Shown here one piece after another: positions 1-41,081 of a DNA stretch of 41,081 bases. The DNA comes from a virus. Below the pieces are notes generated by a model. It ran no database searches. It had not been told where the DNA came from and was given only the letters and a program-made list of their open reading frames with translations. Location: positions 1 through 41,081 of IMG/VR virus record IMGVR_UViG_3300048917_000111; one strand, given 5' to 3'. The position numbers and the translations under genes were made by a program. Every line of letters starts with the position of its first letter. The first letter of the stretch is position 1.

Positions 1-127
1 CTGTCCGCCAGCCTGCCTGAACTTCTTGATGTTGTACTTCTGTGCGGCTGTAGGTTGCTCTCGTGCTGTCTTCTTCGCCTCGATGAGGAAGAAGTAGCCG
101 TGTGCACAACCAAGAACGTCGGGGGTC
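1..127. repeat. Left copy of exact 127-bp terminal direct repeat (circular-assembly overlap)
   Basis: Bases 1..127 match 40955..41081 base for base. An ORF runs uninterrupted across the implied junction. Confidence 0.95.
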
Positions 128-228
128 CCCTTCTGTTGAAAGGAACCCCCGTGAGTCCGTACTGCGTAGACTCCGTCCATGGCGTTGAGAACCTTCAGCT
201 GTCGCCGAACGATCTCAGCCTCGAGCAT
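1..228 (-). CDS. VRR-NUC / PD-(D/E)XK resolvase-like nuclease, N-terminal part. The gene wraps the window ends; the full 97-aa product is 228..1 joined to 40954..40889.
   Basis: ATG at 228..226 overlaps the TGA of the upstream gene (ATGA). Hand translation: MLEAEIVRRQLKVLNAMDGVYAVRTHGGSFQQKGTPDVLGCAHGYFFLIEAKKTAREQPTAAQKYNIKKFRQAGGQAFVSHDPKAQEVVAWIRSLSS. It shows the G-x-PD ... E-x-K nuclease signature. Each fragment is too short for the ORF track. Confidence 0.7.
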   Translation of the reverse strand, partial: MLEAEIVRRQLKVLNAMDGVYAVRTHGGSFQQKGTPDVLGCAHGYFFLIEAKKTAREQPTAAQKYNIKKFRQAGGQ

Positions 229-1079
229 CAGCGCGAGCGCTTGACCGTCCGCTTGACAGCGGGCTTGGCAGCAGGCTTGCGAGCCGGTGCGGCAGCAGGC
301 TTCTTGGCCGCGGGGCGACGGCGAGCGGGAGCAGGCTCCTCTTCCTCTTCGTCCTCCTCGTCGTCCTCGAAGTCCTCTTCCTCGTCGTCCTCGAGGTCTT
401 CCTCGCCGAGGTCATCCTCGTCGTCTTCGTCCTCGTCTTCGTCATCCTCGATGTCGAGGTTCTCGAGCTCCTCGATGAGGTCGGCCTTCTTCAGGCCAGC
501 CGTGTCGATGTCGTTCTCCTTGGCGAGCTTACGCAGCTCGGCCAGGGTCATGGAGGAGTAGTCGACCTCTTCCTCGTCTTCGTACTCCTCCTCGGCCTCG
601 TCGTCTTCGTACTCCTCGTCGACTTCCTCCTCGTCGACCTCGTCCTCGTCGTCCGAGTCGTCCGAGTCGTCCGCCGGGGCGTCGTCCAGGATGTCGAGTC
701 CGTAGACCCCGTTGATGCTCGAGCGGCCCTCGTACTGGCCGGTCTCGTCGATGACCTCACCGGCAATGACCTTGCCGACGATCTTGGTCGGGTCGAGGGT
801 CACAGCGCGCTTCGGCACGGCCACACCAGCGGCCACGAACAGGTCGCGGACCTTCCAGTACTGGTTCGCCTGGAGCTTGCAGTAGAACGGGAACCGACGC
901 GTCTTGTACTTCGGTGCCTCGGGCACGAGGAAGAACACCCACATGTCCGTCCCATCGCTCGCCTCCCGGTCCTCGACTCCGGCGATCTTGAAGGCGTGGA
1001 GGCCTTCCGGCATGTGGCTCGTGTTGATGCCCGAGCGCTCTTCGACCTTCGAGAAGTCGAGCTTCATCTTCTTGACCAT
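228..1079 (-). CDS. DUF669-like phage ssDNA-binding protein fused to a SAP/HeH motif, two long poly-acidic tracts and a basic Ala/Lys/Pro tail
   Basis: N-terminus KLDFSKVEE...MPEGLHAFKIAGVE resembles the DUF669 family and sits next to a Sak4-like ATPase. SAP-like MTLAELRKLAKENDIDTAGLKKADLIEEL. About 110 D/E residues. Tail is KKPAAAPARKPAAKPAVKR. Confidence 0.6.
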   Translation of the reverse strand: MVKKMKLDFSKVEERSGINTSHMPEGLHAFKIAGVEDREASDGTDMWVFFLVPEAPKYKTRRFPFYCKLQANQYWKVRDLFVAAGVAVPKRAVTLDPTKIVGKVIAGEVIDETGQYEGRSSINGVYGLDILDDAPADDSDDSDDEDEVDEEEVDEEYEDDEAEEEYEDEEEVDYSSMTLAELRKLAKENDIDTAGLKKADLIEELENLDIEDDEDEDEDDEDDLGEEDLEDDEEEDFEDDEEDEEEEEPAPARRRPAAKKPAAAPARKPAAKPAVKRTVKRSR

Positions 1080-1111
1080 TGTGGTCTCCTTCGTTCCTTG
1101 GGTTTTCTCGA

Positions 1112-1777
1112 CTAGCGGGTCCAGCCGAGAAGCTGGTTCAGACGACCGATGCTCGGCGTCTTGAGATAGGGGGGATTGCCCTGGTACGTCTTCGACCGGG
1201 CACCGGCAACGATGCTGCTGCTGGGTCCGAGCCAGAGGCGGCGGACAGGCTTGTCGTTGACGTGGGCGATGTACAGGCGTCCGATGACGTCAGACATCTG
1301 CAGGAGAGCGCTGGCAGCACCAGGCGAGAGGTCCACCGTGGTCATGACGCCGGTGTCCTCGTCGTCGTCCTCGGACTGCCAGTCCTCGTTCGGCAGGATG
1401 AGCTTCTCCTGGCAGAGCACGATGACCTCCTTCTTGGAGTCACGCAGCGTCCTGATGAGTGTGGCGAAAGCATTGTTCGCAGTGCCGTAGTGAGCCTGGC
1501 TGGCAGGGCCACCCTTCGAGGCCACACCAAGCATGGACGCGTGGAGAGCCGTGCCAGTGTCGACCACGATACGGTCATGCTTCTTGAGCCACGTACCGTT
1601 CATGAGCAGGTTGAGGTTCTTCGCCGACATGTCCTCCTCGACGGAGAACCCTGTCGTGTCGATGCCGATGAGGCCCTGGTCGGCCGACAGGATGCCGGTC
1701 TTGCCCTTCCGGGCGTCCTTCAGCGCCAGCGTGGTCTTGCCAACCTTCGGCCTGGCGTAGATGGTGTAGATGCTCAC
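1112..1777 (-). CDS. Sak4-like / AAA_24 RecA-fold ATPase (recombination, ssDNA annealing)
   Basis: N-terminal Walker A YARPKVGKTT. About 220 aa. GTG start overlaps the upstream stop (GTGA). Synteny with the DUF669-like gene. Confidence 0.7.
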   Translation of the reverse strand: MSIYTIYARPKVGKTTLALKDARKGKTGILSADQGLIGIDTTGFSVEEDMSAKNLNLLMNGTWLKKHDRIVVDTGTALHASMLGVASKGGPASQAHYGTANNAFATLIRTLRDSKKEVIVLCQEKLILPNEDWQSEDDDEDTGVMTTVDLSPGAASALLQMSDVIGRLYIAHVNDKPVRRLWLGPSSSIVAGARSKTYQGNPPYLKTPSIGRLNQLLGWTR

Positions 1778-3027
1778 TTGTCCTCCTTCTGGTTCGGGTA
1801 GTAGTCGAGCGGGTCGCCCGAGATAACGTACCGGGTCCGCTGCTCGATCTCACTCGAGCCATGCATCAGGTCGGTGACCGTCAGGTCCTTGTAGTTGCAC
1901 ATGAAGCCGGAGCACGCATGCAGGTTACGCTCGACGCAGTCGGGGTCGTCCCACTTGTATGTTAGCAGGCGGCGAGCCGAAGTTACAAACGACTTCCGCT
2001 GACGCTCAGCCTGCTCCGGCGTGAAGGTCATCTTGTCGCGGCGGAACAGGTCGTCGTACTCGCGGTTCTTCAGCTCCACGATGAACGACTCAATGTAGGC
2101 ACGCTCCTTGGCATCCTCGACCGCCAGCAGGTCCTTGCCGTTGATGACGGTCATGAACCCCTGGTCGATGAGCCACTCACGGTACACAGGGTACGTCGTG
2201 CCAGACGGCTTCAGGACGCGGCTCTGGATGCCCTTCTGGGTCAGCGTGGGCGTCTTGATGGAGCCGGTCTTGCAGTAGTCGTAGATGAAGCCCTTCGGCT
2301 TCGGCAGCGGGCGTCCACGGTATCGCAGCGCCTTGTATGCCGGTGATGTGGCCACTGCCCAGAGGTACGAGTAGTGCTGGAAGGCCAGCTCACGGTAACG
2401 CCACTCCGGCAGGGTTGCGTGAGTCTTGTGGTCACCGAGCCAGACGTCACCGTTCTTGTCGATCCAGATGATGTCGATGCGGCCTCGGTACAGGACCTTC
2501 CCGCCGAACATGGGACGCTCGACGGTGAGCTCCACTGCCAGCGGAGTCAGCCGCTCCTTGCGCTTGACCTCGTAGTACCACTCGTAGCTCAGGACGATGT
2601 GGTAGCACTCACGAGCCAAGACCTCGACCTCTTCCTCGAACTGAGTCAGGCGTGCCTTCTCCAGAAGCTCCTGGTGCTTCGCACGCCAGTCTCCTCCCTT
2701 GCCTCGCTCCTCGAGCAGGGCATGGACCCAGGTCCCACGTGTGAGAGGCTTCTTCTCGAGACGCGGCCGGAGGCCCAGGACGATGCCGTAGTACGTCTCC
2801 CGAGGACACTCGACGAACCCGCTAACCATTGACTGCGTGATGACCAGAGTGCCATCCTTCGTCGTGGGCCAGTAGCCCTTCCCAGGAGCCGGAGGGTTGC
2901 GCTTCTTGCCGGTCGACGGTAGGCGCTTGGCACCCTTAGAATTCTGCAAGTGGCTCCCCTCCCCAGCAGCGGCTGATCGTGACGTCCGCCTTGAGGAAGA
3001 ACTTGCGCGAGAGTTGGTCATCAGCAT
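1774..3027 (-). CDS. Cas4/RecB-like PD-(D/E)XK exonuclease with Cys cluster
   Basis: FVECPRETYY N-terminal Cys. Core GRIDIIWIDKNGDVWLGDHKT. C-terminal CVERNLHACSGFMC. The start is uncertain: ATG 3027 or 3021 overlaps the polymerase 3' end by about 90 nt, and AAGGAGA lies upstream. Confidence 0.75.
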   Translation of the reverse strand: MLMTNSRASSSSRRTSRSAAAGEGSHLQNSKGAKRLPSTGKKRNPPAPGKGYWPTTKDGTLVITQSMVSGFVECPRETYYGIVLGLRPRLEKKPLTRGTWVHALLEERGKGGDWRAKHQELLEKARLTQFEEEVEVLARECYHIVLSYEWYYEVKRKERLTPLAVELTVERPMFGGKVLYRGRIDIIWIDKNGDVWLGDHKTHATLPEWRYRELAFQHYSYLWAVATSPAYKALRYRGRPLPKPKGFIYDYCKTGSIKTPTLTQKGIQSRVLKPSGTTYPVYREWLIDQGFMTVINGKDLLAVEDAKERAYIESFIVELKNREYDDLFRRDKMTFTPEQAERQRKSFVTSARRLLTYKWDDPDCVERNLHACSGFMCNYKDLTVTDLMHGSSEIEQRTRYVISGDPLDYYPNQKEDK

Positions 3028-4837
3028 TCTCCATTGTCTCCTTGACGATTCGGCCGACTCGACGTGCTGTCTTGTATGGGGCAGTCAGACAGACGGAGTC
3101 GTGAACCGTGGTAATTAGTTTAGCGCCCAGGGTAGGGAGGCGCAAGTCCCTACCCAGCCTACCCAGGCTGATCAGCATGAAGTCAGAACCTAGACTCTGC
3201 ACAGGGCTGTTGATGGCCTGACGGAACGCGTTCTCGGCGATCCAGAAGTCCTGATGGTACACCTTCGGCAGATGACGGAACCGGCCGAACTCGTTATGCA
3301 CACCACCGAACTCGAGCGCCTCAGCGCGCTGCTTGCGATACCAGCCTGGCAGGGCACTGAAGGTCGTGAAGTACTCGTCACGGAAGACCTCAGCCTCCTT
3401 GCGAGTGATCTGTACACCGTAGTTCTCGAACAGGTAGTCAGCGAAGTGCTTCGCCATCATGCCGTAGAGGAAGCCAAAGTTCGCACCCTTCGCGAGACTG
3501 CGGTGCTCCTTGGTGATCTCGACTGCTTCACGTACCAGGCGCTTCGCCATGTACATATGGATGTCTTCGTCAGCCTCGAACAGAGTCAGCATGGTCTTCT
3601 CGTTGGCCAGCCGTGCTGCGATACGCAGCTCCAGCTGAGAGAAGTCCACTTCGATCCAGGCGAGGCCGCGCTCCCCGAAGAGGTTACGTGTGGCCTTGTC
3701 TCGAGGGATCTGCTGCGAGTTGAGTCCGAGGTCGTTGTACGGGTCTAGAAGATCCGCCTTGGTCTTCGCCTTCCCGGGAGACGCGCTACTCAGTCGACCA
3801 GTGACCGTGCCTGTCAGCTTGAAGCTGGTGCCGATCCTGCCGTCCTTGGTGCGCTCCTGGATCGGGTTCAGGAACCCGGTGAGCTGCTTGTATAGAGTGC
3901 CACGTTCGGTGAGCAGGCGAGCCGCTGGGTGATCGATCTTGGCGAGGTTCTCTGCTGCGAGGCTCGGGTTGCCCTCAGGCCACGTCTTGGTCGGCTTGCC
4001 TCGAGCGGGGCAGAGCGCTCCTTGGTACTCGAAGAGCCACCACTTGGTCCAATTGGTATTGCCCCAATTGACCTTCGTCTTCTGGAGCCAGTCAGGCCAG
4101 CGCTCCTTGTCGGGCACCGACCGGTCAAGCTGCTGCTCGATGTCAGCGATCTTCTGCTCGACCTCGGCCTGAACCACGGCCACACGCTTCAGGCGTACCG
4201 GCATCCGGTTGGCTTCCATCTGCTGGAGCGGTTCGATAGCCGGGATCATGACCTCACGCATGATACGCACCGGGTCTTCGCCAGGCTTGAGGTTCTTCGC
4301 GACGTGCTTCCGCTGCCACTTGACCAGCTCGCGGGTCCGGTGCACATCCTTACCGTTGTAGATGCTGACGCGCTTCTTCGACGCGGCGAACACCTTCCGG
4401 TCGATGGACATGTCATCCTCGAACCGACCGAACTCGTCGGCATAGCCTGCCACGTTGTCATCAGCCCAGTCCTCGTAGCCCAGCAGGCGGACGACAGTGT
4501 CCTTGAGGCCTGAGGGCTGGTTCTCGTTGATGAGGTGAGCCATGAACATGCTGTCCCACCAGACGTTCAGCTTGACACCGTAGGCGCACAGCCAGCGTCG
4601 CTCGAACGGCGAGTTGTGGGCGATGAGGTTACGCAGTCGTAGTCCTCGCAGCTCCTCGAGATCCCGAGGCCACCAGACCATTACGTCGTCCCGGTCCATG
4701 TGGCCGAACCCCACACACAGGATGCGTCCCTTGCCGACGAACAGAGACGTGGTCTCGATGTCCACTACGACAGGTGCCTTCGACTGTGCGAGGAAGCGCT
4801 TGACCTCGGAGAGGCGGTCGCTGATGAGTAGCTGCAT
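2936..4837 (-). CDS. Family A DNA polymerase (Pol I-like) with 3'-5' exonuclease domain
   Basis: Exo I VVVDIETTSL. Motif A LELRIAARLANE. Motif B SLAKGANFGFLYGM. Motif C TTVHDS. 633 aa. Confidence 0.92.
   Translation of the reverse strand: MQLLISDRLSEVKRFLAQSKAPVVVDIETTSLFVGKGRILCVGFGHMDRDDVMVWWPRDLEELRGLRLRNLIAHNSPFERRWLCAYGVKLNVWWDSMFMAHLINENQPSGLKDTVVRLLGYEDWADDNVAGYADEFGRFEDDMSIDRKVFAASKKRVSIYNGKDVHRTRELVKWQRKHVAKNLKPGEDPVRIMREVMIPAIEPLQQMEANRMPVRLKRVAVVQAEVEQKIADIEQQLDRSVPDKERWPDWLQKTKVNWGNTNWTKWWLFEYQGALCPARGKPTKTWPEGNPSLAAENLAKIDHPAARLLTERGTLYKQLTGFLNPIQERTKDGRIGTSFKLTGTVTGRLSSASPGKAKTKADLLDPYNDLGLNSQQIPRDKATRNLFGERGLAWIEVDFSQLELRIAARLANEKTMLTLFEADEDIHMYMAKRLVREAVEITKEHRSLAKGANFGFLYGMMAKHFADYLFENYGVQITRKEAEVFRDEYFTTFSALPGWYRKQRAEALEFGGVHNEFGRFRHLPKVYHQDFWIAENAFRQAINSPVQSLGSDFMLISLGRLGRDLRLPTLGAKLITTVHDSVCLTAPYKTARRVGRIVKETMENADDQLSRKFFLKADVTISRCWGGEPLAEF
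3117..3145 (-). promoter_or_regulatory. Promoter P-int inside the polymerase CDS: TTGCGC-N17-TAAACT
   Basis: Reverse complement reads TTGCGC ctccctaccctgggcgc TAAACT, the same architecture as the other family members. It lies about 90 nt upstream of the exonuclease start. Confidence 0.55.
3130..3170 (-). other. Two adjacent hairpins inside the polymerase CDS; the first carries the P-int -35 element in its loop
   Basis: GGGTAGGGA (3130-3138) pairs with TCCCTACCC (3147-3155), 9 bp. CAGCCT (3155-3160) pairs with AGGCTG (3165-3170), 6 bp. Confidence 0.6.
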
Positions 4838-5045
4838 TGGTGGCTCCTAGATGAAAGGAGCTCGTTCCACAGAGAGCTAGACTGTCCGGCCGTATCCATC
4901 CGCTTAGGGACCAGCTTAGCTGAGCCACTACTCCTCAGCACCGGAAGATGTTCAGTTATGTACTCCGCCAGAGGCCTCCGTCGTGAGGCTCGCCGTCCAA
5001 GCTGGTGGTGGAGCAGTCCCCGGTAATTGTGAGGGGACGAGGGTC

Positions 5046-5065
5046 GGGAGGCTTTTCAGCCTCCC
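5046..5065 (-). terminator. Stem-loop terminator candidate downstream of the tRNA-like element
   Basis: GGGAGGC-ttttca-GCCTCCC, 7-bp GC-rich stem. No U-tract (I-shaped, common in Actinobacteria). Confidence 0.5.
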
Positions 5066-5068
5066 TCG

Positions 5069-5159
5069 TGGGTGGACAGGATTCGAACCTGTGTCTCGTA
5101 GATGCCCCAGGAGCACAACCTAAACATCTACGCGCTCGACCAACTGAGCTACTCACCCC
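5069..5159 (-). tRNA. Non-canonical tRNA-like element (tRNA-His-like anticodon loop on an elongated anticodon arm)
   Basis: Reverse complement: G-GGGTGAG-TA-GCTC-AGTTGGTC-GAGC-G-[CGTAGATG-TT-TAGG-TTGTGCT-CCTG-GGG-CATCTACG]-AGAC-ACAGG-TTCGAAT-CCTGT-CCACCC-A. D-arm and T-arm are canonical. The anticodon arm is 36 nt instead of 17. The acceptor stem has one mismatch and is one nt short. Confidence 0.5.
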
Positions 5160-5209
5160 ATGGAGAGGACCTGTCAGCTAGGGGGAAGTGCTGACAGGTC
5201 CCCTGGTGG

Positions 5210-5623
5210 TCACGCCGAGCGAGTCGGGCGGCGACGAGCGGTCGCGGGCTTCGCGGCCGGTGCCTTCGCCGGAGCCTTCTTCGCCGGAGCGGCCTTGGCT
5301 GCCGGAGCCTTCTTCGGGGCAGGCTTCGCGGCCTCCTCCTTGACCGGCTTCTCGATCTCCCAGCCGGAGGGGAGCTCGTCGACGTTCGCGATGGCGCGGT
5401 CGACGAGTCCGTCGAAGTCGCCCGCCTCGATGGCCTCGACGAACGCCTGGAAGGCGATCGCACGCATGGCCTTGTAACGGCTCTTCTGGATGTCGATGCC
5501 GGTCGCCTCGAGGACTCGGTCGATGCCCTCGCCGACGATCTGCTTGTTCGTGGGCTCGACGGTCTCTTCGACGGTCTCGTCGATGGTCTCGTCGAGGACG
5601 GCTGCCTTGGTGGAACGTGCCAT
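5210..5623 (-). CDS. Hypothetical protein with histone H1/HupB-like Ala/Lys/Pro-rich basic C-terminal tail (putative DNA-binding)
   Basis: RBS AAGGAGA plus ATG. Tail is KPAPKKAPAAKAAPAKKAPAKAPAAKPATARRRP. It has its own promoter upstream. Confidence 0.7.
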   Translation of the reverse strand: MARSTKAAVLDETIDETVEETVEPTNKQIVGEGIDRVLEATGIDIQKSRYKAMRAIAFQAFVEAIEAGDFDGLVDRAIANVDELPSGWEIEKPVKEEAAKPAPKKAPAAKAAPAKKAPAKAPAAKPATARRRPTRSA

Positions 5624-5677
5624 GATAATTCTCCTTGATGGCTGTGGGTTGCGGCTGCTGCCGCGCTGATAAGTACT

Positions 5678-5706
5678 ACTATGCCTGACGTGTGCCGTAT
5701 CCGCAA
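5678..5706 (-). promoter_or_regulatory. Promoter: TTGCGG-N17-CATAGT
   Basis: Reverse complement reads TTGCGG atacggcacacgtcagg CATAGT, about 50 nt upstream of ATG 5623. Confidence 0.55.
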
Positions 5707-5743
5707 GTCCAAACCAGAAAATTTCCTGGGTAGATCATTTGCC

Positions 5744-7111
5744 CTAGCGCCTGTAGCTCTCGATCCTGCGCACGACCTTCCTCAAATGAGCGTGGTCCTC
5801 CTGCAGGGTCTCCCACACGTCCTCGTCTACGGTGCCCCTGCCACACAGGAACCACACTGTCGGGGACGCCGGAGACAGCTTGATGCGGTCGCTGGCCTGC
5901 TTGAATGTGACGTAGTTGAAGTCGCTGGTGTACCAGATGAGGTCGTTGGCCACCGAGATGTCCACGGCCATCGCCACTGTCCTCGGCTGGACCAGCAGCA
6001 CACGCACATCCCGGTCGCCCTGGAACGCCTCGATGACGTGGTCCTTATTGCGTGTGGCCCCAGTGATGACGAGATGCCCGTATCCCTTGCGCTTGAGGTA
6101 GCGGCCGACAAGCTTAACCTCCCAGAGATGGGTGCACGCCACGATGATCTTGCCGTCGCAGCGCCGGAGCACGTTGCCCAGAGCACCCAGCCGTGCACGC
6201 GCGGCCTCCGGTACGGTGAACGAGCGACCCTCGTCGTCCTTGACCCAGCCTGCCACGAGCATCCGCATACGCAGGAGCCTGGTCAGCGGGTTCAGGCCAA
6301 TGACATCGGCTCCATCGATCTCGATGACACCCTTCTTCAGGAGATCCTTGTGCCACTGCATGACCTGAGCTGGCACCGGGTAGGTGATCTTGCGGATGGG
6401 CACCGGGTCGCCAGGGCCAACCATCGTGATGACATCCTTCTGGATGTAGGCGTTCAGCTCGGCCTGGTGGATGGGCTTGATCAGCTCGGGGAAGCCCTTG
6501 ACCGTGGTCCACTCGCCGAAGTGCTCCCGGAAGTCTCGAGCCGAAGGCCAGTGCTGCCGGATGCCGGGGTTCGCGAACGTCCACTGGCCGTACACAGCAT
6601 CGATCTGGTCGGGGTTCGTGACAGGCGTCCCGGTCATGAGGAGCCGGTAGTGCCACTTCGCAGCCAGCGGACGAATGTTCCGGCCCTGGACACTGCTCGG
6701 TGTCTTGATGATGTGGCTCTCGTCCAGAAGCATCATGCCCATGCCTCCGGCATGCTTGGACATCTTGTCCAGGAACGGCTTCAGCCTCTTCCAGGGCGAC
6801 TTGCCGAACTGATCGTAGTTCACGAACAGAAGTGCAGTGCCATGGAAGAGGCTGGTGGTGGGATACTCGTTGCCTGCTGTGAGGGGGAAGAACCGGTAGG
6901 TGATGCCGAGCCACTTAGCAGCTTCGGTCCTCCAAGTGGCTTCAGCGATCTTGGGACCGACCACGACAGCCACTTTCGGCTTGACGTGCTCAATCCACTT
7001 CAGGGCGACCGCTGTCTTGCCTGAGCGGGGTTCCGCCCAGAGCGCTGCGTAGTGCCTGCCTGGCTCTGTCAGGATCCGTAAGGCGACTAGCTGGGAGTCC
7101 CTGAGCTTCAT
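5744..7111 (-). CDS. SNF2-family helicase/ATPase
   Basis: Walker A EPRSGKTAVAL. DExH MLLDESHIIK. Motif III LLMTGTPVTN. C-terminal helicase domain present. I chose the start at ATG 7111 (MKLRDSQ) because it overlaps the upstream TGA (ATGA). Confidence 0.88.
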   Translation of the reverse strand: MKLRDSQLVALRILTEPGRHYAALWAEPRSGKTAVALKWIEHVKPKVAVVVGPKIAEATWRTEAAKWLGITYRFFPLTAGNEYPTTSLFHGTALLFVNYDQFGKSPWKRLKPFLDKMSKHAGGMGMMLLDESHIIKTPSSVQGRNIRPLAAKWHYRLLMTGTPVTNPDQIDAVYGQWTFANPGIRQHWPSARDFREHFGEWTTVKGFPELIKPIHQAELNAYIQKDVITMVGPGDPVPIRKITYPVPAQVMQWHKDLLKKGVIEIDGADVIGLNPLTRLLRMRMLVAGWVKDDEGRSFTVPEAARARLGALGNVLRRCDGKIIVACTHLWEVKLVGRYLKRKGYGHLVITGATRNKDHVIEAFQGDRDVRVLLVQPRTVAMAVDISVANDLIWYTSDFNYVTFKQASDRIKLSPASPTVWFLCGRGTVDEDVWETLQEDHAHLRKVVRRIESYRR

Positions 7112-7368
7112 GCGAAGAGCGCGTTCAGGGCACTGGTGAAGCGCGAGAGCGCTCCTGCAGCGCGCTGGATGGCGTCCCACATGGGATTCATGACCGTGAC
7201 AGGAGCGGTCACTGCCTGGTGGCGCTCCTCGTCGCGAGCCTGCTGCCGTGCTGCGTAGTGCTCCTCCAGGGAGACACCGGCCAGGCTGGCCAACGCGCGG
7301 TGATAGCTCAGCTCGATGCCAATGTTGAGACGGTCCTCCATGAGCTGGAGTTCGCGGTCGATGTCCAT
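7108..7368 (-). CDS. Hypothetical protein (86 aa)
   Basis: ORF with coding-like composition, tightly packed and start/stop coupled to its neighbours. Confidence 0.6.
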   Translation of the reverse strand: MDIDRELQLMEDRLNIGIELSYHRALASLAGVSLEEHYAARQQARDEERHQAVTAPVTVMNPMWDAIQRAAGALSRFTSALNALFA

Positions 7369-7667
7369 TAGATGTCCTCCTTGAGTGTGGCCACGGTACG
7401 GAAGTAGGCCATGTTCTTGATGAAGTCGTGGTGCTGCTGAATCTCGAAGTCCCAGTGGAAGCCTTCGGGAGGGTCGGGGAGCAGACGCATGAGGCGCTCC
7501 TGCTCGGCGTTCAGGTGCTCGACCAGAAGCTTTACATGGGCACTCGGTCCGATGTCTGCCAGGTCCTGCTCACTGATCTCTAGCTGGTGGCCCTTCAGTC
7601 TCGGAGTGTATCCTTCAAGACCAAGCTTGTTCACTGGGATTTCCCACCAGCGTCGCTCCCCGACCAT
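7368..7667 (-). CDS. Hypothetical protein (99 aa)
   Basis: ORF packed between neighbouring genes on the same strand. Confidence 0.6.
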   Translation of the reverse strand: MVGERRWWEIPVNKLGLEGYTPRLKGHQLEISEQDLADIGPSAHVKLLVEHLNAEQERLMRLLPDPPEGFHWDFEIQQHHDFIKNMAYFRTVATLKEDI

Positions 7668-7668
7668 C

Positions 7669-8844
7669 TTAGCCCTCCCAGCCCTGGTCTCGCAAGACCT
7701 GTGCGAGGTTCGGCTTGAAGTAGTTCGGACCCTTCTTCACGCGGCCTTCGAAGATGCCGTCGGGGTCGTTGGGTCCGGCGATGATGGGCTGACCATCCGC
7801 ACCAAGCTTGGACATGTTGCTGGCCTGGACCTCGATGTACCCAGGACCAGCCTGCATGCCCGCGCGGTTGAGAGCGCCGAACACGACATACAGGATGTCG
7901 ATGAGGGCATCGTAGATCTCCACGACGTTCGGCACGTGGGACTGGATCAGGTGTCCGATCTTGCCATCCTGCGTGAAGATGACACGAGCACCCAGTGCAG
8001 GGATCAGCTCGTCGATGAACTCCTCACGGATGAGCTCAATAACGACAGGCACGTCCGACTGAGGGATGGCCTGGGGAGAACCAGCGCTGGGAATCTGCAT
8101 CGCGTTGTGGAACGCCTTGTTCTGGTCCTGCATCATGTTGACTCCACGCAGGTACTCGTGGAAGAGCGGGTCCATCATGGGGTTCTCGGTGAAGAAGGTC
8201 CTCAGGTCGTCCAGGAGCTTCTCTCCGATCTGCCGTGCCCCGGTGCTATCGAACTCACCAGCGGCTCCGAGGTTCTCCCAGCAGGTGCTCGCAGCACCGA
8301 GCGCCTCGAACACGATGCGGCTCAGCTCGCCCACATACTCGTCCTCGTCGAAGAAGGTGCTCATGGACATGGTCTCTGCGATCTGAGCAGCGGCCTTCTC
8401 CTCCTGGTCCAACTCTGCTGCTGCCTGGGTCCCGGCCACATACAACTGGACCGCCTCCCACTGCGACTGAGTGAAGCGCTGGCCTCCCAGGTCGACGTGA
8501 TAGCCATCTCCGAAGGGGTTGACCGAGTGGTTCATGTGAAGCTCGGGCACCAGCGGGTCGGCCGTCTGGATGAGTCGGGCCAGCAGGTAGGCACGGTCGT
8601 CAGTTCCACCGACGGTCTCGTACTCCTCCGTGAACTCAGACTCAGTCAGGACGATGAAGCCATCCGGCGTCTTGACGATGTAGTTGCCCGGGATGGCGGT
8701 CTCCGAGCCGATGACGATCCAGGAGCCATCGTTGACGGCAGGCACAACGGTGCCGTTGCACCAGCGGGCGATGTCACGGATGTTCTCGAGGTCGAAGCGC
8801 TGAGCCTCGACAGTCCGGTACTTGGTGTGGTAGGTAGTCATCAT
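7669..8844 (-). CDS. Protein with C-terminal MazG-type all-alpha NTP pyrophosphohydrolase domain and about 260-aa N-terminal region of unknown function
   Basis: C-terminal motifs FHNAMQIP, LIREEFIDEL, EIYDALIDILYVVFG, VQASNMSKLG and KKGPNYFKPNL match the phage MazG-like family pattern. RBS GAGGAG. Confidence 0.75.
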   Translation of the reverse strand: MMTTYHTKYRTVEAQRFDLENIRDIARWCNGTVVPAVNDGSWIVIGSETAIPGNYIVKTPDGFIVLTESEFTEEYETVGGTDDRAYLLARLIQTADPLVPELHMNHSVNPFGDGYHVDLGGQRFTQSQWEAVQLYVAGTQAAAELDQEEKAAAQIAETMSMSTFFDEDEYVGELSRIVFEALGAASTCWENLGAAGEFDSTGARQIGEKLLDDLRTFFTENPMMDPLFHEYLRGVNMMQDQNKAFHNAMQIPSAGSPQAIPQSDVPVVIELIREEFIDELIPALGARVIFTQDGKIGHLIQSHVPNVVEIYDALIDILYVVFGALNRAGMQAGPGYIEVQASNMSKLGADGQPIIAGPNDPDGIFEGRVKKGPNYFKPNLAQVLRDQGWEG

Positions 8845-8851
8845 GTTCTCC

Positions 8852-8995
8852 TCAGTAGAGTCTCATGCCTCGGTGATCGAGGCTCTTGTTCAGCATGACA
8901 TGGAATAGCCATGCCTGCCACTTGTGGCGGAAGCGGATCGGTGTGATGAAGTGCCCCTCCTCGTACAGATTGACCGTAGGGTCGATGGGCTTCAT
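8852..8995 (-). CDS. Hypothetical small protein (47 aa)
   Basis: ATG 8995 overlaps the upstream TGA (ATGA). RBS GGAAGGGGA. Sequence is MKPIDPTVNLYEEGHFITPIRFRHKWQAWLFHVMLNKSLDHRGMRLY. Confidence 0.5.
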   Translation of the reverse strand: MKPIDPTVNLYEEGHFITPIRFRHKWQAWLFHVMLNKSLDHRGMRLY

Positions 8996-9537
8996 TGGGG
9001 ATTCCCCTTCCGTTCGCGGCGGACGAACCGCTGCTCTTTCTCGAATGCTTCGGTGATGCGGTCGATCTCGTCCCAATTGACCAGCCGTGGGTCCTTGGGA
9101 TCTTCACAGGAGAATGGACTGAGGACCACACTCAGTGCCTCTGCGAAGCCACGTGCCTCCTCCTTCAGGTAGGCCTTCTGCTTCGGGTCTTCCTCATCCT
9201 CGGCCATGCTGGCCAGCTCGTTGTACGCGTTGTACAGCTTGCGTGTGATCTGCGCACCGACGACGTCGCCAGCCTTGAGGACACTGTTGAAGCGTACCCT
9301 CTTGTCCGCGATGTGCTGGAACGCGCTGGTCGTGAGAAAGTGAGCGATCTCGTCGCTCGTCTCATGACCAGCATCCAGGGCTGCCTCGATGCCTTCAGCG
9401 ATCACGTCGATGGTGGTAACCTTACCATCGCGCATGGCCTCACGGTCATCGATTACGGCGAAGATGATGCCCTGGCCGGAGAAGACTGTCTCCGTCGTCG
9501 GTGCTGTCTGTGGTGGCTTGCGCTTCCGCGTTGCCAT
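8992..9537 (-). CDS. Hypothetical protein (181 aa from ATG 9537)
   Basis: Strong RBS AAGGAGA before MATRKRKPP. The frame stays open upstream to GTG 9723, so an N-terminal extension covering 9538..9723 cannot be excluded. Confidence 0.6.
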   Translation of the reverse strand: MATRKRKPPQTAPTTETVFSGQGIIFAVIDDREAMRDGKVTTIDVIAEGIEAALDAGHETSDEIAHFLTTSAFQHIADKRVRFNSVLKAGDVVGAQITRKLYNAYNELASMAEDEEDPKQKAYLKEEARGFAEALSVVLSPFSCEDPKDPRLVNWDEIDRITEAFEKEQRFVRRERKGNPQ

Positions 9538-9700
9538 GTTTGTCTCCTTGTAGTTCAGGATGGCTTGCCCCTCGTCGCGATAGCGAAGGAGCTCAGCCGC
9601 TGCCTCATTGCGTGTGGCCCTGCTGACTCGTCGGTTCTTCGAGAGAGCGTAGAGCACTCCGACCTTGAACAGATGGTCGAACGCTGGCTGCTGCCGTACG

Positions 9701-10288
9701 TCAGCTCTCGTGGTGTGCTTCACGGAGCCAGTCCAGCAGGTCGGAATCGCTGGTGACCAGACGCTCCATGAGGTCACGCGTGGAGACCGTGCGTCCAGGG
9801 CTGTCGTGAGCCACCAGCTTCTGGGAGAACTCGCCGTGCTGCTCGAAGTTCGAGACCTCCATGACGCTGATGGACTTGAACAGGTTGTAATCCTGAGCGC
9901 GGTTCATGGCCAGCAGGAAGCTCGCCCAGTTCCGGTACGCCTGGTTGACCGGGACGATGCGTCCCTTGCCCTCGTACAGCTCGTCGTCGATACCCTGAGC
10001 GGCCTTCCACTCGTGCACCTTGATAACCAGATGCACGTCCGGCGCGGAGAACACTGTGCGGATGCGGGCGTCGTTCCACTCGTGCTCAGGCATGGCCAGA
10101 CGGTAGACTGTGTGGGTCAGCCAGTCGATGCGGTCGAACGTACCGACCAGGGTCTCGTCCTGAACCTCGCGCTGCTTGGCACGGTAGTTCGTGTCGGTCA
10201 TGTTGTACTGAGGCTGGTGGTGCCAGTCCAGTGCAGTGGCGGACGTGCTCTTTCCGGTCTTGTCCGGCCCTTCGAATGCGATGAGCAT
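9701..10288 (-). CDS. P-loop nucleotide kinase, thymidylate/dNMP-kinase-like
   Basis: N-terminal MLIAFEGPDKTGKST matches the Tmk-type P-loop context (IxFEGxDxxGKST). 195 aa. Confidence 0.65.
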   Translation of the reverse strand: MLIAFEGPDKTGKSTSATALDWHHQPQYNMTDTNYRAKQREVQDETLVGTFDRIDWLTHTVYRLAMPEHEWNDARIRTVFSAPDVHLVIKVHEWKAAQGIDDELYEGKGRIVPVNQAYRNWASFLLAMNRAQDYNLFKSISVMEVSNFEQHGEFSQKLVAHDSPGRTVSTRDLMERLVTSDSDLLDWLREAHHES

Positions 10289-10289
10289 C

Positions 10290-11225
10290 TTAGATCTCCT
10301 TGATCAGCTCGGTCAGTGGGTACTTGACCGGCACACGACCGGTCGCCTTGTAGAACCTGCTCCAGTTTACCCCGATACGCATGACTCCGCCAAGCGGATT
10401 GCGCATACTGACTCGGAGGTACTGGTGCATGTCCGGGTAGAACTCCTCGGTCGTCTCCAGATGTGGCCTGCCGACCTCGTCCGTCACGTCCAGGGGGATG
10501 GTGGTCTCGATCGTACCCTGCTGATCGTAGGCCACACCAGGCAGGGTGAACGTCAGCTGTCCACGCTCCATGGTGTCGAGGAACATCGCGAGGTCTTCCC
10601 CGTGATACTGGTACGGCTTGGGCATGTCTCTCATCTGGAACCGGTCCACGTCGAAGAACATGACGCACGCAGGGAAGGAGCCGCTCGTGAGCGTGACCCC
10701 CACCGAAACGTCCGTGTCGCCGCTGAAGAGAGCGTTACGTGCTGCCCCGTAGCTGGCCTCAGGGTAGATGGTGAATACCTCGTCAGCCATCCTGCAGGCG
10801 ACGGCGAGCGACCTCAGCAGCAGCGTCGGCTCCTCGATGCCCGACACACGTGCCGAGTACCGTCGAGCGTGTGTCTTGCCATTGTCCTTCTCGACTGCCT
10901 CCAGGAGGCTGACGTGCCAGATGTCGTCGTCGAGCACCACGATCTTCTCGTAGCCGCGCTCCTCAGCGTCTCTCAGGCAGGCCATGCGCGCCGGTCCGAT
11001 GCCTGGTGTGGCCTCCTCCACGATCTCCGCCCACGGATACGCCTGGGTGTATGCGACGACCTCTTCCGGCCGTACAACGATGTGCACCTTCACCTGAACG
11101 GACCAGGGTGCGTCCCAGAGCATGTTCAGGAGCGGAGCGCTGCCTGCCCTCTTGTGACTGGGGATGTAGATCGGGTAGAGCCACGACACCTTGGAGCGTC
11201 GCAGCAGGCGGATGTGTTCATTCAT
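10290..11225 (-). CDS. GT-A fold glycosyltransferase-like protein
   Basis: PIYIPSHKRAG (GT2-like first strand/loop), EKIVVLDDD (DxD motif), later HGEDLAMF. I set the start at ATG 11225 (MNEHIRLL). The upstream part of the tracked ORF has poor composition and is occupied by a separate small ORF. Confidence 0.6.
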   Translation of the reverse strand: MNEHIRLLRRSKVSWLYPIYIPSHKRAGSAPLLNMLWDAPWSVQVKVHIVVRPEEVVAYTQAYPWAEIVEEATPGIGPARMACLRDAEERGYEKIVVLDDDIWHVSLLEAVEKDNGKTHARRYSARVSGIEEPTLLLRSLAVACRMADEVFTIYPEASYGAARNALFSGDTDVSVGVTLTSGSFPACVMFFDVDRFQMRDMPKPYQYHGEDLAMFLDTMERGQLTFTLPGVAYDQQGTIETTIPLDVTDEVGRPHLETTEEFYPDMHQYLRVSMRNPLGGVMRIGVNWSRFYKATGRVPVKYPLTELIKEI

Positions 11226-11397
11226 GGTATTGCAGTCCGTCCCATTCGAAGTCGTGCGGGTATCCGGCCACCACCGAGTAGTGACCCAGCAGCGGCGTCC
11301 CGTGGACAGCGATCTTGAAGCATCGGGCAGTACCGTCTTCAAGCTCCATCTGATGTCCATGGTACGGTCCACCGTGGAGGGTCACTACTCGTGACAT
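11218..11397 (-). CDS. Hypothetical small protein (59 aa), not in ORF track
   Basis: Hand translation: MSRVVTLHGGPYHGHQMELEDGTARCFKIAVHGTPLLGHYSVVAGYPHDFEWDGLQYHE. Its end overlaps the glycosyltransferase-like start (ATGAATGA). Confidence 0.5.
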   Translation of the reverse strand: MSRVVTLHGGPYHGHQMELEDGTARCFKIAVHGTPLLGHYSVVAGYPHDFEWDGLQYHE

Positions 11398-11403
11398 GAT
11401 GAC

Positions 11404-11562
11404 CTACTTGTCTTCAGGCTTCTTCAGGATAGCCTGTACTGCTCGCCAGAGCCCTACCAGGATGGCGAATGCGAGGATGAGGATGCCTGCGATGCCCAGG
11501 ACGGCGAAGACACCGAACAGCACCCAGGTCAGGAGAGTCCAGAGAAGGTCCCAGGGGTTCAT
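11404..11562 (-). CDS. Small hydrophobic membrane protein (52 aa), not in ORF track
   Basis: Hand translation: MNPWDLLWTLLTWVLFGVFAVLGIAGILILAFAILVGLWRAVQAILKKPEDK. ATG overlaps the TGA of the ThyA-like gene (ATGA). Confidence 0.55.
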   Translation of the reverse strand: MNPWDLLWTLLTWVLFGVFAVLGIAGILILAFAILVGLWRAVQAILKKPEDK

Positions 11563-12359
11563 GCGAGGTGATCCCTGCCGTCGGAACCCATGATGACATT
11601 GCTGGATTCGTCGTGCCTCTTGATGCCCATGCGCTCCGAGAAGCTCCAGACGCGTCGAGCGATGCGTTCCTCGGTGTCTGCTGCCGTGTCGGCCAGGAGC
11701 TGGAAGTGGCGCGGGTAGACGTGGAGGTTGGCCACCTGGAAGCTGATGTCACCGTGCTTGATGCCAGGGTACACCATCTCCAACGAGCCGATGAGCCACG
11801 ACTGCAGGTAGTCCCACATGGAGTAGTCGGCCCGGTATCCCCAAACCGCGTCCATGGACCTCATCTGAGCGATGATGTGCAGTCGCATGTCGGTGTCGAC
11901 CATGACGTTGAGCGCGTTCGTGCAGATGAAGTCCTTGCGACCCATGTAGGTCGCCAGCGTGTGGATGTCGCGGTCGCTGATGATGGCCACTGCGTGACGG
12001 CTCCCGAGACCCTCGTTGATGAGCGTATGCACGATGCGGTCAGCCAGGGTGGGAGGAGGCGGAAGCAGCTCGTCGCGGCCGAACAGGATGTGGCCGTAGG
12101 CGCTGTTCACCTTCCCATCGATGCCAGCACACTGCTGGAACGCCTGAGGCACCGGACCCTCCATGTCGGCCAGGCTGTTCGAGCCGTTGGCGAACCAGTC
12201 CAGCTCCCGCCGAACCCAGTCCTCGTTCCGCTTGCCGATCATCGAGTTCTGGTCAGCCAGCCAGTCCACCGAGTACAGGACCTTGTTCCCGGTCCGCTCG
12301 TCGATGGGAGCGTCGTGCAGTGCCAGCACCACATCGTCGATCCGGTTCTTCTTCAGCAT
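11559..12359 (-). CDS. Thymidylate-synthase-fold enzyme, candidate deoxypyrimidylate (dCMP/dUMP) hydroxymethylase
   Basis: ThyA-family landmarks RRELDWFANGSN, NSAYGH, SRHAVAII, Cys in FICTNAL, QMRSMDAVWGYRAD, NLHVYPRH. It is strongly diverged from canonical ThyA. Start at ATG 12359 with RBS AAGGAGG. Confidence 0.7.
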   Translation of the reverse strand: MLKKNRIDDVVLALHDAPIDERTGNKVLYSVDWLADQNSMIGKRNEDWVRRELDWFANGSNSLADMEGPVPQAFQQCAGIDGKVNSAYGHILFGRDELLPPPPTLADRIVHTLINEGLGSRHAVAIISDRDIHTLATYMGRKDFICTNALNVMVDTDMRLHIIAQMRSMDAVWGYRADYSMWDYLQSWLIGSLEMVYPGIKHGDISFQVANLHVYPRHFQLLADTAADTEERIARRVWSFSERMGIKRHDESSNVIMGSDGRDHLA

Positions 12360-12407
12360 GTTGTCCTCCTTGGACAGATGGGCCAGTGGGGCACTGGCGC
12401 TGGTGTT

Positions 12408-12436
12408 AGTATAGCGCATGTAGATCGTTCCCACAA
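12408..12436 (-). promoter_or_regulatory. Promoter: TTGTGG-N17-TATACT (modification/replication operon)
   Basis: Reverse complement reads TTGTGG gaacgatctacatgcgc TATACT, directly downstream of hairpin 12444..12480. Confidence 0.5.
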
Positions 12437-12443
12437 GGGTGGG

Positions 12444-12480
12444 TCTCCCCGGCCTGGTGCGCTAGGCCAGGCCGGGGAGA
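12444..12480 (-). terminator. Strong 14-bp stem-loop terminator
   Basis: TCTCCCCGGCCTGG (12444-12457) pairs with CCAGGCCGGGGAGA (12467-12480). Confidence 0.7.
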
Positions 12481-12487
12481 GAACGGG

Positions 12488-12685
12488 TCAGGGGAGCTCG
12501 ATGTAGGAGCCCTCGCCAGCCACTCCGGAGGCGTTCGGCTCGACGTAGAGCGTCTGGCCTCCGAAGTCCTGGTAGGAGCCGTCCGCCTCGATCCAGTCGA
12601 AGGTGGTACCGTCGACCTGGATGAAGGAAGGCGTCTCGGCGTCGAGAAGGTGGGAGTAGACCGGGGTTCCGAAGTTGATGTCCAT
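12488..12685 (-). CDS. Hypothetical protein (65 aa), leaderless
   Basis: ATG 12685 lies exactly 6 nt downstream of the -10 TAAAAT, with no SD. Confidence 0.65.
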   Translation of the reverse strand: MDINFGTPVYSHLLDAETPSFIQVDGTTFDWIEADGSYQDFGGQTLYVEPNASGVAGEGSYIELP

Positions 12686-12691
12686 ACTAGA

Positions 12692-12720
12692 ATTTTAGCA
12701 TGGAATCCGGATCAGCGCAA
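12692..12720 (-). promoter_or_regulatory. Promoter: TTGCGC-N17-TAAAAT (leaderless)
   Basis: Reverse complement reads TTGCGC tgatccggattccatgc TAAAAT tctagt ATG. The -35 overlaps the last codons of the upstream ORF. Confidence 0.65.
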
Positions 12721-12879
12721 CTCCTGCTCGATATTCGTGATGGCTGCCCGGACCTTCCGCTGTTCGGCCCGAAGGCCAGCCGCGTAGTCACCCTTCGCGT
12801 ACGCGGCTGCGATCTGAGTGTGCAGAGCCTGGTCTCGACCTCGCAGCAAGGACAGCTGGAGGCTCTTCATAAGGCTCAT
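12712..12879 (-). CDS. Hypothetical small protein (55 aa), not in ORF track
   Basis: Hand translation: MSLMKSLQLSLLRGRDQALHTQIAAAYAKGDYAAGLRAEQRKVRAAITNIEQELR. ATGA overlap with the upstream gene. Confidence 0.5.
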   Translation of the reverse strand: MSLMKSLQLSLLRGRDQALHTQIAAAYAKGDYAAGLRAEQRKVRAAITNIEQELR

Positions 12880-13142
12880 CCCTGTGCGTCCTGGAGGTAC
12901 TGCTCAATCGCGTCCATGTCCAGGTCCTCGAGGTCGCTGATAGCGTATTCGAGGTTCCCGATGGCCTCTTCTGCCGCGATGCCGCGCTCGCTGCCCTGGA
13001 GGCTCTCGGGCATGTAGTCGAAGTACTCCTGCTCCTCGTCGCGGATGCTCTCGATGGCTTCCTTGATCTCGTCGCGCAGGACAGTGATCTCGCTCAGGCG
13101 GTCGACGATCTCGGCGATCTGCTTGCGTCGTGCATTGTTCAT
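12876..13142 (-). CDS. Hypothetical helical protein (88 aa), member of a three-gene paralog set (MNxxRRK...)
   Basis: Start at ATG 13142 after ACAGGAGCACACC. Sequence begins MNNARRKQIAEIVDRLSEI...DEEQEYFDYMPESLQGSERG. Confidence 0.65.
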   Translation of the reverse strand: MNNARRKQIAEIVDRLSEITVLRDEIKEAIESIRDEEQEYFDYMPESLQGSERGIAAEEAIGNLEYAISDLEDLDMDAIEQYLQDAQG

Positions 13143-13164
13143 GGTGTGCTCCTGTGGGATAGGT

Positions 13165-13186
13165 GGGGAGGCCCGGAGGCCTCCCC
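13165..13186 (-). terminator. Stem-loop (9 bp) between genes
   Basis: GGGGAGGCC-cgga-GGCCTCCCC. Confidence 0.5.
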
Positions 13187-13192
13187 TGGTGG

Positions 13193-13414
13193 TCACTCGA
13201 AGAAGATGTTGGTCCGGCCGTTACGAGTGGCGAAGGTGATGATGCTGTCGACCTCGTCCTCCTCGCGGCTCTGGTAGAGACCCAGCTCGCTGACGTTGCA
13301 GTCCTCCATGACAGCGCGCTGTGCGTTCCGCAGCAGGGTGACCGCGTTGGTGGCGTCGACACCATCCTGCTCAACGAGCTGGGCGACCAGTGCTTCTGTG
13401 ATGCTGAGGTTCAT
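13193..13414 (-). CDS. Hypothetical protein (73 aa)
   Basis: RBS AAGGAGCACATC plus ATG, with a promoter upstream. Confidence 0.65.
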   Translation of the reverse strand: MNLSITEALVAQLVEQDGVDATNAVTLLRNAQRAVMEDCNVSELGLYQSREEDEVDSIITFATRNGRTNIFFE

Positions 13415-13459
13415 GATGTGCTCCTTGTGTGATGTGGCCCGGAGGCCCCGGTAGAATCC

Positions 13460-13488
13460 ATTTTAGCACGGACCCTACCGGGGCGCAA
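13460..13488 (-). promoter_or_regulatory. Promoter: TTGCGC-N17-TAAAAT
   Basis: Reverse complement reads TTGCGC cccggtagggtccgtgc TAAAAT. Confidence 0.6.
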
Positions 13489-13493
13489 ACTTT

Positions 13494-13655
13494 CTACCGG
13501 TGGCACTTCCGGCAGAGAATCTGCGGGATGGGTGCGGCCTGGTAGGCACGGCTCCAGCGGCTGGTGTCGAGGCCACACTGCGTCGTGGTGCCGTCGTTGG
13601 TTAGGATGTGCTGGAGGCTGGGACGACCGCTAGCGGTCCGGGCGATGATGTACAA
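13494..13655 (-). CDS. Hypothetical small Cys-containing protein (53 aa, TTG start), not in ORF track as such
   Basis: TCAGGGAGCACACC-TTG matches the conserved SD module of neighbouring genes. Sequence is MYIIARTASGRPSLQHILTNDGTTTQCGLDTSRWSRAYQAAPIPQILCRKCHR. Confidence 0.45.
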   Translation of the reverse strand: MYIIARTASGRPSLQHILTNDGTTTQCGLDTSRWSRAYQAAPIPQILCRKCHR

Positions 13656-13676
13656 GGTGTGCTCCCTGAGGGTTGT

Positions 13677-13698
13677 GGAGGAGGCCGAAGCCTCCTCC
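13677..13698 (-). terminator. Stem-loop (9 bp)
   Basis: GGAGGAGGC-cgaa-GCCTCCTCC, directly after the stop at 13706. Confidence 0.5.
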
Positions 13699-13705
13699 TG
13701 GTGGG

Positions 13706-13891
13706 TTAGGCGAAGAAGCCGAGGCGCTGCTCGATGTGAGCAATGACCCCGCCAGGCTGGTAGTCTGCGTCCAGCTCCTTCTGGATGAGCTCTCGGGCCT
13801 CCTCCATGCTGCCTGCCTTGACGTCGATCTCCTCGATGGTGTCGGGGAAGCCAGCGGTGGAGAAGCGGATGAAACCGGTGTAAGTGCTCAT
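13706..13891 (-). CDS. Hypothetical protein (61 aa), leaderless
   Basis: ATG 13891 lies exactly 6 nt downstream of the -10 TAAAAT. Confidence 0.65.
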   Translation of the reverse strand: MSTYTGFIRFSTAGFPDTIEEIDVKAGSMEEARELIQKELDADYQPGGVIAHIEQRLGFFA

Positions 13892-13897
13892 AACTTG

Positions 13898-13926
13898 ATT
13901 TTAGCCTATACCCTCGAGAATCGCAA
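13898..13926 (-). promoter_or_regulatory. Promoter: TTGCGA-N17-TAAAAT (leaderless)
   Basis: Reverse complement reads TTGCGA ttctcgagggtataggc TAAAAT caagtt ATG. Confidence 0.65.
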
Positions 13927-13927
13927 A

Positions 13928-14158
13928 CTACTGTCGATGTTCTCGGATGAATTGCTGCCAGGCTAGCCAATACGCCTGGATGGCCTGGTAGGCAGTCTCG
14001 GTGCGGATGCCCATGCGGTCCCTGACAGGGTGCAGAGGCACGTCCTCCCCGGTGTACCAGTACTGCTGATGGAGCCACTTGCGGACCCTGGCCATCTGGC
14101 TACGGGGCAGGCGGATCACCAGGTACTCGACAGGGTCGTCGGTAGGTGTGCGGGTCAT
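13928..14158 (-). CDS. Hypothetical protein (76 aa)
   Basis: ATG 14158 (MTRTPTDDPVEY) overlaps the upstream TGA (ATGA). The upstream part of the tracked ORF is Arg/His-rich and looks out of frame. Confidence 0.6.
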   Translation of the reverse strand: MTRTPTDDPVEYLVIRLPRSQMARVRKWLHQQYWYTGEDVPLHPVRDRMGIRTETAYQAIQAYWLAWQQFIREHRQ

Positions 14159-14346
14159 GACTCCTCCAGGGTGGTGATGACGGTGACGCAGCCATCGTCT
14201 CTGCGAGCGTCGATGTATCCCTCGCGAGGCTGAGGGTTGCTGCGGAAGGTGTTCGGGATGGGCACCCTGGGAGTCGGCCACTCGTGGTCGATGAAGAACT
14301 CTCCCAGGGTGGCGTCCCACCCGATGTTGCTAGGCACCGATGCCAC
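14155..14346 (-). CDS. Hypothetical protein (about 60 aa, GTG start)
   Basis: GTG at 14346 or 14337, overlapping the end of the upstream gene. Confidence 0.55.
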   Translation of the reverse strand: MASVPSNIGWDATLGEFFIDHEWPTPRVPIPNTFRSNPQPREGYIDARRDDGCVTVITTLEES

Positions 14347-15070
14347 GACCCTGGGTCATGGACTTCCCGCCAGTGTTCGCCTTCTGGCCTGCTGCGAACC
14401 CCTGCGATGCCGCTCCGTCGCGGCCGGTAGCCGTGCGAGACCGTCCACGTCCCTTGGCGATGCCGTCGAAGTACGACTGCACTGCCTGCGAGCGGTTGAC
14501 CAGGACCAGCTCGGTCCCAGTGGATGTGGCCTCGGCCTCCTCGATGACGCTCAGGCGGCTGTCGTGGATACGGCGACCAGCACCCGACCCGAAGCCGTGG
14601 AAGAAGCTCCGGCGTGCCTTCTCCTGGTCGTAGGTGCTCTGCCAGGCGTAGGATGCCTTGGTACCCTTCCACCACTCCTTGACAGCGACCATGCCCTGGA
14701 CCTTGAGGCTGTTGATGAGCGTCATGGCGTTGTCGACGTCCGACTGGTAGCCGATGATGTAGAGGCTGAAGACCTTACCGGTGCCTCCGGAGTACTGGAG
14801 GTTCTGCAGAGCTCCCAGGCCACGGCAGACGGCTACGCCGAGGTTGATGAGCTCGCCCCGGTATGCTCCGGTGAAGTCCATACGGACCTGCACGATCTTG
14901 TCGCTGGCCTGGCCATTTCCTGCCTTGTGAGCGTCCAGCATGGCCTGCTCGATGCCGTGCTTGACCATCAGCTTCTCAGCAGCTGCCATGAGCGCCTCAG
15001 CCTCAGCGGCATTGGTCGACTCTGCCTTGGCAAGCAGCTTGTTGATGAGGTCGATCTTCTTCTCGTTCAT
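14330..15070 (-). CDS. DUF2786-type phage protein
   Basis: N-terminal KIDLINKLLAKAESTNAAEAEALMAAAEKLMVKHGI is the DUF2786 signature. RBS ACAGGAGCACACC. Confidence 0.75.
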   Translation of the reverse strand: MNEKKIDLINKLLAKAESTNAAEAEALMAAAEKLMVKHGIEQAMLDAHKAGNGQASDKIVQVRMDFTGAYRGELINLGVAVCRGLGALQNLQYSGGTGKVFSLYIIGYQSDVDNAMTLINSLKVQGMVAVKEWWKGTKASYAWQSTYDQEKARRSFFHGFGSGAGRRIHDSRLSVIEEAEATSTGTELVLVNRSQAVQSYFDGIAKGRGRSRTATGRDGAASQGFAAGQKANTGGKSMTQGRGIGA

Positions 15071-15109
15071 GGTGTGCTCCTGTCGAGTGGTGGTTGGTGT
15101 GTTGTGATT

Positions 15110-15138
15110 AGTTTAGCTCATGTGGAGGGTGAACGCAA
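15110..15138 (-). promoter_or_regulatory. Promoter: TTGCGT-N17-TAAACT
   Basis: Reverse complement reads TTGCGT tcaccctccacatgagc TAAACT. The -35 lies in the loop of hairpin 15122..15151. Confidence 0.6.
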
Positions 15139-15151
15139 GCCCACCCTCCAC
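15122..15151 (-). terminator. 10-bp stem-loop overlapping the next promoter
   Basis: GTGGAGGGTG (15122-15131) pairs with CACCCTCCAC (15142-15151). Confidence 0.6.
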
Positions 15152-15158
15152 ATTTTGC

Positions 15159-15407
15159 TCAGAGGCCGTTCTCGTCCAGCTCGTCCTCTTCGACCTCGCT
15201 GAAGATGTCGTCCCACTGGCTGATGTTGCCGAACTGAGCTCCGTAGCGCTGACCGTTGTCGAGCACGACCTTCGTCTCGGCACCGTGGTCTTGGATGGCC
15301 TGCTCGACGGCCTCGAGGAGGTCCTGCAGGGTGATGCTGTCACCCTGGACCTGCTCGATGCTGTAGCCCTGGTTGGAACGAACGTTGAGGACGATTGCGC
15401 TTGCCAT
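15159..15407 (-). CDS. Hypothetical acidic protein (82 aa)
   Basis: RBS AAGGAGCACATC plus ATG. Confidence 0.65.
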   Translation of the reverse strand: MASAIVLNVRSNQGYSIEQVQGDSITLQDLLEAVEQAIQDHGAETKVVLDNGQRYGAQFGNISQWDDIFSEVEEDELDENGL

Positions 15408-15447
15408 GATGTGCTCCTTGGGTGAGTGGCTTGTGCTGATAGAATCT

Positions 15448-15476
15448 AGTTTAGCTCACACTTGAGGAATCCGCAA
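15448..15476 (-). promoter_or_regulatory. Promoter: TTGCGG-N17-TAAACT
   Basis: Reverse complement reads TTGCGG attcctcaagtgtgagc TAAACT. Confidence 0.6.
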
Positions 15477-15480
15477 ATCC

Positions 15481-15966
15481 TCATTCATATGAGGCTTCGA
15501 TCTCGTCCATCTCTGCCTTCGTGTAGCCGTGATCCTTCATGTTCTTCCGACGCCATTCCCGGTTCCGCCTACGCTGGTCCTCCTCGAAGTTCGGGTCGCT
15601 GACGTCTACGCTGAACGTAGGCGGGACGTTCCAGTTGACCCTTGTGGACTGGTGTACCTCTCGAGGCAGCTCCTGCTTAACCTCCGGCTTCGAGACCTCT
15701 TCTTCGCCTGCTGCCCTAAGCAGTATAGGCCGAACGAGCCCTACGTCCATAGCGTCATCCAGCATGTGGATGGCCTCGTCCAGGAGACCCATGACCTCTT
15801 CGGCCTGCTCCTGGAACTTCGTCTGGCCCTGCTTCTGGTATCGCTTGTGAGCGGCCTCTTCCGCCTCGAGCACCTTCGCCAGCTCTTCGGCCACATACAT
15901 GCGATCATCCTCTCCGTTGAGAGAATCGACCAGATTCAGGAGCTGGGCTTTCCGCCTGCTGTTCAC
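15481..15966 (-). CDS. Hypothetical helical protein (161 aa), paralog set MNxxRK
   Basis: GTG start overlapping the upstream TGA (GTGA). Sequence begins MNSRRKAQLLNLVDSL. Confidence 0.65.
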   Translation of the reverse strand: MNSRRKAQLLNLVDSLNGEDDRMYVAEELAKVLEAEEAAHKRYQKQGQTKFQEQAEEVMGLLDEAIHMLDDAMDVGLVRPILLRAAGEEEVSKPEVKQELPREVHQSTRVNWNVPPTFSVDVSDPNFEEDQRRRNREWRRKNMKDHGYTKAEMDEIEASYE

Positions 15967-16265
15967 TGTGTGCCTCCGTCGTGTGCTGCGATGAGCTCGT
16001 CCAGAGCGGTCGCGCTGTCGTGGTCCATGAGTGCCTCGTGTGCCTTCTTCAGGTGCCTGATACTGCGTCGTGTGTTCCGGTAGTTCGCGGCCGTCGTCGG
16101 ACTGTCCTTGTATCCCTCCATGGCGCGCTTCGCACGCTCCTCGCTGCTGAGCAGGTGCTCAACGCCACGCTCGACGGCTCGCAGCAGACGCGTGTCAGCT
16201 CGGCCCTTCGTAGCCTTCAGCACGTCCACCAACACGTTGAGTGTGGCCTTCCGTTCCTTGTTCAC
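15963..16265 (-). CDS. Hypothetical helical protein (100 aa), paralog set MNxxRK
   Basis: GTG start after CAGGAGG. Sequence begins MNKERKATLNVLVDVL. This is the first gene of the leftward arm. Confidence 0.65.
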   Translation of the reverse strand: MNKERKATLNVLVDVLKATKGRADTRLLRAVERGVEHLLSSEERAKRAMEGYKDSPTTAANYRNTRRSIRHLKKAHEALMDHDSATALDELIAAHDGGTQ

Positions 16266-16293
16266 CGTACCTCCTGTGGTCTCTGGTACACCA

Positions 16294-16323
16294 AGCCTAG
16301 CGCATGGGGCATGCCTGTGGCAA
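16294..16323 (-). promoter_or_regulatory. Weaker promoter candidate: TTGCCA-N18-TAGGCT
   Basis: Reverse complement reads TTGCCA caggcatgccccatgcgc TAGGCT, about 25 nt upstream of GTG 16265. Confidence 0.35.
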
Positions 16324-16531
16324 GCTGAGAGCAGTGCTTTTAATTACGAATTCCTTTTGATTTCGATTCTCTCCACTCCCGCGTCCACCTCTGGTGGTAA
16401 GCGGGATGTGTGAGAGAAAGGCTAGTGCTAGGGCAGACGGGAACCATGCTCCCGAATCCTCGACTCGCGCCAGAGGCGCGGCTCGGATCGTGATCAGGAC
16501 CCGCTGCGTAGTTGAGGAAATTGAGGTGGGC

Positions 16532-16560
16532 TTGCGTTTGGTGCTGGTGTGTGCCAAGCT
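16532..16560 (+). promoter_or_regulatory. Promoter: TTGCGT-N17-CAAGCT (start of rightward arm)
   Basis: TTGCGT ttggtgctggtgtgtgc CAAGCT, about 55 nt upstream of ATG 16616. Confidence 0.5.
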
Positions 16561-16615
16561 TGGGTTGCTGGCCCGGTGTGGGCTGGCCACCAAGATTGAA
16601 GGAGTCCACCCCATC

Positions 16616-16858
16616 ATGACGAATCAGCAGTCTCCGGAGCCTCAGCCGGAACACGTCAACTACATCCCGGGTTACGGGGTCATCCCGGATCCCCAGCCTG
16701 CTCGTCAGGAAAGCGTTCGAGTGTCGCGGGACCGCGCTCAGTACGTCCGTCAGCAGAAGGGTCACAGTCTGACTCTGCATCTGCTGCTCGGCGTGTTCGT
16801 GCTGTGGATCCCGGCTGTCTACATCAGCGTCTCGCCGAATCACTACTGGCACGCCTGA
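16616..16858 (+). CDS. Small membrane protein (80 aa)
   Basis: RBS GAAGGAG plus ATG 16616 (MTNQQSPEPQ). C-terminal TM segment LTLHLLLGVFVLWIPAVYISV. Confidence 0.6.
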   Translation: MTNQQSPEPQPEHVNYIPGYGVIPDPQPARQESVRVSRDRAQYVRQQKGHSLTLHLLLGVFVLWIPAVYISVSPNHYWHA

Positions 16859-17328
16859 TGGACGCCACGCCGGACGGTATCCTGAAGAAGGGTACGACGC
16901 TGCGTGATGTGGCCCGCGACATGACCGAACAGCGTAAGCTCGATGAGCGGTTCGCTGAGGCTCTGCGGTTGACTGACCTCCGTGAGACGGCTCTTCGGGT
17001 TCGGGCTGTTGTCTTCAATGATGAAGGCTGGCTACAGATTCGGTTGCAGTGTCGCATCTCGGAGAAGCGTGCTTGGGTTACCATGAATGAGCTGGCAGTC
17101 GCCCGTCAGTATGGAGGCGTTGTCTCTCGTGAAGAGGCCATCGTCGTGGCGGCTCTGCGTCGGTCGCTGGGCTCGATGGGAGCTACGGTACTCGCCCTGG
17201 ACGACATCGATGTTCGGGTGGGGAACGGCCAGGCCGAGTACCGTTACTGGGCACGACTGGGGAGTCGGCTCAGTGTGGCCCTGCAGACCCGTTCAGACGG
17301 GACTGTAGCGGTCGTAGGGCTGGCCTAG
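16858..17328 (+). CDS. Hypothetical protein (156 aa)
   Basis: ATG 16858 overlaps the upstream TGA (TGATG). Sequence begins MDATPDGILKK. Confidence 0.6.
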   Translation: MDATPDGILKKGTTLRDVARDMTEQRKLDERFAEALRLTDLRETALRVRAVVFNDEGWLQIRLQCRISEKRAWVTMNELAVARQYGGVVSREEAIVVAALRRSLGSMGATVLALDDIDVRVGNGQAEYRYWARLGSRLSVALQTRSDGTVAVVGLA

Positions 17329-17355
17329 GACCTGGGGATCCTGGGTCGGCCCGGC

Positions 17356-17384
17356 TTGCGTTGCTGGGGACCGGCTGGCATACT
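17356..17384 (+). promoter_or_regulatory. Promoter: TTGCGT-N17-CATACT (leaderless small terminase)
   Basis: TTGCGT tgctggggaccggctgg CATACT tgtgct ATG. Confidence 0.55.
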
Positions 17385-17390
17385 TGTGCT

Positions 17391-18020
17391 ATGCCTCCCC
17401 AGCAGCGCGCCAGCCAGGACGAGACGCCTCGTCCGCGGCGATGCCGTGCGCTCACTTCTGCGGGTCAGCAGTGCAAGCGGCCTGCCCTTCCTGGGCTCAC
17501 GGTCTGCAAGTCGCACGGAGGAGGCACTGCTGCCAGTGTCCGGACGAGCAAGAGAGCATCGGCCAGTCAGCAGGCCGCTCGGTTGTGGGGCATCGCTCCG
17601 GACGCTGGCAGCCTCTCAGTAGAGGAAGAGCTTCGTAAGCTGGCTCGGAATAAGCTTACCGATATCACGGCTCTGCGTATCAAGATCAGTGAGGATCCTG
17701 TCACTGCGCACATCGGCCGACTCCTGGAATCGGACGTTCAGGTCGAGTACGACATTGAGGGTACGGTCCAGTCGAAGTCTGGCACACAGCGGACCAAGAG
17801 CCGTCGGTCTGGCACATCGGTCTGGGTGCAGGAACTGCACAAGGCCGAGATGGAGCTGCTGCAGATTCTCAAGCTCCTGCAGGAAGTCACTGGTGGCACT
17901 GAGGAGACAGACGTCAAGCGTCTGCGTATCCAGACAGCTCGCCAGACCGCACGACTGATGAAGGCGTTCCCTGGTATCTCGGTTGACGATGTCGCCGCTG
18001 AGATCGCGAAGGGAGCGTGA
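17391..18020 (+). CDS. Terminase small subunit (putative), N-terminal Cys/His zinc-ribbon-like motif
   Basis: RCRALTSAGQQCKRPALPGLTVCKSHGG is a motif common in actinophage TerS. It lies directly upstream of TerL. Confidence 0.6.
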   Translation: MPPQQRASQDETPRPRRCRALTSAGQQCKRPALPGLTVCKSHGGGTAASVRTSKRASASQQAARLWGIAPDAGSLSVEEELRKLARNKLTDITALRIKISEDPVTAHIGRLLESDVQVEYDIEGTVQSKSGTQRTKSRRSGTSVWVQELHKAEMELLQILKLLQEVTGGTEETDVKRLRIQTARQTARLMKAFPGISVDDVAAEIAKGA

Positions 18021-18021
18021 C

Positions 18022-19449
18022 ATGTCTCTGGACTTCATGGAGCATGAGGAGCTCGAGGTCTCGTACGAGGACATCTCCGAGGACTTCACTCTCTTCTGCA
18101 AGGTGTCGGGCATTCGGGAATCGGCGCTCACAAACGTCCTGACTAACTCGCTAGATGTCGACATTCTCGACACTCCTCTGGGTTGTGTGGCCTACTCAAC
18201 GCCGCCTCAGGAAGGCAAGACGACCTGGATCGTTCACTGGATTGCCTGGCAGCTCATTAGGAATCCGTGGATGAAGGTGGTGTACGCCACGTACTCCCAG
18301 GCACGTGCCAACACGCAGTCCCAGCAGATCCGCTCCCTTGTGGAGCGCTGGACTCCACTCAAGAAGGGCTCGAAGAACAAGCAGTTCTGGGAGACTCGAG
18401 AAGGCGGAGGCCTGCTGGCAGCGGGTCGAGGTTCGGCCATGACCGGCTTCCGGTCTGACCTGACCATCATCGACGACCCCATCAAGGACATGGTCGAGGC
18501 TCAGTCCGAGCTCATCCGTGAGACTACCGTCGACTGGTTCAGCTCGGTGGTCCTGACTCGTATGTCCAACCTCTCACAGGTTATCGTAATCTGCACTCGG
18601 TGGCACAAGGACGATCTCATCGCCCACGTCGTGAAGACGCTCGACGCCGAGTACATCAATATCCCTGCTCAGGCTACACACGGTCCGACGCCCACCGATG
18701 AGGATGGGAAGGTCGACATACTAGGCCGAGAGATCGGGGAATGGCTCCCCTCGGTGCAGAACCGGAGCGAACGTAGCTGGGAGCTGATCAAGTCAGCTGT
18801 CGGCACGTACGTCTGGCAGGCGCTGTACCAAGGCGACCCTCAGGTCACCGGGGGGAGCTACATCAACGTCGACAAGATCGATGTACTGCCGTGGGAGAAC
18901 GTGGTCTTCAAGGACCAGCGTGGCTTCTGCCAGACGCTCGATCGTGCTCTCGTCATCCAGAGCTGGGACCTCACGTTCGGCTCCATCAGCCAGGCAGGCG
19001 GACGCAAGAAGCGGTCCACGTCTGGTGACTATGTGGCCGGACACGTCTACGCAGTCATCGGACAGAAGTGGATCCTCATCGACAGGGTCCACGACCGCTT
19101 CACCTTCACTGAGACGGTGAACCAGGTCCTGATGATGTCTGCCAAGTGGCCCCAGACCTCCCGTATCTACGTCGAGAAGGCAGCGAACGGGACCGCACTG
19201 CTGGATACCCTGTCCAAGCGGGCAGCCCTCATCAAGCCTGTCACGCCTGGAGGCTCCAAGGAGGTCCGGGCCCTCGCAGCTCAGCCCACGGTGGACCAGG
19301 GCAACGTAGCCATCCTGGACAGTGTCCTCGACCCGAGCATGCTGCAGGAGTTCCGTGACTTCCCGTTCGGTCCTCATGACGACGACGTGGACGCTTTCAC
19401 CCAGGCCATCAACAACGGACGAGTCGACTACTTCAAGATGGGAAGCTGA
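18022..19449 (+). CDS. Terminase large subunit
   Basis: Walker A-like PPQEGKTTWIV. Walker B LTIIDDP. C-terminal nuclease motif GPHDDDVDAFTQA. Confidence 0.9.
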   Translation: MSLDFMEHEELEVSYEDISEDFTLFCKVSGIRESALTNVLTNSLDVDILDTPLGCVAYSTPPQEGKTTWIVHWIAWQLIRNPWMKVVYATYSQARANTQSQQIRSLVERWTPLKKGSKNKQFWETREGGGLLAAGRGSAMTGFRSDLTIIDDPIKDMVEAQSELIRETTVDWFSSVVLTRMSNLSQVIVICTRWHKDDLIAHVVKTLDAEYINIPAQATHGPTPTDEDGKVDILGREIGEWLPSVQNRSERSWELIKSAVGTYVWQALYQGDPQVTGGSYINVDKIDVLPWENVVFKDQRGFCQTLDRALVIQSWDLTFGSISQAGGRKKRSTSGDYVAGHVYAVIGQKWILIDRVHDRFTFTETVNQVLMMSAKWPQTSRIYVEKAANGTALLDTLSKRAALIKPVTPGGSKEVRALAAQPTVDQGNVAILDSVLDPSMLQEFRDFPFGPHDDDVDAFTQAINNGRVDYFKMGS

Positions 19450-19451
19450 TC

Positions 19452-19622
19452 ATGGCCGGACCATATGAGCTACATGCCAAGGCAGGACCTGTGGTCGCCG
19501 GTGACCGGTCCCTGTCATCCCAGATGCTTCACCGGGCAGACGAGCTGGAAGGCTACGTCATCGACACCAGCACCGGGGAGCAGGTCTACCCCACGATCGT
19601 AGAGGAGCCCACCGATGGCTGA
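19452..19622 (+). CDS. Hypothetical small protein (56 aa), not in ORF track
   Basis: Hand translation: MAGPYELHAKAGPVVAGDRSLSSQMLHRADELEGYVIDTSTGEQVYPTIVEEPTDG. It fills the TerL-portal gap and overlaps the portal start. Confidence 0.5.
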   Translation: MAGPYELHAKAGPVVAGDRSLSSQMLHRADELEGYVIDTSTGEQVYPTIVEEPTDG

Positions 19623-20979
19623 GATTCAGACACTCAATGGCGGGCAGGAGTTCTCCAAGCTGGAGGCCTACCTCCTGTCCAAGGACAGCCCGACGTACAC
19701 CGGATACTACGACGGCAAGATGTCGTATAAGCTCCATGGCAAGTCCTGGGACGAGTACGTCGAGGAGGCTTTCGGCAACCTCAAGGGACTGCACACCAGC
19801 GAGAACGTCTTCAAGACGGTCATCGACCTCTACGCCGAGAACCTGGTCCCCGAGCCTGATGAGCTGAGCGGGTTCAGCAATTGCCTGATGCCGCTCCTGT
19901 CGCGTGGGCAGTGTCCTGTGGTGGTGGACTCCGCAGGCACTGCCCACTTCCCTGAGCACTACGAGATGATCAGTGACGGCAACTACACGGTCGCAGCGCT
20001 GTTCACTCGGAACCTCGAGGACATGCTGGACTACATCACCTTCGCCTACACCAACGGCAAGACCCGACTGTTCAGCAAGCCCATCCCTGACGACTTCGGT
20101 CCGGCGGATCACACCGAGGGCTACACCTTCGTCGAGGAGAAGAATGGGAACACCCTGCTCCGCTTCGCCCTGGACGACAAGGGCTTTGGGGCAACGATGG
20201 CAGCACTGCAGGACCGAGTGAACCACTCCATCATCGACCAGACCGTGGTCGCGGAGATGTACGCTCGGCCCTTCTGGTATCTGCTGAACGTCCAGATGCC
20301 GCCGAAGAACCCCTACATGCCTCAGTCCGGCCTGGTCGGCACCGACGCCTTCGAGGAGCAGAAGGGGGACGGAGCAGCAGGCCGTATCTTCACGACCTCG
20401 AGCGACGGTCCCTTCGGTCAGCTGGACCCGCCCACGCTCGGCGACATGGTCTCGTACCATGACAGCATCATCGATAAGGTGTCGCAGGCCAGCGGCATCC
20501 CTCAGTACTACTTCAAGCCTGGCGAGGGCACGCCTCCCACAGGTGTGGCCCTGAAGGTCATCAGCAAGCGCTTCTCGAACAAGGTGGCGCGTATGCGTGA
20601 GGACATCAAGGAGAACATGGAGGAGCTCGCCAAGCTGCTCAAGGTTCCCAAGAACTACAAGGACCCGGAGACGGAAGAGATGTCCTATGAGCTGTGGGAC
20701 ACCGACGATGACCTCCTGCAGGAGTCGCGAGACGCTCACGGTACGGCACTGTCGGCGATGGGCTACCCACTGGACTACATCGCCTCTGTCGTGACGCCTG
20801 GTGTCGACCTGAACGACTACCAGGACGACAGCTTGGGTGTTCCGGTTCCGCCTCCCGGCCAGCCTGCTGACCCGAACGCTCCGGTCGACATGACTGCGAT
20901 GGGCCAGAAGGGTCTCACGGCCACACCAGGACAGGTCCAGGCGTATGCCCAGAACCCCGGCCAGAAGGCGGCGAAGTGA
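19615..20979 (+). CDS. Portal protein
   Basis: 454 aa, immediately after terminase and before MuF. Acidic/Pro-rich C-terminus. Confidence 0.75.
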   Translation: MAEIQTLNGGQEFSKLEAYLLSKDSPTYTGYYDGKMSYKLHGKSWDEYVEEAFGNLKGLHTSENVFKTVIDLYAENLVPEPDELSGFSNCLMPLLSRGQCPVVVDSAGTAHFPEHYEMISDGNYTVAALFTRNLEDMLDYITFAYTNGKTRLFSKPIPDDFGPADHTEGYTFVEEKNGNTLLRFALDDKGFGATMAALQDRVNHSIIDQTVVAEMYARPFWYLLNVQMPPKNPYMPQSGLVGTDAFEEQKGDGAAGRIFTTSSDGPFGQLDPPTLGDMVSYHDSIIDKVSQASGIPQYYFKPGEGTPPTGVALKVISKRFSNKVARMREDIKENMEELAKLLKVPKNYKDPETEEMSYELWDTDDDLLQESRDAHGTALSAMGYPLDYIASVVTPGVDLNDYQDDSLGVPVPPPGQPADPNAPVDMTAMGQKGLTATPGQVQAYAQNPGQKAAK

Positions 20980-21149
20980 GCGGCTGGAGCTACGAGGTCC
21001 CGAAGGCTGACGCTGTCCCCCAGCGGCCTCCGCAGTCAGCACAGACCTACCCGATGGGCACCGTGGCAACGGGTCCTGACGGTCACCGCTGGACGTGTGA
21101 GTGGGACGAGCAGGATCACCGTCACATGTGGGTCATGGAGAAGGACTGA
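20976..21149 (+). CDS. Hypothetical small protein (57 aa, GTG start), not in ORF track
   Basis: GTGA overlap with the portal stop. Sequence is VSGWSYEVPKADAVPQRPPQSAQTYPMGTVATGPDGHRWTCEWDEQDHRHMWVMEKD. Confidence 0.45.
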   Translation: MSGWSYEVPKADAVPQRPPQSAQTYPMGTVATGPDGHRWTCEWDEQDHRHMWVMEKD

Positions 21150-21151
21150 CC

Positions 21152-22411
21152 ATGCCCACCATCCCGACCGGACGACTGGAGGCGGAGCTGCGTAAGCTCT
21201 ACCTCCAGTGGGTGTCTGGCCTGAACTTCGATGATCAGGACATTCACAAGGCGATGGCCAGCTTCTCCAAGAGGTCCCAGGCTCTCATCGAGAAGATGGG
21301 CGGCGACGTGGCTCGGCTGGGTGCCCTGGCGGACTTCCCTGCTCCCAAGGAGCTGGACTTGTCCCTTCACGCCGGAACGGTCTACAACCAGATGCAACTC
21401 GCCACTGTGCAGGCTCGCATCACGGCCGGTCTCAATAGCCGGACTGCTGCTCAGGCCATGTTCCGAGCAGGCATGGACAAGTCGTACCGTCGGCTCGAGC
21501 GCCTAGCTCGCACAGAAACCGTCAGCGCCTACTGGAAGAACGCCTGGGACTCCATCTCTAGCCTGCCTGCCCTGGTCATGGTGTGGGGAGCAGAGAACGG
21601 GCCCAGGACGTGCCAGTGGTGCAAGGAGCGGGACGGTATGGTCCTGGACGGTCCGGACATCCGGGATCACCCGAACGGCCGATGCACTCCCATCCCGACC
21701 CTCCGGTCTGAGGTCCACTACAAGGGCTCCGTCCGGAGTGATGGCGAGATCTACAGTGACCCGGCATGGGAGGCTCAGCCTGATCCCAAGTTCCCGAGCC
21801 AGCCTGTCGAGAGTGTGCCCCTGGCAGCATCCACGTCCGAGGGTCAGTTCGACAGTCGTGTGGTGTGGCCGAAGGCTGGTGAGCGTGACCTCCCGTTCTC
21901 GGCTCTGCTCGACTCTGAGGAGCACCGTATTGAGAGTGCCCTGAACCGCTACCTGTCGGGTGGCTACCAGACCATCAACGATGCGCTGCGACGCGGTCTC
22001 AAGACGGATGCCACTCTCACCGACCAGATCAACATCCTGAAGAAGGTCACGTCGGAGGTCACTACCAAGGACCTGACCCTCAACCGAGGGATGGGTAGCG
22101 TCGACTTCCTGGGTGCTAAGTTCCGTAAGCCTGACTTCGACCCGGCAACCCTGGTCGGCAAGTCGTTCACTGACAAGGGCTTCGTCAGCACGAGCCACGC
22201 CGGGGACATCCCCCTGGTGGACTTCGACAGCATGCCGGTACAGATGGAGATCATGGCTCCCAAGGGCACGCATGGCTCACTGATGGGCAACACTGAGGAG
22301 CGGGAGTTCGTCCTGGCTCCTGGCAGCACGTTCACCATCGTGGACGCAGTACGGTCAGCCGAGGGTAAGCTCCGGCTTCGTGTGGTTCTGACCCAGAAGG
22401 GGATGAAATGA
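21152..22411 (+). CDS. MuF-like minor capsid (head morphogenesis) protein fused to a C-terminal R-S-ExE ADP-ribosyltransferase domain
   Basis: MuF motifs: RLARTETVSAYWKNAW, CQWCKERDG, HPNGRCTPIP. ART motifs: YLSGGYQTINDALR, LNRG (Arg), FVSTS (STS), EEREF (ExE). Confidence 0.85.
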   Translation: MPTIPTGRLEAELRKLYLQWVSGLNFDDQDIHKAMASFSKRSQALIEKMGGDVARLGALADFPAPKELDLSLHAGTVYNQMQLATVQARITAGLNSRTAAQAMFRAGMDKSYRRLERLARTETVSAYWKNAWDSISSLPALVMVWGAENGPRTCQWCKERDGMVLDGPDIRDHPNGRCTPIPTLRSEVHYKGSVRSDGEIYSDPAWEAQPDPKFPSQPVESVPLAASTSEGQFDSRVVWPKAGERDLPFSALLDSEEHRIESALNRYLSGGYQTINDALRRGLKTDATLTDQINILKKVTSEVTTKDLTLNRGMGSVDFLGAKFRKPDFDPATLVGKSFTDKGFVSTSHAGDIPLVDFDSMPVQMEIMAPKGTHGSLMGNTEEREFVLAPGSTFTIVDAVRSAEGKLRLRVVLTQKGMK

Positions 22412-22530
22412 CCAACCGTATGACAGATACTTCCGGTTTCGAGGAGGTTCCCTCGGAGCTGGACCAGGCTCTGGCCATCGTGCCAGAGTACGACGCTTCC
22501 AAGGAGGAAGATCCGAAGCCCGACCTCTAG
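22408..22530 (+). CDS. Hypothetical small acidic protein (40 aa), not in ORF track
   Basis: ATGA overlap with the MuF-ART stop. Sequence is MTNRMTDTSGFEEVPSELDQALAIVPEYDASKEEDPKPDL. Confidence 0.4.
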   Translation: MTNRMTDTSGFEEVPSELDQALAIVPEYDASKEEDPKPDL

Positions 22531-22565
22531 CCTAGCTAGGCGACGCGCCGAGGGCATAACAGGGC

Positions 22566-22594
22566 TTGCGTGATGTGGCCCTATCAGCTAAACT
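22566..22594 (+). promoter_or_regulatory. Promoter: TTGCGT-N17-TAAACT (scaffold/capsid)
   Basis: TTGCGT gatgtggccctatcagc TAAACT, 19 nt upstream of ATG 22614. Confidence 0.6.
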
Positions 22595-22613
22595 ACCCGA
22601 AAGGACAGCCGAC

Positions 22614-23171
22614 ATGGCTCCCGAACAGCAGGACAGCTCCACCGACGACACGTCGGGTCAGGAGCAGCAGGAAACCCAGGACCAGCAGCAGGCTCCCACT
22701 CCGGACAACGGAGGCAACGGAGAGCAGCAGCAGTCCGCACCGGCCGGAGAGCACATTCAGCTCCCGGACACTCACCCGCTGGTCAAGCAGCTCGCTGCGA
22801 ACAAGCAGAAGCTGGCCACCCAGGGCTCGGAGCTCCAGGAGCTTCGCGCTACCAGCAGGCGAGTGACCGAGCTGGAGACAGAGCTCAACGCTCGGCCCAC
22901 GCAGGAAGCGATCGATACGCTCCAGACCCGGTACGACCGGCTCGAGGCGTTTCTCATCGCAGCAGGCGGGGACCTCAGCACGGCACTCGACTCCCGGACG
23001 TTCACTCGTGAGCTGTTCGAGACCGACACCGACATCGCCCAGATCGTCAAGGACTGGCACAAGGCTCACCCCTCGGCCACATCCAAGGCACTTGGCTCCG
23101 GTGGGGCAGAACCCGCCGACAAGAAGCCCGACATGAACGAGCTCCTCCGAGCCGCGTTCAAGTCGCAGTAA
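22614..23171 (+). CDS. Capsid scaffolding protein
   Basis: Q/E-rich N-terminus and coiled-coil middle, directly upstream of the major capsid gene. RBS GAAAGGA. Confidence 0.7.
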   Translation: MAPEQQDSSTDDTSGQEQQETQDQQQAPTPDNGGNGEQQQSAPAGEHIQLPDTHPLVKQLAANKQKLATQGSELQELRATSRRVTELETELNARPTQEAIDTLQTRYDRLEAFLIAAGGDLSTALDSRTFTRELFETDTDIAQIVKDWHKAHPSATSKALGSGGAEPADKKPDMNELLRAAFKSQ

Positions 23172-23208
23172 CCATCCCGGCCGCGAGGCCAGAAAGGAGT
23201 CAGTTCCA

Positions 23209-24135
23209 ATGGCTGACATCTCCCGGGCCGATGCACTGGCCCTCCTGGCGCGCCAGGACCTCGACCAGATCGTCAACCCCGATCTGTCGCAGTCCGCAGC
23301 GCTCGCCAGCTTCCGAACCATCCGGATGAGCGCTGGTACGGCCTCCATGCCGGTGCTCGCGGCTCTGCCGACGGCTGGCTTCGTGACGGACGACGCCTCG
23401 ACCGACTCGACCGGCACCAAGCCGACCTCGAAGGTCTCGTGGCTCAACAAGAACCTCGTCGCCGAGGAGATCGCGGTGATCGTGCCGGTGCACGAGAACA
23501 CCATCGCGGACTCCCGCTTCGACATCTGGGGCGAGGTTCGCCCGCTCGTCTCGCAGGAGTTCGGTCGCGTTCTCGATGCCGCCATCTTCTTCGGCACGAA
23601 CAAGCCCGCGACCTGGACCGACCCGGCCCTGGTGCCCGGTGCCATCGCCGCTGGCAACACGGTCGAAGAGGGCAGCACGGTCGACCTCGCCGAGGACTTC
23701 AACGAGCTGTTCGGCCTCGTGGAGGACGACGAGTTCGACGTGAACGCCGCATTCACCGGTCGGTTCCTGCGTCGTCAGCTCCGCGGTCTCCGCGACGCCA
23801 ACGGCGACCCGATCTACCTGAACGGCCTCAAGAGCGACGGCTCGACCCCGTCGATCTATGGCCAGGACCTGTTCTACGTGACCAACCGGTCGTGGGACAA
23901 GACCAAGGCCATCGCGCTGGCGGGCGACCGCTCCAAGGTGGTCCTCGGCATCCGTGAGGATGTCCAGGTCAAGCTCCTCGACCAGGCCACCATCGGCGGC
24001 ATCAACCTCGCCGAGAAGGACATGGTCGCGCTGCGATTCAAGTTCCGTGTGGCCTTCGCCACGGCCTACAGCACGGCAGGCGGACAGACGACGGACTACC
24101 CGTTCGCCGTCATGACTCCGGACACGACCCCGTGA
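23209..24135 (+). CDS. Major capsid protein (HK97 fold)
   Basis: 308 aa, with position and sequence style typical of actinophage HK97-like MCPs. RBS GAAAGGAG. Confidence 0.85.
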   Translation: MADISRADALALLARQDLDQIVNPDLSQSAALASFRTIRMSAGTASMPVLAALPTAGFVTDDASTDSTGTKPTSKVSWLNKNLVAEEIAVIVPVHENTIADSRFDIWGEVRPLVSQEFGRVLDAAIFFGTNKPATWTDPALVPGAIAAGNTVEEGSTVDLAEDFNELFGLVEDDEFDVNAAFTGRFLRRQLRGLRDANGDPIYLNGLKSDGSTPSIYGQDLFYVTNRSWDKTKAIALAGDRSKVVLGIREDVQVKLLDQATIGGINLAEKDMVALRFKFRVAFATAYSTAGGQTTDYPFAVMTPDTTP

Positions 24136-24392
24136 GCGCCTACGGTCAGGACCGCGTGACCCAGGCCGCGTGGGACGCCCAGCGAGCCGAGCGCAAGAAG
24201 CAGGCCAAGAAGGACATGGCCGCTGCTGAGCGCAAGGCAGCCAAGGACCTCGAGAAGTCCCGAGGGGCAGCGAAGGTCGCGGAGATCAACCGCACCGACT
24301 ACCTCCCCGAGGGTGCCAACGAGCCCTTGACCGATCCGGAGGTCGAAGAGACCGCTCCGGAGACCAAGCCGGAAGATAAGACCGAGGCGTAA
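24132..24392 (+). CDS. Hypothetical Lys/Ala/Glu-rich protein (86 aa)
   Basis: GTG start overlapping the MCP stop (GTGA). Confidence 0.55.
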   Translation: MSAYGQDRVTQAAWDAQRAERKKQAKKDMAAAERKAAKDLEKSRGAAKVAEINRTDYLPEGANEPLTDPEVEETAPETKPEDKTEA

Positions 24393-24402
24393 GCCTCATG
24401 AC

Positions 24403-24436
24403 GAGGGGCAGGGTGGGATTGCCTGCCCTGCCCCTC
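24403..24436 (+). terminator. 11-bp stem-loop after the capsid genes
   Basis: GAGGGGCAGGG (24403-24413) pairs with CCCTGCCCCTC (24426-24436). Confidence 0.6.
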
Positions 24437-24458
24437 ATCGGCATCTAAGGAGGATGAC

Positions 24459-24881
24459 ATGGCCGCTATCGACGACCTCAACGAGCTGCTTCAGGGTCTG
24501 CCTGGCTACGCTCTCCTCACCGACAACATGAAGCAGGCCGCTCTCGCCGGTTCGCTGATCCCCGACTCCAATGGAGTGTGGCCTGGACAGCCTGGATACC
24601 AGCCGACGTACGACATCTACTTCGCAGCAGTCAACCTCTGCACTTTCCTGCAGGCTCAGCCTGTCATCCGTTCTTCGTCCTCAGAGGGCTCCAGCGTCAG
24701 CGTTGACGCCCCCAATTGGGATGCCCTACTGAACTACTACCGGTCGCAGTCGCCGATCTGTGCTGCGACCGGTAGCACCATCCTGCAGAAGATCAGCATT
24801 CCGGACGGACCTCACGTGGTCCACGTCCCCATGGAGGTCCCGTCGGAGGTGTATGGCGATGTCGATACTGACGTCAGCTGA
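24459..24881 (+). CDS. Head-to-tail adaptor/connector protein (putative)
   Basis: 140 aa, first gene after the capsid terminator. RBS AAGGAGG. Confidence 0.6.
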   Translation: MAAIDDLNELLQGLPGYALLTDNMKQAALAGSLIPDSNGVWPGQPGYQPTYDIYFAAVNLCTFLQAQPVIRSSSSEGSSVSVDAPNWDALLNYYRSQSPICAATGSTILQKISIPDGPHVVHVPMEVPSEVYGDVDTDVS

Positions 24882-25248
24882 CGCAGCGGCTCTCCTCGAG
24901 ACCCAGCTGGATGATGAGATCAGCATCTATAGCGTCGGTGCCCCGGTCACTACGGGGATCCACGTAACCAAGCCTCTGACGCTGTTGGCCGAGGGTATCC
25001 CAGCCCTCGCCCAGACGACGACTCTGGCCAACGCGGTCGAGTCTCGAGTCGACAGCGTCTACTCGGTGAAAGTGGCTCGGGGCACCGACCTCGAGGCTGG
25101 AATGGTGGTCGAGATCACCAAGGCTGTCACGGAACCCAACCTCCAGGGCAAGAAGCTTCTGCTGGACAAGGTCAACGTCGGCAACATCTCGAAGGCCATC
25201 GCGGCCGACTGGGTGGTCGTCAACCAGGAAGGCAAGGAGGGATTCTGA
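24853..25248 (+). CDS. Head-tail connector / head closure protein (putative)
   Basis: Assigned by position. The start is ATG 24853 or 24859 (GGAGG upstream) and overlaps the previous gene. Confidence 0.5.
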   Translation: MAMSILTSADAAALLETQLDDEISIYSVGAPVTTGIHVTKPLTLLAEGIPALAQTTTLANAVESRVDSVYSVKVARGTDLEAGMVVEITKAVTEPNLQGKKLLLDKVNVGNISKAIAADWVVVNQEGKEGF

Positions 25249-25595
25249 TGAGCATCACGATGTCCGAGCTGGCTTCCAAGTACAAGCGCGCTGCGACTCA
25301 GGTAGACCCGGCCACACGACAGGCCCTCGACACTCTGGCTCAGGTCGGTGTTGGCTACGTGAAGACCGAGATCCAGAACATGCACGCGGTGGACACTGGC
25401 ACGATGCTGAACAGCACCACCAGCCAGAACGTCAACAAGACCACGTACCTGATCGGCCCGACGGTCGACTACGCAGTGTATGTGGCCCTGGGGACCAGCC
25501 GGATGCGCGCCCGACCCTTCCACAAGGTCGCAGCCAAGCGACTGCAGGGAGCCATCAACCAGGGCAACATCCTGAAGGACATCGGTCTCGCATGA
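25248..25595 (+). CDS. HK97 gp10-like head-tail joining protein
   Basis: VDTGTMLNST ... VDYAVYVALGTSRMRARPF matches the gp10-family signature. Confidence 0.75.
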   Translation: MSITMSELASKYKRAATQVDPATRQALDTLAQVGVGYVKTEIQNMHAVDTGTMLNSTTSQNVNKTTYLIGPTVDYAVYVALGTSRMRARPFHKVAAKRLQGAINQGNILKDIGLA

Positions 25596-25948
25596 ACCTC
25601 GAAGATGTCACGAACCTACTCGACAGCCTGGACTGTCCCTCGTACGAGGGATATGCGCCCACTGGAGCCAGGGTTCCGTATGTGGTGGCGCGGCCTCAGA
25701 TCATGGATCACGAGGAACTCGTGGCCATCACTGGGGATGCCGTCGCCTGGAACAACGAGATGTACCTCTACGCCTGTGGAGGCTCGGTGTCGGCCTCGTA
25801 CAACCTCGCCGTCCAGGTGATGGGCATTCTGCAGGGTGCTAGGCTCGAGGGCAGCACCCTCGACACCACGATGGGCTACGCAGGAGCCTCCGTTGAGGGG
25901 CACTACGAGTCTCAGATCACCGTCCAGAAACACCAAGGAGGACTCTAG
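25592..25948 (+). CDS. Tail terminator / tail completion protein (putative)
   Basis: Position upstream of the major tail gene. ATGA overlap. Confidence 0.55.
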   Translation: MNLEDVTNLLDSLDCPSYEGYAPTGARVPYVVARPQIMDHEELVAITGDAVAWNNEMYLYACGGSVSASYNLAVQVMGILQGARLEGSTLDTTMGYAGASVEGHYESQITVQKHQGGL

Positions 25949-25949
25949 A

Positions 25950-26258
25950 ATGGCTGGCATGATCGTCGACCACAAGGAGCACGGAATCCGGTACGCGGTC
26001 TCCGAGCGCAACTACAATCCGGAAATCCACGAGTTCGTCCGGGACATGCTCCCGGGGGAGACCACCCAGGGCTACCGCCCGCGACCCAAGGGCTCGTTGG
26101 GTGGCCAGGCAAGTGCCCCGGCTACCCAAGGCGCTGCTGGCGACCAGGCGACCGACCTCAGCGACCAGGGCGAGGACATCCCGGAGACCAACGAACCCAA
26201 CCAAGCCGAGGGGACCTCAACCGGGGTCTCTGAGGACGCCATCACGGAAGGAAACTGA
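25950..26258 (+). CDS. Hypothetical protein (102 aa)
   Basis: RBS AAGGAGG plus ATG 25950 (MAGMIVDHKEHG). Confidence 0.55.
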   Translation: MAGMIVDHKEHGIRYAVSERNYNPEIHEFVRDMLPGETTQGYRPRPKGSLGGQASAPATQGAAGDQATDLSDQGEDIPETNEPNQAEGTSTGVSEDAITEGN

Positions 26259-26259
26259 C

Positions 26260-26754
26260 ATGGCACTCACCCAGTGGAACCCCTCGACGCAGATCAGTCG
26301 CGGGAACATCAGCGTCGGGGTCGCCCCCGTCGTCGTCGACATCAACGGTCCGGCTCTCGCAGAGCTCAGCACCGGTCTCGGCCTCGACTGCTCGATCACG
26401 ACGTTCAACGGAACCAGCAGCACCGACTCCGAGTCGGTCGACTGGCTCTGCGACCCTGCCTCGGAGCAGATCCCCGGCAGCACGACCCACACCATCGACG
26501 ACCTCGTCATCAAGGGCACCGGTCAGGGCGACGACGACCTCGTCTCCGGCCTGGCAGTCGGCGATGTCGTGTACGTGTGGCGTCGCGACGGTCTCCCCCA
26601 CGACGACGCGCTGGCCGCTGGTCAGTTCGTCTGGGTCTGGAAGGCCATCGTGACCTCCATCGACCCGCTCGAGGCGAACAACACGTTCGTCGGCATCACC
26701 GCCCACATCACCGTCCTGGCCCGCTCGGACCAGGCCGTCGCCATCGCAGCCTGA
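26260..26754 (+). CDS. Major tail protein (putative)
   Basis: 164 aa, immediately upstream of the chaperone pair and tape measure. Start at ATG 26260. Confidence 0.65.
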   Translation: MALTQWNPSTQISRGNISVGVAPVVVDINGPALAELSTGLGLDCSITTFNGTSSTDSESVDWLCDPASEQIPGSTTHTIDDLVIKGTGQGDDDLVSGLAVGDVVYVWRRDGLPHDDALAAGQFVWVWKAIVTSIDPLEANNTFVGITAHITVLARSDQAVAIAA

Positions 26755-26784
26755 CCCGCTGCTCAAGCCAAGGAGACAGAAGAC

Positions 26785-27354
26785 ATGGCATTCAACACAC
26801 TCGATGAGCTGAAGGCAGCAGTCGAAGAGCGTCGCAAGGACACCCTGACCCTCGAGGTCGACATGGGAGCCTCCTACTCTCCGGAGTACGAGGAAGCCAA
26901 GCAGGAGCTGGAACAGGCTCGTGCGATGAAGTCGATCCTCGGTGGTCAGGAGTTCCTCGGCGACAACATCGGACCCCTCGAAGACCGTGTGCGCCAGCTG
27001 AAGCCGGAGCCGAACTCCATCTGGATTCGGTACCGGAAGCTGGACCTTGGTGAGTGGTCCGCGCTCGTCTCGGCAGTGAACCTCAACACTCCCATCGCAC
27101 AGTACGAGAAGGTGCTCCCGAAGACCTTCGTCGGTGTGTGGGGTACCGACCCGTCTCGTCCCGACGACCTCCCTGAGGATGTCGAGTGGGTCGAGCCGGA
27201 GCCGCTCTCCACGGATGCCAGCCTCCTGTCCTCCAAGGGACTCAACGGGATTCTGCCCGGTGGGGCGCTGCATTCGGTCGTGCAGAGCTTCATGGCCTGG
27301 CAGAACAGCGGCGGAGACGTTACGATCCGCCCTACGAAATCGGGCCGCGTCTAG
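26785..27354 (+). CDS. Tail assembly chaperone
   Basis: Position directly upstream of the tape measure. Its 3' end is overlapped by a -1 frame ORF. Confidence 0.7.
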   Translation: MAFNTLDELKAAVEERRKDTLTLEVDMGASYSPEYEEAKQELEQARAMKSILGGQEFLGDNIGPLEDRVRQLKPEPNSIWIRYRKLDLGEWSALVSAVNLNTPIAQYEKVLPKTFVGVWGTDPSRPDDLPEDVEWVEPEPLSTDASLLSSKGLNGILPGGALHSVVQSFMAWQNSGGDVTIRPTKSGRV

Positions 27355-27749
27355 CCCTGCTGCTGGATATGGCCCTGGTGTCGGGGCGCTCCCCGGTTCG
27401 CCTCCTTGACGAGGAGAGCCCCGACACCTGGTCTGAGCTCGATCTAGAGGTCGTGTCTCAGTGGAAAACGATGAAGGAGGTCAGGTGCCCCGGATGCGGA
27501 CGCCCGCTATCCCAGCACCTGTACAACTCAAGACTCGGTAGAGAAGAGACGGTCGAGGACTATACGCCTTGGTCTCTCGAGTGTCCGGCTCAGCAGGCTA
27601 TCGCGCTGGGTCAGGATATGTGGCACTCGGCGAACAAGTCAGCGATCGACGCTTACAACTCCGGCAGGGGACCTGACCCATCGATGGGTATCCTCTGGCT
27701 CGCACAGGGCTACGGAGAGTCTCTACCGCAATCAGACGAACACATCTAG
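27186..27749 (+). CDS. -1 frame ORF overlapping the chaperone 3' end: candidate frameshift extension, or an independent gene from ATG 27369
   Basis: Frame is -1 relative to 26785..27354 and stays open across the overlap. I found no canonical XXXYYYZ heptamer. It contains CPGCG ... ECP. Confidence 0.45.
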   Translation: MGRAGAALHGCQPPVLQGTQRDSARWGAAFGRAELHGLAEQRRRRYDPPYEIGPRLALLLDMALVSGRSPVRLLDEESPDTWSELDLEVVSQWKTMKEVRCPGCGRPLSQHLYNSRLGREETVEDYTPWSLECPAQQAIALGQDMWHSANKSAIDAYNSGRGPDPSMGILWLAQGYGESLPQSDEHI

Positions 27750-27761
27750 GAGGAGGACGGC

Positions 27762-30700
27762 ATGGCCAGCGAAGACGTCAAGATCAAGGTCTCGCTCGAC
27801 GGTGCTGACCAGGTCTCGAAGGGCCTCAACGGCATCGGCGACAGTGCCGACAAGTCCGACTCCAAGGTCAGCAAGCTGGTCAGTGGCGGACTCAAGGGTG
27901 CTGGTACGGCACTGCTCGGGTTCGCCACTGCCGCTGTCGCAGCCGGTGGAGCACTGGCAGCCGGTGTCCTGAACCAGTCCGCTCAGTACGAGCAGAACAT
28001 CGGTGGCATCGAGACGATGTTCGGGACTGCCGCCTCGAAGATGGAGAAGTACGCAGCCGACGCGTACAAGACCGCCGGACTGAGCTCGAACGAGTACATG
28101 TCCCAGGTGACGAGCTTCTCCGCAGCACTGCTCCAGGGTCTGGGTGGCGACACGAACAAGGCTGCAGATGTGGCCAACCGAGCGATGACGGACATGTCCG
28201 ACAACGCGAACAAGTTCGGCTCGAACATCGGCGACATCCAGAACGCCTATCAGGGCTTCGCGAAGCAGAACTTCACGATGCTCGACAACCTGAAGCTCGG
28301 GTATGGCGGAACCGCCTCCGAGATGGCTCGACTGGTGAACGACTCTGGGGTCATGGGATCCTCGTTCACGGCCACAGCACAGAACATCAACAGCGTCTCG
28401 TACGACAAGATCATTGCCGCCATTGGCAAGGTCCAGGACAAGATGGGCATCACTGGCACGACTGCCAAGGAGGCCGCTTCCACCATCTCCGGGTCTGTCG
28501 ACTCGATGAAGGGTGCCTGGGCGAACCTGCTGGCAGGCCTCGGTCGCTCGGACGCCGACGTGGCAGCACTGTCGGCCAACGTGATCGACTCGCTCCAGAC
28601 GGTCCTGAAGAACGTCACCCCGGTCATCACCAACATCGGTAACAACATCGCTACGCTCGGGCCGAAGCTGGGGGAGATGGCTCAGTCGCTGATCAGCGCT
28701 GTCGCCTCCGCCATCCCGGCCGTTCTGTCTGCTGGTGTGGCCCTCGTGACAGGGCTCCTCCAGGGCATCATCTCAGCGCTCCCCTCGCTCGTTACTGCCC
28801 TGGTGCCAGGGGTTGTACAGATGATCTCCTCTCTGGCGACCATCCTGCCTCTCCTGGTGACCGCTGGCGGACAAGCCGTGGCAGCACTGGTCCAGGGTCT
28901 CGCTGCTGCTGCTCCCACGCTCATCCCGACCATTATCCAGGGCATCATGGGGATGATCCAGGCGCTGGTCGACGTTCTGCCCATGCTCCTGCAGGCTGGT
29001 CTCCAGCTCGTCATCGGGCTCGTCCAGGGTCTGCTCGCCGCCATCCCGGTGCTCGTCGCAGCTCTGCCTCAGCTCATCACAAGCATCCTGAACTTCATCG
29101 TCAGTGCTATCCCCATGCTGATTCAGGCTGGTATCCAGCTCCTGACGGCACTGATCACAGCCCTGCCTACCATCATCACGACCATCGTGTCGGTACTGCC
29201 TCAGATCATCCAGAGCATCGTGACAGCGGTCATCGGTGCCATCCCGATGCTGATCCAGGCGGGTATCTCTCTGCTGACAGCGCTCATCAAGGCGCTCCCG
29301 ACGATCATTAACACGATCGTGGCAGCACTCCCCAAGATCATCGTCGCGATCGTCAACGCGCTGGCCAACGCCATCCCTCAGCTGATCAACGCTGGTATCC
29401 AGCTGATCACGGCCATCGTGAAGAACCTGCCTGCCATCATCGCAGGGATCGTCAAGGCCGTACCTGCCATCATCACCGGCCTGGTGAACGCCATCGTGAA
29501 GTCGGCTCCTCAGCTCGCAGCCGCCGGTCTCAACCTCGTTCAGGGTCTGTGGCAGGGCATCTCGAACGCTACTAGCTGGCTGATGGGCATGGTCGGTGGC
29601 TGGGTCGACGGTATCGTGGGCGGCATCAAGGGCCTCCTCGGTATCCACTCGCCCTCGACGGTCATGGCCGAGATCGGTAAGTACACTGTCCAGGGCTTCG
29701 CCAAGGGCATCAAGGGCACGGCCTACCAGGCAACCCAGGCGGTCGACTCGCTCACGAAGAAGATCCGGGACGCCATGTCCAAGAAGATCATCTCCAAGAG
29801 CCGTGGCAACGCAGCCATCGACGACATCAACACCCAGACCAAGAAGATCCAGAAGGCCATCACCGACCGGTCCAAGGTCCTGGACAAGCTGAAGGACGCT
29901 CAGGACAAGCTCGCAGCCATCCAGAAGCAGCGCACCGACAAGATTTCCTCCGTCCAGGGTTCCGTCGTCGGTTCGGTGGATGTGGCCGACTACAAGACGC
30001 TCGACGAGGCCAAGAAGGCCATGAAGGACCAGATCGCGGCCGTCGCAGCGTTCAAGAAGAAGCTCGACACGCTGCAGAAGGAGGGTCTGGACGACACGTC
30101 CCGCGACAGTCTCCTGAATCAGTTCCTGCAGAACGGAGACACCACGATGGCCGACCAGCTCCTGGCAGGCGGGAAGTCCGCCGTCAAGGAGTTCGCAGGC
30201 CTCCAGAGCCAGCTCTCCGCTCAGGGCAAGTCGCTCGGCACGCTGGTCGCCAACGACATGTACAATGCAGGCATCCAGACCGCTGCTGGCCTCGTCAAGG
30301 GACTGCAGTCGCAGCAGAAGAACCTCGACAAGGTGGCACAGAGCCTGGCAGCCAGCCTGGTCAAGTCCGTGAAGAAGGAACTGAAGATCAAGTCGCCGTC
30401 GCAGGTGTTCCGTGATGAGATCGGTAAGATGATCCCCGCTGGCATCGGTGTCGGCGTGGACCAGAGCGCTTCGCTGGCCATCCAGCCGGTTCAGTCGCTG
30501 ACCACCCAGCTCGTGACCACGGCTCAGACAGGGCTCACCCCTGCCTCGATGCCCATGTCGCTCACGGCCACACCGACTCAGAATGGCCCGATCAACGTCG
30601 AGGCAGCGCTCGACACCGACGCGCTGACCAACTCCATCATCCAGGGGATGAACTCGATGAAGGTCGATCCGGCCGCTCAGGCTACCGTGTCGGACGCCAG

Positions 30701-30776
30701 CATCAAGAAGATGACCGTAGCAATCGTCAACGCAATCCGCGTTCAGAGCCGTCAGGGGGTGAGCGTCCTTGGCTAG
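27762..30776 (+). CDS. Tape measure protein
   Basis: 1004 aa. Hydrophobic repeat core and coiled-coil C-terminal half. Canonical position. Confidence 0.92.
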   Translation: MASEDVKIKVSLDGADQVSKGLNGIGDSADKSDSKVSKLVSGGLKGAGTALLGFATAAVAAGGALAAGVLNQSAQYEQNIGGIETMFGTAASKMEKYAADAYKTAGLSSNEYMSQVTSFSAALLQGLGGDTNKAADVANRAMTDMSDNANKFGSNIGDIQNAYQGFAKQNFTMLDNLKLGYGGTASEMARLVNDSGVMGSSFTATAQNINSVSYDKIIAAIGKVQDKMGITGTTAKEAASTISGSVDSMKGAWANLLAGLGRSDADVAALSANVIDSLQTVLKNVTPVITNIGNNIATLGPKLGEMAQSLISAVASAIPAVLSAGVALVTGLLQGIISALPSLVTALVPGVVQMISSLATILPLLVTAGGQAVAALVQGLAAAAPTLIPTIIQGIMGMIQALVDVLPMLLQAGLQLVIGLVQGLLAAIPVLVAALPQLITSILNFIVSAIPMLIQAGIQLLTALITALPTIITTIVSVLPQIIQSIVTAVIGAIPMLIQAGISLLTALIKALPTIINTIVAALPKIIVAIVNALANAIPQLINAGIQLITAIVKNLPAIIAGIVKAVPAIITGLVNAIVKSAPQLAAAGLNLVQGLWQGISNATSWLMGMVGGWVDGIVGGIKGLLGIHSPSTVMAEIGKYTVQGFAKGIKGTAYQATQAVDSLTKKIRDAMSKKIISKSRGNAAIDDINTQTKKIQKAITDRSKVLDKLKDAQDKLAAIQKQRTDKISSVQGSVVGSVDVADYKTLDEAKKAMKDQIAAVAAFKKKLDTLQKEGLDDTSRDSLLNQFLQNGDTTMADQLLAGGKSAVKEFAGLQSQLSAQGKSLGTLVANDMYNAGIQTAAGLVKGLQSQQKNLDKVAQSLAASLVKSVKKELKIKSPSQVFRDEIGKMIPAGIGVGVDQSASLAIQPVQSLTTQLVTTAQTGLTPASMPMSLTATPTQNGPINVEAALDTDALTNSIIQGMNSMKVDPAAQATVSDASIKKMTVAIVNAIRVQSRQGVSVLG
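28974..29633 (+). repeat. Five tandem 132-nt (44-aa) repeats inside the tape measure gene
   Basis: Unit starts at 28974, 29106, 29238, 29370 and 29502. Protein units look like AIPMLIQAGIQLLTALIxALPTIIxTIVxxLPxII. Confidence 0.8.
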
Positions 30777-33015
30777 TGCAACTAAGAACACAGGTGACGC
30801 TGGTCAGCTCGTAGTCACCGGTACCGAGGGTTCCCTCGATGCCTCTGGGAACCGCTCGGTGGTCTCCTGGAAGTGTGAGTACAAGGAACGTACCGAGTAC
30901 AACTACACGTGGGCCAACGGAGTCAGCGCCTCGTTCAACCTCAACGGTGGAGCGGACGACTGGACCGGTGACTTCGACTTCGACTGGCGTCCCGCTGGCA
31001 AGCAGTCGAAGACGGTCGCCAGCGGTAGCACCTGGGTTCCTCACAACAGTGATGGGTCCAAGACGGTGTCGCTGGAGTTCAGCATCGGCAGCACCGGTAC
31101 GTCTGGTGGCGGCGGTCCTGCCACGGTCACGCTGAGCCTCGGCCTGACCAAGCTGACGGTCGTCCCGGCTGTCCCCTCTGGTGTCACGGCGGTACGTGTC
31201 AGCGACACGCAGACCAAGGTCTCGTGGAGCCGTGGCACGTCGGCCAGCAACGGCCAGCCCACCACCCAGACCATCCAGCAGTCCATCAACGGTGGAGCCT
31301 GGACTACCCTGGTCACGGTGAACAACACCACGACGGCAACGGTCGCCACCAGCGCGAACCGAAAGGTCCAGTACCGGGTCCGCCAGAACAACGCAGCAGG
31401 CTCTAGCTCCTACAGTGCGGCCTCGAGCGCCATCTACACGACTCCCACGGCTCCGTCCAACGTGACGGCGACCAAGGGAGCCGACCTCAACATCACGGTC
31501 GCCTTCACCGAGAACGTCGGGTACAACGAGTATCAGCATGAGGTGTGGCACGGTGTCGTCGTGTCCGGGGTTACGACCTGGGATGGCTCGGCTATGGTTA
31601 CGCTGGCCAGCGGCGTCACGTCGTACGTCCACGTCAACCCGAACGCATCTCAGGTGCACATCTACCGGGTTCGGGCCAAGACCTCCTCGGGGACTGCACT
31701 GTACTCTGGCTATGTCAGCTCCAACTCGGTTCAGCTCCTGGTCGCGCCGAACGCGCCGACCCTGGCCTCGATGCCTGCCATCGCGGACAAGACCGTGGCT
31801 CTGACCTACACGTGGACTCACAACCCTGTGGACACGACGCCTCAGTCGGCGTACGAGTTCTCCTACTCGACCAACGGTGGAACGACATGGTCCACTTCTG
31901 GCAAGGTTGTGACCACCAGTCGCACCAGGACCATCGCGGCGAACACCTACCCAGCCAACACCCAGCTGACCGTTCGGGTCCGCACATGGGGCGCTGCGAC
32001 CACTGGTGGTGCTGACGGTACTGGTGCTTCGGCCTGGTCCACCAACGCAGTCACGACCTTCAAGACGGCTCCTGTCGCCAGCATCACTTCCCCGGCCAAC
32101 GGGGCAGTCATCAACGACAGCAAGCTGTTCGTCACGCTGGGATTCGCACAGGCGGAGGCGGCGACGTTCTCCACTGGCACCATCCAGCTCTACGACGCTG
32201 CGACCAACGAGCTGCTCGAGGAGATGCCGACCAACAGTCTGGCGTCGACTCGCATGGGCACTCAGGTCCAGGACGACAGCGCCTACACCCTGAAGGCACG
32301 CGTTCGCGACTCCAACGGTCTGTGGTCGGCCTGGGTGACCAGCGGATTCTCCGTCTCGTACCTGTCCCCGGCCCTGCCGACGGACACACTGACGTACCTG
32401 CCCGACACCGGCTGGATGCAGATCGACCTGACCTTCCCGGACCCCGGTCCTGGTGAGGCTCCTGCTACCTATGCCACCATCCTGCGAAGCGTGGACGGCG
32501 GACCCTGGGAGACCGTCATGGACAGCTACCCTGTCGCCTCCCCCATGACCGTCATGGACACCACTCCCAGCATCCACGGAGTCAACACCTACCAGATCAT
32601 CGCCATCACCGATCTCGGTGCACAGGGCACGGTCTACGACGAGAACGAGACCACCGAGTGCAAGAACGCCTTCCTGAGCAAGGGAGACGCGTTCGACAAC
32701 GTGGTCGTGTTTGGCGGCAACCTGAAGGTGGATGAGTCACTGGATGTGGCCTCCACGACTGTTGAGATGGCTGGCCGGACCAAGCCCATCGGCCTGTACT
32801 CCAACGAGACCTCCGTCTCCCTGAAGGTGTCCAGCCGGATGTTCGACGGCTTCGGCACCGGCCGGAATGACATGCGGAACTTCCTCCTCACGCCTGGGAA
32901 AGCCTGCTACCGTGACGCCACCGGACGACGCGTGTTCGGCACGCTGACCGGTAGCCTGTCCTGGGAGAAGTCTGACCGAGGCGACCTGGACTTCACCCTC
33001 ACGGAGACGAGCTAA
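30769..33015 (+). CDS. Minor tail protein (distal tail protein-like C-terminus, FN3-like repeats, HNSDGSK N-terminal module)
   Basis: TTG start overlapping the tape measure stop. Several P-x-x-P-S-x-V-T FN3-like units. The C-terminus resembles siphovirus tail-component (Dit) proteins. Confidence 0.75.
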   Translation: MASATKNTGDAGQLVVTGTEGSLDASGNRSVVSWKCEYKERTEYNYTWANGVSASFNLNGGADDWTGDFDFDWRPAGKQSKTVASGSTWVPHNSDGSKTVSLEFSIGSTGTSGGGGPATVTLSLGLTKLTVVPAVPSGVTAVRVSDTQTKVSWSRGTSASNGQPTTQTIQQSINGGAWTTLVTVNNTTTATVATSANRKVQYRVRQNNAAGSSSYSAASSAIYTTPTAPSNVTATKGADLNITVAFTENVGYNEYQHEVWHGVVVSGVTTWDGSAMVTLASGVTSYVHVNPNASQVHIYRVRAKTSSGTALYSGYVSSNSVQLLVAPNAPTLASMPAIADKTVALTYTWTHNPVDTTPQSAYEFSYSTNGGTTWSTSGKVVTTSRTRTIAANTYPANTQLTVRVRTWGAATTGGADGTGASAWSTNAVTTFKTAPVASITSPANGAVINDSKLFVTLGFAQAEAATFSTGTIQLYDAATNELLEEMPTNSLASTRMGTQVQDDSAYTLKARVRDSNGLWSAWVTSGFSVSYLSPALPTDTLTYLPDTGWMQIDLTFPDPGPGEAPATYATILRSVDGGPWETVMDSYPVASPMTVMDTTPSIHGVNTYQIIAITDLGAQGTVYDENETTECKNAFLSKGDAFDNVVVFGGNLKVDESLDVASTTVEMAGRTKPIGLYSNETSVSLKVSSRMFDGFGTGRNDMRNFLLTPGKACYRDATGRRVFGTLTGSLSWEKSDRGDLDFTLTETS

Positions 33016-34793
33016 TGGCATACACTCCCTGGGTCACTCAGCGGACCAACCTCTGTCTCAACCCGAAGGCAGCAAACGACATCAGTGGGTGGTACACATC
33101 CACTGGTGCTTCGGCTGTCGCTCGTACGACTGCTGCTCCTGGTAAGGCTACGGCTATCCTGGTCACGGCTTCTGCCGCTGGCAGCATCACCGCTCGATGG
33201 GGCAACGGGGTCGCGAACCACATGCCAGTCACCGCTGGCATCCCTGTGACTGCTCAGGCAGTCATTCGAGTTCCTGCTGCTACCCGCACAGCCAGGGTCT
33301 ACCTCGCCTGGTTCGACGATGCTGGTGTTCAGGTCGGTGTGAATCAGATCGGCACCGACATCACGGCCAACGCTACCGGCTGGACCCTGGCTACCGTCAC
33401 GGCCACACCAGACGATGGTGCTACGTCGATGCGGGCATACATCCAGGTCATCAACGGTACTGCAGTCGGTGAGACCTTCTGGTACACCGAGTTCATCGCA
33501 GAGTCGGACACCAGCGGTCCGTACTTCGACGGTGACATGGGCCTCGTCGACGCGTTCACGCAGAACCTCTGGCTGGGCACGCCGAACGCCTCGATGAGCA
33601 TCCAGCAGACTCGTGAGTTCGACGACACACCGGTCTTCCCGGTCAAGAACCTCAGCACCGAGGACATCCTCTACGGAGACCGCGTTACCTCGTACCGGTG
33701 GGAGATCATCGGTCACGCCAGCAACGGGGTCGACTCCTTCGTCGGCAACATGGATGGCGTCAGCGACGGCAGCATCAAGTGGACCCTGAACGCTCAGGTG
33801 AAGGGTGGAGGCTCAGTCTCCGTCGTGGACATTGACGAGGCAGCGCCTGGCCTGATTCGCATCGGTGATTTGAGCCTGCCGTCTCTACGGCTCCGGCCGG
33901 TCTGCAGCATCGAGGGGCTTCCCGACATCTACCTCGGGATCTTCCTGGTGACCAATGCCAAGGAGGAGTGGGACGACACCGGTCGTGTCTGGGACCTCGA
34001 GCTGCTGGACAAGTGCACTGTTCCGCAGCAGGACAGCGTGGACCAGTCGTACGCGGTCGCAGCCGGTACGCTCATCCTCAAGCAGGTTCAGACGATCCTG
34101 GCTACGTGTGGCGAGACCATCGCGATCGACAACGGGAACACCCTGGCAACGTCGACCGGTCTGGTCTGGGAGGCTGGCACGTCCAAGCTCCAGATCATCA
34201 ATGACCTGCTGGATGTGGCCGGGTACAACGCTCTCTGGATGGACGGCATGGGCAACTTCCAGGCGACGCCTCGCGTCCTGCCTGCCAAGCGCGACCCGAA
34301 CTACGCTCTGCTGGGGATCCCACGTGTCCTGGAAGACGGTGAACAGGCTATCTACAGCCCTCAGTGGGAGCGGGAGGCCGACTCCTTCGACGTGCCGAAC
34401 AAGGTCGTCACAGTACAGGCAGCGGGCGGAACCGACGCACCGGCTCTCACCGGTCAGTGGACAAACCAGGACCCCACCAGTCCGTACTCGTACCAGTCTC
34501 GTGGTCGCTGGATCGTGAACACGGTGAGCGACGTGGACTGCCCTGCTGGCACGACCGCCGACATCCAGGCGTTCCTGAACAGCCGTGCCCAGACGACACT
34601 CATCCAGCAGTCTGCTGTCCAGGCACAAGTCGACACGACGCACCTTCCCATCCCCATCGCTGTGGGAGATGTGGTTCAGTTCGTCAACTCTGAGGCTGGC
34701 ATCGACGCTATGCACGTCATCACCAGCACCGAGCTGGATACCCATCCACTGGGACTCATGAAGTCCTCTCTCCAGGAAGTGATCTCGCTGTGA
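33015..34793 (+). CDS. Minor tail protein (Tal/baseplate hub-like) with N-terminal carbohydrate-binding-module-like domain
   Basis: N-terminal NLCLNPKAANDISGWY jelly-roll-style module. 592 aa. Follows the Dit-like gene. Confidence 0.7.
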   Translation: MAYTPWVTQRTNLCLNPKAANDISGWYTSTGASAVARTTAAPGKATAILVTASAAGSITARWGNGVANHMPVTAGIPVTAQAVIRVPAATRTARVYLAWFDDAGVQVGVNQIGTDITANATGWTLATVTATPDDGATSMRAYIQVINGTAVGETFWYTEFIAESDTSGPYFDGDMGLVDAFTQNLWLGTPNASMSIQQTREFDDTPVFPVKNLSTEDILYGDRVTSYRWEIIGHASNGVDSFVGNMDGVSDGSIKWTLNAQVKGGGSVSVVDIDEAAPGLIRIGDLSLPSLRLRPVCSIEGLPDIYLGIFLVTNAKEEWDDTGRVWDLELLDKCTVPQQDSVDQSYAVAAGTLILKQVQTILATCGETIAIDNGNTLATSTGLVWEAGTSKLQIINDLLDVAGYNALWMDGMGNFQATPRVLPAKRDPNYALLGIPRVLEDGEQAIYSPQWEREADSFDVPNKVVTVQAAGGTDAPALTGQWTNQDPTSPYSYQSRGRWIVNTVSDVDCPAGTTADIQAFLNSRAQTTLIQQSAVQAQVDTTHLPIPIAVGDVVQFVNSEAGIDAMHVITSTELDTHPLGLMKSSLQEVISL

Positions 34794-35860
34794 ACCAGAA
34801 CGACTTCACGTCATTCAATTGGGGGACCGTCGTCGGCCTGCCTGGCAACCAAGCCACGAACCCTGTCGCAGCGGTAGACACGACTGGATGGACTTATGGA
34901 GGTAACGGGTCTGGGGCTACGTTCACTCTAGCACGCGTCACTGGTCTCTCAGGGGCATCGGCAACGACCGGATTCCGGGTTACATGTACAGCCGCGGGCA
35001 CGGCCACCTACTTCGGTGTCCAGAACACTGTCTCTGGCTTCGAGATGCCGGTCACCCCTGGTCAGATGGTGTCGGCCTCTGCAGACATCCGTCCGTCAGT
35101 GAACAAGGCCATCACGTTCAACATCGAGTTCCGTGACGTGAACCACTCCTATCTGACAAGCCTTCCTGGAAACCCTACTGCATCTCCTGGTGCTGGAGTG
35201 TGGCGTCGACTGAGTCAGACAGGTATCGTACCTGCTGGTGCGGCATTCGCATACATCATCGCACGTATCAGCGCTGCTCCTGCAGTCAACGACTATATCG
35301 ACGTTACTGGTGTCCAGATGGGCTACGGCAACATGTCGCCCTCGAAGCTTCAAGTCACCCTGGACGGTGACACGGCTCCTCTGGCGATGGTTCCTGACAG
35401 CCTGGTCGATCCGCTGTCTATGGCTACTGGAGCACGTGTGCGGGTCGAACTCAGCAAGCGTAAGGCCATCATTCACGGTACGTCGCTTCAGCTCGGTACC
35501 GGCTGGGTCTCCATGCCTCTGTCGTCTGGCCTGGCTCAGCAGGACACTGGACAGGACATCCAGGTGATGCGGAACGGTGCCTGGGTGGTGTGGCGAGGAG
35601 CCTTCAAGCAGACTTCAGGCGCGAACTTCCCGGTGACCACCAGCGTCCAGATCGTTGACGATGGCAAGATTCCGCCTCAGTTCCTGCCTGATCCTGTCGC
35701 GGCTGGTGCCCCGTACATCTACTACGCTGGTGGCACGCTGGGCAGTACAGGAGGCCAGCTCCGCATGACGTCTGGTGGCGGACTTCAGCTTCGTACCGAC
35801 ACTGTGACCGGTTCCTACTACTCGACTACCGCGGTCATGTACCGTGGGCAGAACCTCTAA
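34790..35860 (+). CDS. Minor tail protein / receptor-binding candidate with CBM-like N-terminal domain
   Basis: GTG start (GTGA overlap). N-terminal NQATNPVAAVDTTGWTY module is paralogous in style to the previous gene. Confidence 0.65.
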   Translation: MNQNDFTSFNWGTVVGLPGNQATNPVAAVDTTGWTYGGNGSGATFTLARVTGLSGASATTGFRVTCTAAGTATYFGVQNTVSGFEMPVTPGQMVSASADIRPSVNKAITFNIEFRDVNHSYLTSLPGNPTASPGAGVWRRLSQTGIVPAGAAFAYIIARISAAPAVNDYIDVTGVQMGYGNMSPSKLQVTLDGDTAPLAMVPDSLVDPLSMATGARVRVELSKRKAIIHGTSLQLGTGWVSMPLSSGLAQQDTGQDIQVMRNGAWVVWRGAFKQTSGANFPVTTSVQIVDDGKIPPQFLPDPVAAGAPYIYYAGGTLGSTGGQLRMTSGGGLQLRTDTVTGSYYSTTAVMYRGQNL

Positions 35861-35868
35861 GGAGCAAC

Positions 35869-36198
35869 ATGTCATTCCTCGATGTCACCCAGATGGCGAA
35901 CGATCGTGGCCTGCAGTCGCGGGTTAAGTCGTGCCTGGTACTCGAGAACATGGCCACACCAGGCAAGTACCCCGACTCTGACATATGGATCGTTAACCAT
36001 GCCTGGGTCTTGGCGGCTCAGCCTGGATGGCAGGAGGCCTGGGGATACGCCAGGGCTCAGGAGAAGACCAACCTGGGTCTCGATGAAGGCGTGGTTACGG
36101 ACGGTATGATCTCCGCAGCGGCGGAGGCCATCTATCAGTTCGAGAATATCGTCTCAGCCGAGACCGACGAACCCAACACAGAAGGAGATGCAGCATGA
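35869..36198 (+). CDS. Hypothetical protein (109 aa)
   Basis: ORF between the tail and lysis genes. RBS AAGGAGC. Confidence 0.6.
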   Translation: MSFLDVTQMANDRGLQSRVKSCLVLENMATPGKYPDSDIWIVNHAWVLAAQPGWQEAWGYARAQEKTNLGLDEGVVTDGMISAAAEAIYQFENIVSAETDEPNTEGDAA

Positions 36199-36875
36199 CC
36201 GTATGGGGAAACGGCTCCAAGAAGGAGCCGACTGTCACGAGCGGCTACGGACCGCGGAAGGGTGGAGCGTTCTCGTTCCACTACGGAACCGACTTCGACG
36301 GCTACTCCAGCGTCAAGTCGATCGAGTCTGGCAAGGTCACCTTCGCCGGGTTCATGAACAACAACGCAGGCAACGCAGTCGCCTACGACCTCGACGAGAA
36401 GGGTCCCAAGGGCGAGGTCATCACCGTCGTCCACATGCACCTGTCCTCGGTCTCGGTCAAGGTCGGCCAGCGCCTCGGTGAGGGCCAGAAGATCGGCAAC
36501 ATGGGCAGCACCGGCAACGCGACCGGGAAGTGCGACCACATCGAGATCCGTTTCTGGCTCGGTGGCAAGTACACCACGACGAACCCGGTGCCCTGGATCT
36601 CCGGCCGGATCAAGAACGAGGCAGCGGTCACGACCGGTGTCCGTACGCGCAAGACCAAGGCGTACTCCAACGCTCGCACGGCTCCGAACACCGGCGCGGC
36701 GATCGACAAGGGATCGAGCCTGAAGAAGGGTGTCGTCGGTTCGTTCGACGGCTACACCATCGGCCAGTCGGTCGAGGGGAACAACGTCTGGTTCCGGGGA
36801 GCCTTCCACAAGCGCTGGTACTGGTCTGGTGCCTTCGAGGGTGGCCCGAACACGGCAGGACTCAAGAAGCTCTGA
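36195..36875 (+). CDS. Endolysin, M23 peptidase domain plus C-terminal putative cell-wall-binding domain
   Basis: HxxxD FHYGTDF. GNMGSTGNATGKCDHIEI (M23 HxH-region equivalent). Confidence 0.8.
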   Translation: MTVWGNGSKKEPTVTSGYGPRKGGAFSFHYGTDFDGYSSVKSIESGKVTFAGFMNNNAGNAVAYDLDEKGPKGEVITVVHMHLSSVSVKVGQRLGEGQKIGNMGSTGNATGKCDHIEIRFWLGGKYTTTNPVPWISGRIKNEAAVTTGVRTRKTKAYSNARTAPNTGAAIDKGSSLKKGVVGSFDGYTIGQSVEGNNVWFRGAFHKRWYWSGAFEGGPNTAGLKKL

Positions 36876-36878
36876 CCC

Positions 36879-37361
36879 ATGGAGAAGCATCGTCCCCCTA
36901 CGTGGCCCACGTGGGCGATTGTCGTTGGTGGCTTGATCATCACGGTAGTCGCCTTCGTGTGGCTGAGTGTCGAGAATGATAAGCGTGGAAACCCTGTATT
37001 GGATGACAATCTGGTTAAGGTGTTGGTGCCTCTTATCGGTGGCGCGTTCACGCTCTTGGTGGTATTCGCGCAGCGCTCCATCGGAGCGATCAAGCACCAA
37101 GTCCAGAACTCGCACACCACGAACATGAGGGACGAGCAGGACAAGCAGACCGATGTCCTGCTGGAAATCCGGATGAAGCTCGCTCGTCTGGAATCCGTCC
37201 CCGCCGAGATAGGGTGGATCCGTCGTGACGTGGGCTTGCTCCGCGGCGACATCTCCCAACAGCGCCAGGACTTCAGCCAGCATCTGAAAGAGGCTGGTGA
37301 GTGGCGCGAAGATATCGAGGACACCATCGAAGGTCATCACAAGAAGGAGATCGAAGAATGA
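36879..37361 (+). CDS. Holin-like membrane protein (2 TM segments plus coiled-coil tail)
   Basis: TM segments WAIVVGGLIITVVAFVWL and LVPLIGGAFTLLVVF. Adjacent to the endolysin. Confidence 0.6.
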   Translation: MEKHRPPTWPTWAIVVGGLIITVVAFVWLSVENDKRGNPVLDDNLVKVLVPLIGGAFTLLVVFAQRSIGAIKHQVQNSHTTNMRDEQDKQTDVLLEIRMKLARLESVPAEIGWIRRDVGLLRGDISQQRQDFSQHLKEAGEWREDIEDTIEGHHKKEIEE

Positions 37362-37591
37362 AAGACTTCCTCGCCAAGTCGAAGAAGGCCATCGCCGGAG
37401 GCATCGCGGGAGCGGTGACGGCAGCAGGCACGGCCATCGCCACTGCGTTCGCAGACGGAGCGTTTGACCAGGCTGACGCCTGGATCGTCGCCTCCGCCGT
37501 GGTCGGCGGATTCCTGGTGGCAGCGGCCACGGTGTACGCAGCACCGGCCAACGCCACCGGAGAGACCACCAGCGACGCGCCCCAGGGCTAA
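37358..37591 (+). CDS. Small membrane protein (77 aa), second holin/antiholin candidate
   Basis: ATGA overlap. Two Ala/Gly-rich hydrophobic segments. Confidence 0.55.
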   Translation: MKDFLAKSKKAIAGGIAGAVTAAGTAIATAFADGAFDQADAWIVASAVVGGFLVAAATVYAAPANATGETTSDAPQG

Positions 37592-37602
37592 CGCAGACAG
37601 CA

Positions 37603-37640
37603 AGAGACCCCACCTAGCTACCGTGCTGGGTGGGGTCTCT
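37603..37640. terminator. Bidirectional 12-bp stem-loop at the convergence of the two arms
   Basis: AGAGACCCCACC (37603-37614) pairs with GGTGGGGTCTCT (37629-37640). Confidence 0.7.
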
Positions 37641-37654
37641 GGCGTCCTGCAGGC

Positions 37655-37963
37655 TTACTTCTCCGGCAGGGTGGGGTCTACGATGAACCACTCGTACCCG
37701 GTGAAGACTCCGTTGGACCGATGTGCCTCCATGCGGAGGAACCCGATGCGGGTCAAGTACCGGAGGCGACGGTCCGACTCCCCGAGGTTGATGTCCATCA
37801 TGTCGGCGAAGTCCGCCTGCTTGATAGCACCCTGCCCGAGGAACCGGCAGACCTTGAGACCCTCACTGAGCCAGCTCCCCTCATCGAAGGGAACCGGCTT
37901 CTTGGCGAAGCCCTCCCGCTGTGCGTGACGGGTCTTGGCGACCTCGTGCTGTGCGCGGCTCAT
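37655..37963 (-). CDS. Putative winged-helix DNA-binding protein (102 aa)
   Basis: IKQADFADMMDINLGESDRRLRYLTRIGFL looks HTH-like. ATGA overlap with the upstream gene. Confidence 0.5.
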   Translation of the reverse strand: MSRAQHEVAKTRHAQREGFAKKPVPFDEGSWLSEGLKVCRFLGQGAIKQADFADMMDINLGESDRRLRYLTRIGFLRMEAHRSNGVFTGYEWFIVDPTLPEK

Positions 37964-38187
37964 GCGACCTTCCTTCCTGCGTTCTTACGGTCGTAGAATT
38001 CCAGGTACTTCGCCCTGGTGGCTTCGTTGGTGTGCGGGTTGATGTTGTCCTCGAGGCAGTCCAGGAGGAAATTGACGTCACCACCCTCGACGAGAGCGTC
38101 GACCAGCATGGTCATGGCATCCTGGAACCCTGCGTGGTAGGCGCGAGCCTGGGTGTGGACGTTGAGGTTGATCTTCGAGTTGCTCAT
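37960..38187 (-). CDS. Hypothetical protein (75 aa), leaderless
   Basis: ATG 38187 lies exactly 6 nt downstream of the -10 CAAACT. Confidence 0.6.
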   Translation of the reverse strand: MSNSKINLNVHTQARAYHAGFQDAMTMLVDALVEGGDVNFLLDCLEDNINPHTNEATRAKYLEFYDRKNAGRKVA

Positions 38188-38193
38188 GGGACT

Positions 38194-38222
38194 AGTTTGC
38201 CTCTCTTGTGATGATTCCGCAA
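38194..38222 (-). promoter_or_regulatory. Promoter: TTGCGG-N17-CAAACT (leaderless)
   Basis: Reverse complement reads TTGCGG aatcatcacaagagagg CAAACT agtccc ATG. Confidence 0.55.
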
Positions 38223-38223
38223 G

Positions 38224-39051
38224 TCACAGCCAAGCGGCCTTGGTGGGACGAGCACCGAAGGCGAAAGCCACGTCGTCGCGGCTCGGGGTGAGTGTGGCCG
38301 TGAAGCTGATGCGACGACCCTTAGCCTCTTCGAGGGTGGTGGTCTCGAGCAGAGCCGTGGGGATGGAGCACCACACCTTGAATCCCTCGTCCGACTTGAC
38401 CAGCATCTTGTACTGGGGACCGAAGTCGCCCTCCTGGAAGCGGGTCGAGACAACCTCACCGGTCACGACGACGCGGCCAGCAGGAGCCGGGTGAGAAGCG
38501 GCCTCGGTAGCCACGGCCACACGCTTCTCCATGGTGCGGCGGACTGCTGCGATCATGTTCGGCGTGAAGGGCTTGCTCGGGGCAACCCAGCGGAGGGTCT
38601 CGGCCATCGTGCGGATGAAGCCGTCCTTCTCGAGCTTGATGGTGGTCTGAGCAGCGGCCCACTCGTCGTAGGTGGCGTACTGGTCCTGGTCGTCGCCCTC
38701 GATGGTGATGCCCATGAGGAAGTCGTAGACCTCCTTGTCGGCCTGCTGGAGAGCGAGCTTGTTCGCCTCAGCAGCATCGATGCGCTTTTGGTGCTCCGCA
38801 GCACGCTTCCGGTCGGCCTGAGCCTTACGGACCGCGCGCTCGTGGCACCACTTCTCCGCCTGCTGGCGAGTCTCGAAGATGTCACCGAGGCGACCCTCCC
38901 AGACGTTTCCGCAGAGGTAGCAGATGCTGTCCATGCCGTTGAAGCTGTAGTGGCCGGTGCCTCCGCAGCGACGGCATCCCTTGCCGAAGACTCCCTCAGA
39001 GGTCTCGACGTAGTAGAAGCCCTCGAACTCGATGCTGTGAATTGTGCTCAT
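38224..39051 (-). CDS. Zinc-finger (CxxCxGxG, CxxC) protein with OB-fold-like C-terminus, leaderless
   Basis: CRRCGGTG ... CYLCGN. C-terminal VVVTGEVVSTRFQEGDFGPQYKMLVKSDEGFKVW. ATG 39051 lies 6 nt after the -10. Confidence 0.6.
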   Translation of the reverse strand: MSTIHSIEFEGFYYVETSEGVFGKGCRRCGGTGHYSFNGMDSICYLCGNVWEGRLGDIFETRQQAEKWCHERAVRKAQADRKRAAEHQKRIDAAEANKLALQQADKEVYDFLMGITIEGDDQDQYATYDEWAAAQTTIKLEKDGFIRTMAETLRWVAPSKPFTPNMIAAVRRTMEKRVAVATEAASHPAPAGRVVVTGEVVSTRFQEGDFGPQYKMLVKSDEGFKVWCSIPTALLETTTLEEAKGRRISFTATLTPSRDDVAFAFGARPTKAAWL

Positions 39052-39057
39052 GTGACT

Positions 39058-39086
39058 AGTTTGCCTCACACTTCCGGAAATGCCAA
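39058..39086 (-). promoter_or_regulatory. Promoter: TTGGCA-N17-CAAACT (leaderless)
   Basis: Reverse complement reads TTGGCA tttccggaagtgtgagg CAAACT agtcac ATG. Confidence 0.55.
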
Positions 39087-39087
39087 A

Positions 39088-39240
39088 TCATTTCTTGGAA
39101 GTCAGGTGATACGCCTTGTGCTCCTGGCACCAGTAGATCCGGCGCTCCTCCCGCTTGGACTTCTGCGAGAGGTATGTCCGGCTCAGCGCGATCTTGGCAT
39201 CCAGCTTGGTCCGGTACGGTACCTTCCGGCAACGGCTCAC
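39088..39240 (-). CDS. Small Cys/His protein (50 aa, GTG start)
   Basis: GTGA overlap with the primase stop. Sequence is VSRCRKVPYRTKLDAKIALSRTYLSQKSKREERRIYWCQEHKAYHLTSKK, ending in a WHLTS-type small zinc-binding motif. Confidence 0.5.
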   Translation of the reverse strand: MSRCRKVPYRTKLDAKIALSRTYLSQKSKREERRIYWCQEHKAYHLTSKK

Positions 39241-40889
39241 GCCTCGACCTCCTCGATGGGAGGCCTCTTGATGATCTTCAGGTTCTGGTTGATGTAGTGC
39301 AGGTTGTTCCCCATCTTGGTCTGCACACCGAGCCTCAGGAAGTCGTTCTCGCCGTCCTCTGAGGGCGGAGCCAGGCTGAGCACGAACTCGCACCAGGCAT
39401 GCAGGGCAGTAGCACCCAGGATTGTCTCCTGGACGGTCTCGCCCTTCTCGAACTGACGCTTACGAGTGTGGTGGATGAAGACGACTGCACACTTGGTCTT
39501 ACGGGCGATACTACGGACATCCTTGAGGACTCCGTTCATCTCTTTCTGGTCGGATACGTTGTGGTCGCCGATGGCCATGGACAGCGTGTCGATGATGACG
39601 ATCTTCAGCTGATACCGGACGATGACATCCAGGAGCCGCTGCTTGTCTTCCTCCTTGGAGAGATCGACCGGGTCGAACCGCGTGAACAGGCTCATTGGGC
39701 GAGGCGGCTCCCACACGTTGTCCTGACCGACGCGCTTGATGTGGCCATCCCAGTGGAACTGATCACGACCGTTCCGCATGCCCTTCGCCAGTCGGTCTGC
39801 GAAGAGCCATTCACCGTCCTCTAACGAGAAGAAGCCCACGGCTGTCGGGCGCTGGGTGGAGATGCCCAGAGGTTTCCTGCCAGTCGCCAGGCCGAGGGCA
39901 ATCTCGATGGCAATACGGGTCTTACCGACCTTCGGTGCTGCGACAATGAGGCCACATCCAGCCTCGGGGATGATGCCAGGCAGGACCCACTTCATAGGCT
40001 TACGCAGCACGGGACCGAACTCGTGCGCGGCCGACATGTCCCACGCCTCGACGGTCTCCTCCGTGACCTCTTCGTCCTCGATGGGGTTCTTCGGCTTCTC
40101 CTTCTTCGCAGGCTGAGCGTCGTATGCTCGCTCGATGTCCGCCTTCAGCCGGTCAGGGTCGTCCTTCCACTTGTTCCACTTCGTGGCCTTCAGGAGCTTG
40201 AACGTCAGGTCCTGCGGGATGCCCAGCTCAGCCGCTGTGCGTGCGAAGCGCCAGAGAACCACGCTCCTGTCGCCGTAGGGGTCGTCTGCGGCCAGCTCAG
40301 AGGCCAGCCCAGGAGGCAGGCCGAGACCGGTAGCTACCCGGCGGAGAAGCATGCTCCTGGTCGTCCTCTGAGAGCCGCTCTGCAGGACCCTGCCCTGGAA
40401 CGGCTCCCGCTTGTGGTGCCACGTGCCAGGCACTCGCAGGAGCTGGCTGATGTCCGACCCAGACTTGTCAGCGCCGACCGCCTGGATGAGCATCCCGATG
40501 AAGCCATCGCGGTGGAACTCCGCAGCAGGGATCGAGTCGGCCATCAGCCAGACGGCTTGCATGTGGCCCGGACTGGTCTCCCACAGGATCGTCGGCTTGA
40601 GGCTCAGTAGGAGCTTCTTGTCGTAGCCCTCGTCGCAGTCCAGCCACACTACGCGCTGGTCTGGGTAGTTGCTCCGCTCGCCTCGCTTGACCTTACGCGT
40701 CGTGCCGTGGGATACGGCAGGGGTCCAGTACCAGTCGACATCGTCGCGCAGCTCGGGCAGGGAGTACTCGCCATGAGTGCTAATCATCCTCCCTTCACTG
40801 AATCGTTCCTTGCCCTTGACTCCGATGTTGGAGATGTGCGGGACCCAGACGTTACCCTTCACGCCTGAGTGCTTCCACACCTGCTGCAT
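39237..40889 (-). CDS. Bifunctional primase-polymerase (N-terminal) / RepA-DnaB-like AAA_25 helicase (C-terminal)
   Basis: Prim-pol motifs VVWLDCDEGY, SPGHMQAVW, RVPGTWHHK. Walker A AAPKVGKTR. Walker B IVIIDTLS. I chose the start at ATG 40889 (TGATG overlap with the VRR-NUC stop); GTG 40913 is possible. Confidence 0.85.
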   Translation of the reverse strand: MQQVWKHSGVKGNVWVPHISNIGVKGKERFSEGRMISTHGEYSLPELRDDVDWYWTPAVSHGTTRKVKRGERSNYPDQRVVWLDCDEGYDKKLLLSLKPTILWETSPGHMQAVWLMADSIPAAEFHRDGFIGMLIQAVGADKSGSDISQLLRVPGTWHHKREPFQGRVLQSGSQRTTRSMLLRRVATGLGLPPGLASELAADDPYGDRSVVLWRFARTAAELGIPQDLTFKLLKATKWNKWKDDPDRLKADIERAYDAQPAKKEKPKNPIEDEEVTEETVEAWDMSAAHEFGPVLRKPMKWVLPGIIPEAGCGLIVAAPKVGKTRIAIEIALGLATGRKPLGISTQRPTAVGFFSLEDGEWLFADRLAKGMRNGRDQFHWDGHIKRVGQDNVWEPPRPMSLFTRFDPVDLSKEEDKQRLLDVIVRYQLKIVIIDTLSMAIGDHNVSDQKEMNGVLKDVRSIARKTKCAVVFIHHTRKRQFEKGETVQETILGATALHAWCEFVLSLAPPSEDGENDFLRLGVQTKMGNNLHYINQNLKIIKRPPIEEVEA

Positions 40890-41081
40890 CAGCTTGAGAG
40901 ACTGCGAATCCACGCTACTACTTCCTGAGCCTTAGGATCGTGGCTGACGAACGCCTGTCCGCCAGCCTGCCTGAACTTCTTGATGTTGTACTTCTGTGCG
41001 GCTGTAGGTTGCTCTCGTGCTGTCTTCTTCGCCTCGATGAGGAAGAAGTAGCCGTGTGCACAACCAAGAACGTCGGGGGTC
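40889..41081 (-). CDS. VRR-NUC nuclease gene, C-terminal part (continues from 228..1 across the circular junction)
   Basis: Same frame as 1..228 through the repeat. Ends ...GGQAFVSHDPKAQEVVAWIRSLSS with TGA at 40891..40889. Confidence 0.7.
   Translation of the reverse strand, partial: TPDVLGCAHGYFFLIEAKKTAREQPTAAQKYNIKKFRQAGGQAFVSHDPKAQEVVAWIRSLSS
40955..41081. repeat. Right copy of exact 127-bp terminal direct repeat
   Basis: Identical to 1..127. Unique genome length is therefore 40,954 bp. Confidence 0.95.

Follow-up and report, generated by a model that had tools for sequence, protein, structure and literature searches.

Layout of the locus and its relatives

The window, by which we mean the whole 41,081-nt stretch of DNA analysed, is a complete 41-kb genome of a Microbacterium-type siphovirus, from a lineage with 62% G+C. 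Inspection of its minus strand recovered every open reading frame named in the original prediction, with the motifs PIYIPSHKRAG, VVLDDD and IAFEGPDKTGKST, arranged as follows:

12444..12480, minus strand: G+C-rich 14-bp hairpin, directly past the stop codon of an upstream 65-aa gene
12408..12436, minus strand: promoter-like site (TTGTGG, 17-nt spacer, TATACT), seen by eye
11559..12359, minus strand: dCMP hydroxymethylase homologue of the T4/T6 gp42 type, 266 aa (PDB phmmer, tblastn, residues)
11404..11562, minus strand: hydrophobic (membrane) micro-protein, 52 aa (phrog_4198, 4.6e-12)
11218..11397, minus strand: conserved small protein, 59 aa (phrog_5300, 1.1e-11)
10290..11225, minus strand: TAGT/JGT-like GT-A glycosyltransferase, 311 aa (PF20691, PHROGs, BLASTP, motifs)
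9701..10288, minus strand: P-loop NTPase of a small orphan family, 195 aa (motifs; phrog_4121, 8.6e-67)
8992..9723, minus strand: conserved protein, 243 aa, GTG start, with an 'IEAALDAGH...' core (phrog_4086; JGI gene call)
8852..8995, minus strand: putative 47-aa ORF between the 243-aa gene and the MazG gene (ORF call)
7669..8844, minus strand: 391-aa protein with a C-terminal MazG/HisE-type all-alpha NTP pyrophosphohydrolase (PF01503, phrog_4159, PDB)
2936..4837, minus strand: family A DNA polymerase (NCBIfam DNA polymerase I, 1.5e-59)

Between 12359 and the SNF2 helicase at 7180, the cassette genes overlap or are spaced by at most 8 nt, a packing that leaves no space for internal terminators. 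The scanner reported no minus-strand terminator and a single promoter-like site, at chance level, in agreement with the earlier view of one operon free of recognisable internal promoters and terminators; the SNF2 helicase assignment was confirmed in profile searches, and the phage's own family A polymerase was found as expected. One gene had to be redrawn: the ORF first given as 8992..9537 is truncated, the JGI gene call extending it to 9723, where it overlaps the P-loop gene by 23 nt, an overlap that is identical in the phages Eleri and Zayuliv. Among the small genes, the position of 11404..11562 after the hydroxymethylase gene is conserved (Zayuliv has an annotated 'membrane protein' there), and 11218..11397 has tblastn matches at the equivalent position in Eleri and Zayuliv; the putative ORF at 8852..8995 gave no PHROG or Pfam match and no tblastn match in the related loci examined.

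The hairpin upstream of the operon is unusually stable (dG -31.6 kcal/mol, z -4.5; equally good folds in 0/200 shuffles) and is not followed by a U-tract; it is a probable terminator dividing the operon from the early genes upstream. The promoter-like site lies between this hairpin and CCAAGGAGGACAACATG, and leads through a leader of ~40 nt and the Shine-Dalgarno sequence AAGGAGGA to the ATG at 12359. The promoter proposed here is visible by eye, and its arrangement of hairpin, promoter and RBS is kept in Eleri, with an equivalent hairpin and a common block, CCCACC-CTTGTG ... CCAAGGAGGACA(A/G)CATG; the site nevertheless falls below the threshold of the consensus scanner, which missed it because its -35 element, TTGTGG, agrees at just 3 of 6 positions.

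The same gene order and families occur in cluster EA Microbacterium phages (Elerivirus, Neferthenavirus, Pikminvirus and others), of which the window, a metagenomic sequence, is a divergent representative, with a nucleotide identity of about 72-78% in short stretches only and amino-acid identities of about 65-74% for the hydroxymethylase and 52-66% for the glycosyltransferase. It differs from the cluster in its long 391-aa MazG fusion, in carrying one glycosyltransferase rather than two, and in having no small gene separating promoter and hydroxymethylase. The cassette is not new as such: it is present in 191 Microbacterium phages, whose glycosyltransferases already appear in Table S4 of Pyle et al. 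2023 (bioRxiv 10.1101/2023.12.21.572611), an in silico survey that classes these phages as 'exclusively ThyS-associated' GT-A carriers. The 191/191/191 co-occurrence of the cassette genes reflects lineage conservation, not independent association. Like the window, the clusters of that study hold a GT-A with R...DDD...ED motifs adjoining a thymidylate synthase (TS) homologue; the glycosyltransferases tested experimentally there were TET/5mYOX-associated (post-replicative), with no Microbacterium-phage enzyme or DNA among them, and the kinase, the 243-aa protein and the MazG gene lay outside the discussion. 'Solitary TAGT' phages are noted in NAR 2026 gkag531, and the literature searched held no chemical data on the DNA of the window phage or its cultured relatives.

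The thymidylate-synthase-fold enzyme

The product of 11559..12359 had been described as a thymidylate-synthase-fold protein too diverged for an ordinary ThyA, and the searches bear this out. In the PDB, phmmer matched the T4 gp42 entries 1b49 and 1b5e only (E 3.3e-25), with no ThyA match at E<=1, while the Pfam TS family scored 3e-5, below threshold, and phrog_160 scored 6e-35. A tblastn search of 50,697 phage records returned the 191 Microbacterium phages together with ~780 Straboviridae gp42 genes. Alignment places Glu52 (Ec E58) in the window protein, as well as the catalytic Cys146, Asp143 (Ec L143), Asp170 (Ec D169) and Asp178 (Ec N177); the latter four recur in phages of three genera (Eleri, Zayuliv and Pajaza). 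According to Lee et al. 2026 (NAR, PMC13326640), Asp at L143 provides water access and hence a hydroxymethyl product, Asp at N177 denotes dCMP as the substrate, and D169N marks the 5-hydroxy, flavin-dependent hydroxylase type. Judged by homology and alignment, the protein is a member of the gp42 dCMP-hydroxymethylase clade, diagnostic residues included.

The D169 column bears directly on whether the base might instead be 5-hydroxycytosine carrying an ether-linked sugar, as in RB69 and DLP3. The general gene logic of that arabinosyl-5-hydroxycytosine pathway equals that of the window, comprising an N177D TS homologue with an acidic L143 residue, a kinase and DNA glycosyltransferases. RB69 gp48, our positive control for the column, carries Asn (the flavin-dependent hydroxylase type), whereas the window, Eleri and T6 carry Asp (the hydroxymethylase type), indicating that the enzyme is not of the D169N type; NDP-arabinose genes are also absent from the genome, and we consider this reading highly improbable.

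Equally slight is the probability of the alternative raised at the outset, a 5hmU pathway in which the P-loop protein would be a 5-HMUDK-like kinase acting on 5hmU in DNA and priming further substitution. P-loop proteins of uncertain specificity reportedly do act on 5hmU in the DNA of other phages, which favours such a scheme. The residue that sets the substrate is, however, the Asp of dCMP enzymes, the TS-fold protein falls in the gp42 clade, and the genome holds no dUMP-type TS homologue, dCMP/dCTP deaminase or dUTPase.

Candidate nucleotide-handling proteins

The description of 9701..10288 as a Tmk/dNMP-kinase-like protein survives in part: the P-loop and a DR-type motif are present (FEGPDxxGKST and DRIDW, invariant in the family), but the protein could be assigned to neither the Tmk nor the gp1 family. 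Its AF2 model (pLDDT 88) gave only weak TMPK-like matches in Foldseek (prob 0.9-1.0, TM 0.4-0.5), and a set of 1.84 billion representatives contained only 44 clusters of the family. A gp1-type identity was rejected, as no gp1 likeness was found; we tentatively take the protein for a (hydroxymethyl-)dNMP kinase.

The 243-aa protein is encoded invariably directly downstream of the P-loop gene, occurs in 191/191 Microbacterium phage records, and is the best conserved of the cassette proteins, at 60-73% identity where the P-loop protein reaches about 50%; in the comparison with cluster EA phages the two range over 51-71% and 44-53%, respectively. It yielded no Pfam, PDB or remote homologue, and its AF2 model is unusable at a pLDDT of 62; a kinase partner or a replication factor are possible roles. 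More distant contigs carry the same pair. In L006, which is unrelated, a member of the P-loop family is accompanied by a TS-like enzyme bearing N177D and by a dCTPase resembling gp56, which favours the kinase reading, and is probably followed by a homologue of the 243-aa protein (hhalign 59%); in L010 and L011 such homologues follow the kinase at 37% identity. L011, from a related lineage, has kinase and partner but no gene for a TS-like enzyme, a glycosyltransferase or MazG across the 20 kb covered, which indicates that the pair are not dedicated hmC components.

A C-terminal MazG domain had been assigned to 7669..8844, and it is clearly there: PF01503 scores 23.4 bits (cut-off 21.3), phrog_4159 scores 3.6e-102, and PDB matches include 3nl9 (1.3e-8) and the MazG-like DR2231. 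The MazG/PRA-PH match covers aa 243-342 of the protein, within a domain spanning ~aa 235-390 (nt ~7672..8142) that is fused behind further N-terminal domains. This extension is variable, the whole protein measuring 147 aa in Eleri and 291 aa in Zayuliv, and the 391-aa fusion recurs at >=80% coverage in 16 records only. We predict a dCTP-clearing enzyme; MazG genes are also frequent in phages that have no modification pathway.

These genes could be read as ordinary nucleotide supply, with TS and thymidylate kinase raising dTTP, MazG house-cleaning and the glycosyltransferase an unrelated moron. The GenBank names in relatives (thymidylate synthase, glycosyltransferase, thymidylate kinase or AAA-ATPase, hypothetical, MazG) follow that reading, as do the PHROGs category of the glycosyltransferase and the kinase pair of L011. 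Yet Asp replaces both the dUMP-specifying Asn177 and Leu143, gp42 alone was matched in the PDB with Pfam TS below threshold, and the glycosyltransferase is a TAGT, so that we regard a plain supply role as very unlikely and the thymidylate synthase and kinase labels on the cassette as mostly mis-annotations.

The glycosyltransferase and the proposed pathway

The GT-A assignment of 10290..11225 was confirmed by PF20691 (1.6e-11; 45 bits, cut-off 27.5), a family that also contains phage DNA glycosyltransferases resembling the base-J glucosyltransferase (JGT) and the beta-glucosyl-HMC-alpha-glucosyltransferase of T6, whose gene adjoins gene 42. BLASTP matches this T6 5hmC-sugar transferase at 6e-6, and the PHROG matches are phrog_4519 (1e-149) and phrog_842 (beta-glucosyl-HMC-alpha-glucosyltransferase, 3.8e-15). 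IPSxxR, DDD and GEDxxxFL align, corresponding to the R...DDD...ED motifs of JGT-like phage DNA glycosyltransferases. The enzyme is predicted to attach a sugar to 5hmC in DNA. PHROGs labels its family 'moron/auxiliary'. In every relative two small genes separate the glycosyltransferase from the hydroxymethylase upstream of it, although the slot itself holds a single enzyme, a tandem pair of TAGTs or a divergent one; glycosyltransferase sets differ among T-even phages too.

The presence of a gp42-clade enzyme beside a TAGT-family glycosyltransferase predicts a cytosine-derived base, and we think it probable that the operon encodes a pre-replicative cytosine-hypermodification pathway that follows T-even logic with partly non-orthologous parts. 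Direct homology of the two enzymes supports the hydroxymethylation and subsequent glycosylation originally put forward. The gp42-type enzyme would convert dCMP, methylene-tetrahydrofolate and water to 5-hydroxymethyl-dCMP, a step strongly supported by homology and diagnostic residues. The MazG-type enzyme would turn dCTP into dCMP, both shrinking the canonical pool and supplying this reaction. The P-loop protein might, tentatively, phosphorylate hm-dCMP, possibly with the adjacent 243-aa partner, after which host NDP kinase would make hm-dCTP. The family A polymerase, which would have to accept the modified dNTP, would incorporate it, and the TAGT, whose family membership is established, is predicted to move a sugar from a host NDP-sugar to the 5-hydroxymethyl group in DNA; NDP-sugar synthesis genes are absent from the genome. 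The likely benefit, if the pathway operates, is escape from host nucleases.

T-even phages (T4/T2/T6) use the dCTPase gp56, the dCMP hydroxymethylase gp42, the dNMP kinase gp1 and alpha/beta-glucosyltransferases, to which T2 and T6 add the TAGT-family beta-glucosyl-HMC-alpha-glucosyltransferase. The window shares with them a true gp42 homologue with identical diagnostic residues and the Pfam family of the T6 second-step enzyme. It further has a polymerase of its own, a P-loop protein that may be the kinase, and an NTP pyrophosphohydrolase of the all-alpha class. In contrast, its pyrophosphohydrolase is of the MazG/HisE type with no sequence match to gp56, its P-loop protein is unrelated to gp1, and its genes all lie within a single operon of a 41-kb siphovirus. 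It also has no GT-B alpha- or beta-glucosyltransferase, so that the solitary GT-A TAGT would have to act directly on 5hmC.

Unlike T6, the window retains restriction-site avoidance. Six-base palindromes occur at an O/E of 0.81, with 6/38 strongly avoided (GCCGGC: 0 observed, 16 expected), and in Eleri at 0.63 (9/39); T6, with glucosyl-hmC DNA, gives 0.93 (0/36), and Appa, which infects the same host and is without the pathway, 0.60 (21/33). This persistence argues against complete replacement or T-even-like blanket protection, and the extent of replacement may be below that of T-even phages. Avoidance at a level between those of T6 and of an unmodified-type phage with the same host would also suit a genome in which 5hmC is partial or its DNA not glycosylated, the TAGT working on a fraction of sites or on a virion protein, cell-wall polymer or small molecule. 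That metagenomic GT-A/GT-B matches mostly do not lie beside base-modifying enzymes, that phage DNA glycosyltransferases originate from cell-envelope ones, and that the genome has no recognisable host-DNA-degrading or C-DNA-excluding functions all point the same way. We nonetheless judge this account unlikely, if the most credible of the alternatives, given the above-threshold PF20691 match, with its homology to a characterised 5hmC-sugar transferase, and the constant place of the glycosyltransferase gene two small genes past the hydroxymethylase in all relatives.

Cassette layout, thymidylate-synthase-fold protein and glycosyltransferase

The two ends of the window (1-127 and 40955-41081) are identical over 127 nt, indicating that this contig from a JGI metagenome is a complete phage genome, ~40,954 bp long and assembled as a circle. 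Its plus strand carries genes for terminase, portal, major head, tape-measure and lysis proteins, and a leftward replication module comprises a primase/helicase, a Sak4-like protein, an exonuclease, a family A polymerase and an SNF2 helicase. The closest sequenced relatives are cluster EA Microbacterium phages (Eleri, Ilzat, YuuY and others), with nucleotide identities of only ~72-78% that are confined to short stretches. The original prediction placed a hydroxymethylation and glycosylation operon on the minus strand of this genome, and all of the open reading frames that it named are found there with the motifs quoted for them. The elements considered here are as follows:

12436..12408, minus strand: promoter candidate, TTGTGG-17-TATACT, scoring under the scanner threshold
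11559..12359, minus strand: thymidylate-synthase-fold protein
10290..11225, minus strand: glycosyltransferase
9701..10288, minus strand: P-loop protein, 195 aa
8992..9723, minus strand: partner protein, 243 aa
7669..8844, minus strand: protein with a MazG-type domain, 391 aa

Between the ATG at 12359 and the helicase gene, successive genes overlap or are separated by at most 8 nt. A consensus scan of the minus strand found no terminators, as had been predicted for the operon interior, and the expectation that internal promoters would also be absent is qualified by a single promoter-like site of chance-level quality. The same scan missed the promoter proposed at 12408..12436; support for it comes instead from its surroundings, since a 14-bp hairpin (dG -31.6 kcal/mol, z -4.5) stands directly before it, a strong Shine-Dalgarno sequence lies downstream, and the entire hairpin/promoter/ribosome-binding-site block is kept in Eleri. 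Two of the smaller predicted genes require comment. The one first drawn at 8992..9537 exists, but its true span is 8992..9723, in agreement with the JGI gene call and with a 23-nt overlap with the upstream gene that is identical in Eleri and Zayuliv. The supposedly co-transcribed 8852..8995 (47 aa) is an open frame that gains no further support from the libraries or from related loci.

When the thymidylate-synthase-fold protein was searched against the PDB, entries for T4 deoxycytidylate hydroxymethylase (gp42) alone were returned (E 3.3e-25 to 4e-23); neither ThyA nor any other thymidylate synthase matched at E<=1. Likewise, tblastn of 50,697 phage genomes recovered 191 Microbacterium phages (60-80% identity) and ~780 Straboviridae gp42 genes (28-33%). 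Within this fold, N177D confers dCMP specificity, replacement of L143 by an acidic residue goes with a hydroxymethyl rather than a methyl product, and D169N marks flavin-dependent 5-hydroxy-dCMP synthases (Lee et al., NAR 2026, PMC13326640). We compared these positions, in E. coli ThyA numbering, across an alignment of E. coli ThyA, T6 gp42, RB69 gp48 and three EA phages. The catalytic Cys146 (E. coli C146, T4 C148) and Glu52 (E. coli E58, T4 E60) are invariant. At the position of E. coli N177 (T4 D179) the window protein has Asp ('YRADY', versus 'FRNDY' in T6 and 'LPFNI' in E. coli), which argues against a dUMP hydroxymethylase and against the 5hmU route that the original prediction had offered as its alternative. 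An Asp also occupies the L143 position ('KDFIC', versus 'SDFMC' in T6 and 'ALAPC' in E. coli), and the ordinary ThyA that had been doubted from the outset was rejected as a poor fit to residues and clade alike. Finally, Asp169 is retained ('RSMDA'; T6 'RSNDV'), excluding a 5-hydroxycytosine synthase; RB69 gp48 has Asn in the same column ('RSQNC'), which validates this last test. Judged from its sequence, the protein is a gp42-type dCMP hydroxymethylase, and the diagnostic residues together with the gp42 homology predict 5-hydroxymethyl-dCMP as its product, not dTMP, 5hm-dUMP or 5-hydroxy-dCMP.

The GT-A glycosyltransferase-like protein foreseen at 10290..11225 can likewise be placed more precisely. 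It matches PF20691, the family of GT-A enzymes termed TAGTs, at 45.0 bits (cut-off 27.5) over residues 17-236 and profile positions 1-198 of 205, and also matches phrog_842 (3.8e-15), the PHROG of the T2/T6 beta-glucosyl-HMC-alpha-glucosyltransferase. The T6 enzyme, itself a PF20691 member encoded directly after gene 42, is a direct BLASTP match (E 6e-6, 29% identity across 112 aa), and the window motifs IPSHKR, VVLDDD and HGEDLAMF align with T6 IPSYQR, MIDDT and CEDMYAF. R ... DDD ... ED(Y/F) motifs have been described for JGT-like phage DNA glycosyltransferases (Pyle et al. 2023, bioRxiv 10.1101/2023.12.21.572611); in the third of these the window has Leu where Tyr/Phe is given. A sequence search of the PDB produced chance-level matches only. 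By family the protein is a TAGT, and transfer of a sugar to 5hmC in DNA is its predicted activity. No NDP-sugar synthesis genes were found in the window genome, implying that the sugar donor comes from the host. Within the cassette it is the glycosyltransferase slot that varies among relatives: some have a single TAGT, Zayuliv and QuadZero have two in tandem, and Pajaza and Juanyo have a divergent, weakly matching one. This pattern resembles T2, T4 and T6, whose glycosyltransferase sets differ from one another.

The P-loop protein, its partner and the MazG-type domain

Assigning the remaining enzymes is less direct. In the 195-aa protein an invariant P-loop, FEGPDxxGKST, is accompanied by a DRIDW..H..YR motif, in keeping with the predicted Tmk/dNMP-kinase-like character, but the protein cannot be assigned to the Tmk or T4 gp1 family. 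Phmmer and profile searches of the PDB align the P-loop region alone; Pfam, including PF02223, has no match to the window protein, and 3 of 30 homologues match PF02223 weakly (best 0.0056). Comparison with T6 gp1 by hhalign gave a probability of 0.5%, confined to the P-loop, leading us to reject identity with the T4 gp1 dNMP kinase. An AF2 model of the protein is confident (pLDDT 88), and Foldseek found no PDB match to it at E<=1e-3; the best high-probability matches are TMPK-like and weak (TM 0.39-0.50), with PDB matches at TM ~0.4 for TMPK/YorR and ~0.2 for KaiC/RecA. A search of BFVD returned the protein's own family and weak TMPK-like matches only. An exhaustive HMMER profile search of 1.84 billion representatives gathered 44 clusters of the family and revealed no bridge to Tmk or any other named kinase family. 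The possibility that the protein is instead a 5-HMUDK-like kinase is disfavored by context, because the thymidylate-synthase-like enzyme appears dCMP-specific. RB69 gp45, labeled 'thymidylate kinase' (positions 4048-4596 of the RB69 locus used for comparison), aligns with the family at 70% by hhalign, in the P-loop only. As a separate observation, RB69 gp45 lies in an arabosyl-5hoC gene cluster and shares the unusual 'GPDxxGKTT' Walker A of the window's P-loop family.

Directly downstream of the P-loop gene, the 243-aa protein is the most conserved member of the cassette (60-73% identity). Pfam, NCBIfam and the PDB contain no match to it, a profile search added no remote relatives, and its AF2 model is unusable (pLDDT 62). 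Some homologues (for example P0130, P0136, P0194, P0208 and P0236) carry a Cys/His-rich insert of ~25 residues (MTKSGFCAHPSN..H..C....C.C.CH), which is zinc ribbon-like and sits in a basic N-terminal linker.

Contigs from the Logan collection place both proteins in other settings. In a 33.8-kb phage contig unrelated to the window (ERR2737789), a P-loop family member within 4663-8552 neighbors genes for a ThyA-clade enzyme, a PF08761 protein that matches gp56 dCTPase genes, SNF2 and PolA. The ThyA-clade enzyme keeps Leu143 and has N177D, a dCMP-methylase-like signature that makes this contig a candidate 5-methylcytosine-DNA phage. Its P-loop gene is followed by one for a 128-aa protein with the 'IEAALD.AGH' core of the 243-aa protein (hhalign 59%). 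In a 29.6-kb contig of 41% G+C (SRR22184587), whose PolA and SNF2 are 54% and 62% identical to those of the window, the P-loop gene adjoins a clear homologue of the 243-aa protein (37% identity); no thymidylate-synthase-like, glycosyltransferase or MazG genes occur within the 20 kb retrieved. These contexts indicate that the P-loop protein and its partner form a conserved unit of the replication module. That the pair is twice joined with dCMP-modifying enzymes and a dNTP pyrophosphatase fits, short of proof, the recruitment of a dNMP kinase of broad specificity to act on the modified nucleotide.

The C-terminal NTP pyrophosphohydrolase domain assigned to 7669..8844 is borne out: the last ~155 of the protein's 391 residues form a MazG/HisE-type domain (PF01503, 23.4 bits versus a cut-off of 21.3) with matches to PDB 3nl9 (1.3e-8) and DR2231 (6e-4). 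A tblastn search for similarity to T4 gp56 (PF08761) returned no Straboviridae record, and by analogy we infer that the protein may clear dCTP. The N-terminal part is an add-on that varies among relatives: the whole protein has 147 aa in Eleri but 291 in Zayuliv. Residues 1-230 match PHROGs of unknown function (phrog_419/1810 at residues 1-80, phrog_9132/20553 at residues 159-223), and these domains also stand alone as genes in phages of Arthrobacter and Gordonia and in other Microbacterium phages.

Relation to the T-even pathway and restriction-site avoidance

The window and the T-even phages share a common pathway logic, and the window hydroxymethylase and glycosyltransferase are true homologues of the T-even enzymes. 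In contrast, the window NTPase and candidate kinase are non-orthologous replacements, and the window lacks both GT-B enzymes, the alpha- and the beta-glucosyltransferase. Sequenced Microbacterium phages that share the cassette number 191, and their GenBank records label its genes thymidylate synthase, glycosyltransferase, thymidylate kinase or AAA-ATPase, hypothetical and MazG; we gave the 191/191/191 co-occurrence no weight as functional evidence, since these phages represent a single lineage. The paper describing cluster EA mentions thymidylate synthase and MazG genes, and DNA modification is absent from it. These phages do appear in a supplementary table listing NCBI genomes that encode JGT-like GT-A enzymes, in a study in which the GT-A hits of cultured phages were exclusively ThyS-associated (Pyle et al. 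2023, bioRxiv 10.1101/2023.12.21.572611), and a paper on T4 notes many phages that have solitary TAGTs of undefined function (NAR 2026 gkag531). In a literature search, no experimental study of DNA modification in Microbacterium phages turned up. The window cassette thus adds a divergent member to a gene cluster that had already been recognized in silico, and its reading as a candidate glycosyl-5hmC pathway is well supported.

Palindrome usage was not what hypermodified cytosines would lead one to expect. In the window, six-base palindromes occur less often than expected and are strongly avoided more often than non-palindromes (10/2,468), with the EA-type genomes intermediate between T6 and Appa, a phage of the same host that is without the pathway.

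Table. Six-base palindromes in the window and comparison genomes (O/E, observed/expected).
Genome; O/E; strongly avoided/testable
Window; 0.81; 6/38
Eleri; 0.63; 9/39
T6 (50-kb stretch); 0.93; 0/36
Appa; 0.60; 21/33

Among individual sites in the window, GCCGGC occurs 0 times versus 16 expected, GGCGCC 0 versus 6 and AGATCT 3 versus 14; GATC is also low (200 versus 265). Such intermediate avoidance suggests that C-containing sites still matter, whether because replacement is incomplete, because protection is partial or because the pathway is evolutionarily recent.

A fuller reading, which we advance tentatively and consider improbable as a whole, is that the pathway by which these phages make glycosylated 5hmC was put together independently of its T-even counterpart, with three new features taken jointly. 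A solitary GT-A TAGT would directly glycosylate pre-replicatively made 5hmC, possibly with a sugar other than glucose; the hm-dCMP kinase would be an unrecognized P-loop family acting with the 243-aa 'IEAALDAGH' protein as obligatory partner; and cytosine replacement would be only partial or partially protective, which would explain the continued restriction-site avoidance. 

If the main prediction of a glycosyl-5hmC pathway holds, sugar-decorated 5hmC would be carried by ~190 SEA-PHAGES isolates, which are readily available, and by many relatives known from metagenomes; cytosine makes up ~31% of bases in these genomes. The thymidylate synthase, thymidylate kinase/AAA-ATPase and hypothetical protein labels would then need renaming. 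Work on pre-replicative cytosine hypermodification has so far centered on large T4-like myoviruses; these phages would provide a small siphovirus system in a Gram-positive, high-G+C host, and new enzymology in the form of a solitary TAGT, an orphan partner protein and what may be a new family of (hm)dNMP kinases. Why a genome with a hypermodification cassette should still clearly avoid restriction sites is a puzzle that would be open to direct testing.

Other elements of the genome

Upstream of the cassette, a second promoter-like site (TTGCGC-17-TAAAAT, ~12690..12720, minus strand) ends ~5 nt short of the ATG of a 65-aa gene at 12488..12685, a spacing that suggests a leaderless or near-leaderless transcript. 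An element of ~38 nt containing ...AGGAGCACACCATGAAC... occurs in three copies read on the minus strand (13136-13173, 13649-13686 and 15064-15101), spanning the ribosome-binding site and start codon of upstream early genes. G+C hairpins precede some copies (for example 13165-13196), and the element looks like a repeated translation-initiation/terminator unit. A tRNA at 5069..5158 on the minus strand was matched by Rfam (42.6 bits), with none reported by ARAGORN. Its acceptor, D and T arms are canonical, and its anticodon stem (CGUAG/CUACG) closes a loop of ~26 nt rather than 7, which means that the tRNA either has an intron-like insertion or is degenerate. A single tRNA-Ala is found in many phages of cluster EA.
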